A stretch of 55,088 nucleotides of DNA from Promethearchaeota archaeon (GCA_016839585.1 JAEOTZ010000061.1:1-55088), one strand, 5' to 3'; shown: positions 1-55,088, counted from the first letter of the stretch. The notes: generated by a model not told the origin, from the letters alone. Translations and numbers: made by a program.

Positions 1-58
1 GTTCACCACATTCTTCACAAGTCAAATCGGATTTGGTCTCAGAGAGATCTTTAATCAT
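1..58 (-). CDS. 5' end of a zinc-ribbon protein, possibly a TFIIB/TFB-like N-terminus (runs off the window)
   Basis: Reverse strand reads ATG at 58: MIKDLSETKSDLTCEECGE..., with a CxxCG knuckle about 14 aa from the start. Confidence 0.4.
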   Translation of the reverse strand, partial: MIKDLSETKSDLTCEECGE

Positions 59-224
59 TTTATTCCTATTGTAGAAGTTAATTTATTGTTACCTTCTCAT
101 TATTTTTGTTATTTATAAATAAAAAAAGAATTAATACTTACAAAAAAGTCCAATATTTCTCTTTTTTATTTAAATATGCTGAAAAGATAGGTGATTAAAT
201 AAAAGATAATCGTAAAATAGGAAA

Positions 225-3200
225 ATGGTCAGCATGAAAAAGAATAAAAATATTGTATTGGTATTAATAATTGTAGTCTGTCAAATTATCTTCACGTATC
301 CAATTAATAATATTAAATATAGAATAGATTCAGTCTATGATCACCAATATTATGATGAGAGAGTAGAATCTAGAACCAAAGATCAACTAAAAACTTCAAC
401 CTGTAGAAATATGGACAATATTGAAGCCATTTTTGACAGAAAACTTAACGATTATGAATTGTATGGCTATTTTCCTCAGATTTACGAACCTTCGTTGCAG
501 GCTACCTATTATGGGCTGTATATTCTAGCTGCTCTTGATATGGTAGGAGAAATAAATAAAACAACAATAACAAATTATATAATCTCTACTTATGATCAAG
601 AATCTAATTTATTTTTCGATGATTATTCTTATCGATACTTGGACATGGATTTCTCGCAAGCTTATTATCCTTTGACATCTCTCCTTGAAGTCAATTGTTA
701 TACTATTTTATCCTTAAATATCTTAAATAAACTGGACTTAATCGACAGACAAAACTTTATCGATTTCATCTGGAGTTGTTATAATCCCGACACAAGTGGA
801 TTTATCGGCCAACCATATAGTGTGGATTTACATGAATCTTTTAAAATTTCTACAATGGACAATACATATTTTGCAGTTATGGCATTAAATTTGCTATTGG
901 ATGATTGGATTAGTTATACAGTGCGAAAAAATGAGATAATTCAATATATAAATGACTTACAAGATTCAATAAATACTGATTGGAGATATGGAGGATTTTA
1001 TAATGATAAGGATAGTTCATTTAATAGTATTAAACCACTTCATGAACCCAACCTTCTTTCGTCATATTACTGTATCAAAACATTAGAAATCTTTGGAATG
1101 GAAGAGTCGATTAACATTAATAACTTTCATCAATTTCTCAATGAGTTATATATTGATGACCATTATTTTCAAATGTCAATTTCTGAACATAACACAACCA
1201 ATATTATCGCAAGTGCAATTGGGTTAGAACTTTCTAAAATGACGGGATTTTCAGGTATAAATGAAACTTCGGTGATCCATTTCATTCTAAATAATAGAAA
1301 TTCTCAAGGTGCCTGGGATTCCGCTACAACAGTTAAAATGCATGAGTTAATGGATCTTTTCCAAATTATTCGAGCCTTAAACAACAGTGGTGCAACTTCT
1401 AACCTTAATTCACTAGATAAATCTGAAATTTTAACGGCACTTAATAACTATCATCAACTTAAAGGATTTTCCCTTATCTCTCAAGAATATACATCCCTTA
1501 ATCTATTTAATACTATTATCTCTTCATTTCAATTATTCGATAGGATTTCAGATTTAAATATACGAGACATATATAATGAAATAAAGGATTGTTTCAGATA
1601 TTTTGCTTATCCTGAAGATTGGTATGTTTTTGTACCTCTTATAAATTTAGATCCAATGCAGTCTGAGTTTCGCTCATATCCCCTTGAATATAATAATAGA
1701 GGATATCATAATTACATTACAAGAATTGACTATTTTACATCATATAAATCCATGTATTTTGCCTTAAATTCAATGAATAATTTATTTAAATTGGATGATT
1801 TTGGAGAAGAGGTTGATTTAACTAATTTAATTGACGATATCATACAATCCCAATTTTTAAATGACTCTATTCCTGAAGCTTACGGGGCTTTTTTACCTAT
1901 GCGTGGATATACCTTTTTTTCTCTTGAAAGTCAATTACACAAAATCTTTTTTGAATATTCATATTATGCTATAAAATCATTAGAGTTGCTTGCAGATCAT
2001 TTAAATTTTGAAAGTTTAATTGATTTACCTTTCAATAAAGCAGCGCTATATGAGTATATTGAAAGAAATATCGTTGAAACCTCCTCGGTACTCTACTTTA
2101 ATCCTCAATACACCTATGATATCGAAATAATCTTACGAAATACTTATTTCGTGATTTATGTTTTAAAGGCACTTGATCTTTATGATCTAAATAATCAAAA
2201 AATCAAAGAATTTGTGCTCCAAAACATAAATTACAATAACATAAACAACATCTATTATTCATACAAAATCTCAGAAATCTTGGATGTTAGTCTTGAATTC
2301 AATTATGATTTAGTAATAAATCTAGCTGAAATGCTTTATTCGGGAGATTTAAATGAGTTTTACTTGAGTTCGAATCTTCAAATGGTTAGCCAAGAGATTT
2401 TTCTCTGGATTTGCGAAATGGCTCTAAACAGTGATTTAGAAATTGTATGTGAATATATAGAACAAATAATTTTAGGGGGAGTTAATAGTCTTACCATATC
2501 ATTTCAAAATTTGATTATTGATGATTTTGGGGATGATATTTCGGTTGTTTTTGAAAGCTTGCAGCTTGGGATAATAGATCTTGAGAAGCAAGTTGACAAT
2601 ACTTATTATAAAGATTTTAAAATACCTGAAAATCCAAGTTATTATCCAAAAGTAGAAGGTGTTGTGGCGATCTATAAAGACTTTGAGCAATTAGGGCAAA
2701 TTCCAATTAATATTAGGACATTTTATGTGTTTCATGATTCTGGCTTGAAAATAATCGACAAACGTCAAGAACTCATCTTTGAGATGAACATCTCTTACGA
2801 ATTTTCATCAGGACAAAATCCAGCATCCAATTCAATGATAATGGGGAATATTTATAGAAATTTTTTAATGGTAGAATCTATTGAACTTGAGAGAGAGGAT
2901 TATTCAGATTTATCTAAATTTACTATGTATTATGAAAATCGGGAAAATATTGAGTATTCTATTCGATTTTTAATTTATGATGGATTTCATCCTGATGGGA
3001 TGATTTTATATGAATATGAAATAAATCCCTCAGAACCCATTAACCCTGGTGGAGGGCAATCTCCAATATCCTCAATTCTCTGGTCAATTATATCTTTATT
3101 TATCTTTTTAGGTATCTGTGGAGTTTCTTTATATGTTTCGTTTAAATTTACAAAATGGATTTTTCGAAAAAGGCGCAGAAAGAAGAAAGAGTCCACCCCT

Positions 3201-3281
3201 TTAAAGTTAGAATTAGAAATAAAGAACGGTAAAAAAATGAAAGATGTATTCGATGATATATTGAGTAATGAAGATGTATAA
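225..3281 (+). CDS. Secreted, C-terminally anchored protein with prenyltransferase/squalene-oxidase-type alpha-alpha toroid repeats
   Basis: 1018 aa. N-terminal hydrophobic signal. Repeated units such as FIWSCYNPDTSGFIGQP..STMDNTYFAVMALNLL and YINDLQD...GGF...SYYCIKTLEIF. C-terminal TM helix followed by RKRRRKKK. Confidence 0.7.
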   Translation: MVSMKKNKNIVLVLIIVVCQIIFTYPINNIKYRIDSVYDHQYYDERVESRTKDQLKTSTCRNMDNIEAIFDRKLNDYELYGYFPQIYEPSLQATYYGLYILAALDMVGEINKTTITNYIISTYDQESNLFFDDYSYRYLDMDFSQAYYPLTSLLEVNCYTILSLNILNKLDLIDRQNFIDFIWSCYNPDTSGFIGQPYSVDLHESFKISTMDNTYFAVMALNLLLDDWISYTVRKNEIIQYINDLQDSINTDWRYGGFYNDKDSSFNSIKPLHEPNLLSSYYCIKTLEIFGMEESININNFHQFLNELYIDDHYFQMSISEHNTTNIIASAIGLELSKMTGFSGINETSVIHFILNNRNSQGAWDSATTVKMHELMDLFQIIRALNNSGATSNLNSLDKSEILTALNNYHQLKGFSLISQEYTSLNLFNTIISSFQLFDRISDLNIRDIYNEIKDCFRYFAYPEDWYVFVPLINLDPMQSEFRSYPLEYNNRGYHNYITRIDYFTSYKSMYFALNSMNNLFKLDDFGEEVDLTNLIDDIIQSQFLNDSIPEAYGAFLPMRGYTFFSLESQLHKIFFEYSYYAIKSLELLADHLNFESLIDLPFNKAALYEYIERNIVETSSVLYFNPQYTYDIEIILRNTYFVIYVLKALDLYDLNNQKIKEFVLQNINYNNINNIYYSYKISEILDVSLEFNYDLVINLAEMLYSGDLNEFYLSSNLQMVSQEIFLWICEMALNSDLEIVCEYIEQIILGGVNSLTISFQNLIIDDFGDDISVVFESLQLGIIDLEKQVDNTYYKDFKIPENPSYYPKVEGVVAIYKDFEQLGQIPINIRTFYVFHDSGLKIIDKRQELIFEMNISYEFSSGQNPASNSMIMGNIYRNFLMVESIELEREDYSDLSKFTMYYENRENIEYSIRFLIYDGFHPDGMILYEYEINPSEPINPGGGQSPISSILWSIISLFIFLGICGVSLYVSFKFTKWIFRKRRRKKKESTPLKLELEIKNGKKMKDVFDDILSNEDV

Positions 3282-3319
3282 TTTATTGGGAAAAAATAAA
3301 AAAAGAAGCGTGAAAAAGA

Positions 3320-3949
3320 ATGCTAAAAATTGACAATTTTGACCGAATTGAGCACTTTTCTGAAGAAGAGGGCTTTAGACAGTTAGATTTACTATATAAG
3401 ATATATAAATTAGATAATCAAAGAGAAATATTAATCAAAAGGTTACATAAATTACAAAAAACTATAAAAAATAATCCCAATGAGAATTTTTCAATAAAAC
3501 TTAAAGCATTAAAAACAGTTTCTGATGAGATTGTCCAAAATAAGAAGATTATCCTATCTAAAATAAAGGATTCATATAACTTTTTTGAATTATCAAATCA
3601 AATTAATAAATTGAAGCAATATGTTTTAGAATTAAATAAAGCTATAAAAAGAAAAGAAATTGATGCTAATACTCATCGAATTACAAAAGATTATTATCAG
3701 AACCAACTTAAGCTCCAATTTGATAATTTAGTTAAATTAAAGAGGATTGCAAAAGAATATATAATTATCCTAAAGAATCAGGAACTTCAATCAAGAGCAG
3801 AAGAAAGATTTATGAACTCAAATGTTCCCAAGAAAATACCTCATATACTCAATAATAAAAGTGTTAAAATTAATACTATATCAACTCGAAATGAATTAAA
3901 AGAAATTACGGATTTTTTGACCAAGCAAATTTTAAAGAGTAGTCTCTAA
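3320..3949 (+). CDS. Hypothetical coiled-coil protein
   Basis: 209-aa K/E/L-rich helical ORF directly downstream of the 1018-aa gene. Confidence 0.6.
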   Translation: MLKIDNFDRIEHFSEEEGFRQLDLLYKIYKLDNQREILIKRLHKLQKTIKNNPNENFSIKLKALKTVSDEIVQNKKIILSKIKDSYNFFELSNQINKLKQYVLELNKAIKRKEIDANTHRITKDYYQNQLKLQFDNLVKLKRIAKEYIIILKNQELQSRAEERFMNSNVPKKIPHILNNKSVKINTISTRNELKEITDFLTKQILKSSL

Positions 3950-4245
3950 GATAGAATCAATATGGTTTCATTATTTCCATAGTTATAATTGGTTGTGTTT
4001 GGTTCTCTCATGAGTACTATAATACTTGTAGGTAAAGTGATTTCAGCAACAATTAACGCAATAATAAGCCGATATTTTTGAAAATTTTCCCGACTCATAA
4101 ATAATAATGAATATAAAGACTTGCCTACACTTGGTATTAAGGTTTTGTTGGCAGGAGTCTCCATCATATTCAATAAATATAATGATGGTTAAATTATTAT
4201 AGAAAAAAGGGTTATTATAATCTGATTGTAAAAAGGAGAAATCAA

Positions 4246-4542
4246 ATGGACTTTTTTCTAAAGAACTTAAAAGAAACTATTGAGGTAATTAATACCATGA
4301 TTGGAAAGAATGATAATATCATCACAGTAAGAAGAATTCGAATGAATAAAAACATAAAATCATCCGATCATTCCAAAATTAACTTTATTTGGAGATCGTT
4401 AAATTTTCTGGTCAAGCAAGGAATATTGGAAGAAGATGGTTACACAAGCCCAAAAAAGTATATTTTAAGAGTAAATGAAAATATTGACATTAATAAGTTT
4501 CTCTTGCAAGTAAAGGAAGAGATAGAGTCTTCTAAGTCTTAA
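4246..4542 (+). CDS. Small winged-helix-like DNA-binding protein
   Basis: 98 aa with an AGGAG SD. IWRSLNFLVKQGILEE..SPKKY resembles a wHTH recognition helix plus wing. Confidence 0.5.
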   Translation: MDFFLKNLKETIEVINTMIGKNDNIITVRRIRMNKNIKSSDHSKINFIWRSLNFLVKQGILEEDGYTSPKKYILRVNENIDINKFLLQVKEEIESSKS

Positions 4543-4641
4543 TATAATCCTAATAATTTTTATAGTAAATTTTAAAAAAAAAATATAAATATATTATATG
4601 AAGGAGAAAATAATTGATTTTAACCGCATTGCCTGAATGCC

Positions 4642-4941
4642 TCAATTATTTTCACTCCTTCCATCCCTATCCAAGTCCATATACACCCATTTTAGTATAC
4701 AGGCATCTCTATGTTCCCTAAAACCTTTCATGTCGACTATTTCATATAACTTCAATTCAATCGCATCATGCAAGAATGCTAAATATTCTTTACCGTATTC
4801 TATATACCTGGTTATATAATAGGATTCATCTTTATGCTCAGTTAGAAATACGATTCTAAGCTTCTTTAGGGCTTTATAGAACTTTAAATATGGTTTTCCG
4901 TACAATCTATATTTCAAAAAATGTAAATCTCTTAATTCTAT
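4642..4941 (-). CDS. Hypothetical protein, probable ATA start
   Basis: Track ORF begins at TTG 4917. The frame stays open to ATA 4941, which lies 6 nt after a perfect GGAGGTGA SD. Confidence 0.5.
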   Translation of the reverse strand: MELRDLHFLKYRLYGKPYLKFYKALKKLRIVFLTEHKDESYYITRYIEYGKEYLAFLHDAIELKLYEIVDMKGFREHRDACILKWVYMDLDRDGRSENN

Positions 4942-5472
4942 TCTTTTTCACCTCCTTTTACTTAATTTTAATAATTTTATTGAAAATATTTTTTTAATTA
5001 ACATAAAAATCTAAAATATATTTATTGGCATTCTATAAAAATTAAATTATTAAACTACTAATTAAAAGCATTAAAAGATCAATGTTTATTTAAACAGTTA
5101 ATGGATTAATTTTTTGAACTTATTTTACTAATTAAATAAATATGTTTAAACTTAATTAAGTTGGATTATTAAAGGTCAATAAAGGAATTAATTATGGGTA
5201 TTTATATATGATTGAATTTATAAGAAAAAGTTTAGAGAAAAACTTAAAAAATATTTTTTAAGATGTTTTGTTTGTTCAAAATATGGATTTTTTACTCCCG
5301 ATCAATATTGGGGAGATGAATAGAGAAACAGAATGTACCACTACATATTATGGAAGGTTTTAATTGCTTAACATCTTTTCTCCTATTTAGGATAGCCTTA
5401 TACTCTTCTGGATAAATTTAATAATATAAATATATATTATTTTATTAAGTACAAAAATATAGGTGTTTAATA

Positions 5473-6234
5473 TTGAAAATTCAAGGTCCTAAATCTCCAG
5501 AAGAATATAAAGATGTTAAAGCTAATCTTAAATATTATACGACGTTTATTATTTTGATTCTATCAAGTCTTCTCTATATAATATACATAGGAATAGATCC
5601 AGAAATAGTTAATACAATAGAAGCTTTAATTTTTTCAAGTGCTATTACGTTTTTATTAAGTGGTTTGAGTTGGATTCTTATTTTTATTTTTGAAATACAT
5701 GACAAATGGTACGATCGCCATTTTGTCAAGTGGAGATTAAATTATGATGTTGATTTTATCATCCCTACTCTTATTAGACCATTTTTAAAGAAAATAGATA
5801 AACGTTTCTTTGATATATATGAGAATGATTCAGAAAAGAGATTTATATTAATGGAAAATTGTTTTTACGAGTTTGTAGGAGATCATGCAGGGGAGAATAA
5901 AATAAAAAAAACTAAAATAGTGAGGTTTTATGAATCATCACAAAAATATTGGATTACTCAAATAAATGAAATAGTAATGATTTTCTTCATTATTATTAAC
6001 TTTTTTATTTATATCTTTAATGGATTTATTGGGATTTTATTAAACAAAATTATAATAGTAAATTTCATTTTCATTTTTTTATTTATAATAAATCGGTATC
6101 TTGTGAAGAAATTTAGAAAGGAGACAAGGTTCGCAACTAAAGATGAAATTAGAGAAATCCATACCACAAGATTAAGTGAGCTTGAAACACAGTTGAAATT
6201 AACTCATAAAGCCTTTCAACTTCCCTACCCATAG
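5473..6234 (+). CDS. Four-TM membrane protein, coupled to the downstream methyltransferase
   Basis: 253 aa with two pairs of TM helices. SD GGTGT lies 6 nt before the TTG start. The stop codon overlaps the SD of the next gene. Confidence 0.7.
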   Translation: MKIQGPKSPEEYKDVKANLKYYTTFIILILSSLLYIIYIGIDPEIVNTIEALIFSSAITFLLSGLSWILIFIFEIHDKWYDRHFVKWRLNYDVDFIIPTLIRPFLKKIDKRFFDIYENDSEKRFILMENCFYEFVGDHAGENKIKKTKIVRFYESSQKYWITQINEIVMIFFIIINFFIYIFNGFIGILLNKIIIVNFIFIFLFIINRYLVKKFRKETRFATKDEIREIHTTRLSELETQLKLTHKAFQLPYP

Positions 6235-6244
6235 GTGAAAAGCA

Positions 6245-6919
6245 ATAGGAGATATAAATATTAATTCAGCATATTCCGCTCAAGCTAGTATATTTAATCC
6301 AAATCCTCTTTTATTACCTGCCATAGAAAAGATAAAAAAGGATAAATTAATAAATAAAGATTTTGATAATCTAAAAGTAGCGGACCAAGGTTGTGGAAAA
6401 TTAAGACATTTAAAAATATTCTATAAATATTTCAATATAATTTATCTAATAGATACCGAATTTCAAATAAATAAAACCCAACGGCTATTTGGTAAAAATA
6501 ATATAACGATTAGAGAATATTTATCTAAAAATAAAATTGAAGGTAAGGAAATTAATCTTATTACAGTAAAAAAATTCACTATGACAAAATTAAATCTTGA
6601 TTTAATTTTTAATATCTGTGTATTTGATGTTGAGATACCTGAAGTAAGAAAATCGATGATGGAGTCATCTTTTAATAATTTAAGAAATAAAGGATTATTT
6701 ATTTTAATAATTCCGAGGAACATTTCCAGTATATTAAAGAGATGTACATCTAAAAATAAATACCTAGATGGATATTATTTTAAACATCATGGGATTATGA
6801 CATTCTATAAAAATTTTGATGATGTCGAACCTTTAATTAAAATTTTAAAGGAGATTGGATTTATTATTAGTGCAGACCTTACTGAAAGACAATATATATG
6901 TCTAATTTTAAAAAAATAA
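6245..6919 (+). CDS. Class I SAM-dependent methyltransferase-like protein (about 224 aa, ATA start; track shows only the last 112 aa)
   Basis: The frame of track ORF 6581..6919 is open back to 6239. It contains SAM motif I VADQGCGKLRH and a downstream IYLIDT. No ATG/GTG/TTG upstream of motif I; ATA lies 6 nt after GGTGA. Confidence 0.7.
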   Translation: MGDININSAYSAQASIFNPNPLLLPAIEKIKKDKLINKDFDNLKVADQGCGKLRHLKIFYKYFNIIYLIDTEFQINKTQRLFGKNNITIREYLSKNKIEGKEINLITVKKFTMTKLNLDLIFNICVFDVEIPEVRKSMMESSFNNLRNKGLFILIIPRNISSILKRCTSKNKYLDGYYFKHHGIMTFYKNFDDVEPLIKILKEIGFIISADLTERQYICLILKK

Positions 6920-7004
6920 GATTTTTTTAATAAAAATGTTGAGAATAAAACATACAATTATACAAACCAGTAAATAAGAATCATTCATTCAAATTTACAT
7001 ATCA

Positions 7005-7997
7005 TCAAAAAGAAAGATTATTATTAAGATAAGATTCAATACTACTTATTGTTTTAACTGCTAAGTAGCAGGAGATTAAAGCACTCTCCTTAGATATTCC
7101 CCACTTTTTTCCATCTATCTTATCAAGCCCATGAGAATCTCCCATTGTGCGTAAAGATCCAATTGCCTTTATAATATTAATATGTTTGCTATTAATTTTT
7201 TTTAATTGGCGAATTTTATCAGCGATTTGGGAGATTCCATTACAATTTGACAAATCCATTAACGAAGAAAATTTTATTCGCAAATAATTCTCTAATGCTC
7301 TTCCCGTATCAGTAAGAGAATTTGAAGGATCAACGTTCGCTTGTATTAAAGCTTCTATTAAATCATGTATGACTATATCAGGTAAAGATTTTAAATCCTT
7401 ATTATAAACTCTCCTCATTGTAATAATTGTTTGGGATTCTTCTTCTATAGTTTTTAAAAATTCTGATGAAGCGACAGATTCTTGATTGTCAATTTTCATA
7501 TTGAGTTTTTTTATCCATCCATTGAAAGTATTCCTAATTGTTTTTGATGAGGTTTTAATATCGAAAATTATTTTAAGCTGTTCGGCTGCTTTTTCATCTG
7601 ATTTTAACTTACCAAAGAGATATATATATTCAATAAATGGTTCAAAAAGGATGATATGATCGAATAAAAATTTCTCTATAGCTGTATTTTCATTTAGTTG
7701 ATTGATTTTATTCTCCTTTAGAATTAGCTCCGAGATAGATTTGATTATTCCTAGTTTAACAAGCATATAAATCCCATTATTAATCGAAGATTTGCTCATC
7801 GATGTTAACTCACAGATTTTATGAATACTAAGCTTTATTTTTCGATTTTGAGCATATTTTACTTTATTAAGAATCAATTTCATTAATCGTATAGATGCGG
7901 GTCTAATTGAGTTCCAGATATAGATTTTATATTTCAAATTACATAATTTGATATTATTTATAACTGTCATTTTAATCATTTGTCTTAATCGCATCAA
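7005..7997 (-). CDS. wHTH protein with C-terminal HEPN/DUF4145-like domain
   Basis: N-terminal HTH (SIHKICELTSMSKSSINNGIYMLVKLGII). C-terminal GRALENYL...RTMGDSH (Rx5H). True start is probably ATG at about 7970. Confidence 0.55.
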   Translation of the reverse strand: MMRLRQMIKMTVINNIKLCNLKYKIYIWNSIRPASIRLMKLILNKVKYAQNRKIKLSIHKICELTSMSKSSINNGIYMLVKLGIIKSISELILKENKINQLNENTAIEKFLFDHIILFEPFIEYIYLFGKLKSDEKAAEQLKIIFDIKTSSKTIRNTFNGWIKKLNMKIDNQESVASSEFLKTIEEESQTIITMRRVYNKDLKSLPDIVIHDLIEALIQANVDPSNSLTDTGRALENYLRIKFSSLMDLSNCNGISQIADKIRQLKKINSKHINIIKAIGSLRTMGDSHGLDKIDGKKWGISKESALISCYLAVKTISSIESYLNNNLSF

Positions 7998-8760
7998 TAA
8001 AGTTTTTAATAAGTTGTATTTCCTCTTCAGTCACGCCCTTTGGAATATTAATATATGCTTTCTTTCCAGAGTTTAATGGAATTTCAAGATTAAATGCATC
8101 ATTAATTTCTTTTTGCTCTTTTTCTTGACCTGATTCGTCTTGGAGTTCTTCATTAATGGATGGTTCATGTGTAATTTTTGAAATAATCCCCATTGTTTTT
8201 TTCTTGCTTCTAGGTTTTATAATTTGTGGTTTTTTAATTTCAACATTTGGATCTAAATATTGCTCATTAATAACAACTCTTTGTTCTTCGTTTATTATTT
8301 TAGCAAATTCCATAGTGTCAAGGAATGTTTGTACTGCTACGTCAGTTACACTACTTAAAATCCCCTTTTGGATAAAATTATTTTTAAGAAATTCATCTTT
8401 CGGTAATATTGAGCCAATATATTGGGATAAAACTTCTTTGTAAAGTTCAGGATTTATTGCCGCTTTCATTTTACCAGTTGAGACATTAGGATCATTGTCA
8501 CTTGATGGATAAAGAATTGATATCCCTAATGGGGTAACTTTAAATCCGCCTCTTTCATTTTTTATCAATCCGAATTGCTTCGCACTACTAGTTTTATAGC
8601 TATATCTCTTATTTTGATCACTTTTAATATTCATTTTGGATAAGATTGATTCAACTGGGGCAACACCATTTCCTCCTATCTCATAAATCATTTTACTTAA
8701 TTCTAGAGCTTCTTCTAAATTATAATATGGATATGACCTGCTTCTTTTTCTTGGCATCAT
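7972..8760 (-). CDS. DUF5343-like winged-helix protein
   Basis: RSYPYYNLEEAL, SSAKQFGLI...VTPLG and AVQTFLDTMEFA motifs; short C-terminal beta domain. Coupled to 7005..7997. Confidence 0.55.
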   Translation of the reverse strand: MMPRKRSRSYPYYNLEEALELSKMIYEIGGNGVAPVESILSKMNIKSDQNKRYSYKTSSAKQFGLIKNERGGFKVTPLGISILYPSSDNDPNVSTGKMKAAINPELYKEVLSQYIGSILPKDEFLKNNFIQKGILSSVTDVAVQTFLDTMEFAKIINEEQRVVINEQYLDPNVEIKKPQIIKPRSKKKTMGIISKITHEPSINEELQDESGQEKEQKEINDAFNLEIPLNSGKKAYINIPKGVTEEEIQLIKNFIDAIKTND

Positions 8761-8816
8761 CTTTTACTATCTCCTTAATATTAAATTTGTAATATTCATT
8801 ATCACAATAATTGTTA

Positions 8817-8836
8817 CACATGTTTATAAATATGTG
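8817..8836. promoter_or_regulatory. 20-bp near-perfect palindrome centred on a TATA-like box (candidate operator)
   Basis: CACATGTTTA|TAAATATGTG, one mismatch, 57 nt upstream of the 8760 start. Confidence 0.4.
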
Positions 8837-9354
8837 GTAAGATCACATTAATATTTTAATAATTTACTAAACTTACTCTCCCTTATCATTTTTAATGAAA
8901 ATGCTGAAACATAAACATTATTGTCCACAATAATCAATAAAACATTTTGTTATGACTAGCCTTAAAAATATCGCAATCAATATAATATGCTTTTAAAAAA
9001 AATTTTATGTCTATTTATTTAAAAATTATTAATAATACTTATAAATATGAAAATAAATGTTCTTTTATTTTTATATTAATTCTCATAAGAATAGTGTTTT
9101 CGAATACGGAAACATTAATTTATTAAATGAATGGTATTTATGTCGACAAAAAACGAAAACAAACTGAAAAATTTTTCCCACCAAGATTCCCAAGATTATT
9201 CCGTAACTACATCTTAATGATCATCTTTTTTATATAATGAAATATTAATACCAAATATAATTTTTAGACAGAAATATCAAAATTCTATATTTAATATTGA
9301 TCTTTTTATGTTTAAATGAAATCAACTTAAAAATAAATAAGGAGAAGCGTAAAT

Positions 9355-10341
9355 TTGAGATGGATAGAACTTTATTATAACCGAGTTGTAAAAGAAAAGG
9401 GTATAGCATTAAGGAAATTGGATCAGAGTGTAACTTCTGCTACAGGATTAATTGGAGTCTTGATACCTTTACAATGGTTACAAATGGATTATTCTATATA
9501 TATATTTTTTGCTGAAATGATAATTCTGACACTATTTATATTGAAGGATGCTGAAAGATACCAATATTTCATGAAATGGAATAGAATCATTTACGCAATT
9601 GAAAGAAGAAGATTTTTACTTGAAGAGGTAGATTACATGGAATATATCAGAAGATTTGATTTCAGTCAAAAGACAATTTTTCCAATAACTCTTTTTTATG
9701 CCATAGCCCGAAGGTTAAAAAAAGTATATTTTTTGTTGTTATTTGCTATTTATTTAAATAGTTTAATAATTGAGATCTGTAATATCCCTCCACCATTTGA
9801 AATTGGAAAAATTGGTTTGTTTGCTATTAGCATCTTAGGAGGAAATGGAATTATTCTAATTATGTTATTTATTTGGATCCTTGTAACGAAGAAATTACCA
9901 AAAGAATTTGACTATACACCATGTAATAATGAAGAACAAACTTCTGCAGAGGGGATGAAAAAAATTGAGAAGAAAATATACTACGCTCATAGTATATGTA
10001 TTTATAATACTAGAAGAGAAAAAAAAGAATTAGAATATCTCAGAAATGAGTTTGCGTCAGTTTGTAATCCAAATAAAGACATTACTTGGGATAATAATAC
10101 AAAAATGGAACCTTATTTTGAAGCAGTTAAAAATTCTGATATAGTTGTGGCTTCAGAATATAAGAAACATATTGGTAAAGGTGTTTTTGATGAAATAACG
10201 ACAGCAATTAATAATAATATTACATTCCTCTGTTTAAGACGGAAATTATTTAAATACCAATTATGTAAGATTGCAAATGTAGAAATTGTGAATGATCAAG
10301 ATTGGAAGAAAAAATATGGTAAAATAGTTTTATTAACTTAG
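9355..10341 (+). CDS. DUF2270-like multi-TM domain fused to a C-terminal nucleoside 2-deoxyribosyltransferase (NDT/TIR-like) domain
   Basis: N-terminal LRKLDQSVTSA...AERYQYF...IERR with about 4 TM helices. C-terminal KIYYAHS...VCNP...SDIVV...IGKGVFDEI (NDT-type catalytic Glu). Confidence 0.55.
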   Translation: MRWIELYYNRVVKEKGIALRKLDQSVTSATGLIGVLIPLQWLQMDYSIYIFFAEMIILTLFILKDAERYQYFMKWNRIIYAIERRRFLLEEVDYMEYIRRFDFSQKTIFPITLFYAIARRLKKVYFLLLFAIYLNSLIIEICNIPPPFEIGKIGLFAISILGGNGIILIMLFIWILVTKKLPKEFDYTPCNNEEQTSAEGMKKIEKKIYYAHSICIYNTRREKKELEYLRNEFASVCNPNKDITWDNNTKMEPYFEAVKNSDIVVASEYKKHIGKGVFDEITTAINNNITFLCLRRKLFKYQLCKIANVEIVNDQDWKKKYGKIVLLT

Positions 10342-10371
10342 CTAGTATTTTATTTCTAAATTAATATAAAA

Positions 10372-10425
10372 AAATCTGCTAAGTTATCTAAAGAAATAAG
10401 AATGCATGTAAGAAAGGAAATTGGA
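10372..10425 (+). repeat. 54-nt diverged direct repeat of the acetyl-CoA synthetase 3' region (other copy at 14997-15050)
   Basis: 47/54 nt identical. Encodes [18 protein letters not shown] versus [18 protein letters not shown]. Confidence 0.85.
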
Positions 10426-10504
10426 TCTAACTACGGATGTCAGATAACTTGATATTATTTAAAACTGTATTTTGATTTAAGAATAACACACTAAAGCATC
10501 ATTT

Positions 10505-11773
10505 TTATCTTATTAATGTATTATGTTTCACATGTGAATTGAATGTGTCTAAATCAATAGGTAAATATCCAAATCCGGCTAATATTGGATTAAAGAAATC
10601 CTTTATCACTTTTGATGGAGTATTTCGAATTATTTCTTGACTATATATTTTTTCAATAGGTTCGAAGTATTTTTGTCGGAAACTAGATCCAACATGATAA
10701 TCTTTACAATGTTCAATTCCAATTGCTTTAAAAATAAACAGTAAATCTCCAGAATAGCTTACGTTATTATACAATTTAGAGATAAAATCAAGAAATCCCA
10801 TAAAATAATCTGCATTAATTTCTCTGTGAAAATCTTCTTGCTCATAAAAAATTCCCTTCTCAATTAACATTGCTGGATTTTCTTCGAATTGATATTTATC
10901 ATTAATCTCATTCTCTCTATAGAAATCCTTTAATTCAAACTCTTCAAGTATAACATAACTCAAATTATAGATTATAATTCCGTTTTCTTTAATAATACAA
11001 GAAGCAGGATGTCCCAAAAAGTATGGAAAGAAATAATCATTTACTCTAAAATCTTCCCCCCAACTAAGATTTGATCTGTTTATTACATTATTATTGAAAT
11101 TGGGAGTTTGAGGGACATTAAACATAATTAGATCATAAATCTCTTTTGTAATTTGAAACAGTTTCTCACCAAAACGGACAGGAGAGATAATTAATCGCAT
11201 CTCTAAATTATGCTTACCAATCAAATCAACGAACTCCTTTTCCACCTTATTGGTTGATTGATTTAGAGCCTTCCTATTTTTAGCTACTAAATCAAATGCT
11301 TGTTCAATTTCATATCTTTCCATTGGAGTTGACGTGAAATTTGTTCTCTTATAGAATTTATGTGAGCTCTTCTCAAAGTGAAGATATGGATATTTCTTTG
11401 GAATATAAATAACGAATACTTGGCCTTTCTTACCCGATATTTCGACATCAACAGGCCAAATCTTAATGTTTAATGGTGGATCTATATTATTGTGAGTAAT
11501 TTGATCAATTTTTTCTCTTATACTTTTTGATTCTAATGGATTAATTTCAACAGGTTTATGTTCCTCTTCTACAATACCGTAAATTACATTACCACCATCT
11601 GAATTAGCGAAAGAAGATAAGGTTTTAGCAATTTTTTCATTATCATTCAATTGTCTCTTATATTCAAGATGTATGCTTTCTTCTATTCCATTATTAATAA
11701 TTCCCAACAAATCTATTTCAGTAATACCGTTTTCTCCTAAGTTTTTTGGAATGAATAACATTTTTATTTTCAA
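10505..11773 (-). CDS. Schlafen/AlbA_2 domain protein
   Basis: EESIHLEYK, IAKTLSSFANSDGGNVIYGI and FYKRTNFTSTPM are typical AlbA_2 motifs. Unknown C-terminal domain. Confidence 0.85.
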   Translation of the reverse strand: MKIKMLFIPKNLGENGITEIDLLGIINNGIEESIHLEYKRQLNDNEKIAKTLSSFANSDGGNVIYGIVEEEHKPVEINPLESKSIREKIDQITHNNIDPPLNIKIWPVDVEISGKKGQVFVIYIPKKYPYLHFEKSSHKFYKRTNFTSTPMERYEIEQAFDLVAKNRKALNQSTNKVEKEFVDLIGKHNLEMRLIISPVRFGEKLFQITKEIYDLIMFNVPQTPNFNNNVINRSNLSWGEDFRVNDYFFPYFLGHPASCIIKENGIIIYNLSYVILEEFELKDFYRENEINDKYQFEENPAMLIEKGIFYEQEDFHREINADYFMGFLDFISKLYNNVSYSGDLLFIFKAIGIEHCKDYHVGSSFRQKYFEPIEKIYSQEIIRNTPSKVIKDFFNPILAGFGYLPIDLDTFNSHVKHNTLIR

Positions 11774-12046
11774 AAATTAAATTTTTTTGATTTTCTCTCT
11801 ATTTATCGCTTCTAATAATGATTATATTATTTAATAATGTTACATCTCTATAAAAATAGAAAGGGAGGATGAGTTCAAATTATAAATATTTAAGCTAGTT
11901 TTTTTTATTGTTTTTTACAATTGTATTTTTATCATGAAAAGATAATGCATTGAATACTGTAACTTTTTGCTAAATCCTTAGTTGTAGAAAATGTTATCCC
12001 TTTAAAAACGATAGATTAAAATATGTAAAACAAGAATAATGATTGT

Positions 12047-13012
12047 ATGAAATCTACAGATATTAAATTAAACAAAAAGAAAAAAATTGAAAAATTAATC
12101 AAACCTGGTGAAATAATAAATATTAATCTCTCCGATATTAGTCCTGAGGTTAAAGAAGAGGAATCTTTCAATTACCTTGAGTCCATTGTTTCATATGTTG
12201 ATATATTGGGCTTTTCTAGTAAAAAAGACCTAGATGATATAGAAACAACACTATTTGACTTTTCTTCACCTTTAGCCATTGCTTCAAAAAATGCTCCAAA
12301 TGTAAAATTTTATATTTTTAGTGATTGCGCTTTCATTGTTTCGAATATTGATTTTGCAGGTGATTTATTAGCATCTATTAGATATGCGTTTACTCAATGG
12401 ATCTCTGATGGTATTCTTGTAAGGGCAGGTATAGCAAAAGGTTCTTTTGGTGAAATGTTTACGTGGATACATTCCAAAAACAAACATGATTTCGGGAATA
12501 ATTTTGTATCTAGTCTTTTTTCAGGTACTGCTGTTGTTGAAGCTGTAAGGTTAGAGGAAAGTGGAAATGCCGCTCTACTCTTTTGTTCAGAAGAATGTGC
12601 TCAATTTTATCATTCTCATTATAATGAAAAAATATTAACTATAGAAAATAATAAATATGTTCTACCTTGGACATATACAGATAAAGCTTTAATTAGATTA
12701 GCAGCAATAACTTCACGTCGTTTAGTTAAATTTCTTTCTTGTAACGATGAGATATATGAACCAATTATTAATAAATTAAGAAATACTATGGTATTTTCGG
12801 TAAATTCAGCTGAAAAACCGATTTTACCATTTTCAATCATTTTAACAGTGTTAAATTTACCTGACACACCTGACACTATTCGTAAAGAAATTTACAAGTT
12901 TTTATCCATCAAAAATATTGATAATTATAAAGGATTAATACAGAATTGGCAAGAAACAGAATATTATAAAATAATGAAATATATTGCAGATTCTGATTCG
13001 AGTATTCCTTAA
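12047..13012 (+). CDS. Stand-alone class III nucleotidyl cyclase-like protein
   Basis: SYVDILGFS (first Asp), FSDCAFI (second Asp), LVRAGIAKG, GTAVVEAVRLEE and LFCSEE match the class III cyclase motif order. Confidence 0.65.
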   Translation: MKSTDIKLNKKKKIEKLIKPGEIININLSDISPEVKEEESFNYLESIVSYVDILGFSSKKDLDDIETTLFDFSSPLAIASKNAPNVKFYIFSDCAFIVSNIDFAGDLLASIRYAFTQWISDGILVRAGIAKGSFGEMFTWIHSKNKHDFGNNFVSSLFSGTAVVEAVRLEESGNAALLFCSEECAQFYHSHYNEKILTIENNKYVLPWTYTDKALIRLAAITSRRLVKFLSCNDEIYEPIINKLRNTMVFSVNSAEKPILPFSIILTVLNLPDTPDTIRKEIYKFLSIKNIDNYKGLIQNWQETEYYKIMKYIADSDSSIP

Positions 13013-13071
13013 ATTATATTTCAATTTTTCTAACAATAATAAATTAAGTCGTTTAGAAATTAGTGATTTGT

Positions 13072-14889
13072 TTAAGAAATTCTCCAACCCTTTCTTTTAT
13101 AATATTTCTTTAATTGTTTATTAATTTTATCATAAAATTTTTTCAAAGCTTCTTCAAATACCATTTCCTTCTTCTTTTCTAATATGAAAGGAAATAACAT
13201 TTCAGCAAATTTTGGCTTGGAAAAACTTGGGAAGTTAAATTCTTCATAATATTCAAATTCGAATTTCATAATTGTATCCTCAAAACCCTTTCTATTTTCT
13301 TTAGATTTTTGTAATTCCTCTTTTAATTGTTGACAATAATTATCTTGGAGATTTATATCATAAAATTCACAGTAATTTAAGTATGAAGTTATAACTTCAT
13401 CTATTGTAAAGTTTTCTGATACGAAATCAGGTTGGAAAAAATGATAGTTATCTTCATTGATTCCTCTTTTTCTTAAATTTTTTTCCTTTCTATGACGTTC
13501 AGCTTCAGAATCTGCATCTAAAAGAAGAAAATGTCTTTTATCCTTAAAATTTTGTATTGCTCTTGAAAAGGTGTAATCTGTTTTCTCTTTTCCTTTAATA
13601 TCAATAACATCTATTTTATCGAAATGACCTCGTCGACGAAAAAATAAAAAATATTCTTTCATTAGATAATATTCCGTCTCTCCTTCAACATAAATGATAA
13701 ATATTTTTTCAGCAAGTAAATCATAATCAATCAATAAACCTTGTCGATAAATATTTCGTTCTTTTTCTTCAGTGAACAAGAATTCGGGATGTAATTCTGC
13801 TTTTTTGACTTCATCAGTCTCTAAATACCATCTTACTACCTCCAGGGTTTCTCTAATCTGAAAAATATTTATATAATAATTAAGGAATCCCTTCAATTTT
13901 TCCTTTTTAAAGACATTTATCTGTGTTAATATATCAAACCAGGAGTCAAATCCTGAATAATCACCCATAAAGTAGATAATATCTTCTAAAAATGAATTTA
14001 TAATATCCTTGTCATCGGGATTAAAATATTCTAAAATGTTCTTAATCTTTTTTTTCTGGATTTTATAGTCTCTGTTATAGGCTTCTTCTATTTCATCATC
14101 TTTTAGAATACCACGCTTGATGACGATTCTTGGCTTTGGTGAAGTAGGATTATAGAAAGGAGGAGCAAAGATAGATTCAATTTTCAACCATAATTCTAAC
14201 TTTTTCGAATCCAACCATAAATATCGTTTTATATATGGAAGATTTTTTGATATAAATTTTTCTTCCTTAATTTTTTCCTCGATAAACTTTTCTTCGTCGA
14301 AATTTTCACCTTTTTCCTCAAAAGCTTTTCTTATACTTTTTATCCAAACATTATTTTCTATTTCAACCCAACATGGCCAAAAAAATTTAGAGAATTCTTC
14401 AACTGAAAATAATTTAGTTTTTGTTTTTTGAAGATAGTGAAAAATTGTTAATAATTGTAAAAATTGAATTGGATGGTAAAAATAAATGGATTCTTCTATA
14501 ACAAATAAGTTATTCTCAATCTCATGTTTAATTCTCTTAATTTCAAACCCTTTCTCTCTATCCTCCTCATTATCAACAAAGTAAATGAGATTTTCATTAT
14601 TTAATTCTTCCCATGAATTGAATTGGTAACTATTTGATAACAAATGCGAATTAAATAACCTTACATGGAATTTATGTTCTTTAGGAAATGTTAATTTGAA
14701 AAATGGAGTAATGATATTTTCTTTGAAGAGGTATTCTAAAAAAATCAAAAATTCATTGTAATCTCTTAACTCTTTACTAATATCAAGTTCTTTAAACCAT
14801 TTATATAAATCTTTAGGTTTGAATAATTTTCTTCTGAAGTATGGATTCAATTCTATAAATTTATTATAAAGATCACTATAATGTGTCAT
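13072..14889 (-). CDS. Protein with C-terminal OLD-like TOPRIM nuclease domain
   Basis: IIYVEGETE, VIDIKGK, LLLDADSE and SKPKFAE. The roughly 390-aa N-terminal region has no Walker A motif. Confidence 0.65.
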   Translation of the reverse strand: MTHYSDLYNKFIELNPYFRRKLFKPKDLYKWFKELDISKELRDYNEFLIFLEYLFKENIITPFFKLTFPKEHKFHVRLFNSHLLSNSYQFNSWEELNNENLIYFVDNEEDREKGFEIKRIKHEIENNLFVIEESIYFYHPIQFLQLLTIFHYLQKTKTKLFSVEEFSKFFWPCWVEIENNVWIKSIRKAFEEKGENFDEEKFIEEKIKEEKFISKNLPYIKRYLWLDSKKLELWLKIESIFAPPFYNPTSPKPRIVIKRGILKDDEIEEAYNRDYKIQKKKIKNILEYFNPDDKDIINSFLEDIIYFMGDYSGFDSWFDILTQINVFKKEKLKGFLNYYINIFQIRETLEVVRWYLETDEVKKAELHPEFLFTEEKERNIYRQGLLIDYDLLAEKIFIIYVEGETEYYLMKEYFLFFRRRGHFDKIDVIDIKGKEKTDYTFSRAIQNFKDKRHFLLLDADSEAERHRKEKNLRKRGINEDNYHFFQPDFVSENFTIDEVITSYLNYCEFYDINLQDNYCQQLKEELQKSKENRKGFEDTIMKFEFEYYEEFNFPSFSKPKFAEMLFPFILEKKKEMVFEEALKKFYDKINKQLKKYYKRKGWRIS

Positions 14890-14969
14890 AATTCTAAATA
14901 GGAAAGCTAACTATTTATTTAGATTATTTAAAATTTATTTAAAATTTAGATTTCCATTCCAAAGAGACA

Positions 14970-15242
14970 TATGTTACTTTAATGCAAGGAGTTGAAAAAT
15001 CTGCTAAATTGTCTAAAGAGATAAGAATGCATGTAAGACAAGAGATTGGTCCCGTTTTCCAGCCAGATGTGATTCAGTTCGCTGATGATTTGCCAAAGAC
15101 GCGAAGTGGCAAAATAATGCGTAGAATATTAAAAGCTATAGCTTCTGGAACAGAAATCGGAAACGTTACAACGTTAGCAGATCCTTCTGTTGTTGATAAG
15201 CTACTTGAAGAACGTAAAAAAATGGATATCGAAATAGGTTAA
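14970..15242 (+). pseudogene. acs: Orphan 3' end (about 90 aa) of acetyl-CoA synthetase
   Basis: [45 protein letters not shown] is the ACS C-terminal signature. The remaining roughly 550 codons are absent from the window. Confidence 0.9.
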
Positions 15243-15611
15243 TTTAAATTTCTTATATTTTTTTATTTTAAAAAGACCTTCATTTTGCCTTTTAACTGAT
15301 TTATATCTATATTGTAATATTCTGGTAGAATTGAACAATTTAATTTAAATTTCTGATTTTGTAATTTCAGATTTTCATTGTTAATTAGAATTATATCAAA
15401 AGAAAAAAGTTCCATTAAATATAATTCTACTCTGATTGGAGCAATCACTTTTGTGAATTTTTTGGAATTAATTATATTGTTTAAAATCACTATTTTTTAA
15501 ACCGTTATATAATTCTTATTCTGCAAATTAGATAAAAATAATAAGAATAATAATATATGATTATTAGAGAAGATTTTAATTCCATATTCATAACTGAAGA
15601 GAGTAAGGATT

Positions 15612-15839
15612 ATGAAAAGAGAATTTAATATCGTAATAGAACAAGATATCGATGATTTATATATCGCCAGTGTTCCTGAGTTACCTGGATGTCATACACA
15701 AGCAAAATCATTAGATGAATTACAAAAGCGAATTATTGAAGCCATTGAATTATACATTGAAGTAGATAAAAAAAAGCTGGAAAAACCCAATAAATTTGTG
15801 GGTATTCAGAAGGTGGAAATAACTTTTGAAGAAGTTTAA
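15612..15839 (+). CDS. hicB: HicB-family antitoxin
   Basis: YIASVPELPGCHTQAKSLDEL...IIEAIELY. Confidence 0.9.
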   Translation: MKREFNIVIEQDIDDLYIASVPELPGCHTQAKSLDELQKRIIEAIELYIEVDKKKLEKPNKFVGIQKVEITFEEV

Positions 15840-16053
15840 TCCAATAGCTCCAGAAAAATTAATTAGAATTCTCAAAAAACAAGGTTTCGAAGAAATAAGA
15901 CAAAAAGGTTCCCATAAATTATTTAGGGATGCTGAAGGTAGAACGACAGTAATTCCTTTTCATAAAGGTGAAAAAATTGGAAGAGGCTTATTATTAAAAA
16001 TAATAAAAGACACTGGAATGACACGTGAGGAATTCCTTTCACTTTTAAAATAA
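15826..16053 (+). CDS. hicA: HicA-family mRNA interferase toxin
   Basis: LKKQGFEEIRQKGSH...TVIPFHKGEKIGRGLL; overlaps hicB. Confidence 0.9.
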   Translation: MKKFNPIAPEKLIRILKKQGFEEIRQKGSHKLFRDAEGRTTVIPFHKGEKIGRGLLLKIIKDTGMTREEFLSLLK

Positions 16054-16190
16054 TTTTATTTTCATGAAATAACTCGTTTTAAAAGCCTTGCCTTAATTTT
16101 AGAAAACTGCACCTGAAATACTTATTATTATGAAAAAAATGTTATAGATATTAAAAAAGGAAAAAAGAAAAAGTTAAAAATAGTTATTAA

Positions 16191-17375
16191 TTAGATTTTA
16201 GCTTGTAATTTGGATTTACGGAAAATCCAATATTTTTCAAGAATGATTAAAGAAACTAAACTAATAATAGTAAATAGTAAATAAAAATTTCCTAAGGGAA
16301 TTATTCTACCTCCTATTACATTTTTTATACGCTGAGCGTAAATATCGTAATTTAATCCACTTCTACGATCGAACCATGTGATAATCGCACCTCCTTCTCC
16401 ATCAGTGCAAATTTGAGGCTCGAGTTGGTTACGGAGTGCTATACATATTTCCGTTCCATTAGCTGTCCATTGCACAGCTCCATTGGAATCAATATGTTGA
16501 GCGTAAATGTCACCATACGGATCCCTTCTATTATCGAACCATGTGATAATCGCACCACCTTTTCCATCGGTGCAAATTTGAGGATATCTTTGGGAAAGAT
16601 ATATATTACATATAATTGTGCCATTAGCTTCCCATTGCACATTTCCATTAGAATTAATATGTTGAGCGTAGATGTCGTAATTTAATCCATTTCTAAAATC
16701 GAACCATGTGATAATCGCACCACCTTTTCCATCGGTGCAAATTTGAGGGTCTTGTTGGTTATCATCTGCAGTACATATTGCTGTGCCATTAGCTGTCCAT
16801 CGGACAGCTCCATTGGAATCAATATGTTGAGCATAAATATCTGAGTAGGATCCATTTCTCTCATCCATCCATGTGATGATTGCACCTCCGTCTCCATCAG
16901 TGCAAATTTGAGGTTCATGTTGGTTATCAATTACTGTGCATATAGCCATACCATTATCCTCCCATTGCACATCTCCAGTGAAATCAATATGTTGAGCGTA
17001 AATATCACCATCAGAATCACTTCTCCGATCTCTCCATGTGATGATTGCACCACCTTTCCCATCAGTGCAAATTTGAGGGTCTTGTTGGTTATCATCTGCA
17101 GTACATATTGCTGTGCCATTAGCTGTCCATCGCACAGCTCCATTGGAATCAATATGTTGAGCGTAAATATCACCATACGGATCACTTCTCCGATCTCTCC
17201 ATGTGATAATCGCACCACCTTTTCCATCGGTGCAAATTTGAGGTTCTTGTTGGTCATCGATTGCCGTACATATTACCACACCGTTAGCTATCCATGCATT
17301 CGCATTATTAGTGATAAGTATTAGCGGAATTACCGATAATGTTAATACTAAACTATAGAACTTTTTTTCTTTCAA
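16191..17375 (-). CDS. Secreted, membrane-anchored six-repeat beta-propeller-like protein
   Basis: Signal peptide, six 55-aa repeats (ICTA..Q..PQICTDG.GGAIITW.D.R....DIYAQHI...G...W) and a C-terminal TM helix. Confidence 0.8.
   Translation of the reverse strand: MKEKKFYSLVLTLSVIPLILITNNANAWIANGVVICTAIDDQQEPQICTDGKGGAIITWRDRRSDPYGDIYAQHIDSNGAVRWTANGTAICTADDNQQDPQICTDGKGGAIITWRDRRSDSDGDIYAQHIDFTGDVQWEDNGMAICTVIDNQHEPQICTDGDGGAIITWMDERNGSYSDIYAQHIDSNGAVRWTANGTAICTADDNQQDPQICTDGKGGAIITWFDFRNGLNYDIYAQHINSNGNVQWEANGTIICNIYLSQRYPQICTDGKGGAIITWFDNRRDPYGDIYAQHIDSNGAVQWTANGTEICIALRNQLEPQICTDGEGGAIITWFDRRSGLNYDIYAQRIKNVIGGRIIPLGNFYLLFTIISLVSLIILEKYWIFRKSKLQAKI
16330..17290 (-). repeat. Intragenic tandem repeat, 6 x 165 nt
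   Basis: The motif CCATCRGTGCAAATTTGAGG recurs every 165 nt. 16741-16832 and 17071-17162 differ at one base. Confidence 0.9.
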
Positions 17376-17450
17376 TAAATTTTTCCTATTTAATGTAATT
17401 TTAAGTTTAATAAAATTTTAGGATCTGTATATTAACATAGATAAATTACT

Positions 17451-17741
17451 TTAAAAAAGTTCTTTTATCTCAAGCATCACGTCTTTATGGGGGTCCCTAT
17501 CATAGTTATCCCAAGCTCCATCTCCATCCGTATCGGGACTAATAGGGTTAGTTCCTTCGATGAAGATCTCTTTATAATCATTCCAGCCATCACCATCAGT
17601 ATCTTTATCGGCAGGTTCAGTTAACCATGCCTCTGTATCGGTTGAACTCGCTTCTATGAATGTATCAGTTTTTATATAAAATTCCATCACCAGAAATTTG
17701 TCCCTGTAATCCGTGCCTTGAATTTCAATATTTATACTCAA
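17451..17741 (-). pseudogene. Orphan fragment homologous to 54330-54599 of the giant surface protein (DxDGDG Ca-binding repeats)
   Basis: 79/90 aa identical to the giant ORF by manual alignment, in inverted orientation. No signal peptide or flanking domains. Confidence 0.85.
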
Positions 17742-17762
17742 AATCCTGAGAATGTTTATTAA

Positions 17763-17957
17763 TGTTATATTTATGGACTAAGTCCTGGAATATACTCATA
17801 TGTAGCCATAGCAAGAGATTACGCAAATAAGACTAATATCTTGTATAATGAAAAGTTTACTTTTAAAATAATCAAGGAATCAAAAGAAGAGGGTTTTTTA
17901 ATTTTTATATATTTCTCAATTATAGGTCTAATGGTGATTACTTCAATCACAATATAA
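17763..17957 (+). pseudogene. Remnant C-terminus of another surface protein (Ig-like strand plus TM anchor)
   Basis: Start-less open frame GLSPGIYSYVAIARDYANKTN...FLIFIYFSIIGLMVITSITI*. Confidence 0.45.
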
Positions 17958-17976
17958 AAATTAGTAAAGAAAAAAA

Positions 17977-18552
17977 TTAGTATAGATCAAAAATGATAAC
18001 TAATAATAAAGATATGATACCTCCAAACAAACTTAATAAAATAAAAATATCTCTTATGTAATGACTAATTGGTTTCTCATAATAATGTCTAATAGTTGAA
18101 TCCCAAAAATCCCGAGTGTTAATACCTAATATTTTGTCAATTTTTTTATATAATTCTCCTGATTTTATTTCTCCTGCTCGAAGACCTTTTCTTATATGCA
18201 ATTCAATATTTAGATTTTTTTCTATCATCCAAGCAATTTCATAGACATTTCGTCCATGGTTTTGATAGAGTGCATTTATTATTTTTTTTATTTTTTCTGT
18301 TTCTAAAGCTACTTTCAATTTCTTAATTTCTTCTGGATTTTCAATATATGGATGTTTTTTTATTTTTATGGGAAAATATATCCCATTAAAAAATATACTA
18401 ATTTCAAGACCACTAAAAAAAATAATAAAAGCAATATAGCTTATAATAGGTTTATTTAATAAATAAGCTGAAAAAATACCAATTATCATAAATATAAAGG
18501 ATATACTAATTATTAAGACAGGTAATTTTTCACTTTTAGTTAGTTTTATAAT
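17977..18552 (-). CDS. Hypothetical membrane protein, probable ATT start
   Basis: Track ORF (ATG 18489) starts mid-TM helix. The frame is open to ATT 18552, 6 nt after GGTGT. Confidence 0.6.
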   Translation of the reverse strand: MIKLTKSEKLPVLIISISFIFMIIGIFSAYLLNKPIISYIAFIIFFSGLEISIFFNGIYFPIKIKKHPYIENPEEIKKLKVALETEKIKKIINALYQNHGRNVYEIAWMIEKNLNIELHIRKGLRAGEIKSGELYKKIDKILGINTRDFWDSTIRHYYEKPISHYIRDIFILLSLFGGIISLLLVIIFDLY

Positions 18553-18718
18553 AGGTTTACACCTATGTATTTAAAAAGATATTCTTTTTCTATTGTATTT
18601 CAACCATTATTATTAAATATTCAGCTCAATTAATAATAATTTTCAATTCTTTGTTTAGAATTTTAAACACAAAATTTAAAACCAAAATTAGTATTAGAAC
18701 ACTCAAAAAACTTCTATT

Positions 18719-20185
18719 TTAATAATAGAATTTAAATTCGCGTCTTTCTAAATATCTCCAGAATTTTTTAAAAAATTCAGCTAGTTCTTTATCATCTTTC
18801 ATCAATCTTTTTAACTCGAACATTATTTCTTCATTTCCAAGTTTAATAATTGCGAATAGAGCAATTTCTCGTAATTTATCATCCTCTAAATTTTTCACAT
18901 TATTTAAGCAATAATTAATCATATCTTCCCTTTCTAAGTCTATAATGAGTTTTAATACCAGTTCCTTTTTTTCTTTCATGTTTGGATAATTCTCCCAACT
19001 TTCTTCTTGGGTTTTAAAGAATTTTAATATCTCTATAAACTTATTCTGAAATTTTTTCCATATATTTAACTTTTCAGGATTACTTATGAGAAATTCTCGT
19101 ATAAAATCTAGTTGCCAATTTTCACCATTATTTAAAGAATTTATTAACATATCTTCACTAAAGAGGTCTACCTTTTGTAATTCTTCTATTAAGTCATTAT
19201 CAACAAGTTGAAATTTATTTAGATATTCTATAATGAGATCCTTCCAATTATGAACATTTTCTTTCATTGCTATTATAGCCATAAGGATATCTTTTATTAA
19301 ATGGGGGTTTTCAGTTTCTTCTAACTTACTTAAAAGGAGTGATCTAAACTTTTCATTATTTTTATATGCTTCAGCAATTTGGTACAAATCTTTATAAGGA
19401 TAGACCAAATTGTTTAAAAATTCCAAAGTTTCTTCTTCAAGGTCAATTTTTAGCACAGCAGCGGTTTTTAAAATATCTTCTTCAAGCTTCTTAATCTTAA
19501 GAATCCCACTTTCATTTGAATCTTTAAATTTAGTTTTATATTTTTCATTATCTATTAAATATCTTCTAAATAAATCAGCTATAGACTCTTTTTCTTTCAA
19601 TATCATATTTTGACCTAAATTCTCAAAAGCCCTAATCATGTGAATTTTAAGGTTAATATCCTCTTGATTTAGGCTTTTAGCATGTTGTAGGATTAAAGGG
19701 ATGACTCGGGGGTCTTCAACTCGGGCTAAAACATTTTCCAATAATTCACCAATAACCTCATCAATTTTCCCTTTAAAAGATTGAACATATTCATACACTG
19801 GCTTAAATATGAGCGACGTATCCAATTCACACAGCCTTCTTATATGGTGTTCTCTTATTGATGATTGAATTTCACTTGAACCCCCAAAATATTTCATCTC
19901 ACTATTATCATTCAACAAATCAATAATTATTTTATGCAACCTGACTTCTTTCGCTTCATCTTCGATTTTTTCATCTTTTAAAATATAATATATGCCTAAA
20001 AAACCCCATGCTCTCAAGCGTGTTTCATCACTTTCAGCGAGCTCGAAAAATAAGTCTAAATCCTTCCTATCAGTTAATGACTTAAAAGTTTTGTTAAAAA
20101 CGGTGTTTAACTCTTCTTTTGGGCTTACTCCTAAAGGTAAATAACCCTTCCTTAGTTGTTTAATAATTTTTTCCTTATAAGACAT
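18719..20185 (-). CDS. HEAT/ARM-like helical repeat protein
   Basis: 488 aa, all-alpha; units such as SDETRLRAWGFLGI and EDDKLREIALFAIIKLG. Confidence 0.65.
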   Translation of the reverse strand: MSYKEKIIKQLRKGYLPLGVSPKEELNTVFNKTFKSLTDRKDLDLFFELAESDETRLRAWGFLGIYYILKDEKIEDEAKEVRLHKIIIDLLNDNSEMKYFGGSSEIQSSIREHHIRRLCELDTSLIFKPVYEYVQSFKGKIDEVIGELLENVLARVEDPRVIPLILQHAKSLNQEDINLKIHMIRAFENLGQNMILKEKESIADLFRRYLIDNEKYKTKFKDSNESGILKIKKLEEDILKTAAVLKIDLEEETLEFLNNLVYPYKDLYQIAEAYKNNEKFRSLLLSKLEETENPHLIKDILMAIIAMKENVHNWKDLIIEYLNKFQLVDNDLIEELQKVDLFSEDMLINSLNNGENWQLDFIREFLISNPEKLNIWKKFQNKFIEILKFFKTQEESWENYPNMKEKKELVLKLIIDLEREDMINYCLNNVKNLEDDKLREIALFAIIKLGNEEIMFELKRLMKDDKELAEFFKKFWRYLERREFKFYY

Positions 20186-20310
20186 GCTGTACTAATTCTA
20201 TTTGAAAATAAAAGTAAACTTTTTATAAAATATACTTTTGGAAAAAATATTAAATTTTTTATTATTAATAATATGCATATTTAAAAAAAGTAAAAGTAGG
20301 TAAGATTAAA

Positions 20311-20844
20311 ATGTGCCATAAAAAGAGCCAATCAAATTTAGATTTTAGATTTATGTCATTTTTCTTTAAAATTCGTGATTTTTTTAAATCACCTATGAAA
20401 AAAGTAGATAAAGCGGAGATAAAATCAGGAGTTTTTGTCCTTGATTATGGATGTGGACCTGGAAGTTATTCATTTGCAGCCGCAGAGATTGTAGGTCCAA
20501 GTGGCAAAATATTTGCTGCAGATATACACCCTTTTGCGATTAAAAAAGTAAATAGAAAAGCAATGAAAAAAGGGTTAGAAAATATAATAACTATCGAAAC
20601 AGATTGTAAAACTGGGCTAGATGATAATTCTATAGACGTTATTATATGTTTTGATGTTTTACATAATATTGAAGATAAAGAATGTATATTAAAAGAATTT
20701 CATCGTATCTTAAAGCTAAATTCAAGACTCTCTTTTGATGATCACCATATGAATGAAAATGAGATAATTGAAACAATAACAGCGCAAGGTTTATTTAAAC
20801 TAGTTGAGAAGAAAGAAAAAATCTATAATTTCTCTAAGATTTAA
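20311..20844 (+). CDS. Class I SAM-dependent methyltransferase (UbiE-like)
   Basis: VLDYGCGPG, IFAADIH, DNSIDVI and LKEFHRILK. Confidence 0.9.
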   Translation: MCHKKSQSNLDFRFMSFFFKIRDFFKSPMKKVDKAEIKSGVFVLDYGCGPGSYSFAAAEIVGPSGKIFAADIHPFAIKKVNRKAMKKGLENIITIETDCKTGLDDNSIDVIICFDVLHNIEDKECILKEFHRILKLNSRLSFDDHHMNENEIIETITAQGLFKLVEKKEKIYNFSKI

Positions 20845-20847
20845 TTA

Positions 20848-21237
20848 TCAATAAAATTCATCTAATATCCGTTGAATATAAGTTTCTAATTGGTCCAAAA
20901 TTAATCCAATTTTAGATTCATCATTGATTATAAGTGTTAGAAATGTTTTATCATCACATTTAAAAATCAAGATTGATTTTTTGTCTATTTCTGTTACGAT
21001 TTTTTTGATATTTCTATCATCTATAGTTCTACCTAGCTCTTCAGCACTTTCTAATACAGAAGCACACATGGAAGCAAATTTTTTTCCATTAATATCTTTA
21101 CTAATATTTTCTACAATAATACCTCCATCGTGATAGGTCAACAATATACCTTCTAATTTCCCTATCTGTCTCATTTCATCTAATATTAAGGTTAATTGAT
21201 CTAATTTTTGTAAATTAGAGTGATTCATTTTACTCAT
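20848..21237 (-). CDS. Roadblock/LC7 domain protein
   Basis: LEGILLTYHDGGII..FASMCASVLESAEELG; 129 aa. Confidence 0.8.
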   Translation of the reverse strand: MSKMNHSNLQKLDQLTLILDEMRQIGKLEGILLTYHDGGIIVENISKDINGKKFASMCASVLESAEELGRTIDDRNIKKIVTEIDKKSILIFKCDDKTFLTLIINDESKIGLILDQLETYIQRILDEFY

Positions 21238-21307
21238 TAAACTATAAACTTAATTTTTGAATTATATTAGGACAAATAATTAAAAATATTTAACTATTGT
21301 AATATAT

Positions 21308-22705
21308 GTGAGTATTGTGAAATCAAATAATAATATTGAGAATATAGTAATAAAATCTAATAGGGAATTTCTTGAGAGTGAATTACTTCCTTTTTTAAGA
21401 ATTCCAAGTAATACACTCAATAAGGAAGGAATTAATCAAGCAAAAGACTATATTATTTCTTATATTTCAGGATTTTGTAAAGAGATAAAAGAAATTGAAG
21501 GAGAAATTAACCCTTTAATCTTAGCTAAAGTAGAGGGACAGATAAAAGATCCTTTATTAATATACATGATGTACGATACTCAACCTGTCAATAAAGAAAA
21601 AGAATGGATTAGTGAACCCTTTGGCGCTGAAATCCATAAATTTCCTCCGCCACTAGATATGTTAGGAGATTGTATTATAGCGAGAGGGGCATATAATTCA
21701 AAAACTCCTTTATTATGTGTTTTAAATATAATAAAAATATTGAAAGAAAATAATCAATTACCCATATCATTAGTATTACTTTTTGATGGTGAAGAAGAGA
21801 TTGGTTCACCTTCACTCCTAAAATTTATTAAAACTAACAGAAAGATATTTGAGAATTGTATTGATGCCTATTACCCATCGACTAAACAAGATTTAAATGG
21901 AATTTCAGTTTTGAAATTAGGTTATAAAGGTATTTTATCCCTAACAATTAAAGTCAAATCGAAAAATAAAGAGCCCCATTCTGCCTTTAGTGCTATGATT
22001 GTTAACCCCGCCATTGAGTTAATCTCTCTCATTAATAGTATATATTCTAAAAATGAATTTCATATTGATTGTCTTAAAGAACCATATAAAATTACTAATA
22101 ACGAGCAATTACTTATAGAAAATTTAATAAAACAATTAGACCTCGAAAAAATTAAATATAAAGCGGGAATAGTACAAGTTATTGAAGAAGATCCCAAAAA
22201 AGCTTTTATTAATTATCTTTTTAAGCCAACATTTAATATTTCTACATTAAAATCTGGATATTTAGAAAAGGGTATAAAAAATATGGTCCCTAATCAAGCC
22301 ATATGTAATATAGATATCAGATTCGCCCATAGAGTTTCTGTTGATGAAATTTATAAAGAAATTAAAGAAAAAGTTGAATTATTTGCCACAAAATCAAAGT
22401 GTCAAATCGAATTGATAAAAAATATTGGGTACGATGGTTCAAGAGTAAAAGAGGAATCAATTTTAGTAAAGAGTCTAATTGAAAGTTTTAAAGAATTTAA
22501 TACTGAAATCTGGCCAATAAGTGCTGCTGCTGCTCCTTTAAGTATGATTAATAAAGAAATGGGACTAAACTTCATAACTGGTGGTTTAGGAATAGGAGGT
22601 TTTGCCCATTCTCCAAATGAATTTATACAATTTGATTCAATTATTAATACAAGGCTCTCGAATTATTATTTTCTTAAAAACTATTCAGAATCATTTAAGA
22701 AATGA
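21308..22705 (+). CDS. M20/M25/M40 family metallopeptidase/amidohydrolase
   Basis: YDTQP, W..EPF, ARGA..SK, DGEEEIGS, LGYKG and AHSPNE. Confidence 0.85.
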   Translation: MSIVKSNNNIENIVIKSNREFLESELLPFLRIPSNTLNKEGINQAKDYIISYISGFCKEIKEIEGEINPLILAKVEGQIKDPLLIYMMYDTQPVNKEKEWISEPFGAEIHKFPPPLDMLGDCIIARGAYNSKTPLLCVLNIIKILKENNQLPISLVLLFDGEEEIGSPSLLKFIKTNRKIFENCIDAYYPSTKQDLNGISVLKLGYKGILSLTIKVKSKNKEPHSAFSAMIVNPAIELISLINSIYSKNEFHIDCLKEPYKITNNEQLLIENLIKQLDLEKIKYKAGIVQVIEEDPKKAFINYLFKPTFNISTLKSGYLEKGIKNMVPNQAICNIDIRFAHRVSVDEIYKEIKEKVELFATKSKCQIELIKNIGYDGSRVKEESILVKSLIESFKEFNTEIWPISAAAAPLSMINKEMGLNFITGGLGIGGFAHSPNEFIQFDSIINTRLSNYYFLKNYSESFKK

Positions 22706-22947
22706 AAATTAAAAGATTTTGCTATTACTTAAAAATTTTTTTTATAAAAAATTATACATGAATTTAAAGCTATTTTTAACTTTTTCTAATACTAAATACT
22801 TTTAAGAATTAAATTTATTAAAATTATAAAATTAAAAATATTAATTAGATAAAATACCTAAGCTTAAATCATTTAGATTTAACCCTTATTATAAAAAAAT
22901 TTTACCGAACTAATTTTTTCAATATTGATCTTAGGAGTGACAAATTA

Positions 22948-23481
22948 ATGGCTGATGCGATGTTTAAAGTATGCATTTTCGGCGATGGGGGCGTAGGGAA
23001 GACAACGTTAGTAAATCGATACATGACTGGTGTTTTTAAAGGTGATTCGACAATGACAATTGGGGTAGATTTTCATGTAAAGAAATTAGAGATTAATAGA
23101 TTGAACGTATCATTACAAATATGGGATTTTGCTGGTGAAGATAGATTTAGATTCCTCCTTCCTAGTTATGTTATTGGAGCTTCAGGAGGAATTTTTATGT
23201 ATGATATAACCAGGTATTCTAGCTTAAAAAATTTTGATGATTGGTTAGATATTTTTAAAAGAGCTTATACAGGTAAGGAACGGCAAATCCCCGTTATAAT
23301 GGTAGGTGGGAAATCAGATCTCCAGTATAAACGAGCAGTATCCAGTAATGATGCTTTCGAATTAGCAAAAAAAAACAATTTATATGGATTTGTTGAATGT
23401 TCAGCAAAAAATGGTGAAAATATAGACGATATTTTCATCGAAATTGGTCGATTAATGATGAGAAGATCAGGGTTAATTTAA
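22948..23481 (+). CDS. Rab-like small GTPase (Ras superfamily)
   Basis: GDGGVGKT, TIGVDF, WDFAGE, GKSD and SAK motifs; no C-terminal prenylation Cys. Confidence 0.95.
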   Translation: MADAMFKVCIFGDGGVGKTTLVNRYMTGVFKGDSTMTIGVDFHVKKLEINRLNVSLQIWDFAGEDRFRFLLPSYVIGASGGIFMYDITRYSSLKNFDDWLDIFKRAYTGKERQIPVIMVGGKSDLQYKRAVSSNDAFELAKKNNLYGFVECSAKNGENIDDIFIEIGRLMMRRSGLI

Positions 23482-23486
23482 CCAGA

Positions 23487-24332
23487 CTATTTTTTAAATA
23501 TCTCATCTAATGAATTAATCACTAAATCTGGGATTAGATTTTCATCAAACTCTACTAAATTTTTAACTTTATTTTTTATATCATTTATCATAACTTTTGT
23601 AGTAACTCCCGTCAAAACTGCAATTGTTTTAATACCAGCACGATTACCTGCTAATATGTCAGTTTCTATACGATCTCCAAATATAGCTACTTTTTTCGGA
23701 GGTATTGTTGTATCTTCTAGAATTAGATTGATTCCAAGTGGTGAGGGCTTTCCAAAGATCTTTATAGGTTTTCTAGCGGTGCAGGTTTCAATAGCTTTAA
23801 CCATAACTCCTGCTCCTGGTAAAAATCCTCTAGAAGCAGGTAAGGTTGGGTCGGTATTTGTTGCATAAAATTGAGCATTCCCTTCTAAGATGCATTTCTG
23901 GGCTATAGCCAAGTCTTTATAAGTCAGATTACGGCAAAGTCCTACTATTACAAAATCAATATCATTATAATTGGGAGGATCTTCAATAACCTTATGACCC
24001 TTCAATTTCAATTCTTTTCTAATTCCTTTTTCTCCAATTACAAATATATTTGCATTTTTCTTTATTTTAGTGATTTCGGAAGCACTTATTGACGCACTGG
24101 TATAAAAATCATCTATTTCTGTTAATATATCAAATTTTTTTAACCTATCAACATACATTTGCCTAGTTGCAGTAGAATTATTAGAATTATATACAACTTT
24201 TATTAAGAGATCTTTTAAATCTTGTATAACTTTATCAGCACTCGGTATTAGCGTTTCTCCCCGATATATTACACCATCTAAGTCAAAAATTGCTAATTTG
24301 ATATTTTCTAAATCATCTATTAATTTTCTCAT
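23487..24332 (-). CDS. HAD-superfamily IIA hydrolase (NagD-like)
   Basis: FDLDGV, SNNS, GKPSP and GDRIETDI. Confidence 0.9.
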   Translation of the reverse strand: MRKLIDDLENIKLAIFDLDGVIYRGETLIPSADKVIQDLKDLLIKVVYNSNNSTATRQMYVDRLKKFDILTEIDDFYTSASISASEITKIKKNANIFVIGEKGIRKELKLKGHKVIEDPPNYNDIDFVIVGLCRNLTYKDLAIAQKCILEGNAQFYATNTDPTLPASRGFLPGAGVMVKAIETCTARKPIKIFGKPSPLGINLILEDTTIPPKKVAIFGDRIETDILAGNRAGIKTIAVLTGVTTKVMINDIKNKVKNLVEFDENLIPDLVINSLDEIFKK

Positions 24333-24370
24333 AAGAATATTTCTTAAATCACTTTACTTTTTATATGTAT

Positions 24371-25528
24371 TTAAAAAAACCATCCAACTGGTAATCCTAA
24401 TAGAACTATAAATAACTGGATTCCAATGGGGATTGCAATTGGATTCAAAATATTATCAGCCGTATATTTTGGAAAATAATCTGTTAAAAAGAAAATAAAT
24501 GCTCCGATTAAAGCATAAATTGGTCCTACAAGAACAAATCCGATGATATATGCTACAATGGTGCCAGCAAGAAAGCCCTCAACAGATTTAGTGCCTTTAC
24601 TTCTTACTTTAATTTTATGTTTTCCATATCGTCTTCCAATTAATGCCGCTGCAGCATCCGATAAACATGCAATAAGAATTCCTGAAAATACCGCTGCTAT
24701 ATGAATTAAATCTGCCATATAAAGCATATATGAAAAAATAAATCCTGTAATTATATAAATCTGTGGTCCTGCTGCATTTATCTCCTTATTCCTTAACATA
24801 GATCTTGTAAGAAAATTAAAAAGTGAATACTCCGGACCCCAAAGAATTCTAATCAGATCCGATATTAAAGCAAACATAAGAGCCCCAATTAAAGCCATCA
24901 TAGTAAGATCAACAATCGCTTGGAATTCCCCTGTACTATGGGAAAAAAGAGAAATGGGGCCCCATAGAAATTCATAAGCTGGTTCAATGTGATTAATTAA
25001 GAATATTACACTATCACTTACAATAAGAGTGACTGGATACAGAAAGAAGAATCCAAAATATGCTAAAATAAGAAGAAATCCCATTAAATGGAAACTCTTC
25101 CTAATCACTTCGTGTTTATATGATATCTCCTCTCTATAAGGATTTTCCTTTGTCATTTTTTCAACATATCTTTGTAATATTGCTTTTTTACCATAATTGC
25201 TACTCTCTGATCCTACATCTATACTTTCTGCTTGTAATTTCTTTTTTTGTTTTTTAATTAATAATGCAAAAACTATATTGACAACTAAAATTATCCAAAT
25301 CCACCAAACCATAAATCCATTATATGGATAGGGAAAAAATCTCGCAGTTGAATTGACATATCCAAAAATTAAAAACAAAATTCCACAAATTATAGTAGAA
25401 ATTCCACCATACCGATTTTTTGCTTTTAAACCTGTACGTCCGATATAAAGCATTATAAATGTTAGTAAAAAAAAAGAGAAAGACAATGTTGTATTATATA
25501 TTGCGTCAATTGCAGTCCAATAATCCAT
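24371..25528 (-). CDS. CTP-dependent polyprenol/diacylglycerol kinase family membrane protein (dolichol/phytol kinase-like)
   Basis: EVIRKSFH, LSDAAAALIGRRYGKH, KSVEG and DNILNP; multi-TM. Confidence 0.85.
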   Translation of the reverse strand: MDYWTAIDAIYNTTLSFSFFLLTFIMLYIGRTGLKAKNRYGGISTIICGILFLIFGYVNSTARFFPYPYNGFMVWWIWIILVVNIVFALLIKKQKKKLQAESIDVGSESSNYGKKAILQRYVEKMTKENPYREEISYKHEVIRKSFHLMGFLLILAYFGFFFLYPVTLIVSDSVIFLINHIEPAYEFLWGPISLFSHSTGEFQAIVDLTMMALIGALMFALISDLIRILWGPEYSLFNFLTRSMLRNKEINAAGPQIYIITGFIFSYMLYMADLIHIAAVFSGILIACLSDAAAALIGRRYGKHKIKVRSKGTKSVEGFLAGTIVAYIIGFVLVGPIYALIGAFIFFLTDYFPKYTADNILNPIAIPIGIQLFIVLLGLPVGWFF

Positions 25529-25644
25529 AATTAATAACTAAAATATGATATTAATTATTGAAATAAGTAACAATCACATAATTATTCTTTGATTTACGAT
25601 GAAAGGATATATATAAGGAAGAAAAATATAATAATAACAATTTC

Positions 25645-26706
25645 ATGACAGTAAAAAAGGGTGTTTCTACAAGAGTATTATCAAGGGAAAAAACTAGAAA
25701 AATTCCTTTATATTGTACAGGATATCCAGAATCTCAGTTTATAGAAAATTACATGGAAATCTATAAGCCTAAACTGAACTCCAATGAAAAATTTATTCTA
25801 AATGGAAGAGATTATAATCTTATAAGGCAAATGGGATTTGATGCTATTTCTTTATGGGATTTTAGGCGAGGAAAAGGAGAATACAAATTATCGAATCAAC
25901 TAAGAGTAGATGGTTGGGGGCGTATTTATAAAAATAATTGGTATACCTGGACTGGTATTTTTAAAGATGAACAAACGATTGAAAATTGGACAAATTTGAA
26001 GTTACCTTCCAAAGATAAAATAAAAATATTGAAAAATTTCTTACAAAAAAATGAAGCAAAGCTTGATTTTGTATTATCTTTACCTGGCTTATTCGAAAAA
26101 ACTTGGCAGTCAATGGGGTTTAGCTTTTTCGCTAAATGCTTAAAATCCGATTATAAACTTGTTGAAAAAGTCTCAACTTTCTTTTTTACCTATGTTAAAG
26201 ATTTAATCTCGCTTTTACAATCCGTTGGAGCAAAATTATTCATTGTTGCAGATGATGTTGGATATAAAAATAGAGAATTTATCTCCAAGGATATATGGAA
26301 GAAATTGTTCTTTTCTAAATATAAAGACATTACTAACGTTATTCATGAAAAAAGTCAAAAAATTATTATCCATTCAGATGGATATATCTCTGAAATGATT
26401 AATCTTTTTATTAATATAGGATTTGATGCTGTACAGAGTTTAGAACCTAATGCAGGCGTGGATATTTTTAGTTTATTTGAAAAATATAATAAAAACATAT
26501 GTTTCATAGGTAACTTAGATATGTCCCTACTCTCATTTGGTACTCCTCATCAAGTTGAGAATTATGTGATAAGATTAATAACTAAAGCTGAAGAATCAAG
26601 TAGTCCATTGATCATTTCCCCAACGCATTTAATAAATTCAAAAACCAATCCTATAAATATTAAGACTATGATTGAAACTACAAAAAAATTTGAATTTAAG
26701 ATTTAA
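25645..26706 (+). CDS. Uroporphyrinogen decarboxylase (URO-D/MtaA) family protein
   Basis: DGWGR, VADDVGYK, HSDG and CFIGNLD. Confidence 0.85.
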   Translation: MTVKKGVSTRVLSREKTRKIPLYCTGYPESQFIENYMEIYKPKLNSNEKFILNGRDYNLIRQMGFDAISLWDFRRGKGEYKLSNQLRVDGWGRIYKNNWYTWTGIFKDEQTIENWTNLKLPSKDKIKILKNFLQKNEAKLDFVLSLPGLFEKTWQSMGFSFFAKCLKSDYKLVEKVSTFFFTYVKDLISLLQSVGAKLFIVADDVGYKNREFISKDIWKKLFFSKYKDITNVIHEKSQKIIIHSDGYISEMINLFINIGFDAVQSLEPNAGVDIFSLFEKYNKNICFIGNLDMSLLSFGTPHQVENYVIRLITKAEESSSPLIISPTHLINSKTNPINIKTMIETTKKFEFKI

Positions 26707-26906
26707 AAAAATTCTAATCTATCAAGTATTAAGTAATATTATATTATTACGGTATTTTTGAAATTTAATTAATAAAGAAATAATAATATAATTTATTAGA
26801 GTATATGTAATACAAAAAATTAAATAAAATTAAAATAAGTTAATTATATTAATATTAATTATTCTAATAACATCAATTATATCCCTAAACTAAAATTAAT
26901 AAAAAA

Positions 26907-27281
26907 TTGATTTCTATGGAAACTACTGAGAGCCTCGATGATATTTTGAAGAAATTATTAGCAGCTATTCCTGAGGTGAAAGCCGCCGCAATTGTTTCTG
27001 CTGAGGGTCTACCGATTGCTTCAGCCCTTCCTCAAGGCGTCGATGAGACCAGAATTGCCGCAATGACCGCTGCACTTCTCTCCTTAGCCGAAAGGTCAGT
27101 TATCGAGATGGAGAAAGGAGAATTCGATCAATTATATGTCAAGGGATCAGACGGCTACCTTTTAGTGCTACAAGCAGGTCCCAATGCTGTATTGACGGTT
27201 TCTACAACGAAAGATGTTAGGTTAGGATTAATATTTCTGGATTGCAAAAGAACTTGTGAGAAAATAGCAAAATTAATCTAA
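26907..27281 (+). CDS. Roadblock/LC7 (MglB-like) protein
   Basis: AAAIVSAEGLPIAS..DETRIAAMTAALLSLAER..LGLIFLD. Confidence 0.95.
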   Translation: MISMETTESLDDILKKLLAAIPEVKAAAIVSAEGLPIASALPQGVDETRIAAMTAALLSLAERSVIEMEKGEFDQLYVKGSDGYLLVLQAGPNAVLTVSTTKDVRLGLIFLDCKRTCEKIAKLI

Positions 27282-27405
27282 TTTCTTTATTCTTTTTGAA
27301 AGTTGGCATTTTTAGGATAAAACAATGTATAAAAACCACAAACTATTAATTTTTTAATACATTTTTTTCTACACAAAACGTTATCTACTTTTTAGGTACA
27401 TTGAT

Positions 27406-28011
27406 ATGTTTAAACTATATACAATTCAAAGTAAAGTTGAAATTCCACCATTTCTGTTTGATCAACCTAAAGAAACAAGTGCACGAATTATTTTGAGTGA
27501 AGATTATGAAGGGATCATTACAAGGGATTTTGGGTTTATTATAGCAGTTGTGGATATACTTTCTGTTTCACAGGGATTAGTAATACCTGGAAATGCTAAC
27601 ACATTTCATGAAGTTGAATTTACTATTTTAACATTCAAACCTAGTGTTGGTGAAGTTGTCGAGGGAACCATAGTAGAAGTAGTTGATTTTGGGAGTTTTT
27701 GCCGTCTTGGTCCCTTAGATGGATTAGTTCATGTCTCCCAAATCTGTGATGATTATATTTCTTATGAACAAGTTGGAAATCGATTTATTGGTAAAGAAAC
27801 GGGAAAAATCCTTGAAGTTAATGATATTGTTCGCGCAAGAATTATTGCTGTGTCTCTTGGTACAGGTAGAAGCGGAAAACTTGGATTAACAATGCGACAA
27901 AAGTTCTTGGGAAAAGAAGAGTGGATTCAGAATGATATAGAAGAAGAAGTTGCAGAAAAAGAAGAAAAAAAAAAAAAAGAAAGTGTTGAAGAAGAAAAAA
28001 ATAAAGAATAA
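27406..28011 (+). CDS. rpoE1: DNA-directed RNA polymerase subunit E' (Rpo7)
   Basis: IPP..F, GEVVEG, FG.F.RLGPLDGLVHVSQI (S1 domain) and KLGLTMRQ..LGK.EW. Confidence 0.95.
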   Translation: MFKLYTIQSKVEIPPFLFDQPKETSARIILSEDYEGIITRDFGFIIAVVDILSVSQGLVIPGNANTFHEVEFTILTFKPSVGEVVEGTIVEVVDFGSFCRLGPLDGLVHVSQICDDYISYEQVGNRFIGKETGKILEVNDIVRARIIAVSLGTGRSGKLGLTMRQKFLGKEEWIQNDIEEEVAEKEEKKKKESVEEEKNKE

Positions 28012-28037
28012 TAAATATTATCAATTAAGTGTGAATC

Positions 28038-28226
28038 ATGAAAGAGAAGGCATGCAAAAATTGTCATTTAATAACAAAAAATGAAACTATATGCCCTAAA
28101 TGCAAGACACATACTCTAAGTGAAGATTTCACTGGAGAGGTCATAATAATAAATCCTAAGGAATCTAAGTTCGCGGAATATCTTAAGATCCATTTGCCCG
28201 GAAAATACGCCTTAAGAGTACGCTAA
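28038..28226 (+). CDS. spt4: Transcription elongation factor Spt4 (RpoE'')
   Basis: KACKNC..CPKC..SEDFTG..PGKYALRVR. Confidence 0.95.
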   Translation: MKEKACKNCHLITKNETICPKCKTHTLSEDFTGEVIIINPKESKFAEYLKIHLPGKYALRVR

Positions 28227-28251
28227 AATCATAAACCTAATTAGCGTATTT

Positions 28252-28272
28252 TACGCATTAAGAGTTAGATAA
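28252..28272 (+). repeat. Recoded duplicate of the last 7 codons of spt4 (YALRVR*)
   Basis: TAC GCA TTA AGA GTT AGA TAA versus the gene end TAC GCC TTA AGA GTA CGC TAA (28206-28226). Confidence 0.75.
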
Positions 28273-28366
28273 TTTATTCTATAACTATTAAATAGTTATA
28301 ATTGGTATAGATTTTAATTTCTAAGTAAAGATTTTAATAAAAATATCATTAAAGATATTGATTTAA

Positions 28367-28954
28367 ATGGATTATAATTTTAAAGTACCTGAAAATTTAA
28401 GATTTAAGTTTGCTGAACCTTTAGATATTTTAATTGCTGGAACACGGGATGAAACACTTACTCAGGTAGAAGACATTTTTAGAGAGTTTTTAAAAACCAA
28501 TAAAAATCCTAATTTTTATATAGTAGGAGATATAGTAGCAAAAGATTTTTTTGCTAATAAATTTTTAAAATCTTTCATTAAAGTTTGCATTATCGATGAA
28601 AAAACTCAGAGAAATCGGATTGAGATAAATTTTAAAGGATTCTTTGAAGAAATCATTGAATTTCAAAATCCTAAAGGAACAATTCAGAAAGAAAGTTGGG
28701 ATCTTTTTAAATCAATTATTGTTTCTGATAAAAGAACTTTAATTAAAATAACAGAAGGAGAAGAAGATTTATTAGTTCTACCACTTGTATTAGGACTTCC
28801 TATAAAAGAGCAAGTTAAAAATTTTGTTTTTTACGGGCAACCTCCAATAACTGATTCAGAATTTACAATTCCAGAGGGCATTGTAATTGTGGATGTGGAT
28901 GAGAAAATTCAAAATCAAGTGAAAGACACAATCAAATTAATGGAAAAGTTTTAG
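28367..28954 (+). CDS. GTP-dependent dephospho-CoA kinase (DUF359)
   Basis: VGDIV, IIDEKTQR, NPKGTI, GEEDLLVLP and YGQP; conserved position after spt4. Confidence 0.9.
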   Translation: MDYNFKVPENLRFKFAEPLDILIAGTRDETLTQVEDIFREFLKTNKNPNFYIVGDIVAKDFFANKFLKSFIKVCIIDEKTQRNRIEINFKGFFEEIIEFQNPKGTIQKESWDLFKSIIVSDKRTLIKITEGEEDLLVLPLVLGLPIKEQVKNFVFYGQPPITDSEFTIPEGIVIVDVDEKIQNQVKDTIKLMEKF

Positions 28955-29047
28955 AGAATAAAACAAAAATTTTATTTTTTATCTTTTCTTTTAAATTTTA
29001 TAACTATAGATTAATCTCTAAATTTTCCGAAAAATGAGAGGTTCAAA

Positions 29048-29404
29048 ATGCCATATACCATAGAAATATTGGAAGAAAAGAAAAATCCCTTAATAGACAG
29101 AGTTGAAATCAAATTTCGAGTAGATCATTTTGCAGCTGGTACGCCAAATAGATTAGATATAAAGAAGAAGATTTCTACCATGAAGAAATCAAATAAAAAT
29201 CTTACGATAATAAAAGAATTAAAGACACATTTTGGGGCATCATACGCTATAGGAAAAGTAAATATATATGAAAATGCAAAAGAGCTTCAATTTTTTGAAC
29301 CTTTTCATATTCAAGTTCGCAATCTTGATAAAGAGAAAAGAACAGAAATATATAAATTAAAAAAGAGAAAAGAATCATACAAACATCTTTTTGAATATGA
29401 ATAA
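29048..29404 (+). CDS. rps24e: 30S ribosomal protein S24e
   Basis: NPLIDRVE, GTPNR and THFG; conserved gene order. Confidence 0.95.
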   Translation: MPYTIEILEEKKNPLIDRVEIKFRVDHFAAGTPNRLDIKKKISTMKKSNKNLTIIKELKTHFGASYAIGKVNIYENAKELQFFEPFHIQVRNLDKEKRTEIYKLKKRKESYKHLFEYE

Positions 29405-29412
29405 TTAATATA

Positions 29413-29664
29413 ATGATTAAAAAAATGACAGATATATCAAAATTTTATAAAATTGAAGGAGATAAGTTAGTTAGAACTCATAGATCATGTCCAAAATGTG
29501 GTCCAAGTTATTTCCTAGCAGATCATTACGATAGATGGGTATGCGGGCATTGTGCTTATACAGTTTTTAAGAGGAAGGGGAAAAAAGCTGCCGCAGGAGC
29601 TAAAGGAAAAGCAAAAGTAGCAAGGAGAACCCCTCGAAAGCGTGTTAAATCAATGGATAGTTAA
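29413..29664 (+). CDS. rps27ae: 30S ribosomal protein S27ae
   Basis: CPKCG..FLADH.DR..CGHC zinc finger, with a basic C-terminal tail. Confidence 0.95.
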   Translation: MIKKMTDISKFYKIEGDKLVRTHRSCPKCGPSYFLADHYDRWVCGHCAYTVFKRKGKKAAAGAKGKAKVARRTPRKRVKSMDS

Positions 29665-29741
29665 ATTGAACTTTGAAAAATAACAAAACTAGTTCCTATA
29701 AAGTTCGTATAATTCTTTCTTTTTAAATAATTAGGTTAGAG

Positions 29742-30755
29742 GTGTGTCAAATTCGGGAGTTAGTTCTCGGAATTGAATCTACAGCCCACACATTCAGTGT
29801 GGGGATCATTGATTTTGAGGGGAAAGTTCATAGTCTTGTAAATGATATATATATACCTGAAAAAGGGGGACTTCATCCCATTTTAGTAAGAGAAAACCAT
29901 CTTAACAATTTTATGAACACAATAATAAAAGCTCTTACTGAAGCAAGGATCTCAATTAAGGATATTAATTTGATTGCATTTAGTCAAAGCCCTGGATTAG
30001 GTCCAGTATTAAAAATTGGTGCATTAGTTACTCGGATGTTAAGTCAAATTTTAAAAATCCCAATTGTTGGTGTAAACCATTGTATTGCTCACATAGAAAT
30101 AGGGCGTTTGATGTGTAATATTAAAGATCCACTAACTTTATATGTTTCTGGAGGAAATACTATAGTAAGTGCATTTGAATCTAGTAGATATCAGATTTTT
30201 GGAGAAACATTAGATTTAGCGATTGGGAATATGATTGATTCATTTGCCCGAGATGCTGGATTATCTCATCCAGGAGGACCTAAGATAGAAGAATTAGCTC
30301 AGAAGTCAAATAAATATCTACCACTACCTTATGTAGTAAAAGGAATGGATCTATCTTTTTCTGGCATTTATACAGCTGCAAAAAGATTTATTGAATCTGA
30401 AGATTTTAATAAAAAATATAACTTAAACGATGTTGCAAATTCATTACAAGAAACTGCTTTTGCAATGTTAACTGAAGTTACTGAAAGAGCTTTAGCCCAT
30501 ACAGAGAAGACGGAAGTTTTATTAACTGGGGGAGTTGCTGCTAATAAAAAACTCCAACAAATGATTGAATATATCAGTAAAGAACATAATGCGAGATTTG
30601 AAGTAGTGCCATTAAAATATGCAGGAGATAATGGTGCAATGATAGGGTGGACAGGAATTTTAAGGTATAATTCAATAGGAGGTCATGATATTTCTGAAAC
30701 GATTATTAATCCGAAAGAACGAATGGATCAAATAACTGTTCCGTGGAGGATTTAA
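29742..30755 (+). CDS. kae1: KEOPS t6A threonylcarbamoyltransferase Kae1
   Basis: LGIESTAHT, VNHCIAHIE, LYVSGGNT, GGVAAN and DNGAMI. Confidence 0.97.
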   Translation: MCQIRELVLGIESTAHTFSVGIIDFEGKVHSLVNDIYIPEKGGLHPILVRENHLNNFMNTIIKALTEARISIKDINLIAFSQSPGLGPVLKIGALVTRMLSQILKIPIVGVNHCIAHIEIGRLMCNIKDPLTLYVSGGNTIVSAFESSRYQIFGETLDLAIGNMIDSFARDAGLSHPGGPKIEELAQKSNKYLPLPYVVKGMDLSFSGIYTAAKRFIESEDFNKKYNLNDVANSLQETAFAMLTEVTERALAHTEKTEVLLTGGVAANKKLQQMIEYISKEHNARFEVVPLKYAGDNGAMIGWTGILRYNSIGGHDISETIINPKERMDQITVPWRI

Positions 30756-31436
30756 ATGATGTCAAATTCAGAAATTATAAAAGAAAAACTTATACACAAG
30801 GGAGCTGAGGCAAGCCTCTACTATGGACATTGGTTTAATAAAGAAGTGTTCTTTAAATATCGAATTCCTAAAAAGTATCGATTAGAAGAATTAGATAAGA
30901 AGATTAGAACTATGAGAACAATAATTGAATCTCGTGCTTTGATTACTGTGAAAAATTTTGGATTAAATGTCCCACAAGTCTATGAGATTGATACTAAAAA
31001 TTCTATAATTGTGATGAAATATATAAAAGGTGAAAAATTGAAAGATATTTTGAATTCTTTAAATGATAATAAAAAACAAGAATATTTTAAGAAGATTGGT
31101 CGTGATATTGCATTACTTCATAAAAATGGTCATATCCATGGTGATATTACCACTAGCAACATTATAATAACTCAAAATGAAGACATTTTTTTAATAGATT
31201 TTGGTTTACATGAATATTCCGACACAATAGAAGATAAAAGTGTTGATCTCCACCTTTTTAAGAGAGTTTTGATTTCATCTCACGGTAAAGATTATGAATT
31301 TTGTTTTAAAGCTTTTCTCGAAGGATATAAGTCAGAATATGATAAAGAAGACTTAAATGTATATAATATGATAATAAAGAATATTACTGCCATTGAAACG
31401 CGTGGCAGATACGTAAAATCGGAAGAAAGATTGTAA
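30756..31436 (+). CDS. bud32: KEOPS kinase/ATPase Bud32
   Basis: KGAEA, HGDITTSN, IDFGL, EDKSVDL and RGRY. Confidence 0.97.
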   Translation: MMSNSEIIKEKLIHKGAEASLYYGHWFNKEVFFKYRIPKKYRLEELDKKIRTMRTIIESRALITVKNFGLNVPQVYEIDTKNSIIVMKYIKGEKLKDILNSLNDNKKQEYFKKIGRDIALLHKNGHIHGDITTSNIIITQNEDIFLIDFGLHEYSDTIEDKSVDLHLFKRVLISSHGKDYEFCFKAFLEGYKSEYDKEDLNVYNMIIKNITAIETRGRYVKSEERL

Positions 31437-31447
31437 TAAAGATAAAC

Positions 31448-31999
31448 TTATCCTTCAAATTTTTCATAACACACCAGTCTTTCTAATGGTTTTCTTTTAG
31501 CGGGAAGTATATATGCTCGTTCAGGATCGTCAACAGGATAACCTAATGGCGTAAATGTAATAATAATCCAATTATCTGGAATATCTAACAATTCTTTAAC
31601 TTCTTTTGCAATTGAAGAAGGCATTGTTGGGTACCATGATGAAAAGCATGTACCTAATCCTCGGGCCCAAGCTTCTAACATTAAATTTTGAGCACATATA
31701 GCTCCATCTAAAACTACCCATTTTGATCTCTTAGAATTTACTAAAATTGCGATTAATACCGGTCCATTTCTAAGAAATGCATGAAAACCTTTTAAAGGTG
31801 ATAATTCAACGATTTTCATCATTGTCTCCTTATTTTTTATGACGATAAATTTCCAGGGTTGTTTATTATCACCAGAAGGAGCCCATCTAGCTGCTTCTAG
31901 TACTGCATTTAAATCTTCATCAGGTAACATATCTGTTTTGAATCTGCGTGTGCTTCTTCTGGACTTAATTATATCCAAGATACTTATTTTTTTTTCCAT
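31448..31999 (-). CDS. Nitroreductase family protein
   Basis: RRSTRRF, APSGDNKQPW and QNLMLEAWARGLGTC. Confidence 0.9.
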   Translation of the reverse strand: MEKKISILDIIKSRRSTRRFKTDMLPDEDLNAVLEAARWAPSGDNKQPWKFIVIKNKETMMKIVELSPLKGFHAFLRNGPVLIAILVNSKRSKWVVLDGAICAQNLMLEAWARGLGTCFSSWYPTMPSSIAKEVKELLDIPDNWIIITFTPLGYPVDDPERAYILPAKRKPLERLVCYEKFEG

Positions 32000-32265
32000 T
32001 TATAATCGCTTCTACTATTCAATTAAACTACTAGAAAAAATGAAGTTTATATTTTGAATCCTACCATTTTCTTAATTAGATGGTAACTCTTCTTTAAGGT
32101 ATGGTTTGAGGTAAAAATAAAATATGTTCAATTGGATTAAAAGTGATTGTTATAATCGTTCAAATATATAATAAAGGTATAAAAAATATTTATATCGATT
32201 TAGCGTTCATTTATAAACAACATAAGTATATAAATAAGTTTTACTTAATATATTATAGCCAAAAA

Positions 32266-32312
32266 TGGAGTTTTGTTAAGGGCAGAGTGATTTTTGTCTA
32301 AGTAGTACTCCA
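32266..32312 (+). promoter_or_regulatory. G.U-rich hairpin in the 5' leader of the RHH gene
   Basis: TGGAGT/ACTCCA outer stem, then TTGTT/AGTAG, then GGGCAGAG/TTTTGTCT inner stem. Confidence 0.4.
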
Positions 32313-32356
32313 CCTTTTATCATTTTCTTAAAGTTAAATAAGTTTGTGTAAGCTAC

Positions 32357-32566
32357 ATGACAGAGGACAAGAAAAAGAAAAAAAAAACTAAAATGGTCAA
32401 TATAACTATAAATATCCCAGATATATATGATAAAAATATTCAAAAACTAATTAAAATGAATCTGATGCCCTCTCGCTCAGAGGCAATTAGAACTGCTCTT
32501 AGAGAGTTTTTACACAAAGAGTATGATAATTTGAAGTTGTTAGATTATTTTGAGGAAAATTTGTAA
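32357..32566 (+). CDS. Ribbon-helix-helix (CopG/Arc/MetJ) regulator
   Basis: NITINIP..I..L......SRSEAIRTALREFL. Confidence 0.85.
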   Translation: MTEDKKKKKKTKMVNITINIPDIYDKNIQKLIKMNLMPSRSEAIRTALREFLHKEYDNLKLLDYFEENL

Positions 32567-32601
32567 AGAAGATCCTTTTTTCATTATTAATATCTTTCTA
32601 T

Positions 32602-33558
32602 TTATATTAAGTTCTTTTTTAATTGCTGAAAAAAATCATCTAATACAATATTCCCTCCACTAATTATTACTCCAATTTTCTTATTCTTTGTTTTAATTTT
32701 ATTGGAAAGTAAAATAGCTACCGGTACTGCACCTGATGGTTCAACAACAAGTTTCATTCTTTCCCAAATAAATCTCATGCCATTTAAAATTTCAAGTTCT
32801 GATACTGTAACAATTTCATCAACATATTTTTGAATTATCTTAAAAGTTCTTTCGCATAATGATGTACGTAATCCATCTGCAATGGTTTCCGGATATATAC
32901 TTGGAATAATATAGCCTGCTTGAATAGATCGATAAGCATCATCTGCTATAGAGGGTTCAACTCCGTAAACCTTCGCTTTTGAATATAACCCTTTTGTTGC
33001 GATTGCAGTTCCACTTAATAACCCTCCTCCACCAAGTGGAGCAATAACCATATCTAGATCCCCTACTTCTTTAATTAATTCATATACTGCAGTTCCTTGA
33101 CCATAAATAACACTTTCATTGTCATATGGATGAACTAATACCAAATTTTTTTCAGTTATTAATTTTTTAGTGGTAGAAACTCGACTTTCTAATGAATTGT
33201 CACAAAATACAACATTGGCACCATACTCTTTAGTGGCATTAACTTTTATAATAGGTGCATCTTTTGGCATGACGATAGTTGCTGGAATATCTAATATTGA
33301 AGCCGCTAATGCAACTGCTTGAGCATGATTTCCACTTGAATGAGTAATTATTCCTCTTTTTTTCTGCTCAGGTGAGAGTTGACAAATTGTATTAAAAGCT
33401 CCCCTGAATTTGAATGATCCTGCTCGCTGGAAATTCTCACATTTTAAGTATACTGATGCTTTAGTAATCTCCCAAAGCATCCGCGAGGTCATGACTGGAG
33501 TTCTATTAATAACACTTTTTATTCTGTGATAAGCTTCTTCAATATCCTTTAAAGACAT
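32602..33558 (-). CDS. PLP-dependent threonine/serine dehydratase (catabolic/serine racemase-like)
   Basis: LKCENFQRAGSFKFRGA, SSGNHAQ, GGGGL and SGGN. Confidence 0.95.
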   Translation of the reverse strand: MSLKDIEEAYHRIKSVINRTPVMTSRMLWEITKASVYLKCENFQRAGSFKFRGAFNTICQLSPEQKKRGIITHSSGNHAQAVALAASILDIPATIVMPKDAPIIKVNATKEYGANVVFCDNSLESRVSTTKKLITEKNLVLVHPYDNESVIYGQGTAVYELIKEVGDLDMVIAPLGGGGLLSGTAIATKGLYSKAKVYGVEPSIADDAYRSIQAGYIIPSIYPETIADGLRTSLCERTFKIIQKYVDEIVTVSELEILNGMRFIWERMKLVVEPSGAVPVAILLSNKIKTKNKKIGVIISGGNIVLDDFFQQLKKNLI

Positions 33559-33676
33559 ATTATATTAGTAAATTGATGTTATTTGATAAGGAATAAATAA
33601 AATGATAATTAGAAATCTTAAGGGAATAAATTAATTTAATCTAAAGAATTTAAAAATCTTGTTACTAAAAAAAGTT

Positions 33677-33916
33677 TTATCGACGTCCTCGAATTTTACG
33701 TGCCTCACGCTCGACTTCCCTTAATATAACTATATCATCGACTCTAATTGGACCCTTCACATTGCGAGTCAAGATTCTATTCTTGTCAGGACCCTCAAGT
33801 ATCCGTACTTTTATTTGGCTTATTTCCCCTGTAAGTCCGGTACGACCAACAATTTGAATTACTTGAGCGGGAACTGATTTGTCCTGTTGTTGCACGCTTT
33901 TATCTAGCTTAACCAA
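33677..33916 (-). CDS. rps28e: 30S ribosomal protein S28e
   Basis: PAQV..IVGRTG..GE..Q...RNVKGP.R.DD...E.EREAR. TTG 33916 lies 6 nt after GGTGA (track uses 33922). Confidence 0.95.
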
Positions 33917-33929
33917 AAACAATCACCTA

Positions 33930-34301
33930 TTACTTTTTTAAACTTTCAAGCTTTTTTAAGATGTCATCCAAAACATTTTCATTTGCTGTGCCAAAAGATT
34001 CGATGGCAATCGCACTAGATCCTATATTTATTCTCGAAGCATTCCCAAGTTCTTTTTTTGTAGAGATATATCCGTAAGGTACTCCCTTTTCTTCACATAA
34101 AAGAGGTACATGAAATAATATTTCTGGTGGGCTAACATCTTCTGCCATTACAACAAACTTTGCTTGGGCTCTTTCGATTGATTTTGTTACTTCATTCATT
34201 CCCTTTCTAATTTTGGAATCTCTAGTTTCTGCAACTTTATTTATGGCATTCTTAATTTGATTTTTGAGTGCGTCTGGGACATTAAACTTAACATATGAAA
34301 T
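33930..34301 (-). CDS. rpl7ae: 50S ribosomal protein L7Ae, non-AUG (ATT/ATA) start
   Basis: The conserved N-terminus SYVKFNVP...KIRKGMNEVTK lies upstream of the track ATG (34199). An in-frame TGA at 34310-34308 leaves only TTT/ATA/ATT as possible starts. The ATT start gives 123 aa. Confidence 0.93.
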   Translation of the reverse strand: MSYVKFNVPDALKNQIKNAINKVAETRDSKIRKGMNEVTKSIERAQAKFVVMAEDVSPPEILFHVPLLCEEKGVPYGYISTKKELGNASRINIGSSAIAIESFGTANENVLDDILKKLESLKK

Positions 34302-34721
34302 TATAAATCATCTCCTTCAAATATATAATATTTTTGATATATTATCATAAATCATCGATTTACAATGAGAACAATAGTAAAGGATTGTAAATAAAATTTT
34401 TGATTTAAAATGAAAATTAGCAACAATAAAGAGCGTGTTTTAATAATTCTTTTAGATTTATCGGTATAAGTTGATTTAACTAAATTATAATTTTAATTTA
34501 AACTATAAGAAGCTAATTAGAAAAACTTATTTTTGATTTATATTTAAAATTCATAAATCTTAAAGTAGAGGATTCTCAAATTCTCAAAAAATTTGAAAGA
34601 CCACATTTTTTTTTAAAAAATAGTTATCTAACAAAAACAGATTTACATAATAATCTTCTTATTTAAATCTTTACAAATTTGAAATCTCGCAATCTTATTG
34701 TGTTTATTACATTGTATTTAC

Positions 34722-34911
34722 ATGAATAGGTATAGTACAACTGCATAGTATGTCGAAGGGGCTTATAATGTGGGTTGAGAGAGCAATATATTTAATTATA
34801 TTAACTTAACTCTTAAATCCAACTCAATGTCCCAAAACCACGGCAAATACACACTGGAGGTGAATATGCTTCTTTTTTAAGATGACGTACTATGCATTGT
34901 ACTCTATTCAT
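34722..34911 (+). ncRNA. Candidate structured RNA of about 190 nt closed by a 28-bp bulged stem
   Basis: ATGAATAG/CTATTCAT, AGTACAA/TTGTACT, TGCATAGTATGTC/GACGTACTATGCA, then G.U-rich GAAGGGGC/GCTTCTTT and inner hairpins. Confidence 0.45.
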
Positions 34912-35246
34912 AAATCTTCGGTTTTATTCTCTTTAGTATTCTGAAGAGTCTTAGAGATTTAAGTATAGTTTAAAAAGATTCATTTGGATAGTCTTATAGA
35001 AACATGGATTGATCCAATAAATTTACGTTTAACCTTGATATATTAAATGCATATGCCTAAAATATCAAGAACTTCTAGATTTCACCAATAAACTTAAACA
35101 CTCATTCAATTTTTAACCTAATCAGTAATATGAAAAGAATAGGGAAATATGTTTGAAACATACTTTTACCCTAAAAAGCCGTGGTAACTTAAAGAAATTA
35201 AAAAAATACCAAAAGACAAAAGAGATTAATAACCAAGGTTAAAGGT

Positions 35247-35813
35247 ATGATTGTATGGAGAAAAAGGAGTAGGCAAGTGGAAGAGTTAGGGAAAGTGGAT
35301 TTTAAAGGAGAAAGAATAATTATATTCATTGATCATGCAAATATTTTCCATCCATGTCAAGAATTAGGTGTTCGTATTGATTATAGAAAATTTAAAGAAT
35401 TAATGACACAAAAGAGTTATTTAGTTGGAGCTTTCATGTATTTGGGGATGCCTGATAAAATCTCAGCAAAGAAAGAAAAATTTTTGAAATATTTAACCGA
35501 GACGGCGGGATATACTATTCAGACACGACCTTTAAAGGTATTACCTCTAGGAACAACAAAGCAAAGGGGAATTGATATTTTTATTTATAAAGATATCGTA
35601 GAGCTAGCAGAAGAAGATGCGTATGATAAAGCTGTATTAGTATCTGGAGATGCTGATTTTGTGGATGCTGTGAGAAAATTGAAGGCATTGAAGAAAAGAT
35701 TTGTAATTTGGAGTTTTCGAAAATCTCTCTCCAAATTATTAAGAAAGGAAGCGGGAGAGGAAAATATAAGGTACATCGATAATATCTTGAAAGACATTAG
35801 TCGACAAGAATAA
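35247..35813 (+). CDS. NYN/LabA (DUF88) PIN-like ribonuclease
   Basis: IFIDHANI, KQRGID, AVLVSGDADF and YID. Confidence 0.9.
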   Translation: MIVWRKRSRQVEELGKVDFKGERIIIFIDHANIFHPCQELGVRIDYRKFKELMTQKSYLVGAFMYLGMPDKISAKKEKFLKYLTETAGYTIQTRPLKVLPLGTTKQRGIDIFIYKDIVELAEEDAYDKAVLVSGDADFVDAVRKLKALKKRFVIWSFRKSLSKLLRKEAGEENIRYIDNILKDISRQE

Positions 35814-36195
35814 TTTATATGGTTTCTTTAATAAGATATACGTTAATCACAGTATTATATATACTTTATTTTATTGCACCTATTCCAATATTAGTGCTTG
35901 TATAAAAAAAAAGAAGATCTAATTCAGTTAATACTAACAGTTGCTATATATGTAATAGGTCTTATTGCAAAAATCTGGTAAAAAAGATCTTTTATACATT
36001 TTATTCAAGAAGTTCCTAGTGATATAGCATAGCAACCTTTTATAAAATAATGCTCATCTATAATATTTTCTAATAAAAATCTATATATGGATTGAATGTT
36101 CATAAATCTTATAAAATTAAAATTTTCAAACTCTATTGGAGTTTAAATAGTTATATCATATAGATATAGTATAAATCAAACAAAATCGAAATTAT

Positions 36196-36437
36196 GGTGT
36201 TTTGGGGATATGCTCTTTTTTCTTATAGAACAATTTTTTTGTTGTGGCAAGCAATAAGGTGTTCTTAAAGAATATCCCCTCTCACCTGCCTAACTTATTA
36301 TTATAATTATTATCAAAATTTTGACAGTTCACGCCTTCTCCTCTTAAGTCTCAAATATTGTTGTAGTTTAAAAAGGTAATTTGAAACTAAAGTGATGTAG
36401 TTAAATTATAGCTACAATTGCCACAACAAAGAATTGT
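36196..36437 (+). ncRNA. Candidate structured leader/ncRNA ahead of the AEP operon
   Basis: Roughly 20-bp inverted repeat 36230-36250 / 36418-36437; crossing stem GGGGATAT/ATATCCCC; internal hairpins; TATA-like box at about 36170. Confidence 0.45.
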
Positions 36438-36443
36438 ATTAAT

Positions 36444-37145
36444 ATGAATATAACCAAAGTTATTTATACACCAGAAAGAGTTATCAAGATTTGCGTAAGC
36501 AAGACAGATAAAGACGAACAACAACAGATTGTTCCTGATCTTGTCCAGCACGCAGTTATATTTTACACCATAGGTTTAATAGATAAGCCTGAAACTTTAA
36601 TAGAAGAGGCTTATAGAATAAGTAAAAAAAAAGTTAAAATATATAAGAATATAATTGTCCTCTCTTTTAGCTTAGATGAGCTTAATCAAGTTGAGAATTG
36701 TGAAATTACCATTAACTCACTTGTCATTTTTTTGAGTTCTAGAAAGAAATTTGAGACTGAATTTGGAAGAACATTTCAATTTGAAGAGATTTACACTACT
36801 AAGGATCTTTTAGAAATTAAGGCTCCTGAAGTTCAGAGTAATAAAAAGCAAAAACAAAAACAGATTGAACCTACAAAAAAGACAGTTCAAGTTGATAAGC
36901 AATTTAAAGATTCCTATGAAAAATTTAAAGTTGAGATTGAAGACAGTAGTATAGGGGATATAATTAGAAATAAATCAAAACCCTTTGATCATGCTTTAAA
37001 AGAATTTGGAATATCGCTTCTTTGTAGGGTATTGATGGCCGTTTCACATCTTAATGTTCTTTTAAAAAATGATTTTAAAAGTGATCTTAACTCGTTTCTA
37101 AGATTGAATGTGCTCAACTTACATAAAGAGGTGCGCGAAGCATGA
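36444..37145 (+). CDS. Hypothetical protein, first gene of the AEP operon
   Basis: 233 aa with an ATGA overlap with the next gene. Confidence 0.7.
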   Translation: MNITKVIYTPERVIKICVSKTDKDEQQQIVPDLVQHAVIFYTIGLIDKPETLIEEAYRISKKKVKIYKNIIVLSFSLDELNQVENCEITINSLVIFLSSRKKFETEFGRTFQFEEIYTTKDLLEIKAPEVQSNKKQKQKQIEPTKKTVQVDKQFKDSYEKFKVEIEDSSIGDIIRNKSKPFDHALKEFGISLLCRVLMAVSHLNVLLKNDFKSDLNSFLRLNVLNLHKEVREA

Positions 37146-39466
37146 GTGATTTCTTTTCTAAAAAGATTTTATATATTTTAGAAAATTTACAGGTAAAAAG
37201 TTTCAATATTCACAAAAAAATTGATGAGCTAAGACACCTTCTTCAGGATGATAATTTCTCTTTATGGAATGCAATTAATAGGATTGCTGTATCCATGAAG
37301 ATAATCAGTCCTGATTTTAATATGATTCAACAATATGTTGATTTAGGTAAGATTAAAAGTCATGAATATTTGGCAGTTTATAAACAAATATCTGAAATCT
37401 TTAAAAATGCTATTTCTACACTTACAAATAACTTGGAATTCACTAAGAACTATTACTTTCCATTTAAAGATACTATTTTGATTAAAAGGACAGAAGAGTT
37501 CATTCCCTACAATAAAAAGACGTTTAAACGAAAGGATCATATCTTTCTCGAATTCAAGACATCCATATTAAGCTTAAATGATATAACCTCCATTCTAAAA
37601 GTATTGAGCTTAGAACAGCTATGCTATGCTTCTGAAGTTGAGCTAAAGGTAAGTGTTCGATATAGGATAACCAATACCTATATAACTGTGCTGGATGAGA
37701 AACTTGAAAAAACGTTCATTACAGAGTTTAAAAACTTTCTCTCCTTATCTGATAAAGATATTTTACGTAATCTTCTCGATCATCCTGAGTATTTTAAAGT
37801 AATTAAAATGTATATGTTCCCAAGTGGCTCATTATCGAAAGTAGAGGTGACCTTAGATATTCTTCAAGAGCACCAACCTTGTAAAAAACGTAGAATAGTC
37901 TCTGTGAATGGCTCTAAAATGAAGTTCCATGAGATTATAACACGCCACACTCCACATACTAAATTTAAAGAGATCATTACCACGAATGATATTGCAGGGA
38001 TCTATTGTTCTGTTAAAAGTGTAAATGATGATATTTTATATTGGTTAATCGATATTGACGTGCCTTCCATATTTTATAGCCTTTTCCCCGCTCATGAGGT
38101 ATGGAATCTAACAATAAATATCGCAAGAGCTATAATAAAATCTGCTAATAAATTTAACCTCCCCCCTTTCAAAATCTCGTACAGCGGCAGTAAAGGACTG
38201 CATATGTTGTATGCGGTAAACTCTGAGGCATTAGATGATAGTGAAAATCTAGTAAATATTCCGGAATTAGCTTATCAACAATTGCCTGGTACTCAAACTT
38301 TAAAGAAAGATAGTAAAAGCACAATTCGGGATAAATTTAAATTTTCAAAATCCTTGCTTCAGAGTTTACTGTTATATACCATCTATAAAGGAGAAATTGA
38401 AATTCCCCTTATCATCAGGAAAAAGTTTCGAATCTATCATCCTTATCAATTATTCAAAATATCGGTGTTTGATGAGAAAAATCTTTTTTCTATACTGCTC
38501 GATACTTCAAGTATGGGAAGAGGAGTATTTCGAATCTTTAGCCCCCATCCTACAACAAAACGAGTTTCAATCCCTATTTATGACATGAGAACACGACAAT
38601 TTCATGAACCCTTTCTTGAATATGATATATTAATAGAAGAAGCGAAAGTCGAGAATGTTATAGAGAAATTCAAGAATAATGATACAAGGTTGTTTCTACA
38701 AAAACCTAATGTTATTACACGAAACCATATAGGATCCCTCTTACATCCTCATGCTCTTTTTCCGAGCTTTGCTACTCTATTACGATTTGGTAATGTAGAA
38801 TCCATTCAGAGATCTCCTCAAAGCTTCGAATTTTGGCACCGATTTTTCGAATTAAGGAGTTTTTACCATTACATTAGACATCTTACCTTCATTTATGATA
38901 AGAATAATACAAATGTCGCAGGATTTTTGAATTATATTAAACATCTGGCGACAAGGCTAAATATTCAGAATAAAGAACGAGTGGTAACTTTATTAAAACT
39001 TTATTTTATAAAAAAGGTAATTAGCTTTCCGATTCTAAAAGAGAAGTTAGAGACGCTTTACAATATCGATTTCTTTTTTCGATTAAAATCTAATGTCTTT
39101 ATTGAACAAAATGAGGACGATTTAACAATATTATTTCAAAATGAGACGGAATTTACATATTTCCTAAATCAAGCAAAAAATCTCTTTTCCATTGTGTTAG
39201 ATACGATTTCACATCAAATTTTCCAAAAAAGATCCCTGAAATTATCTAAAAAACAGGTAATAGCGTTTGAAAAATTATCGAGAGATATATCAAATCTAAC
39301 AGAATTAGTTCACTATTATTTACGAGAACTAAATTACAAGTCAAAATTAATCCGAAAGGAAGAGAGGTTGATAAAAATCATTCATTTTGTCAGTAAATTG
39401 TATTTTATATTGACATCGTTTCTTAGGGAATTCTTTCCATCAAGCAAAACTCAGGAGGTGGTATAA
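37142..39466 (+). CDS. Large archaeo-eukaryotic primase (AEP/PriS-like primase-polymerase) with long N- and C-terminal extensions
   Basis: Motif I LIDIDV, motif II SYSGSKGLH, motif III LLDTS, then RIFSPHPTTKRVSIPI (PriS-type RxxxSxHxxT..PI). Confidence 0.8.
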   Translation: MSDFFSKKILYILENLQVKSFNIHKKIDELRHLLQDDNFSLWNAINRIAVSMKIISPDFNMIQQYVDLGKIKSHEYLAVYKQISEIFKNAISTLTNNLEFTKNYYFPFKDTILIKRTEEFIPYNKKTFKRKDHIFLEFKTSILSLNDITSILKVLSLEQLCYASEVELKVSVRYRITNTYITVLDEKLEKTFITEFKNFLSLSDKDILRNLLDHPEYFKVIKMYMFPSGSLSKVEVTLDILQEHQPCKKRRIVSVNGSKMKFHEIITRHTPHTKFKEIITTNDIAGIYCSVKSVNDDILYWLIDIDVPSIFYSLFPAHEVWNLTINIARAIIKSANKFNLPPFKISYSGSKGLHMLYAVNSEALDDSENLVNIPELAYQQLPGTQTLKKDSKSTIRDKFKFSKSLLQSLLLYTIYKGEIEIPLIIRKKFRIYHPYQLFKISVFDEKNLFSILLDTSSMGRGVFRIFSPHPTTKRVSIPIYDMRTRQFHEPFLEYDILIEEAKVENVIEKFKNNDTRLFLQKPNVITRNHIGSLLHPHALFPSFATLLRFGNVESIQRSPQSFEFWHRFFELRSFYHYIRHLTFIYDKNNTNVAGFLNYIKHLATRLNIQNKERVVTLLKLYFIKKVISFPILKEKLETLYNIDFFFRLKSNVFIEQNEDDLTILFQNETEFTYFLNQAKNLFSIVLDTISHQIFQKRSLKLSKKQVIAFEKLSRDISNLTELVHYYLRELNYKSKLIRKEERLIKIIHFVSKLYFILTSFLREFFPSSKTQEVV

Positions 39467-39467
39467 G

Positions 39468-40142
39468 ATGGATATTGATGAATTAAAATATTATACAGTT
39501 GCTTCTCAACTATTTGACACTTTTAATAGCGAAGAGATAATTGAGGATTTAGAAAATTTGGTAGGAGAGTCTCCTATATATTTTATAAAAGAAAAAATCA
39601 GGCGAAAAACTTCTAAAGTTCATATTCCACTTCCTGAAAATCTTAAGGCAGCAATTATTGATTTTGAAGGACAACCAGTATTCTTGGTAGGGATCATGAT
39701 CGTTGATAAAATATTAACATTTTATATTAAGAATTATACCCACATTGAACGATTGTATTTCCTCATTTTAAAGGTAATGAGAGTTCTAAGGGAAATACAA
39801 TTATTTGCCTTTAGTACATTTGAAAAGCGAGAGCTTCTAAAGATTTATCACTATTTAGAAACACAGGGATATGATCTCTCTGATTATTCTTTCATTGAAG
39901 GGTTATCCATTGTGAATTTGCAAGAAAACAAGTATGAAGCGTTGAATGAGGCAATCTATACCATCTATCCAGCAGACAGCCCTGTAATTAGCACAGGAGA
40001 TATGCTATTTCGAAATCTTAAGCTAATTCCTAAATTATTTTCGGCTCAAAAGTTTGAGGAAATTATTTCTCATAATCAGAATTGTTTAATGAACGGAAGT
40101 TTGATATTTTTAAAAAGATGGTTAAAACATTATAAAATATGA
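39468..40142 (+). CDS. DEDD/RNase H-fold 3'-5' exonuclease-like protein (YprB/RNase_H_2-like, divergent)
   Basis: Exo I IIDFEG, Exo II-like FAFSTFE, Exo III-like HNQNC. SD GGAGGTGG lies 6 nt before the ATG. Confidence 0.55.
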   Translation: MDIDELKYYTVASQLFDTFNSEEIIEDLENLVGESPIYFIKEKIRRKTSKVHIPLPENLKAAIIDFEGQPVFLVGIMIVDKILTFYIKNYTHIERLYFLILKVMRVLREIQLFAFSTFEKRELLKIYHYLETQGYDLSDYSFIEGLSIVNLQENKYEALNEAIYTIYPADSPVISTGDMLFRNLKLIPKLFSAQKFEEIISHNQNCLMNGSLIFLKRWLKHYKI

Positions 40143-40195
40143 GATAGAAATGGAAGAGATTAAGAAAAGAAATAAAAATTTGGTGATATCTTAAA

Positions 40196-40459
40196 ATGTC
40201 GAAACCAGAGAAAAAATATACAAGTGTCCAAATACCTAGAAATTTAATTTATGAAATCCAAAATCAAATTACAGAATTTTGGTATCGTTCTCACCATGAA
40301 TTTATAATTGAATGTGTCAGGATTGGTCTTAGGAAATTAATTAAAACTAAATATTTATTGAAAAAAGTTACTAAAGAAAAAAATAATGAAAATGACCAGT
40401 ATAAATCAAATAATGAGTTGATTAATGAAATTGATGAAGCAACTAGAAGAGGTGTATGA
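40196..40459 (+). CDS. Ribbon-helix-helix DNA-binding protein
   Basis: YTSVQIP..L...I.......YRSHHEFIIECVR. Confidence 0.7.
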   Translation: MSKPEKKYTSVQIPRNLIYEIQNQITEFWYRSHHEFIIECVRIGLRKLIKTKYLLKKVTKEKNNENDQYKSNNELINEIDEATRRGV

Positions 40460-40736
40460 TCTCATTAAAATAAACCCTATACTATACGGATATAGTATGA
40501 AAGTTTATATATTTTGTTTAAAATTATTATTTGTTATAAGAAATGAAAATTTAAAATTATACAGCAAAGGAGTTATAATCTCAATATTAGTATTAAAAAT
40601 TAGGAGTAGAAATAGAGAAATACAACACAAAATTATGTGTAGTAATGTGAGAAATCCTATAGAAGATACAGAATTTGAAACTTCGGAAATGTTCAATAGC
40701 TTAGCTTTATCTAAACCTGAGAAATTAAAATTATAA
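40425..40736 (+). CDS. Hypothetical protein
   Basis: 103-aa ORF overlapping the RHH gene within the same-strand cluster. Confidence 0.4.
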   Translation: MKLMKQLEEVYDLIKINPILYGYSMKVYIFCLKLLFVIRNENLKLYSKGVIISILVLKIRSRNREIQHKIMCSNVRNPIEDTEFETSEMFNSLALSKPEKLKL

Positions 40737-40772
40737 AATTTAAAACTAAATTATTAAGAGTAAGTAAAGAAA

Positions 40773-41387
40773 ATGGTACGTATTGTTTGTGAAATGAAAA
40801 CAATTAAAAAGCTTGAGTCAACTAGTTCCAGCTTAAACATAAAAGCAACAAGCGTGCCAGATATTATTGAAAAATTATGTGATAAAGCGTTAGAGCTAAA
40901 CAAAATTATCAAGAATATAACTCAAATATTTAAAAAATCCACTCTCAATGATCTTTTCAAGCAGCTTTACTATTTGGAAAAAAAAGCAACAAAGAAGGAG
41001 AAGGTTATGTTTTTCATATTTAAAGAAATGTATAATAACCGTACAGTTTTTCTTAAATCAATTATAAAGCGATTATCTTGGATAAAACCATGCACCACCC
41101 AAGAGGCACAAAATATTATAAGAAAGTTAGAAAGACAGGAATTAATTTCAATAATTAGAAAATGTCCGAAATGCTATACATCTTTAAATTTTCTACCTGA
41201 TGCATGTGAAAATTGCGGTCATATATTTATTTTACAAAAAATTTCGTTTGTGGATAACCGTTTAAGACCAAGGTACGCTATTGAAATAACCAATAAAGGT
41301 GTAGAATTCCTAAAAGAACTAATTGAAGCCTATTATTATCTTAATTCTTTTTTCTACGCTTGGAATAAATATGTTAATTTAAGATGA
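40773..41387 (+). CDS. Winged-helix protein with a zinc ribbon inserted in the wing
   Basis: AQNIIRKLERQELIS, CPKC..CENCG and YAIEITNKGVEFL (MarR/PadR-like wing end). Confidence 0.65.
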   Translation: MVRIVCEMKTIKKLESTSSSLNIKATSVPDIIEKLCDKALELNKIIKNITQIFKKSTLNDLFKQLYYLEKKATKKEKVMFFIFKEMYNNRTVFLKSIIKRLSWIKPCTTQEAQNIIRKLERQELISIIRKCPKCYTSLNFLPDACENCGHIFILQKISFVDNRLRPRYAIEITNKGVEFLKELIEAYYYLNSFFYAWNKYVNLR

Positions 41388-41503
41388 GAAAAATATTAAA
41401 ATCTAATATTCATCCTAACTAATAATTAAAAAATTAATAGGTTTTATAATCTCCATTATTTTCAATTAAATTTACTTGAAATATCTTCAGCATTTGACAC
41501 TTC

Positions 41504-43795
41504 TCAACCATAAAATTTTAAAGATCTTACTTTTCTCAAACTACTGAATTTTTTTCTTTTGACATACACAAATATCATTAATCCAACTAAACCAGTTGTT
41601 ATTATAAAGGGGAGTATATGTGATATCCATTCAAAGATATTTTTTCCATCTGTAGTTCTGTTTGATGGTACATGAGGAATAAGTATGTTAATTTCAAGAC
41701 ATCCTGTGGTGTAATTCCCAAATTCGTTGTATCCAACAACAATTAAGTAATACGTACCATTTCCCCATCCAATAATAGAATATCGATAATAAGGCCATTC
41801 GAATGGTGGTGTGAAATTGTAAAAAGATTTAACACTACTATTAAATGAGGTTATTGTATAATTTGAAATAAAGATAGTATAATTCAGAGCATACTCAGAT
41901 CTTGTCCAGATGATATCGAAGGTCCCATCATCGTCAATCGGTATATTTGCATCTGAAAATAATAAAAATGGATCAGGAGCTCGTCTCACATTCACTTGGA
42001 TGCAATTTGACATTGTATCCCCTACTTCGTTGTGAGCTACTATAACATAATAGTAATTGCCATTAGTTATATTTCCAATTAAAAGGAAGGTATCTGTTAT
42101 GTTACTTGCGACTAATGTACCTTGTGTTTTAAAATCATATATAATATCATCATGGATATAAACAGAATAATTATCAGCTCCTTCTGAAGTGGACCATGTG
42201 AGGTTTACAATTCCATCAGTATCAGGTATTTGTGTGTGATTATTTAAAAGAAAATCATCAGGGGGATATTGAACAATGGCTTTTAAACAGTTTGAGCTGG
42301 TATTTCCATATGCATTGAATGCAACAACTAAGAAGTAATACGTTCCTTGTTTTAAATTTGTTAAACTATATGTACGATTAGTATTTCCTATAACTATTTC
42401 AGTTACAATTTCATCAATTGTAGTTATTGTTTCATTTGATTGATATAATGTATAATTATCTGCATCTAATGATTTTGTCCAAGATAAAGTAACATTTCCA
42501 TCAGGATCAGGAAAATTATCAAAAGAGTTCAATTCAAAATTATCAGGTATAGGTAAATATTTTAATAAAAATAGATTATAGCTACTTCCCGAATTATCTG
42601 CTTTTCCAGTTATGAAAATATTATCATAAGAATCTATAGTAATATCATAGGCTATATCATCAAGCTCATTACCCCATATTTTATACCATACATAGTCGCC
42701 GCTGCTATTAAATTTTACAAGGCATACATCCTTATCTATACCATCATAACTTTTGGTATAGCCCGTAATATATATATTTTCTTTTGAATCTAAGTCAATG
42801 GAATACCCATAATCATACTCAGGACCACCCCAATTTGTATTCCATAAAAGATCGCCAGAATTATTAAATTTAAACAAAACGATATCATTTCCTCCAGCAC
42901 CATAATTTTGTGTATTTCCCACCACAAGAATATTATCAGAAGAATCAATTATTAGAGAATATCCATTATCAGGAAGATCGCTACCCCAAGTTGCATTCCA
43001 TTGTAAATCACCATTGGTGTCAAATTTAGCTATAAAAAAATCACTTGTAATTGCCCCAAAACTGCTAGTATATCCAGTAATATAGATATTTCCAAATGAA
43101 TCAAGGTCAATATCATAAGCTAAATCAGTATCTATGCCCCCCCATGTTGTATTCATTTTTAAATCTCCAGTACTATTATACTTCAGTAAGATTACATCTC
43201 CAAATGTTCCGAAAGATTCAGTATAACCAACAACATAAATATTATCATAATCATTAACAGATATTCCATATCCCGTATCATACTGAGCTCCACCCCAAGT
43301 TCTATTCCAAAGAAGCTCGCCAGAGCTTGAATATTTTAATAAAATAATGTCAGAGCTTCCATTTGTAAGACTATATGAACCTCCTATAATATAGAGATTA
43401 TTTGAAGAATCAATATCAATCGCAAAGCCTAAATCGTCTGAACTTCCACCCCATGTCTCATTCCATATTTGATTTCCTGAATTGTTATATTTTACGATTA
43501 TTATATCAAAAGCATTCTTAGAAGAATTATATACTTTACCAACGATATAAACATTATAATAATTATCAATTACAATATCTTTTCCTTCACTTTCTCCCAT
43601 CATATTTATTGTATTGTTCCAATCTAAGTTTATGGCTGTAAAAGGATTCCTTATTTGTTTATTTGAATCTCTTTTATCGTAAAATAGTTCTCTCGAAAAT
43701 TTTATATTGAAACTTAAAATTATGGTACTAAAAATCAAAATTAAAATAATACAACCAAATTTTAAATTTTTTAATTTTTTATATTTTATTAACAT
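41504..43795 (-). CDS. Surface protein: SBBP-type beta-propeller, 3 FN3-like domains and a C-terminal TM anchor
   Basis: Seven repeats of W..TWGG...D.G..I.ID...NIY..G.T. Three PD.DG...L.W..S..A.NY...G.YY..VVA.N..G units. Confidence 0.85.
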   Translation of the reverse strand: MLIKYKKLKNLKFGCIILILIFSTIILSFNIKFSRELFYDKRDSNKQIRNPFTAINLDWNNTINMMGESEGKDIVIDNYYNVYIVGKVYNSSKNAFDIIIVKYNNSGNQIWNETWGGSSDDLGFAIDIDSSNNLYIIGGSYSLTNGSSDIILLKYSSSGELLWNRTWGGAQYDTGYGISVNDYDNIYVVGYTESFGTFGDVILLKYNSTGDLKMNTTWGGIDTDLAYDIDLDSFGNIYITGYTSSFGAITSDFFIAKFDTNGDLQWNATWGSDLPDNGYSLIIDSSDNILVVGNTQNYGAGGNDIVLFKFNNSGDLLWNTNWGGPEYDYGYSIDLDSKENIYITGYTKSYDGIDKDVCLVKFNSSGDYVWYKIWGNELDDIAYDITIDSYDNIFITGKADNSGSSYNLFLLKYLPIPDNFELNSFDNFPDPDGNVTLSWTKSLDADNYTLYQSNETITTIDEIVTEIVIGNTNRTYSLTNLKQGTYYFLVVAFNAYGNTSSNCLKAIVQYPPDDFLLNNHTQIPDTDGIVNLTWSTSEGADNYSVYIHDDIIYDFKTQGTLVASNITDTFLLIGNITNGNYYYVIVAHNEVGDTMSNCIQVNVRRAPDPFLLFSDANIPIDDDGTFDIIWTRSEYALNYTIFISNYTITSFNSSVKSFYNFTPPFEWPYYRYSIIGWGNGTYYLIVVGYNEFGNYTTGCLEINILIPHVPSNRTTDGKNIFEWISHILPFIITTGLVGLMIFVYVKRKKFSSLRKVRSLKFYG

Positions 43796-44135
43796 GACTT
43801 ATTTACTATTCTGAGTTTATTCTGTCTCTTAATTGCACTTTGGGAATCATCTATTCGAAAAAATGATTTACCTAATTTGTTAAATAAGATATTGTGACTT
43901 AATTATAAAAATCTTTGCTTCAAATTTGGTAAACATCAAAATTTAGTAAATATCGATATTTATTAAATAATCTAATTTACCAATCTCAATCTTGCACAAA
44001 GCTTATAAGTTAAATTGGATTAATTTTCTCTTAACTCTATGATTCTTAATGAAAATGATAAGAGTTTTTAGATTTTAAAAAATTGGAAAAAAAAATATTT
44101 GTTAACAAATAATCATACAAAAAAAGGTGAATAAA

Positions 44136-47100
44136 ATAATATTTTTAAATAAAAATGAAAATGAATGGATAAAAACACCAAAAACTCAGAAAATAAGAAA
44201 AATTTTAGCAATTACTCTAATTACAATTATCTTAATTTCAGAATTCGCAAAACACGTGCATGCTGATGATTTAGGGCTAGAATTTGATGCAAATCCAACT
44301 ACTGCAGATATAGGGGAATTAATAACTTTTAATTGGACAAACGCAGATAACTTTGAATCAGGTTGGATTAATTTTGGGGATGGGAATGTGACTGTTTTAT
44401 CTGATGATGATGATAATAGCACAATTACTCATAAATACACTACAGAAGGAACCTATAATGTTACACTATATATAGAGAATAATTATGTCCCTAAAGATTA
44501 CGATACCGATTTTGTTGTAATCACAATAAAAAATGATCCACCACAGTTTGCCATTTCTCTTCCGAGTGAAATATTTGAGGATGAGGAAGTGAATGTTTCT
44601 GTGGTCGATTTAGTGGAATCTGATCATGATCTAGAACCAGGGGTACTTTCTTTTGTGTATGATTTTGCCGATGGAGAGCCGATTACAACTAATACAAGCT
44701 CCATCATTCACAAGTGGAGGAATGCAGGAAATTATAAAGTGACTATTACTGTTATCGATGACCAAGGAGCATTAGATCAAAAATCCCAATATATAGAAAT
44801 TTATAATAAAGCTCCTGAAGCTAATTTTACGTTTGAGACAGATATTCCACCAGAACAATTACGCTCTTCATATTTTGGCACTTATGATTTTCGGTGTGAT
44901 AGAATTGACTCAGAGCCAAAAGGGTGGGATGTACACGACTATAAGGATATTGAGGGAGAAGAGACTGGAATTATTAGACCAGATGGAGATGTGTATACTC
45001 AATGGGATGAAGGTGAGGGAACACCCCATTGGAGCAGAATTGACGAAGAATCCCCAGACGGCTATAAAATTGCAGAACATGGTGCTTATAGTAATCCCGT
45101 AAAGGAAAAACAAACCTTTACAGATATAGATATTGGTGGTGGGGTTGCAACACAAATAAAACTATATGCCTATGGTAAGCGAGATTCTGGATCTACTGTT
45201 TGGGTTAAGACTAAAATGTATGCCACGGGAAGTTCTTCTCCAGAATTATACCTAAATATTCCTAGTGGTTCTTGGGGTTGGGCCACAGCAACTTGGTATA
45301 ATGTAAATCTTTCACAAGCACAATTAGATTCTTTACAAGTTCAATTGAATGCGTATCAACCTTCTGGTTACCTACAAGAACCTGGAAATGTTTATGTTGA
45401 TACTATTTATATTGAAGTAACTTATAAAATACTTACTCTTGTGTCTGTAATTGATATTGGTGGAAACTTTAAAGAAGTGGTGGAACTTTACGATGGAGAT
45501 CCTGAGGAACAAGTGTGGATGGAAAACTATGTGGATTCTCAAAATTATGGAACTATTGAGTTCTATGTAAAAAGTAATGATGTAGGTAATAAGACCTGGG
45601 CTTTATCTTCATGGGATAATCCTAATGTTGTTTTTTCTATAACGATCTCCGATGGGAAATGGAAGTATTCGACAGGGGGTGAATATAATAATATTACTGG
45701 ATGTGGAACTCCGTTAGATGATACTTGGTATTTAGTACGAGTGGACTTTTGTGCCAGTGGAACCTACCTTAATCTTAGCGCCCATCAATTTAGAGTATGG
45801 GTTAATGATTCACAATCTAACTTATATAATTTTAGTAGTAGCTTTAACGAGATAGATAAGATAAAGTTTGAATCGGGAATAATAGACAAGGGAGTTGCTT
45901 TAATAGATGCACTTGGTTACTCTTGGGATCCAATGTATGAGATTGATGACAACAAAAATGCGATAATAAGCTATCCTGAAAAAAGTAAAATTATGTTTTC
46001 TGCGGCAAATTGTAATGATACTGAGAGTGATTTGCCTTCTTTACGTTTTTATTGGCAATTTGGCGATTCAACCTCAAGATATGGGAAATATGTAACTCAC
46101 CATTATCTTACTTCCGGAAAATATATGGTTAATTTAACAGTTAAGGATGATAATGGTGTGATGGACTCCTATATAGAATGTGTGGCAATACATAATAGTT
46201 ATCCAGAAGTAAATATATCTGCTTTAAATTTGAATGTGACTATTTATGAAGGCGAAACTATTAATTTCGATACCGAAACGTTAGATGACCTAACTGATAT
46301 GGCTAGGCTTGAATACTGGTGGAACTTTGACGATATTTCTTTTGATCTGTATAACACAAGTAATTATGAGCTTGGCGGGTGGAGTAATTCACACCTTTAT
46401 ACTGATGATTTTTTTGGCTCAGCTCACTTATTAGTAAAAGATCCTGAAGAATTCTTTGAAATTGATTTTATAGATGTCAATGTATTGAATGTGGATCCTT
46501 CAATTAGCATTTGGGATGCAAAAATTATAGCAAACATTTCTTTTGAAATTTATAGGAATAGTATAGATAAAGATGCTAATTTTACCTTTAATCTATTGGC
46601 TAATGACGAGTCTCAATTGGAGGTATTACTTAATTTTACTAACTCTGAAGAAACTTTTATCTATAGTGATAAAACATTAATCAATATGTCCCTTTCAAGA
46701 ATTTGGAAAATTTTTGCGAACTCAACAGAACTTCCAAGTTCTTCTTGGTTTAGATATTATGTTCGATTACAATTTCTAAATGGAGAAGAGTTGGTTATTT
46801 CAAGTGAAAAATTTTATGGAGGATCTTATGGTTCATGGGAAGTTACCCTCAATCCTTACTGGTTTAATAATGGAGATTATACTTTTATGTTTCCTCTTAC
46901 ATTTAACACTATAATATGGGATCCAAGCGTCGATGATATCAATTTTACATTACAGTATTCAGTAAATACACTATTAGTGATTAATTGTACAGATACTTTA
47001 CCGATTAATGACTCTTTTACAATCGAATACCCTCTTGACAACGCAACTTATACTATTAATATTTTTGAAGCAAATAATACAATATATGCTAACATTACGG

Positions 47101-50100
47101 TCTCCCAACAAATTGCGTCCGAATTTTATGATAATAACACCTTTCCTGTGAACTTAGATTTATCATACACCATATATCCTATCATTGATCTTTTCGATCT
47201 TTTAGAAGTTCACTTGAACCTTACAGATCTTTCGATCTTATCTTGCCTTGAAGCTAAAAATTTCTTAATTGCAGATGCTATAGATGACGAAGGTGGGCAA
47301 GAATCATTAATGATTACTTTTAATACCGTAGATGGAATCGCGTTTGAAAACCTTTCTCCATACTTAGAGCCTTTTATACCCAGCCAAGGCTTAGGGAGTA
47401 CTAATGTTACGTTCTATGTTGAAGCGTTCGATTTTGATCAAATTAGCGGAAATAATCAATATTATTATTCTAATTTTAAGTCCTACGATACTCCCTTTTT
47501 TCAAGGTGATATTACCTTATTTAATGGTTCTAGCTACTGGGAAGGCGATTTACTCTCCTGCGATAATGATTGCATTCTTTTTACTCCAGATAATTGTTAC
47601 GCTCCAACGCAACAAGCTAATTTTAATTTAATTAATGGAACTTCCGATTTCGAGGCTTTGAATTATTTAAGCTTTATTGAGGGGAACTATATCACATTTA
47701 ATTCCACTACAGTACAATTTTCAGCAACTCAATATATAGATTCAGTTTCATATACAAAAGCCACCTCTGGCTCTGGTACATTAGAAAACACTCATAATGA
47801 CGATAGCAATTATAAGCAAATTAATGCTAAAGGTACTTATTATGGAAATCCAATATGGGATACGAAGTATGAACTCAAGGTTACGTTTAATTTTGATCCA
47901 TCGCTTGCTGGAAGAGATTTTAACCTTAGTTGCGACATAATCACAAGTGGAGGGCAAACTGGGTATTTAAAGGTAAATGGAGTAACGAAAAGCTCAGGTT
48001 CCACAATAGATTTTGATGATATGTTGATTGAAGATGTAACCTCCATTAAATTTGAAACTACAACTAAATGGAGTTCCTCTTTTTATTCAAGGATTTATTA
48101 TTTTAAACTTGTTGAAATTATAGAAGAAACTCCGGCAATGCTTAATTTTACCTCTGAATTTCAATTAGATTCAGAGGAATTTGATTCAGAAGACGATATT
48201 AATTTAGTCTATTCTTACAAAACGGATATATCTGTACCTCTATCTTTTAACATATGGAATTACGATGATACAAAATGGGATCTTATAAAAAATTCTACAA
48301 ATACTGCTCAATTTTATTACAATTATTATAATTTAAACAGTTCTTATTACGACAACGATTATACTATAAAGGTAAAATTTGAAGGTACTTCCGAAACCGA
48401 GGATTTTAAACTATACTTAGAAGTGCTAAAAGTAGATTTAGGCCTTATAAATTTTACTTCTACACTTCAAATGAGTGATGTTAATGACGGTGAGGTAATT
48501 AAATACTTAAAATTAACTTACTCATATAAGGTCATAGGCTCTCAAAAAGTCAACCTTAGTTTATATAATTTTAAATTGAAATCGTGGGTGTTAATTGATT
48601 CTACCCTGGTTAATAGTAGTTATTACAAAAATAAATACTCGATTCTGAATTCCGCATTTTTCAATGATACTTATCATATAATCGCAAAAATAGAAGTTGT
48701 TAACGCTCAACTCTTTTTAGATCAATGGAAGATCGAATATTACTCTGCAAAGGTATCAGAATCAGGTCAATTTGAAAACGATGATGTACCCATCATACCT
48801 AATGATTTTGTGCTTATAAGCGGATCTTGTGATTGGGATGGTACTTTAGATGGTACTAACAATTTAACGTTTATATCAACTGGTTCAGGTCTCGAATTTA
48901 CCTCAAATTTTCAAATGGGTGGAGTTCGACCAGACGATCAACTTAACTCTATTGAGCTTTTTTACTCATTTAAGACAAATATTAGTCAGCCAATTAATAT
49001 AAGCATCTACGATTATAATTTACTTAGTTGGTCTTTGATCAATTCATCAATCAATATGGAATTTATCAATTTAAGCTATTTAATCACAAACACTGACTTT
49101 TACGATGACTATTTCAATTTACAAGTGAAGTTTAAAGGAGTTAACTCGTCTCACTTTGAATTTTATTTAAAAACATTCAAACTTAGATATGAGTGGATAA
49201 AAAGCTTATATCTAGACGATTATTTTTACGAGAGTATTCCAGACGAAACTGATGATTTTACTTCTACAGCAGGGACATTTCCGGCAACTCAATATATAGA
49301 TTCAATTTCATACACAAAAGCCACTTCTGGCTCTGGTACATTAGAAAACACCCATAATGACGATAGCAATTATAAGCAAATCGATGCTAAAGGTACATAT
49401 TACGGAAATCCAATATGGGATTATAAATATGAACTTGAGATTACCTTTAATTTCGATCCTGCGCTTATTGGAAGAGATTTTTACTTAAGCTGCGATATAA
49501 TTACAAGTGGAGGGGTAACTGGGTACTTGAAAGTAAATGGTCAGACAGTAAGTTCAGATACAACGATAGATTTTGATAATTTATTAATAGAGGATGTAAC
49601 CTCTATACAATTTATTACGGATGATAAGTGGAGTTCTACTTTTTATTCAAGAATTTATTATTTTAAACTAGTTGAGGCTATAAAAGGCAATTTACAGAAT
49701 CAAGGGGATGGGTATATTACCTTTACATCCAATTCTGAGTATAAATTAAATGTTACCACCCAATTCAATTTAGACGGAGTGCAACTTGGAGATACTATTG
49801 ATTTCCTTAGTTTAAATTATAGTTATAAAACTAATATCAGCCAACTGGTCAATCTAAGTATATACAATTTTACGGCAAGTGATTGGCTTTTGATTGAATC
49901 TTTGGTTCATTTATCCTTTTTCAATGGAAGTTATTCTATTCCAATTACGAGAGAGGAAATTAGTGGGAATGAGACTATAGAATATCATGATTTCTACGAT
50001 TCAAACTTTGTAATACTGGTAAAGATTGAAGCGGCTAATAGTTCATATGGTTTTCAATTACTTCTCGATCAGCTTAAAGTTGAATATAAATTTAGTTCCT

Positions 50101-53100
50101 ATTTCTTCACCAGCAATTTCTGGAAATATTTTGATGCAATTGAAGAAGATTACGTGGTGTTCGATTCAACAGTAGAATATCCGGCAACTGATAGTTTTGA
50201 GAGAGATAATATCGGCTCTACAGGAACTTCTATTAACTTTATTGATTATTATGACACTGGAGGCACATCAGCATATTCTCAAGTAATTGCTGAATTAGAT
50301 GATCATAACACCGTATTGAAAAACTTTGATCAATCCGTCTATGCGGGAGGATACTCTTTTAAATCTTCTCACATATTCCCTAATGAAATTGAATATGGAA
50401 CAGTCGAACTATGGGTATATAAAAAAGATGTAAACTATGCTGATAACGATGCTGGGTGTCCCTTCATCTTTAGAAATAGTGCGAATGAGACTCTTTTTGC
50501 GTTTAATATGGATAAAAATAATGACGGATTAGTAAGATTTACTCGAATTGACGGGGATGAAACTTGGTCTGGGTATTCCGACGATACTTGGTTCCATGTA
50601 AGAATTGATTTTGAGACAAGAGAAAATGGTAATTATCTTGGATTATCTCAGTATACTTTAAACTTTTGGTTTGACAGCGTGAAAAAACTTGATGGTGTTG
50701 GTTTTTATCAAAATTCCACTATAAATAATATTTATTGGCATTCAGGAGGATATGGAGATAAAGCTCATTATTATTTTGATGCGATTGGTTTTAGTTGGGA
50801 TAAAGATTACGAAATTGGACAGAATAAAGATGATAGATCGTTAATACATGAACAATTTGATTTAGATTTTAACGATATGGATTCCCTAAGATACCCTCTT
50901 TTTGCAATAGGAGAGGTCTTCTATTCTATTAAGACTAATACATCTCAAGAGATAATTGTAAACTTATATAATTTTACTGGAAATACATGGATCGAAATTG
51001 ATAGAGAAACTGTGATCAATAATTACTTTTATAATTATACCTATAAGTTCACCAACGTCGATATTATTAGCTCAGATTACAAGATAAAAATTCAATTCCT
51101 TGGATTAAGTGAATCATTAGAAGATTTTGAATTTCACGTGAGTGAACTTGAACTCAAGTACACGTGGTGCAGTGTAGCGTGTGATTTTGGACAAAATAAC
51201 TATTATCAAAAGTTAGATATAGATATTAACATGTCTTCGCTCTATTCTACGATTTTTTGGGCGGAATATGAGTTTGAATCTCCGGGTACTTACTTAATCA
51301 CAATAACAGCAGATGATGGATATAGTGTTGTAAGCAGTGGCAGTGTGATCGAAATTTTAAATTCAGATCCTTTCGCATCTATTGGCAGTTTCTCAAACCA
51401 AACTATTGAAGATAAAAAAGTTTACTTTACATCAGAAATAAGTATTTCAGGAAGTAACTCGACATTATCCGACCTTAGATATTTCTGGTCGTTCGGAGAT
51501 GGGCTATACAGCTTCGATCAGAACCCTGTTCATGCCTTTTCAGAAGCAGGAACCTATAATATCTCACTTATCATAGCTGATAGTTATGGCAATACTTATA
51601 CAGATTTGAGAAATATTACAGTCCTTGAAAAAGCCCCTGAAATTGTTGGTCCATACACTTTTTATGGAGTAGAAGGGCAAACGATTGCTTTAGATGTCGA
51701 TATTTTCGATGCATTTACAGATGAGCTTACTTTAAAATATAAATGGTACAACTCAACTGGTCTTGTTTCAACCGATAAGAAACCCTCTCTTACTTTACAA
51801 GATGGATCTTATCAATATATTTTGAATGTGACTGACTCTTTAGGACAGACATCAACAGCTAATATTAGTATAATTATAGAAGATGCCCCCCCTATAGTAA
51901 TCATATCAAATTACATGTATTCTGGGGGAAGTGTTTCAGGAGAAGAAGGATTTTATTATGGGGCTGCTGACGATCCAGGGGAACTTGAATTGACAGCTTA
52001 TGGGTATGATACTGACAATAGCGATTTGGACTATTATTGGTCCATAACAAATGATAATACAACTTTTGAATCATTTGATCTAAATAATGGGATCAGTAGT
52101 ATCAAAAAATTTAGAGTCAAGGAAACAGCAGTATATCTTGGACAAGTAAAAATAGTATCTTCTGAGAAAAGTGCTGTAGCCAGCTTTATAATTAATTCTG
52201 TTATTGATAGTAATGGAAACGGCATTAGTGACGAATCTGAAGCCATGATCTTAGAATTCTATGACAATGTGACTGCTTATTCTGATTCAGATGACGATGG
52301 ATTAACTGATCTATATGAAATCTATTATAATATTAGCAATTATCTTGATCCTGATTCAGATGGTGATGGCCTTTGGGACGGTCTTCATAATGAGACTGGA
52401 ATTGGCGAGCAATCATTATCAACAAAACCAAACGATCCTGACTGTGATGATGATGGTTTAGATGACGGAACAGAATTCTTTGGCTGGAATGTTACCACTG
52501 ATATTTTTGGAACTATTGCTGTAAATTCAGATCCATGGGATAATGATACAGATGGAGATGGATTAAGTGATTACGAAGAGTACTTCTATGGTACCAATCC
52601 TCGTATTTCTGATACTGATACTGATGGAATAGGAGATTCATCAGATCCTTATCCAACAAAATATGATTATGATGGAGATGGGCTTTCAGATAAAACTGAA
52701 TTAGATCTTGGCACAGCTTTAAATGTCACAGATACCGATAATGATGGTATTACAGATGCTGAGGAAGTATTAGGCTGGTTCAAGACTAATCCTCTAAGTG
52801 CTGATTCAGATCACGATTTTGCTTCCGATTCGGCTGAAATTCAAAGTTACAGATTTACAATAGATGATAGATATGACTTAGATGAGTCGGTCTCTTTAAC
52901 TTTTGAGAAAAATTGTGAAAGAGCCGCATCAGCTCAAATTGCATTCATGATAACTTTCGGTGAAGCTATCAATGAATCTGAAAATGACAAGGTCTATGGA
53001 ATCCAAAACGTTCCGGATTTAAATGTATCAGTTATCAAAGTTGATGACGATCTATTATTATTCAACGCAACTACTAACTGTACACGATATTATTCAAAAG

Positions 53101-55088
53101 TTATTGACATAAGGGAGATAATGGAAAACAATAGTAAGGATTATCGTGGAGAATATATGATAAAAATTAATAATACTGAAGCAGGCTGTATCTTAGAACA
53201 ATTTGAAATAGAGATAGCAGGCTATTTAGATCCACAAGCTTCTGATTACGATAATGATGGCATCATGGATGGTGTGGAAATGGGTTTGCTTGTAAGAGGC
53301 ACAGATACGATAGATCATGAGGATCTGTACGGTGAATCAGCGAAAATTCACTTTCCGATGGAAGAAACCTGTTGGTGGTCGATGGATGATGGAACTGGCA
53401 CTACTGCGTCTGACGTATCTTTCTATGAAAATCACGGTACCTTAAACAATATGGAATCAAATGATTGGAAAAGCGGAAAAATTGGTGATCATGCTCTTAA
53501 ATTTGATGGAGTTAATGAATATATTGACTGTGGTAATGAATATTTCTTAGATTTTGAAAGAAATGATACTTTCACTTTAAGCGCATGGGTTAAGACATCC
53601 TCTACAGGTGGGGCGATAATCTCAAAAATGAATGCTTCTGATAATTACAAGGGATATGACATATATGTAAATAGTGGCGGAGTGATTCGGGCTCATTTGA
53701 TTAATACGTTGGATTCCGATGAAATAATTGTTGATGGAGCTACTTCCATAAACGATAATCAATGGTATTTTATTGCACTTACTTACAATGGCTCAAGCAC
53801 AGCTTCAGGAGTAAAATTATACATTGATGGCTCTTTGGATAACCTCACTATTGTAAAAGATACCCTTAATAAGACAATTCACACCGATGTCGATTTCTTA
53901 ATCGGAGCGGGAACCGGAGGAAATTACTTCTCTGGACAAATTGATGATGTTAGAGTCTACAGTTTTGACCTTACGCAAGACAATGTAACTTGGCTCTATA
54001 ATAGTGGAAATGGACGACCCTCCAAGACCCTTGGTGGTGTTGATGAGCCTGAAGTTAAAACACAATATTACTTAGAAATTCCCTATATAGGTGTTGTATA
54101 TGACGCGAATTTGACCTTATCTATTGATTCTAAAGGAATTCCAATTGGAACTGGCACTATTACAATTGAAATAGTCAAAGAAGAAATTAATTGTAGCATA
54201 GAGGATGTCGTATTATCAAGTGCCTTCAATGAATTCAGCGATACAACTCAATTTTCCTATGAAAAGTTCATTGATATTACGTCATACCTAAATAATAACT
54301 CCATTACAGAATTTTATGGAAAATATTTTGTAAACGTAGAAATTCAAGGAACTGATTACGGGGATAAATTTATCATTTCAGAATTTTATATAAAAACTGA
54401 TACCTTCATAGAAGCAGGTCCAACCGATACAGAGGCTTGGTTAACCGATCCTGCCGATAAAGATACCGATGGTGATGGCTGGAATGACTACAAAGAAATC
54501 TACATCGAAGGAACTAACCCTATTAGTCCCGATACGGATGGAGATGGTGCGTGGGATAACTATGACAGGGACCCCCATATGGACGTGATGCTCGAGATTA
54601 ATCCTATTTCAGGAACTGTTTGCTGGACGAAGAAACCAAAATTAGGAATGGTGATATCATTTAGACGGGGGAGGGCTGGAGAGAAACCTTTTCTCTCCAG
54701 TTTTTTCTTTCCAGTTATCTACACTTTACGATATTATGCCACTGTTCAAGGGGATTCAATTAATTTCGGACCTTTTACATATTCTGAATGGACTGCCTAT
54801 TTTGATGGAACTCATGATAGCCCAGATGCCCTTCATTATTATGTAAATATTAACGATGATCTTCTGGTCCAGGGCAATGATTTAGAATTTACACTTCAAC
54901 TCTGGGTAATTAATGCAGGAAAGACTTTGAGTGGGACTAGATTTGATGATAGACAGATTCACGGTACGGATATCTACACTATTAACAGCCCTGGTCATTC
55001 TGAGATTCTAAATGTGACTACTATCGGTTCTTTTCAGCTCGAGCAAGATGTAAGGATAAATGTAACCACTATCGGAATAGAAAAGGCA
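44136..55088 (+). CDS. Giant (>3,600 aa, 3'-partial) secreted multidomain surface protein: PKD, LamG/concanavalin-like, jelly-roll repeats and DxDxDG Ca-binding repeats
   Basis: One frame (positions divisible by 3) read by hand from GTG 44127/ATA 44136 to the window end, with no stop seen. Signal peptide [28 protein letters not shown] motifs (W.FGDG..H.Y...G.Y.VTL). LamG at 53370-54010. DSDGDG repeats at 52205-52840 and 54440-54570. Confidence 0.9.
47718..49676 (+). repeat. Intragenic 399-nt domain duplication (47718-48116 and 49278-49676)
   Basis: 133-aa module F(S/P)ATQYIDS...YYFKLVE; 112/133 aa identical by manual count; offset 1560 nt. Confidence 0.9.

Follow-up and report, generated by a model that had tools for sequence, protein, structure and literature searches.

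What is a large AEP primase-polymerase doing in a small operon of a Loki-type Asgard archaeon? The question is raised by a 55,088-nucleotide stretch of DNA from a Promethearchaeota archaeon (GCA_016839585.1 JAEOTZ010000061.1:1-55088), the whole of which is called the window here. The window carries a cassette that is a real, dispensable, accessory component of Lokiarchaeia and that lies outside chromosomal replication. Its core is a coupled operon (36444-40459) encoding a 233-aa protein (g233), a 774-aa AEP, a 224-aa DEDD-fold exonuclease (g224) and a small RHH-like protein (g87). The g233 gene (36444-37145) is translationally coupled to the AEP gene (37142-39466), the two being joined by an ATGA overlap. 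g224 (39468-40142) starts 1 nt after the AEP gene and is followed by g87 (40196-40459) and g204 (40773-41387), all on the + strand. These coordinates bear out the compact same-strand cluster, with its ATGA overlap and 1-nt gap, of the original prediction. As also predicted, searches of the cluster proteins against Pfam, NCBIfam, PHROGs and PADLOC gave no domain of a helicase, PriL, Cas, RT or integrase.

The 774-aa protein had been assigned to the AEPs from its motifs, and both the motif residues and the fold confirm the assignment. IDID (303-306), SGSKGLH (348-354), D454 and RIFSPHP (464-470) are all present, and D304, D306, G352, H354, D454, R464, S467 and H469 are fully or almost fully conserved among 34 homologues. 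The superfamily motifs I (DxD), II (sxH) and III (hD) are supplied by D304/D306, H354 and D454, respectively. The structure model (pLDDT 90) consists of an N-domain (residues ~38-180), the AEP core (~200-540) and a helical C-domain (~560-770). VIA-align superimposes the core on LigD PolDom (Z 19.2), Prim-PolC (19.0) and the Methanocella NHEJ polymerase (18.8), the top matches having an rmsd of ~3 Å over 237-260 residues; the values for PriS are Z 12-14. Foldseek matched the model to NHEJ polymerases and PriS at E 7e-6. At the sequence level, a Pfam search with a cutoff of E 1 gave the protein no family, not even LigD_Prim-Pol (PF21686), and a search of PDB sequences with a cutoff of E 10 gave it no match. 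Its public homologues are all annotated as hypothetical, and a precomputed PF01896 match is attached to just one of them. The AEP family is a new one, with two extra domains without a known fold and an obligate DEDD exonuclease partner, and it comes from the closest archaeal relatives of eukaryotes. It is also fast-evolving; the proteins are 43-47% identical within one genus, and one AEP copy from a different family falls within the clade of that genus. The AEP is distinct from the housekeeping primase, since the canonical PriS (PF01896, 66 bits) is encoded on another contig, C20, and only a dead fragment of the AEP gene is left in a close relative. PF01896 gives no match to the cassette AEP gene, which is single copy in the genome.

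The fold raises the possibility that the cassette is a self-contained module of DNA repair that processes ends and fills gaps, like LigD PolDom with its 3'-processing nuclease, or like Prim-PolC. In such a module the exonuclease would resect or clean 3' ends, the AEP would fill in and a host ligase would seal. The solved structures closest to the core are without exception repair AEPs (Z 18-19), and the nearest ESM Atlas clusters are LigD_Prim-Pol, with a TM of 0.82 over 267 residues. The catalytic motifs, including SGxKGxH, are common to the cassette AEP and to LigD PolDom, Prim-PolC and the archaeal NHEJ polymerase (AEP-proper clade). The 3'-5' exonuclease partner has a parallel in LigD's 3'-processing domain, and NHEJ-type genes are likewise patchy across prokaryotes. 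However, the association of NHEJ polymerases with Ku and an ATP-dependent ligase is lacking here: Ku was found nowhere in the 99%-complete genome, the conserved neighbours include neither ligase nor Ku, and the AEP does not match the LigD_Prim-Pol Pfam model. Unlike the LigD and NHEJ polymerases, the cassette AEP has ~200 extra N-terminal and 230 extra C-terminal residues with no known fold match, and its partner is a DEDD exonuclease rather than the phosphoesterase of LigD, with no Ku or ligase nearby. Extra domains at both ends, accompanying RHH and ParB-like genes, tight control of translation and low within-genus identity would all be odd company for a repair gene, and we consider this reading unlikely.

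g224 had been described as an exonuclease-like gene of RNase H fold, and its model (pLDDT 87.5) confirms a DEDD (DnaQ-like) 3'-5' exonuclease fold. All of the best 50 solved-structure matches are DEDD exonucleases; MrfB scores Z 12.8 and the exonuclease domains of family-B polymerases Z 10-12. Residues D65, E119, E157, R182, H202 and N203 are invariant and E67 is nearly so. Set against the DEDD pattern of four acidic residues plus His or Tyr (Exo I DxE, Exo II D, Exo III H/Y-x-D), D65 and E67 lie on strand 1, E119 occupies the Exo II place and H202 starts the last helix. There is no Asp at the usual Exo III spacing after H202; the invariant E157 might stand in for it. The neighbourhood survey found the AEP and the exonuclease together, as anticipated, in 14/14 assessable main-clade loci of Promethearchaeota MAGs, and the order g233-AEP-g224-(g87) recurs, with genes overlapping or abutting. 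An AEP with a dedicated 3'-5' exonuclease would join polymerase and editing functions in a compact pair that belongs to none of the usual families. Such a pair bears on the evolution of replication and repair enzymes and could perhaps serve as a tool.

The remaining proteins are less readily classified. g233, with homologues in nine loci, has a β-rich N-domain, a K/Q-rich linker and a helical C-domain, and found no match in Pfam, NCBIfam, PHROGs, PDB sequences, PADLOC or ESM Atlas. The 87-aa g87, a putative DNA-binding protein, is conserved in eight loci. The RHH fold predicted for it receives a weak profile match of the family to the NikR RHH domain (E 0.026), and no family member has a Pfam match. 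g87 also matches PHROG 38461 (E 6e-5). A 103-aa ORF (40425-40736, + strand) overlapping g87 has no homologue at any related locus and no Pfam family match, and is doubtful, probably not a gene. The predicted wHTH/Zn-ribbon protein, the 204-aa g204, does show two CxxC pairs (Zn-ribbon-like), while its Pfam matches are weak (DZR, E 0.006; TrmB, E 0.12). It is lineage-specific cargo, the only homologue found being at L048 (58% identity). Seven other loci have in its place a downstream ParB_N-like gene, which is absent from this genome. ParB-like genes are reported to be typical of Asgard mobile elements (PMC11529989). Upstream of the operon, and loosely linked to it, is an NYN-domain nuclease gene (35247-35813, + strand; Pfam NYN E 8e-24, PADLOC NYN E 4e-13). 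In seven loci the operon is preceded, at a distance of 0.4-8 kb, by an orthologue (40-57% identity). The gene is effectively single copy and is frameshifted in a relative that likewise lost the AEP.

The cassette is distributed patchily. Matches to the AEP family occur in 22 of 400 genomes of the phylum and in 10 of 53 in the genus. Copies in G183, G186, G205 and G197 are decayed, being interrupted by in-frame stops or reduced to a short fragment; a second, truncated AEP copy occurs in two genomes. In the close relatives G183 and G209 the operon is missing from this site; synteny with both stops at 34447, and the right flank resumes at 41544 on another G209 contig. Such presence/absence polymorphism among close relatives is a mark of mobile elements. 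An 11-kb contig from the source sample spans the cassette region and its flanks; thus the cassette is chromosomal there. The original prediction of a defined integrated element is not supported. No tyrosine recombinase was found on the AEP contigs of five genomes (all matches are on other contigs), and within ~10 kb at the loci sampled there is no hallmark of a mobile element, be it integrase, transposase, helicase, capsid or another. No relative of the cassette was found among IMG/VR viral contigs, and the flanks, compared across loci, are not conserved as a larger element.

It had also been proposed that the cassette diversifies or shuffles the adjacent giant surface-protein gene, or serves as the replicon for a large element that includes that gene. 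Repeats of the giant-gene kind do lie within a few kb at the window, L003 and L006. But these are only 3 of ~14 loci, and the genome has several surface-protein paralogues of this kind (SBBP-type matches); the proposed link is unsupported. The upstream non-coding DNA does not resemble the giant gene, its sole matches in the genome being hairpin copies, and G209 has the surface-protein flank without the cassette. Either role is very improbable.

Upstream of the operon, a structured leader of roughly 240 nt had been predicted. As a whole, the stretch 36196-36443 folds only marginally better than shuffles (z -1.78); what stands is an inner hairpin and a long-range pairing that covary in seven loci. 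The hairpin element (36191-36290, + strand; core hairpin 36204-36279) has a z of -3.1 vs shuffles and scores 49 bits with covariance model R1. Equivalent hairpins are in the same relative place in six other loci, confirming the upstream structure as a conserved part of the module. At the seven loci the hairpin is 71-78 nt long, with a covarying stem and an invariant TTCTTRA; in the window TTCTTAA lies just 5' of the 3' arm and the tail is C/T-rich. The basal stems are paired in 54/56 cells, vs 26-37/56 when slid, and a descriptor scan matched the hairpin exactly at the expected place in 5/6 loci.

The apex of the hairpin is complementary, over 10-20 nt, to a segment ending 3-10 nt before the first ATG in 7/7 loci, which differ in sequence. 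In the window the apical segment X (36235-36250), a putative anti-RBS, has 16 nt complementary to segment X' in the 5' UTR (36418-36433), which ends 10 nt before the g233 ATG. Complementarity averages 14.3 nt in cognate pairs and 8.7 nt, with a maximum of 11, in non-cognate pairs. Folds in which X:X' is enforced are 0-10 kcal/mol from the minimum-free-energy fold and are that minimum in 2/7 loci; two alternative leader folds are thus close in energy. The sequences suggest that the hairpin can cover the ribosome-binding site of the first gene, g233, and that hairpin/UTR pairs come in distinct specificity types. The orphan hairpins of G000 and G183 have a 13-nt match to the UTR of a different cassette lineage, not to that of the window. 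The covarying pairing with the ribosome-binding region points to translational control rather than a template as the role of the leader. The hairpin and its target form a candidate archaeal riboregulator with specificity types and orphan copies; to our knowledge, comparable archaeal riboregulators are few.

Two promoter-like boxes, both on the + strand, accompany the hairpin. P1, TTTAAATA (36121-36153), precedes it and is kept in all orphan hairpin copies, which occur elsewhere in the genome with their own promoter-like box and persist without the cassette. P2, CGTAGTTTAAAWA (36346-36378), is BRE/TATA-like, forms a conserved block in seven aligned upstream regions and is the putative operon promoter. 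It lies ~75 nt upstream of the start codon and is present also at L040, L039 and L092. The P1 box is 73% identical to the 36346-36378 box (repeat D1).

The explanation that we favor, tentatively and at a little short of an even chance, is that the cassette is a module for DNA synthesis that keeps itself under tight control and has a plasmid-like or selfish origin. Its AEP would prime and/or extend DNA, with g233 as a possible accessory subunit; the DEDD exonuclease would proofread or trim 3' ends; and the RHH protein would act as transcriptional repressor. The hairpin RNA would either have a promoter of its own or form the 5' portion of a long leader, and its apical segment would pair with the g233 ribosome-binding region and keep translation low. 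The cassette would then form the replication/maintenance core of a small element, plasmid-like or selfish in nature, or be what domestication has left of such an element, and would sit in variable regions of the chromosome. We infer the transcription of the hairpin, both promoters and all of the enzymatic activities. If the cassette is a selfish replicon, it would be among the few such elements known for Lokiarchaeia.

Two considerations suggest this origin. First, in plasmid replicons of the pMV158 type the replicase is under CopG/RNAII control, an arrangement similar to a polymerase regulated both by an RHH protein and by a complementary small RNA. Second, a ParB-like gene is present at many loci and the cassette is frequently gained, lost and decayed. 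The non-housekeeping AEP, the conserved gene order, the patchiness, the fast evolution and the hairpin specificity types also count in favor. Against it count the lack of mobile hallmarks, viral relatives and conserved flanks, the chromosomal location in the source sample, and an AEP core nearest to repair polymerases and far from plasmid and phage prim-pols. The hairpin also differs from classical plasmid counter-transcripts in being on the same strand as its target.

Like pMV158 CopG with antisense RNAII, and other RBS-occluding regulators of replicases and transposases, the cassette has a complementary hairpin and an RHH-like protein; unlike in pMV158, the complementary segment is ~170 nt upstream on the same strand and may act in cis within a long leader. 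Archaeal plasmid replicons of the pRN1 type combine a CopG-type RHH protein with a prim-pol/helicase, and the cassette similarly joins an AEP polymerase and an RHH-like regulator in a small dispensable module. However, it has no helicase domain, fused or adjacent, it is chromosomal without an integrase, and its AEP falls in a different structural clade, the prim-pols of plasmids and phages matching at Z 7-8 (S-2L PrimPol, Z 8.3). RSF1010, with RepB' and the ssi hairpins, also has an AEP-fold enzyme with a specific hairpin, which leaves room for a DNA-level priming site; but RepB' is a distant fold match (Z 7), and the cassette hairpin pairs with the mRNA leader and has promoter-like boxes, suggesting an RNA role.

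A different reading, somewhat unlikely in our view, takes the cassette for a conflict (anti-virus or anti-plasmid) system. A trigger would lift the hairpin repression and the AEP would make DNA, for which the hairpin RNA may be primer or template as in retrons, while the DEDD exonuclease, the NYN RNase and the ParB-like nuclease would process nucleic acids or act as effectors. The patchy occurrence, pseudogenes, fast evolution and variable-region location fit such a system, as do the linkage of a polymerase to three nuclease-type genes, the PADLOC model matched by NYN and the orphan hairpins persisting without the cassette. Retrons have a non-coding RNA directly upstream of the polymerase gene on the same strand, and the small structured element with its promoter-like box is placed likewise; retrons and DRT also share the accessory nuclease genes. 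However, the cassette proteins have no RT domain, and the conserved partner of the hairpin is the ribosome-binding region, a pairing that regulation explains, making a template role unnecessary. None of the core proteins matched a PADLOC model, and AEP-based defence systems are not known to us. The CRISPR-associated prim-pol (CAPP; fold Z 11.3) is likewise an AEP that has no replicative role and sits in an accessory context, but the cluster here has no Cas1, Cas2 or CRISPR array.

That the hairpin goes beyond a translational brake and is the specificity determinant of an AEP-based nucleic-acid system is a long shot. In one version it could prime or template RNA-linked DNA synthesis by a non-RT polymerase, an AEP-based analogue of a retron. 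In the other, orphan hairpins could act in trans, as an sRNA-based exclusion mechanism silencing incoming cassettes of matching type. The orphan hairpins of G000 and G183 have a 13-nt match to the UTR of a different cassette lineage, not to that of the window.

The cassette consists of g233 (36444-37145, 233 aa), the AEP gene (37142-39466, 774 aa), g224 (39468-40142, 224 aa), g87 (40196-40459, 87 aa) and g204 (40773-41387, 204 aa), all on the + strand. A doubtful 103-aa ORF on the same strand (40425-40736) overlaps the end of g87. These coordinates bear out the original prediction of a compact same-strand cluster with an ATGA overlap and a 1-nt gap. A NYN-domain gene (35247-35813, Pfam E 8e-24) is located upstream of the operon. 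Downstream, a - strand gene encodes a beta-propeller/fn3 membrane protein, and there is also a giant open ORF. The DNA has a G+C content of ~28% and the window contains no tRNAs.

The AEP, g224 and g233 proteins gave no match in Pfam, NCBIfam, PHROGs, PADLOC or PDB sequences. Only 67 relatives of the AEP, ~25 of them full-length, came out of an exhaustive phmmer search across 1.84 billion representatives. The named homologues are all labelled hypothetical, one of them with a precomputed PF01896 match. A distant group of ~560-580 aa shares similarity confined to residues 277-570 of the window AEP. The AlphaFold model (pLDDT 90, pTM 0.90) places the AEP core at residues ~200-540. Its best solved match is the LigD PolDom (Z 19.2, rmsd 3.4 Å over 255 residues), with Prim-PolC (Z 19.0) and the Methanocella NHEJ polymerase (Z 18.8) close behind. 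Eukaryotic and archaeal PriS score Z 12-14, CAPP 11.3, and phage and plasmid prim-pols 7-8. Foldseek agrees with this assignment, the closest ESM Atlas clusters are LigD_Prim-Pol (TM 0.82, 267 residues), and BFVD gave weak matches only, to primases. The N-terminal domain (~38-180) and the helical C-terminal part (~560-770), judged within the whole-protein model, have no convincing match. An alignment of 34 homologues shows complete or nearly complete conservation of D304, D306, G352, H354, D454, R464, S467 and H469; these residues correspond to AEP motifs I-III and the subsequent R..S.H block.

The possibility that this single-copy AEP is the cell's housekeeping primase was rejected. A canonical PriS (PF01896, 66 bits) sits on another contig, C20, of the 99% complete genome. 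Furthermore, the close relative G183, whose left flank has 96.5% nucleotide identity to the window, retains only a dead AEP fragment of ~150-200 codons with six stops. The predicted AEP fold with intact motifs, distinct from PriS, is confirmed by the model, the alignment and the separate PriS gene. The fold is of the repair type, which is counted against a plasmid-like or selfish origin of the cassette. That the cassette is a repair module is improbable in our estimate; the genome has no Ku.

The g224 model (pLDDT 87.5) matches DEDD exonucleases only, in all 50 of the best matches listed. MrfB is the top match (Z 12.8), followed by exonuclease domains from family-B polymerases at Z 10-12; Foldseek alone gave weak matches. 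Across 17 homologues, D65 in the first strand is invariant and E67 nearly so, E119 occupies the Exo II place, and H202/N203 begin the last helix. N150, Q152, E157, R182 and C206 are also invariant. There is no Asp at the usual Exo III spacing, and for this reason exonuclease activity, predicted from the model, is likely rather than certain. The AEP-g224 pair is found in 14 of 14 main-clade loci with downstream DNA available. The distant ~560-aa AEP clade from other Asgard families (L043-L047, in G309, G354, G326, G341 and G317), similar to residues 274-570 alone, has no exonuclease neighbor.

The other proteins are less well defined. g233, with homologues in nine loci, combines a beta-rich N-domain and a conserved helical C-domain, joined by a basic linker of low complexity; no relative of known function is detectable and an ESM Atlas feature search gave nothing usable. 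g87 is kept in eight loci, and its family profile matches the NikR RHH domain at E 0.026, making it a plausible, as yet unproven, RHH protein. g204 carries two CxxC pairs; it matches Zn-ribbon and TrmB models weakly, and L048 is the only other locus with a homologue. Seven other loci have a ParB_N-like gene (Pfam E 3e-7) downstream of the operon (L002:12607-13974, L003:8657-9850, L004:11528-12487, L006:18281-19438, L037:271-1479, L039:11848-12684 and L049:2249-3112). The window's genome lacks this gene and has g204 there instead. ParB-like genes are typical of Asgard mobile elements (PMC11529989).

The structured leader of ~240 nt in the original prediction held up in part: the whole region, 36196-36443, folds only slightly better than shuffled sequence (z -1.78), but a hairpin within it (36204-36279) is conserved in seven loci. 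The hairpin, 71-78 nt long and situated 100-170 nt ahead of the g233 start, has z scores of -2.4 to -6.3 against shuffles. An invariant TTCTTRA stands just 5' of its 3' arm, followed by a C/T-rich tail. The leader has no Rfam match at gathering scores and a chance-level match only at a loose threshold. A covariance model, R1, built from orphan copies of the hairpin was too narrow, finding none in other AEP loci even with filters off, and MAFFT alignments gave no RNAalifold consensus. Covariation was therefore counted by a custom anchored script, with the hairpin limits set by the fold of each individual sequence. Despite their sequence differences, the basal stems keep pairing in 54 of 56 cells, versus 26-37 of 56 with a slid partner. 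A simple hairpin descriptor found an exact-place match in five of six other loci, with two other hits in ~660 kb; in the window's own genome it performed at noise level (37 hits versus 44 in the reversed control). Some 75 nt ahead of the ATG is a BRE/TATA-like box (CGTAGTTTAAAWA), which is conserved in the seven loci and also present in L039, L040 and L092; the window's copy is similar to the box preceding the hairpin. A divergent cassette without g233, in L040, has a hairpin of ~17 bp upstream (L040:11200-11290, - strand) and the same CGTAGTTTAAATA box, without TTCTTRA.

The apical 10-20 nt of the hairpin (36235-36250 in the window) are complementary to a segment ending 3-10 nt before the start codon (36418-36433), and these sequences are locus-specific. 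The complementarity averages 14.3 nt for cognate pairs; non-cognate pairs average 8.7 nt and reach at most 11 nt. In energy the long-range pairing differs little from the local hairpin, and it is the minimum in two of seven loci. Together, these comparisons argue strongly for regulation by an RNA interaction that could cover the ribosome-binding region, either within one long leader or as a separate sRNA.

At 49 bits, the window hairpin is a divergent representative of a ~170-nt unit consisting of a promoter-like box and a hairpin. Orphan copies, each with a TATA-like box and a 99-nt hairpin, occur in the same genome at C67:8340-8438 (-), C37:83969-84067 (+) and C14:6515-6614 (+). The same unit is found in the close relatives, in G183 on contigs C47 (two copies) and C65 and in G209 on C13. 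The orphans lie in unrelated contexts and have no downstream partner of their own. A cassette lineage with a 74%-identical AEP is present on contigs from four samples, all of which begin inside an orphan-type hairpin. Five of six orphan copies tested have 13-nt complementarity to the g233 UTR of this lineage, not to that of the window. On this basis hairpin and UTR are matched specificity types, and the orphan hairpins remain without a cognate cassette, as relics or trans-acting RNAs.

The related loci all come from Promethearchaeota MAGs; a few public AEP-family proteins carry Odin- or Thorarchaeota labels. An AEP match is present in 22 of 400 genomes of the phylum and 10 of 53 of the genus, and four of the 22 (G183, G186, G205, G197) have in-frame stops or a short fragment only. 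Two genomes, G191 and G250, have a second, truncated copy. That of G191 (L048, on C28) is a 5'-truncated cassette, running from the C-terminal half of the AEP through g224 to the sole g204 homologue, and abuts a 2018-aa ORF on the opposite strand. Within the genus the AEP-family proteins are merely 43-47% identical. The copy in G078, from another family, nests inside the genus clade, which could reflect transfer or mis-binning. In seven loci the NYN gene lies 0.4-8 kb upstream of the operon. The window's genome has effectively a single copy of it, and in G183, where the AEP is also lost, it is frameshifted.

The cassette is accessory and conserved: its AEP is intact and partnered by a DEDD-fold protein, and its hairpin/RBS pairing covaries. 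It would make DNA under tight self-control. We favor a plasmid-like or selfish origin, with a little less than even confidence, because of the RHH and complementary-RNA control of a polymerase, the ParB-like neighbor and the pattern of gain, loss and decay. The missing integrase and helicase are counted against it: no tyrosine recombinase was found on the AEP contigs of five genomes, nor helicase, capsid or transposase domains among sampled neighbors, and an IMG/VR scan found no relatives. A conflict system is possible but doubtful. A link to the giant gene, through template repeats or the proposed role in its domain shuffling, is very improbable; the non-coding DNA upstream shows no similarity to that gene, and the proposed role was not upheld. 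A literature search found no paper describing this AEP family; a recent study of Asgard primases covers PriS and PriL only (PMC12770985).

Synteny of the window with G183 and G209 stops at 34447, beyond which both carry an S6e/radical-SAM/Fae-Hps block that lies on other contigs in the window's genome. In G209, DNA homologous to window 14991-15265 adjoins the right flank, which starts at window 41544. This indicates an inversion or rearrangement that has one of its breakpoints at the cassette's right edge. With synteny broken at 34447 and 41544, the segment 34448-41543, from NYN through g204, is therefore variable and rearrangement-prone. In G209 the counterparts of 14991-15265 and 41544 are 35 nt apart, and 14991-22299 is inverted relative to the window. 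Unequal contig depths across the region hint weakly at strain polymorphism, and a contig from the sequencing run X7 ceases to match the window at 34534. Many read or contig joints from ~34.2-36.3 kb to ~41.4-44.1 kb, including 34407 to 41385 in the source sample, were not counted, given their short sides, the backward direction of several and the AT-rich sequence. The non-coding stretch preceding NYN (34636-34911) is 73% conserved before the decayed NYN of G183, on another contig. Finally, positions 5620-9585 of contig C75 from the window's genome are 89% identical to window 1-3964, and its final 83 nt match the right end of the window exactly, in reverse. These matches suggest that the region is duplicated or varies between strains, and that there is an assembly link within the giant gene.
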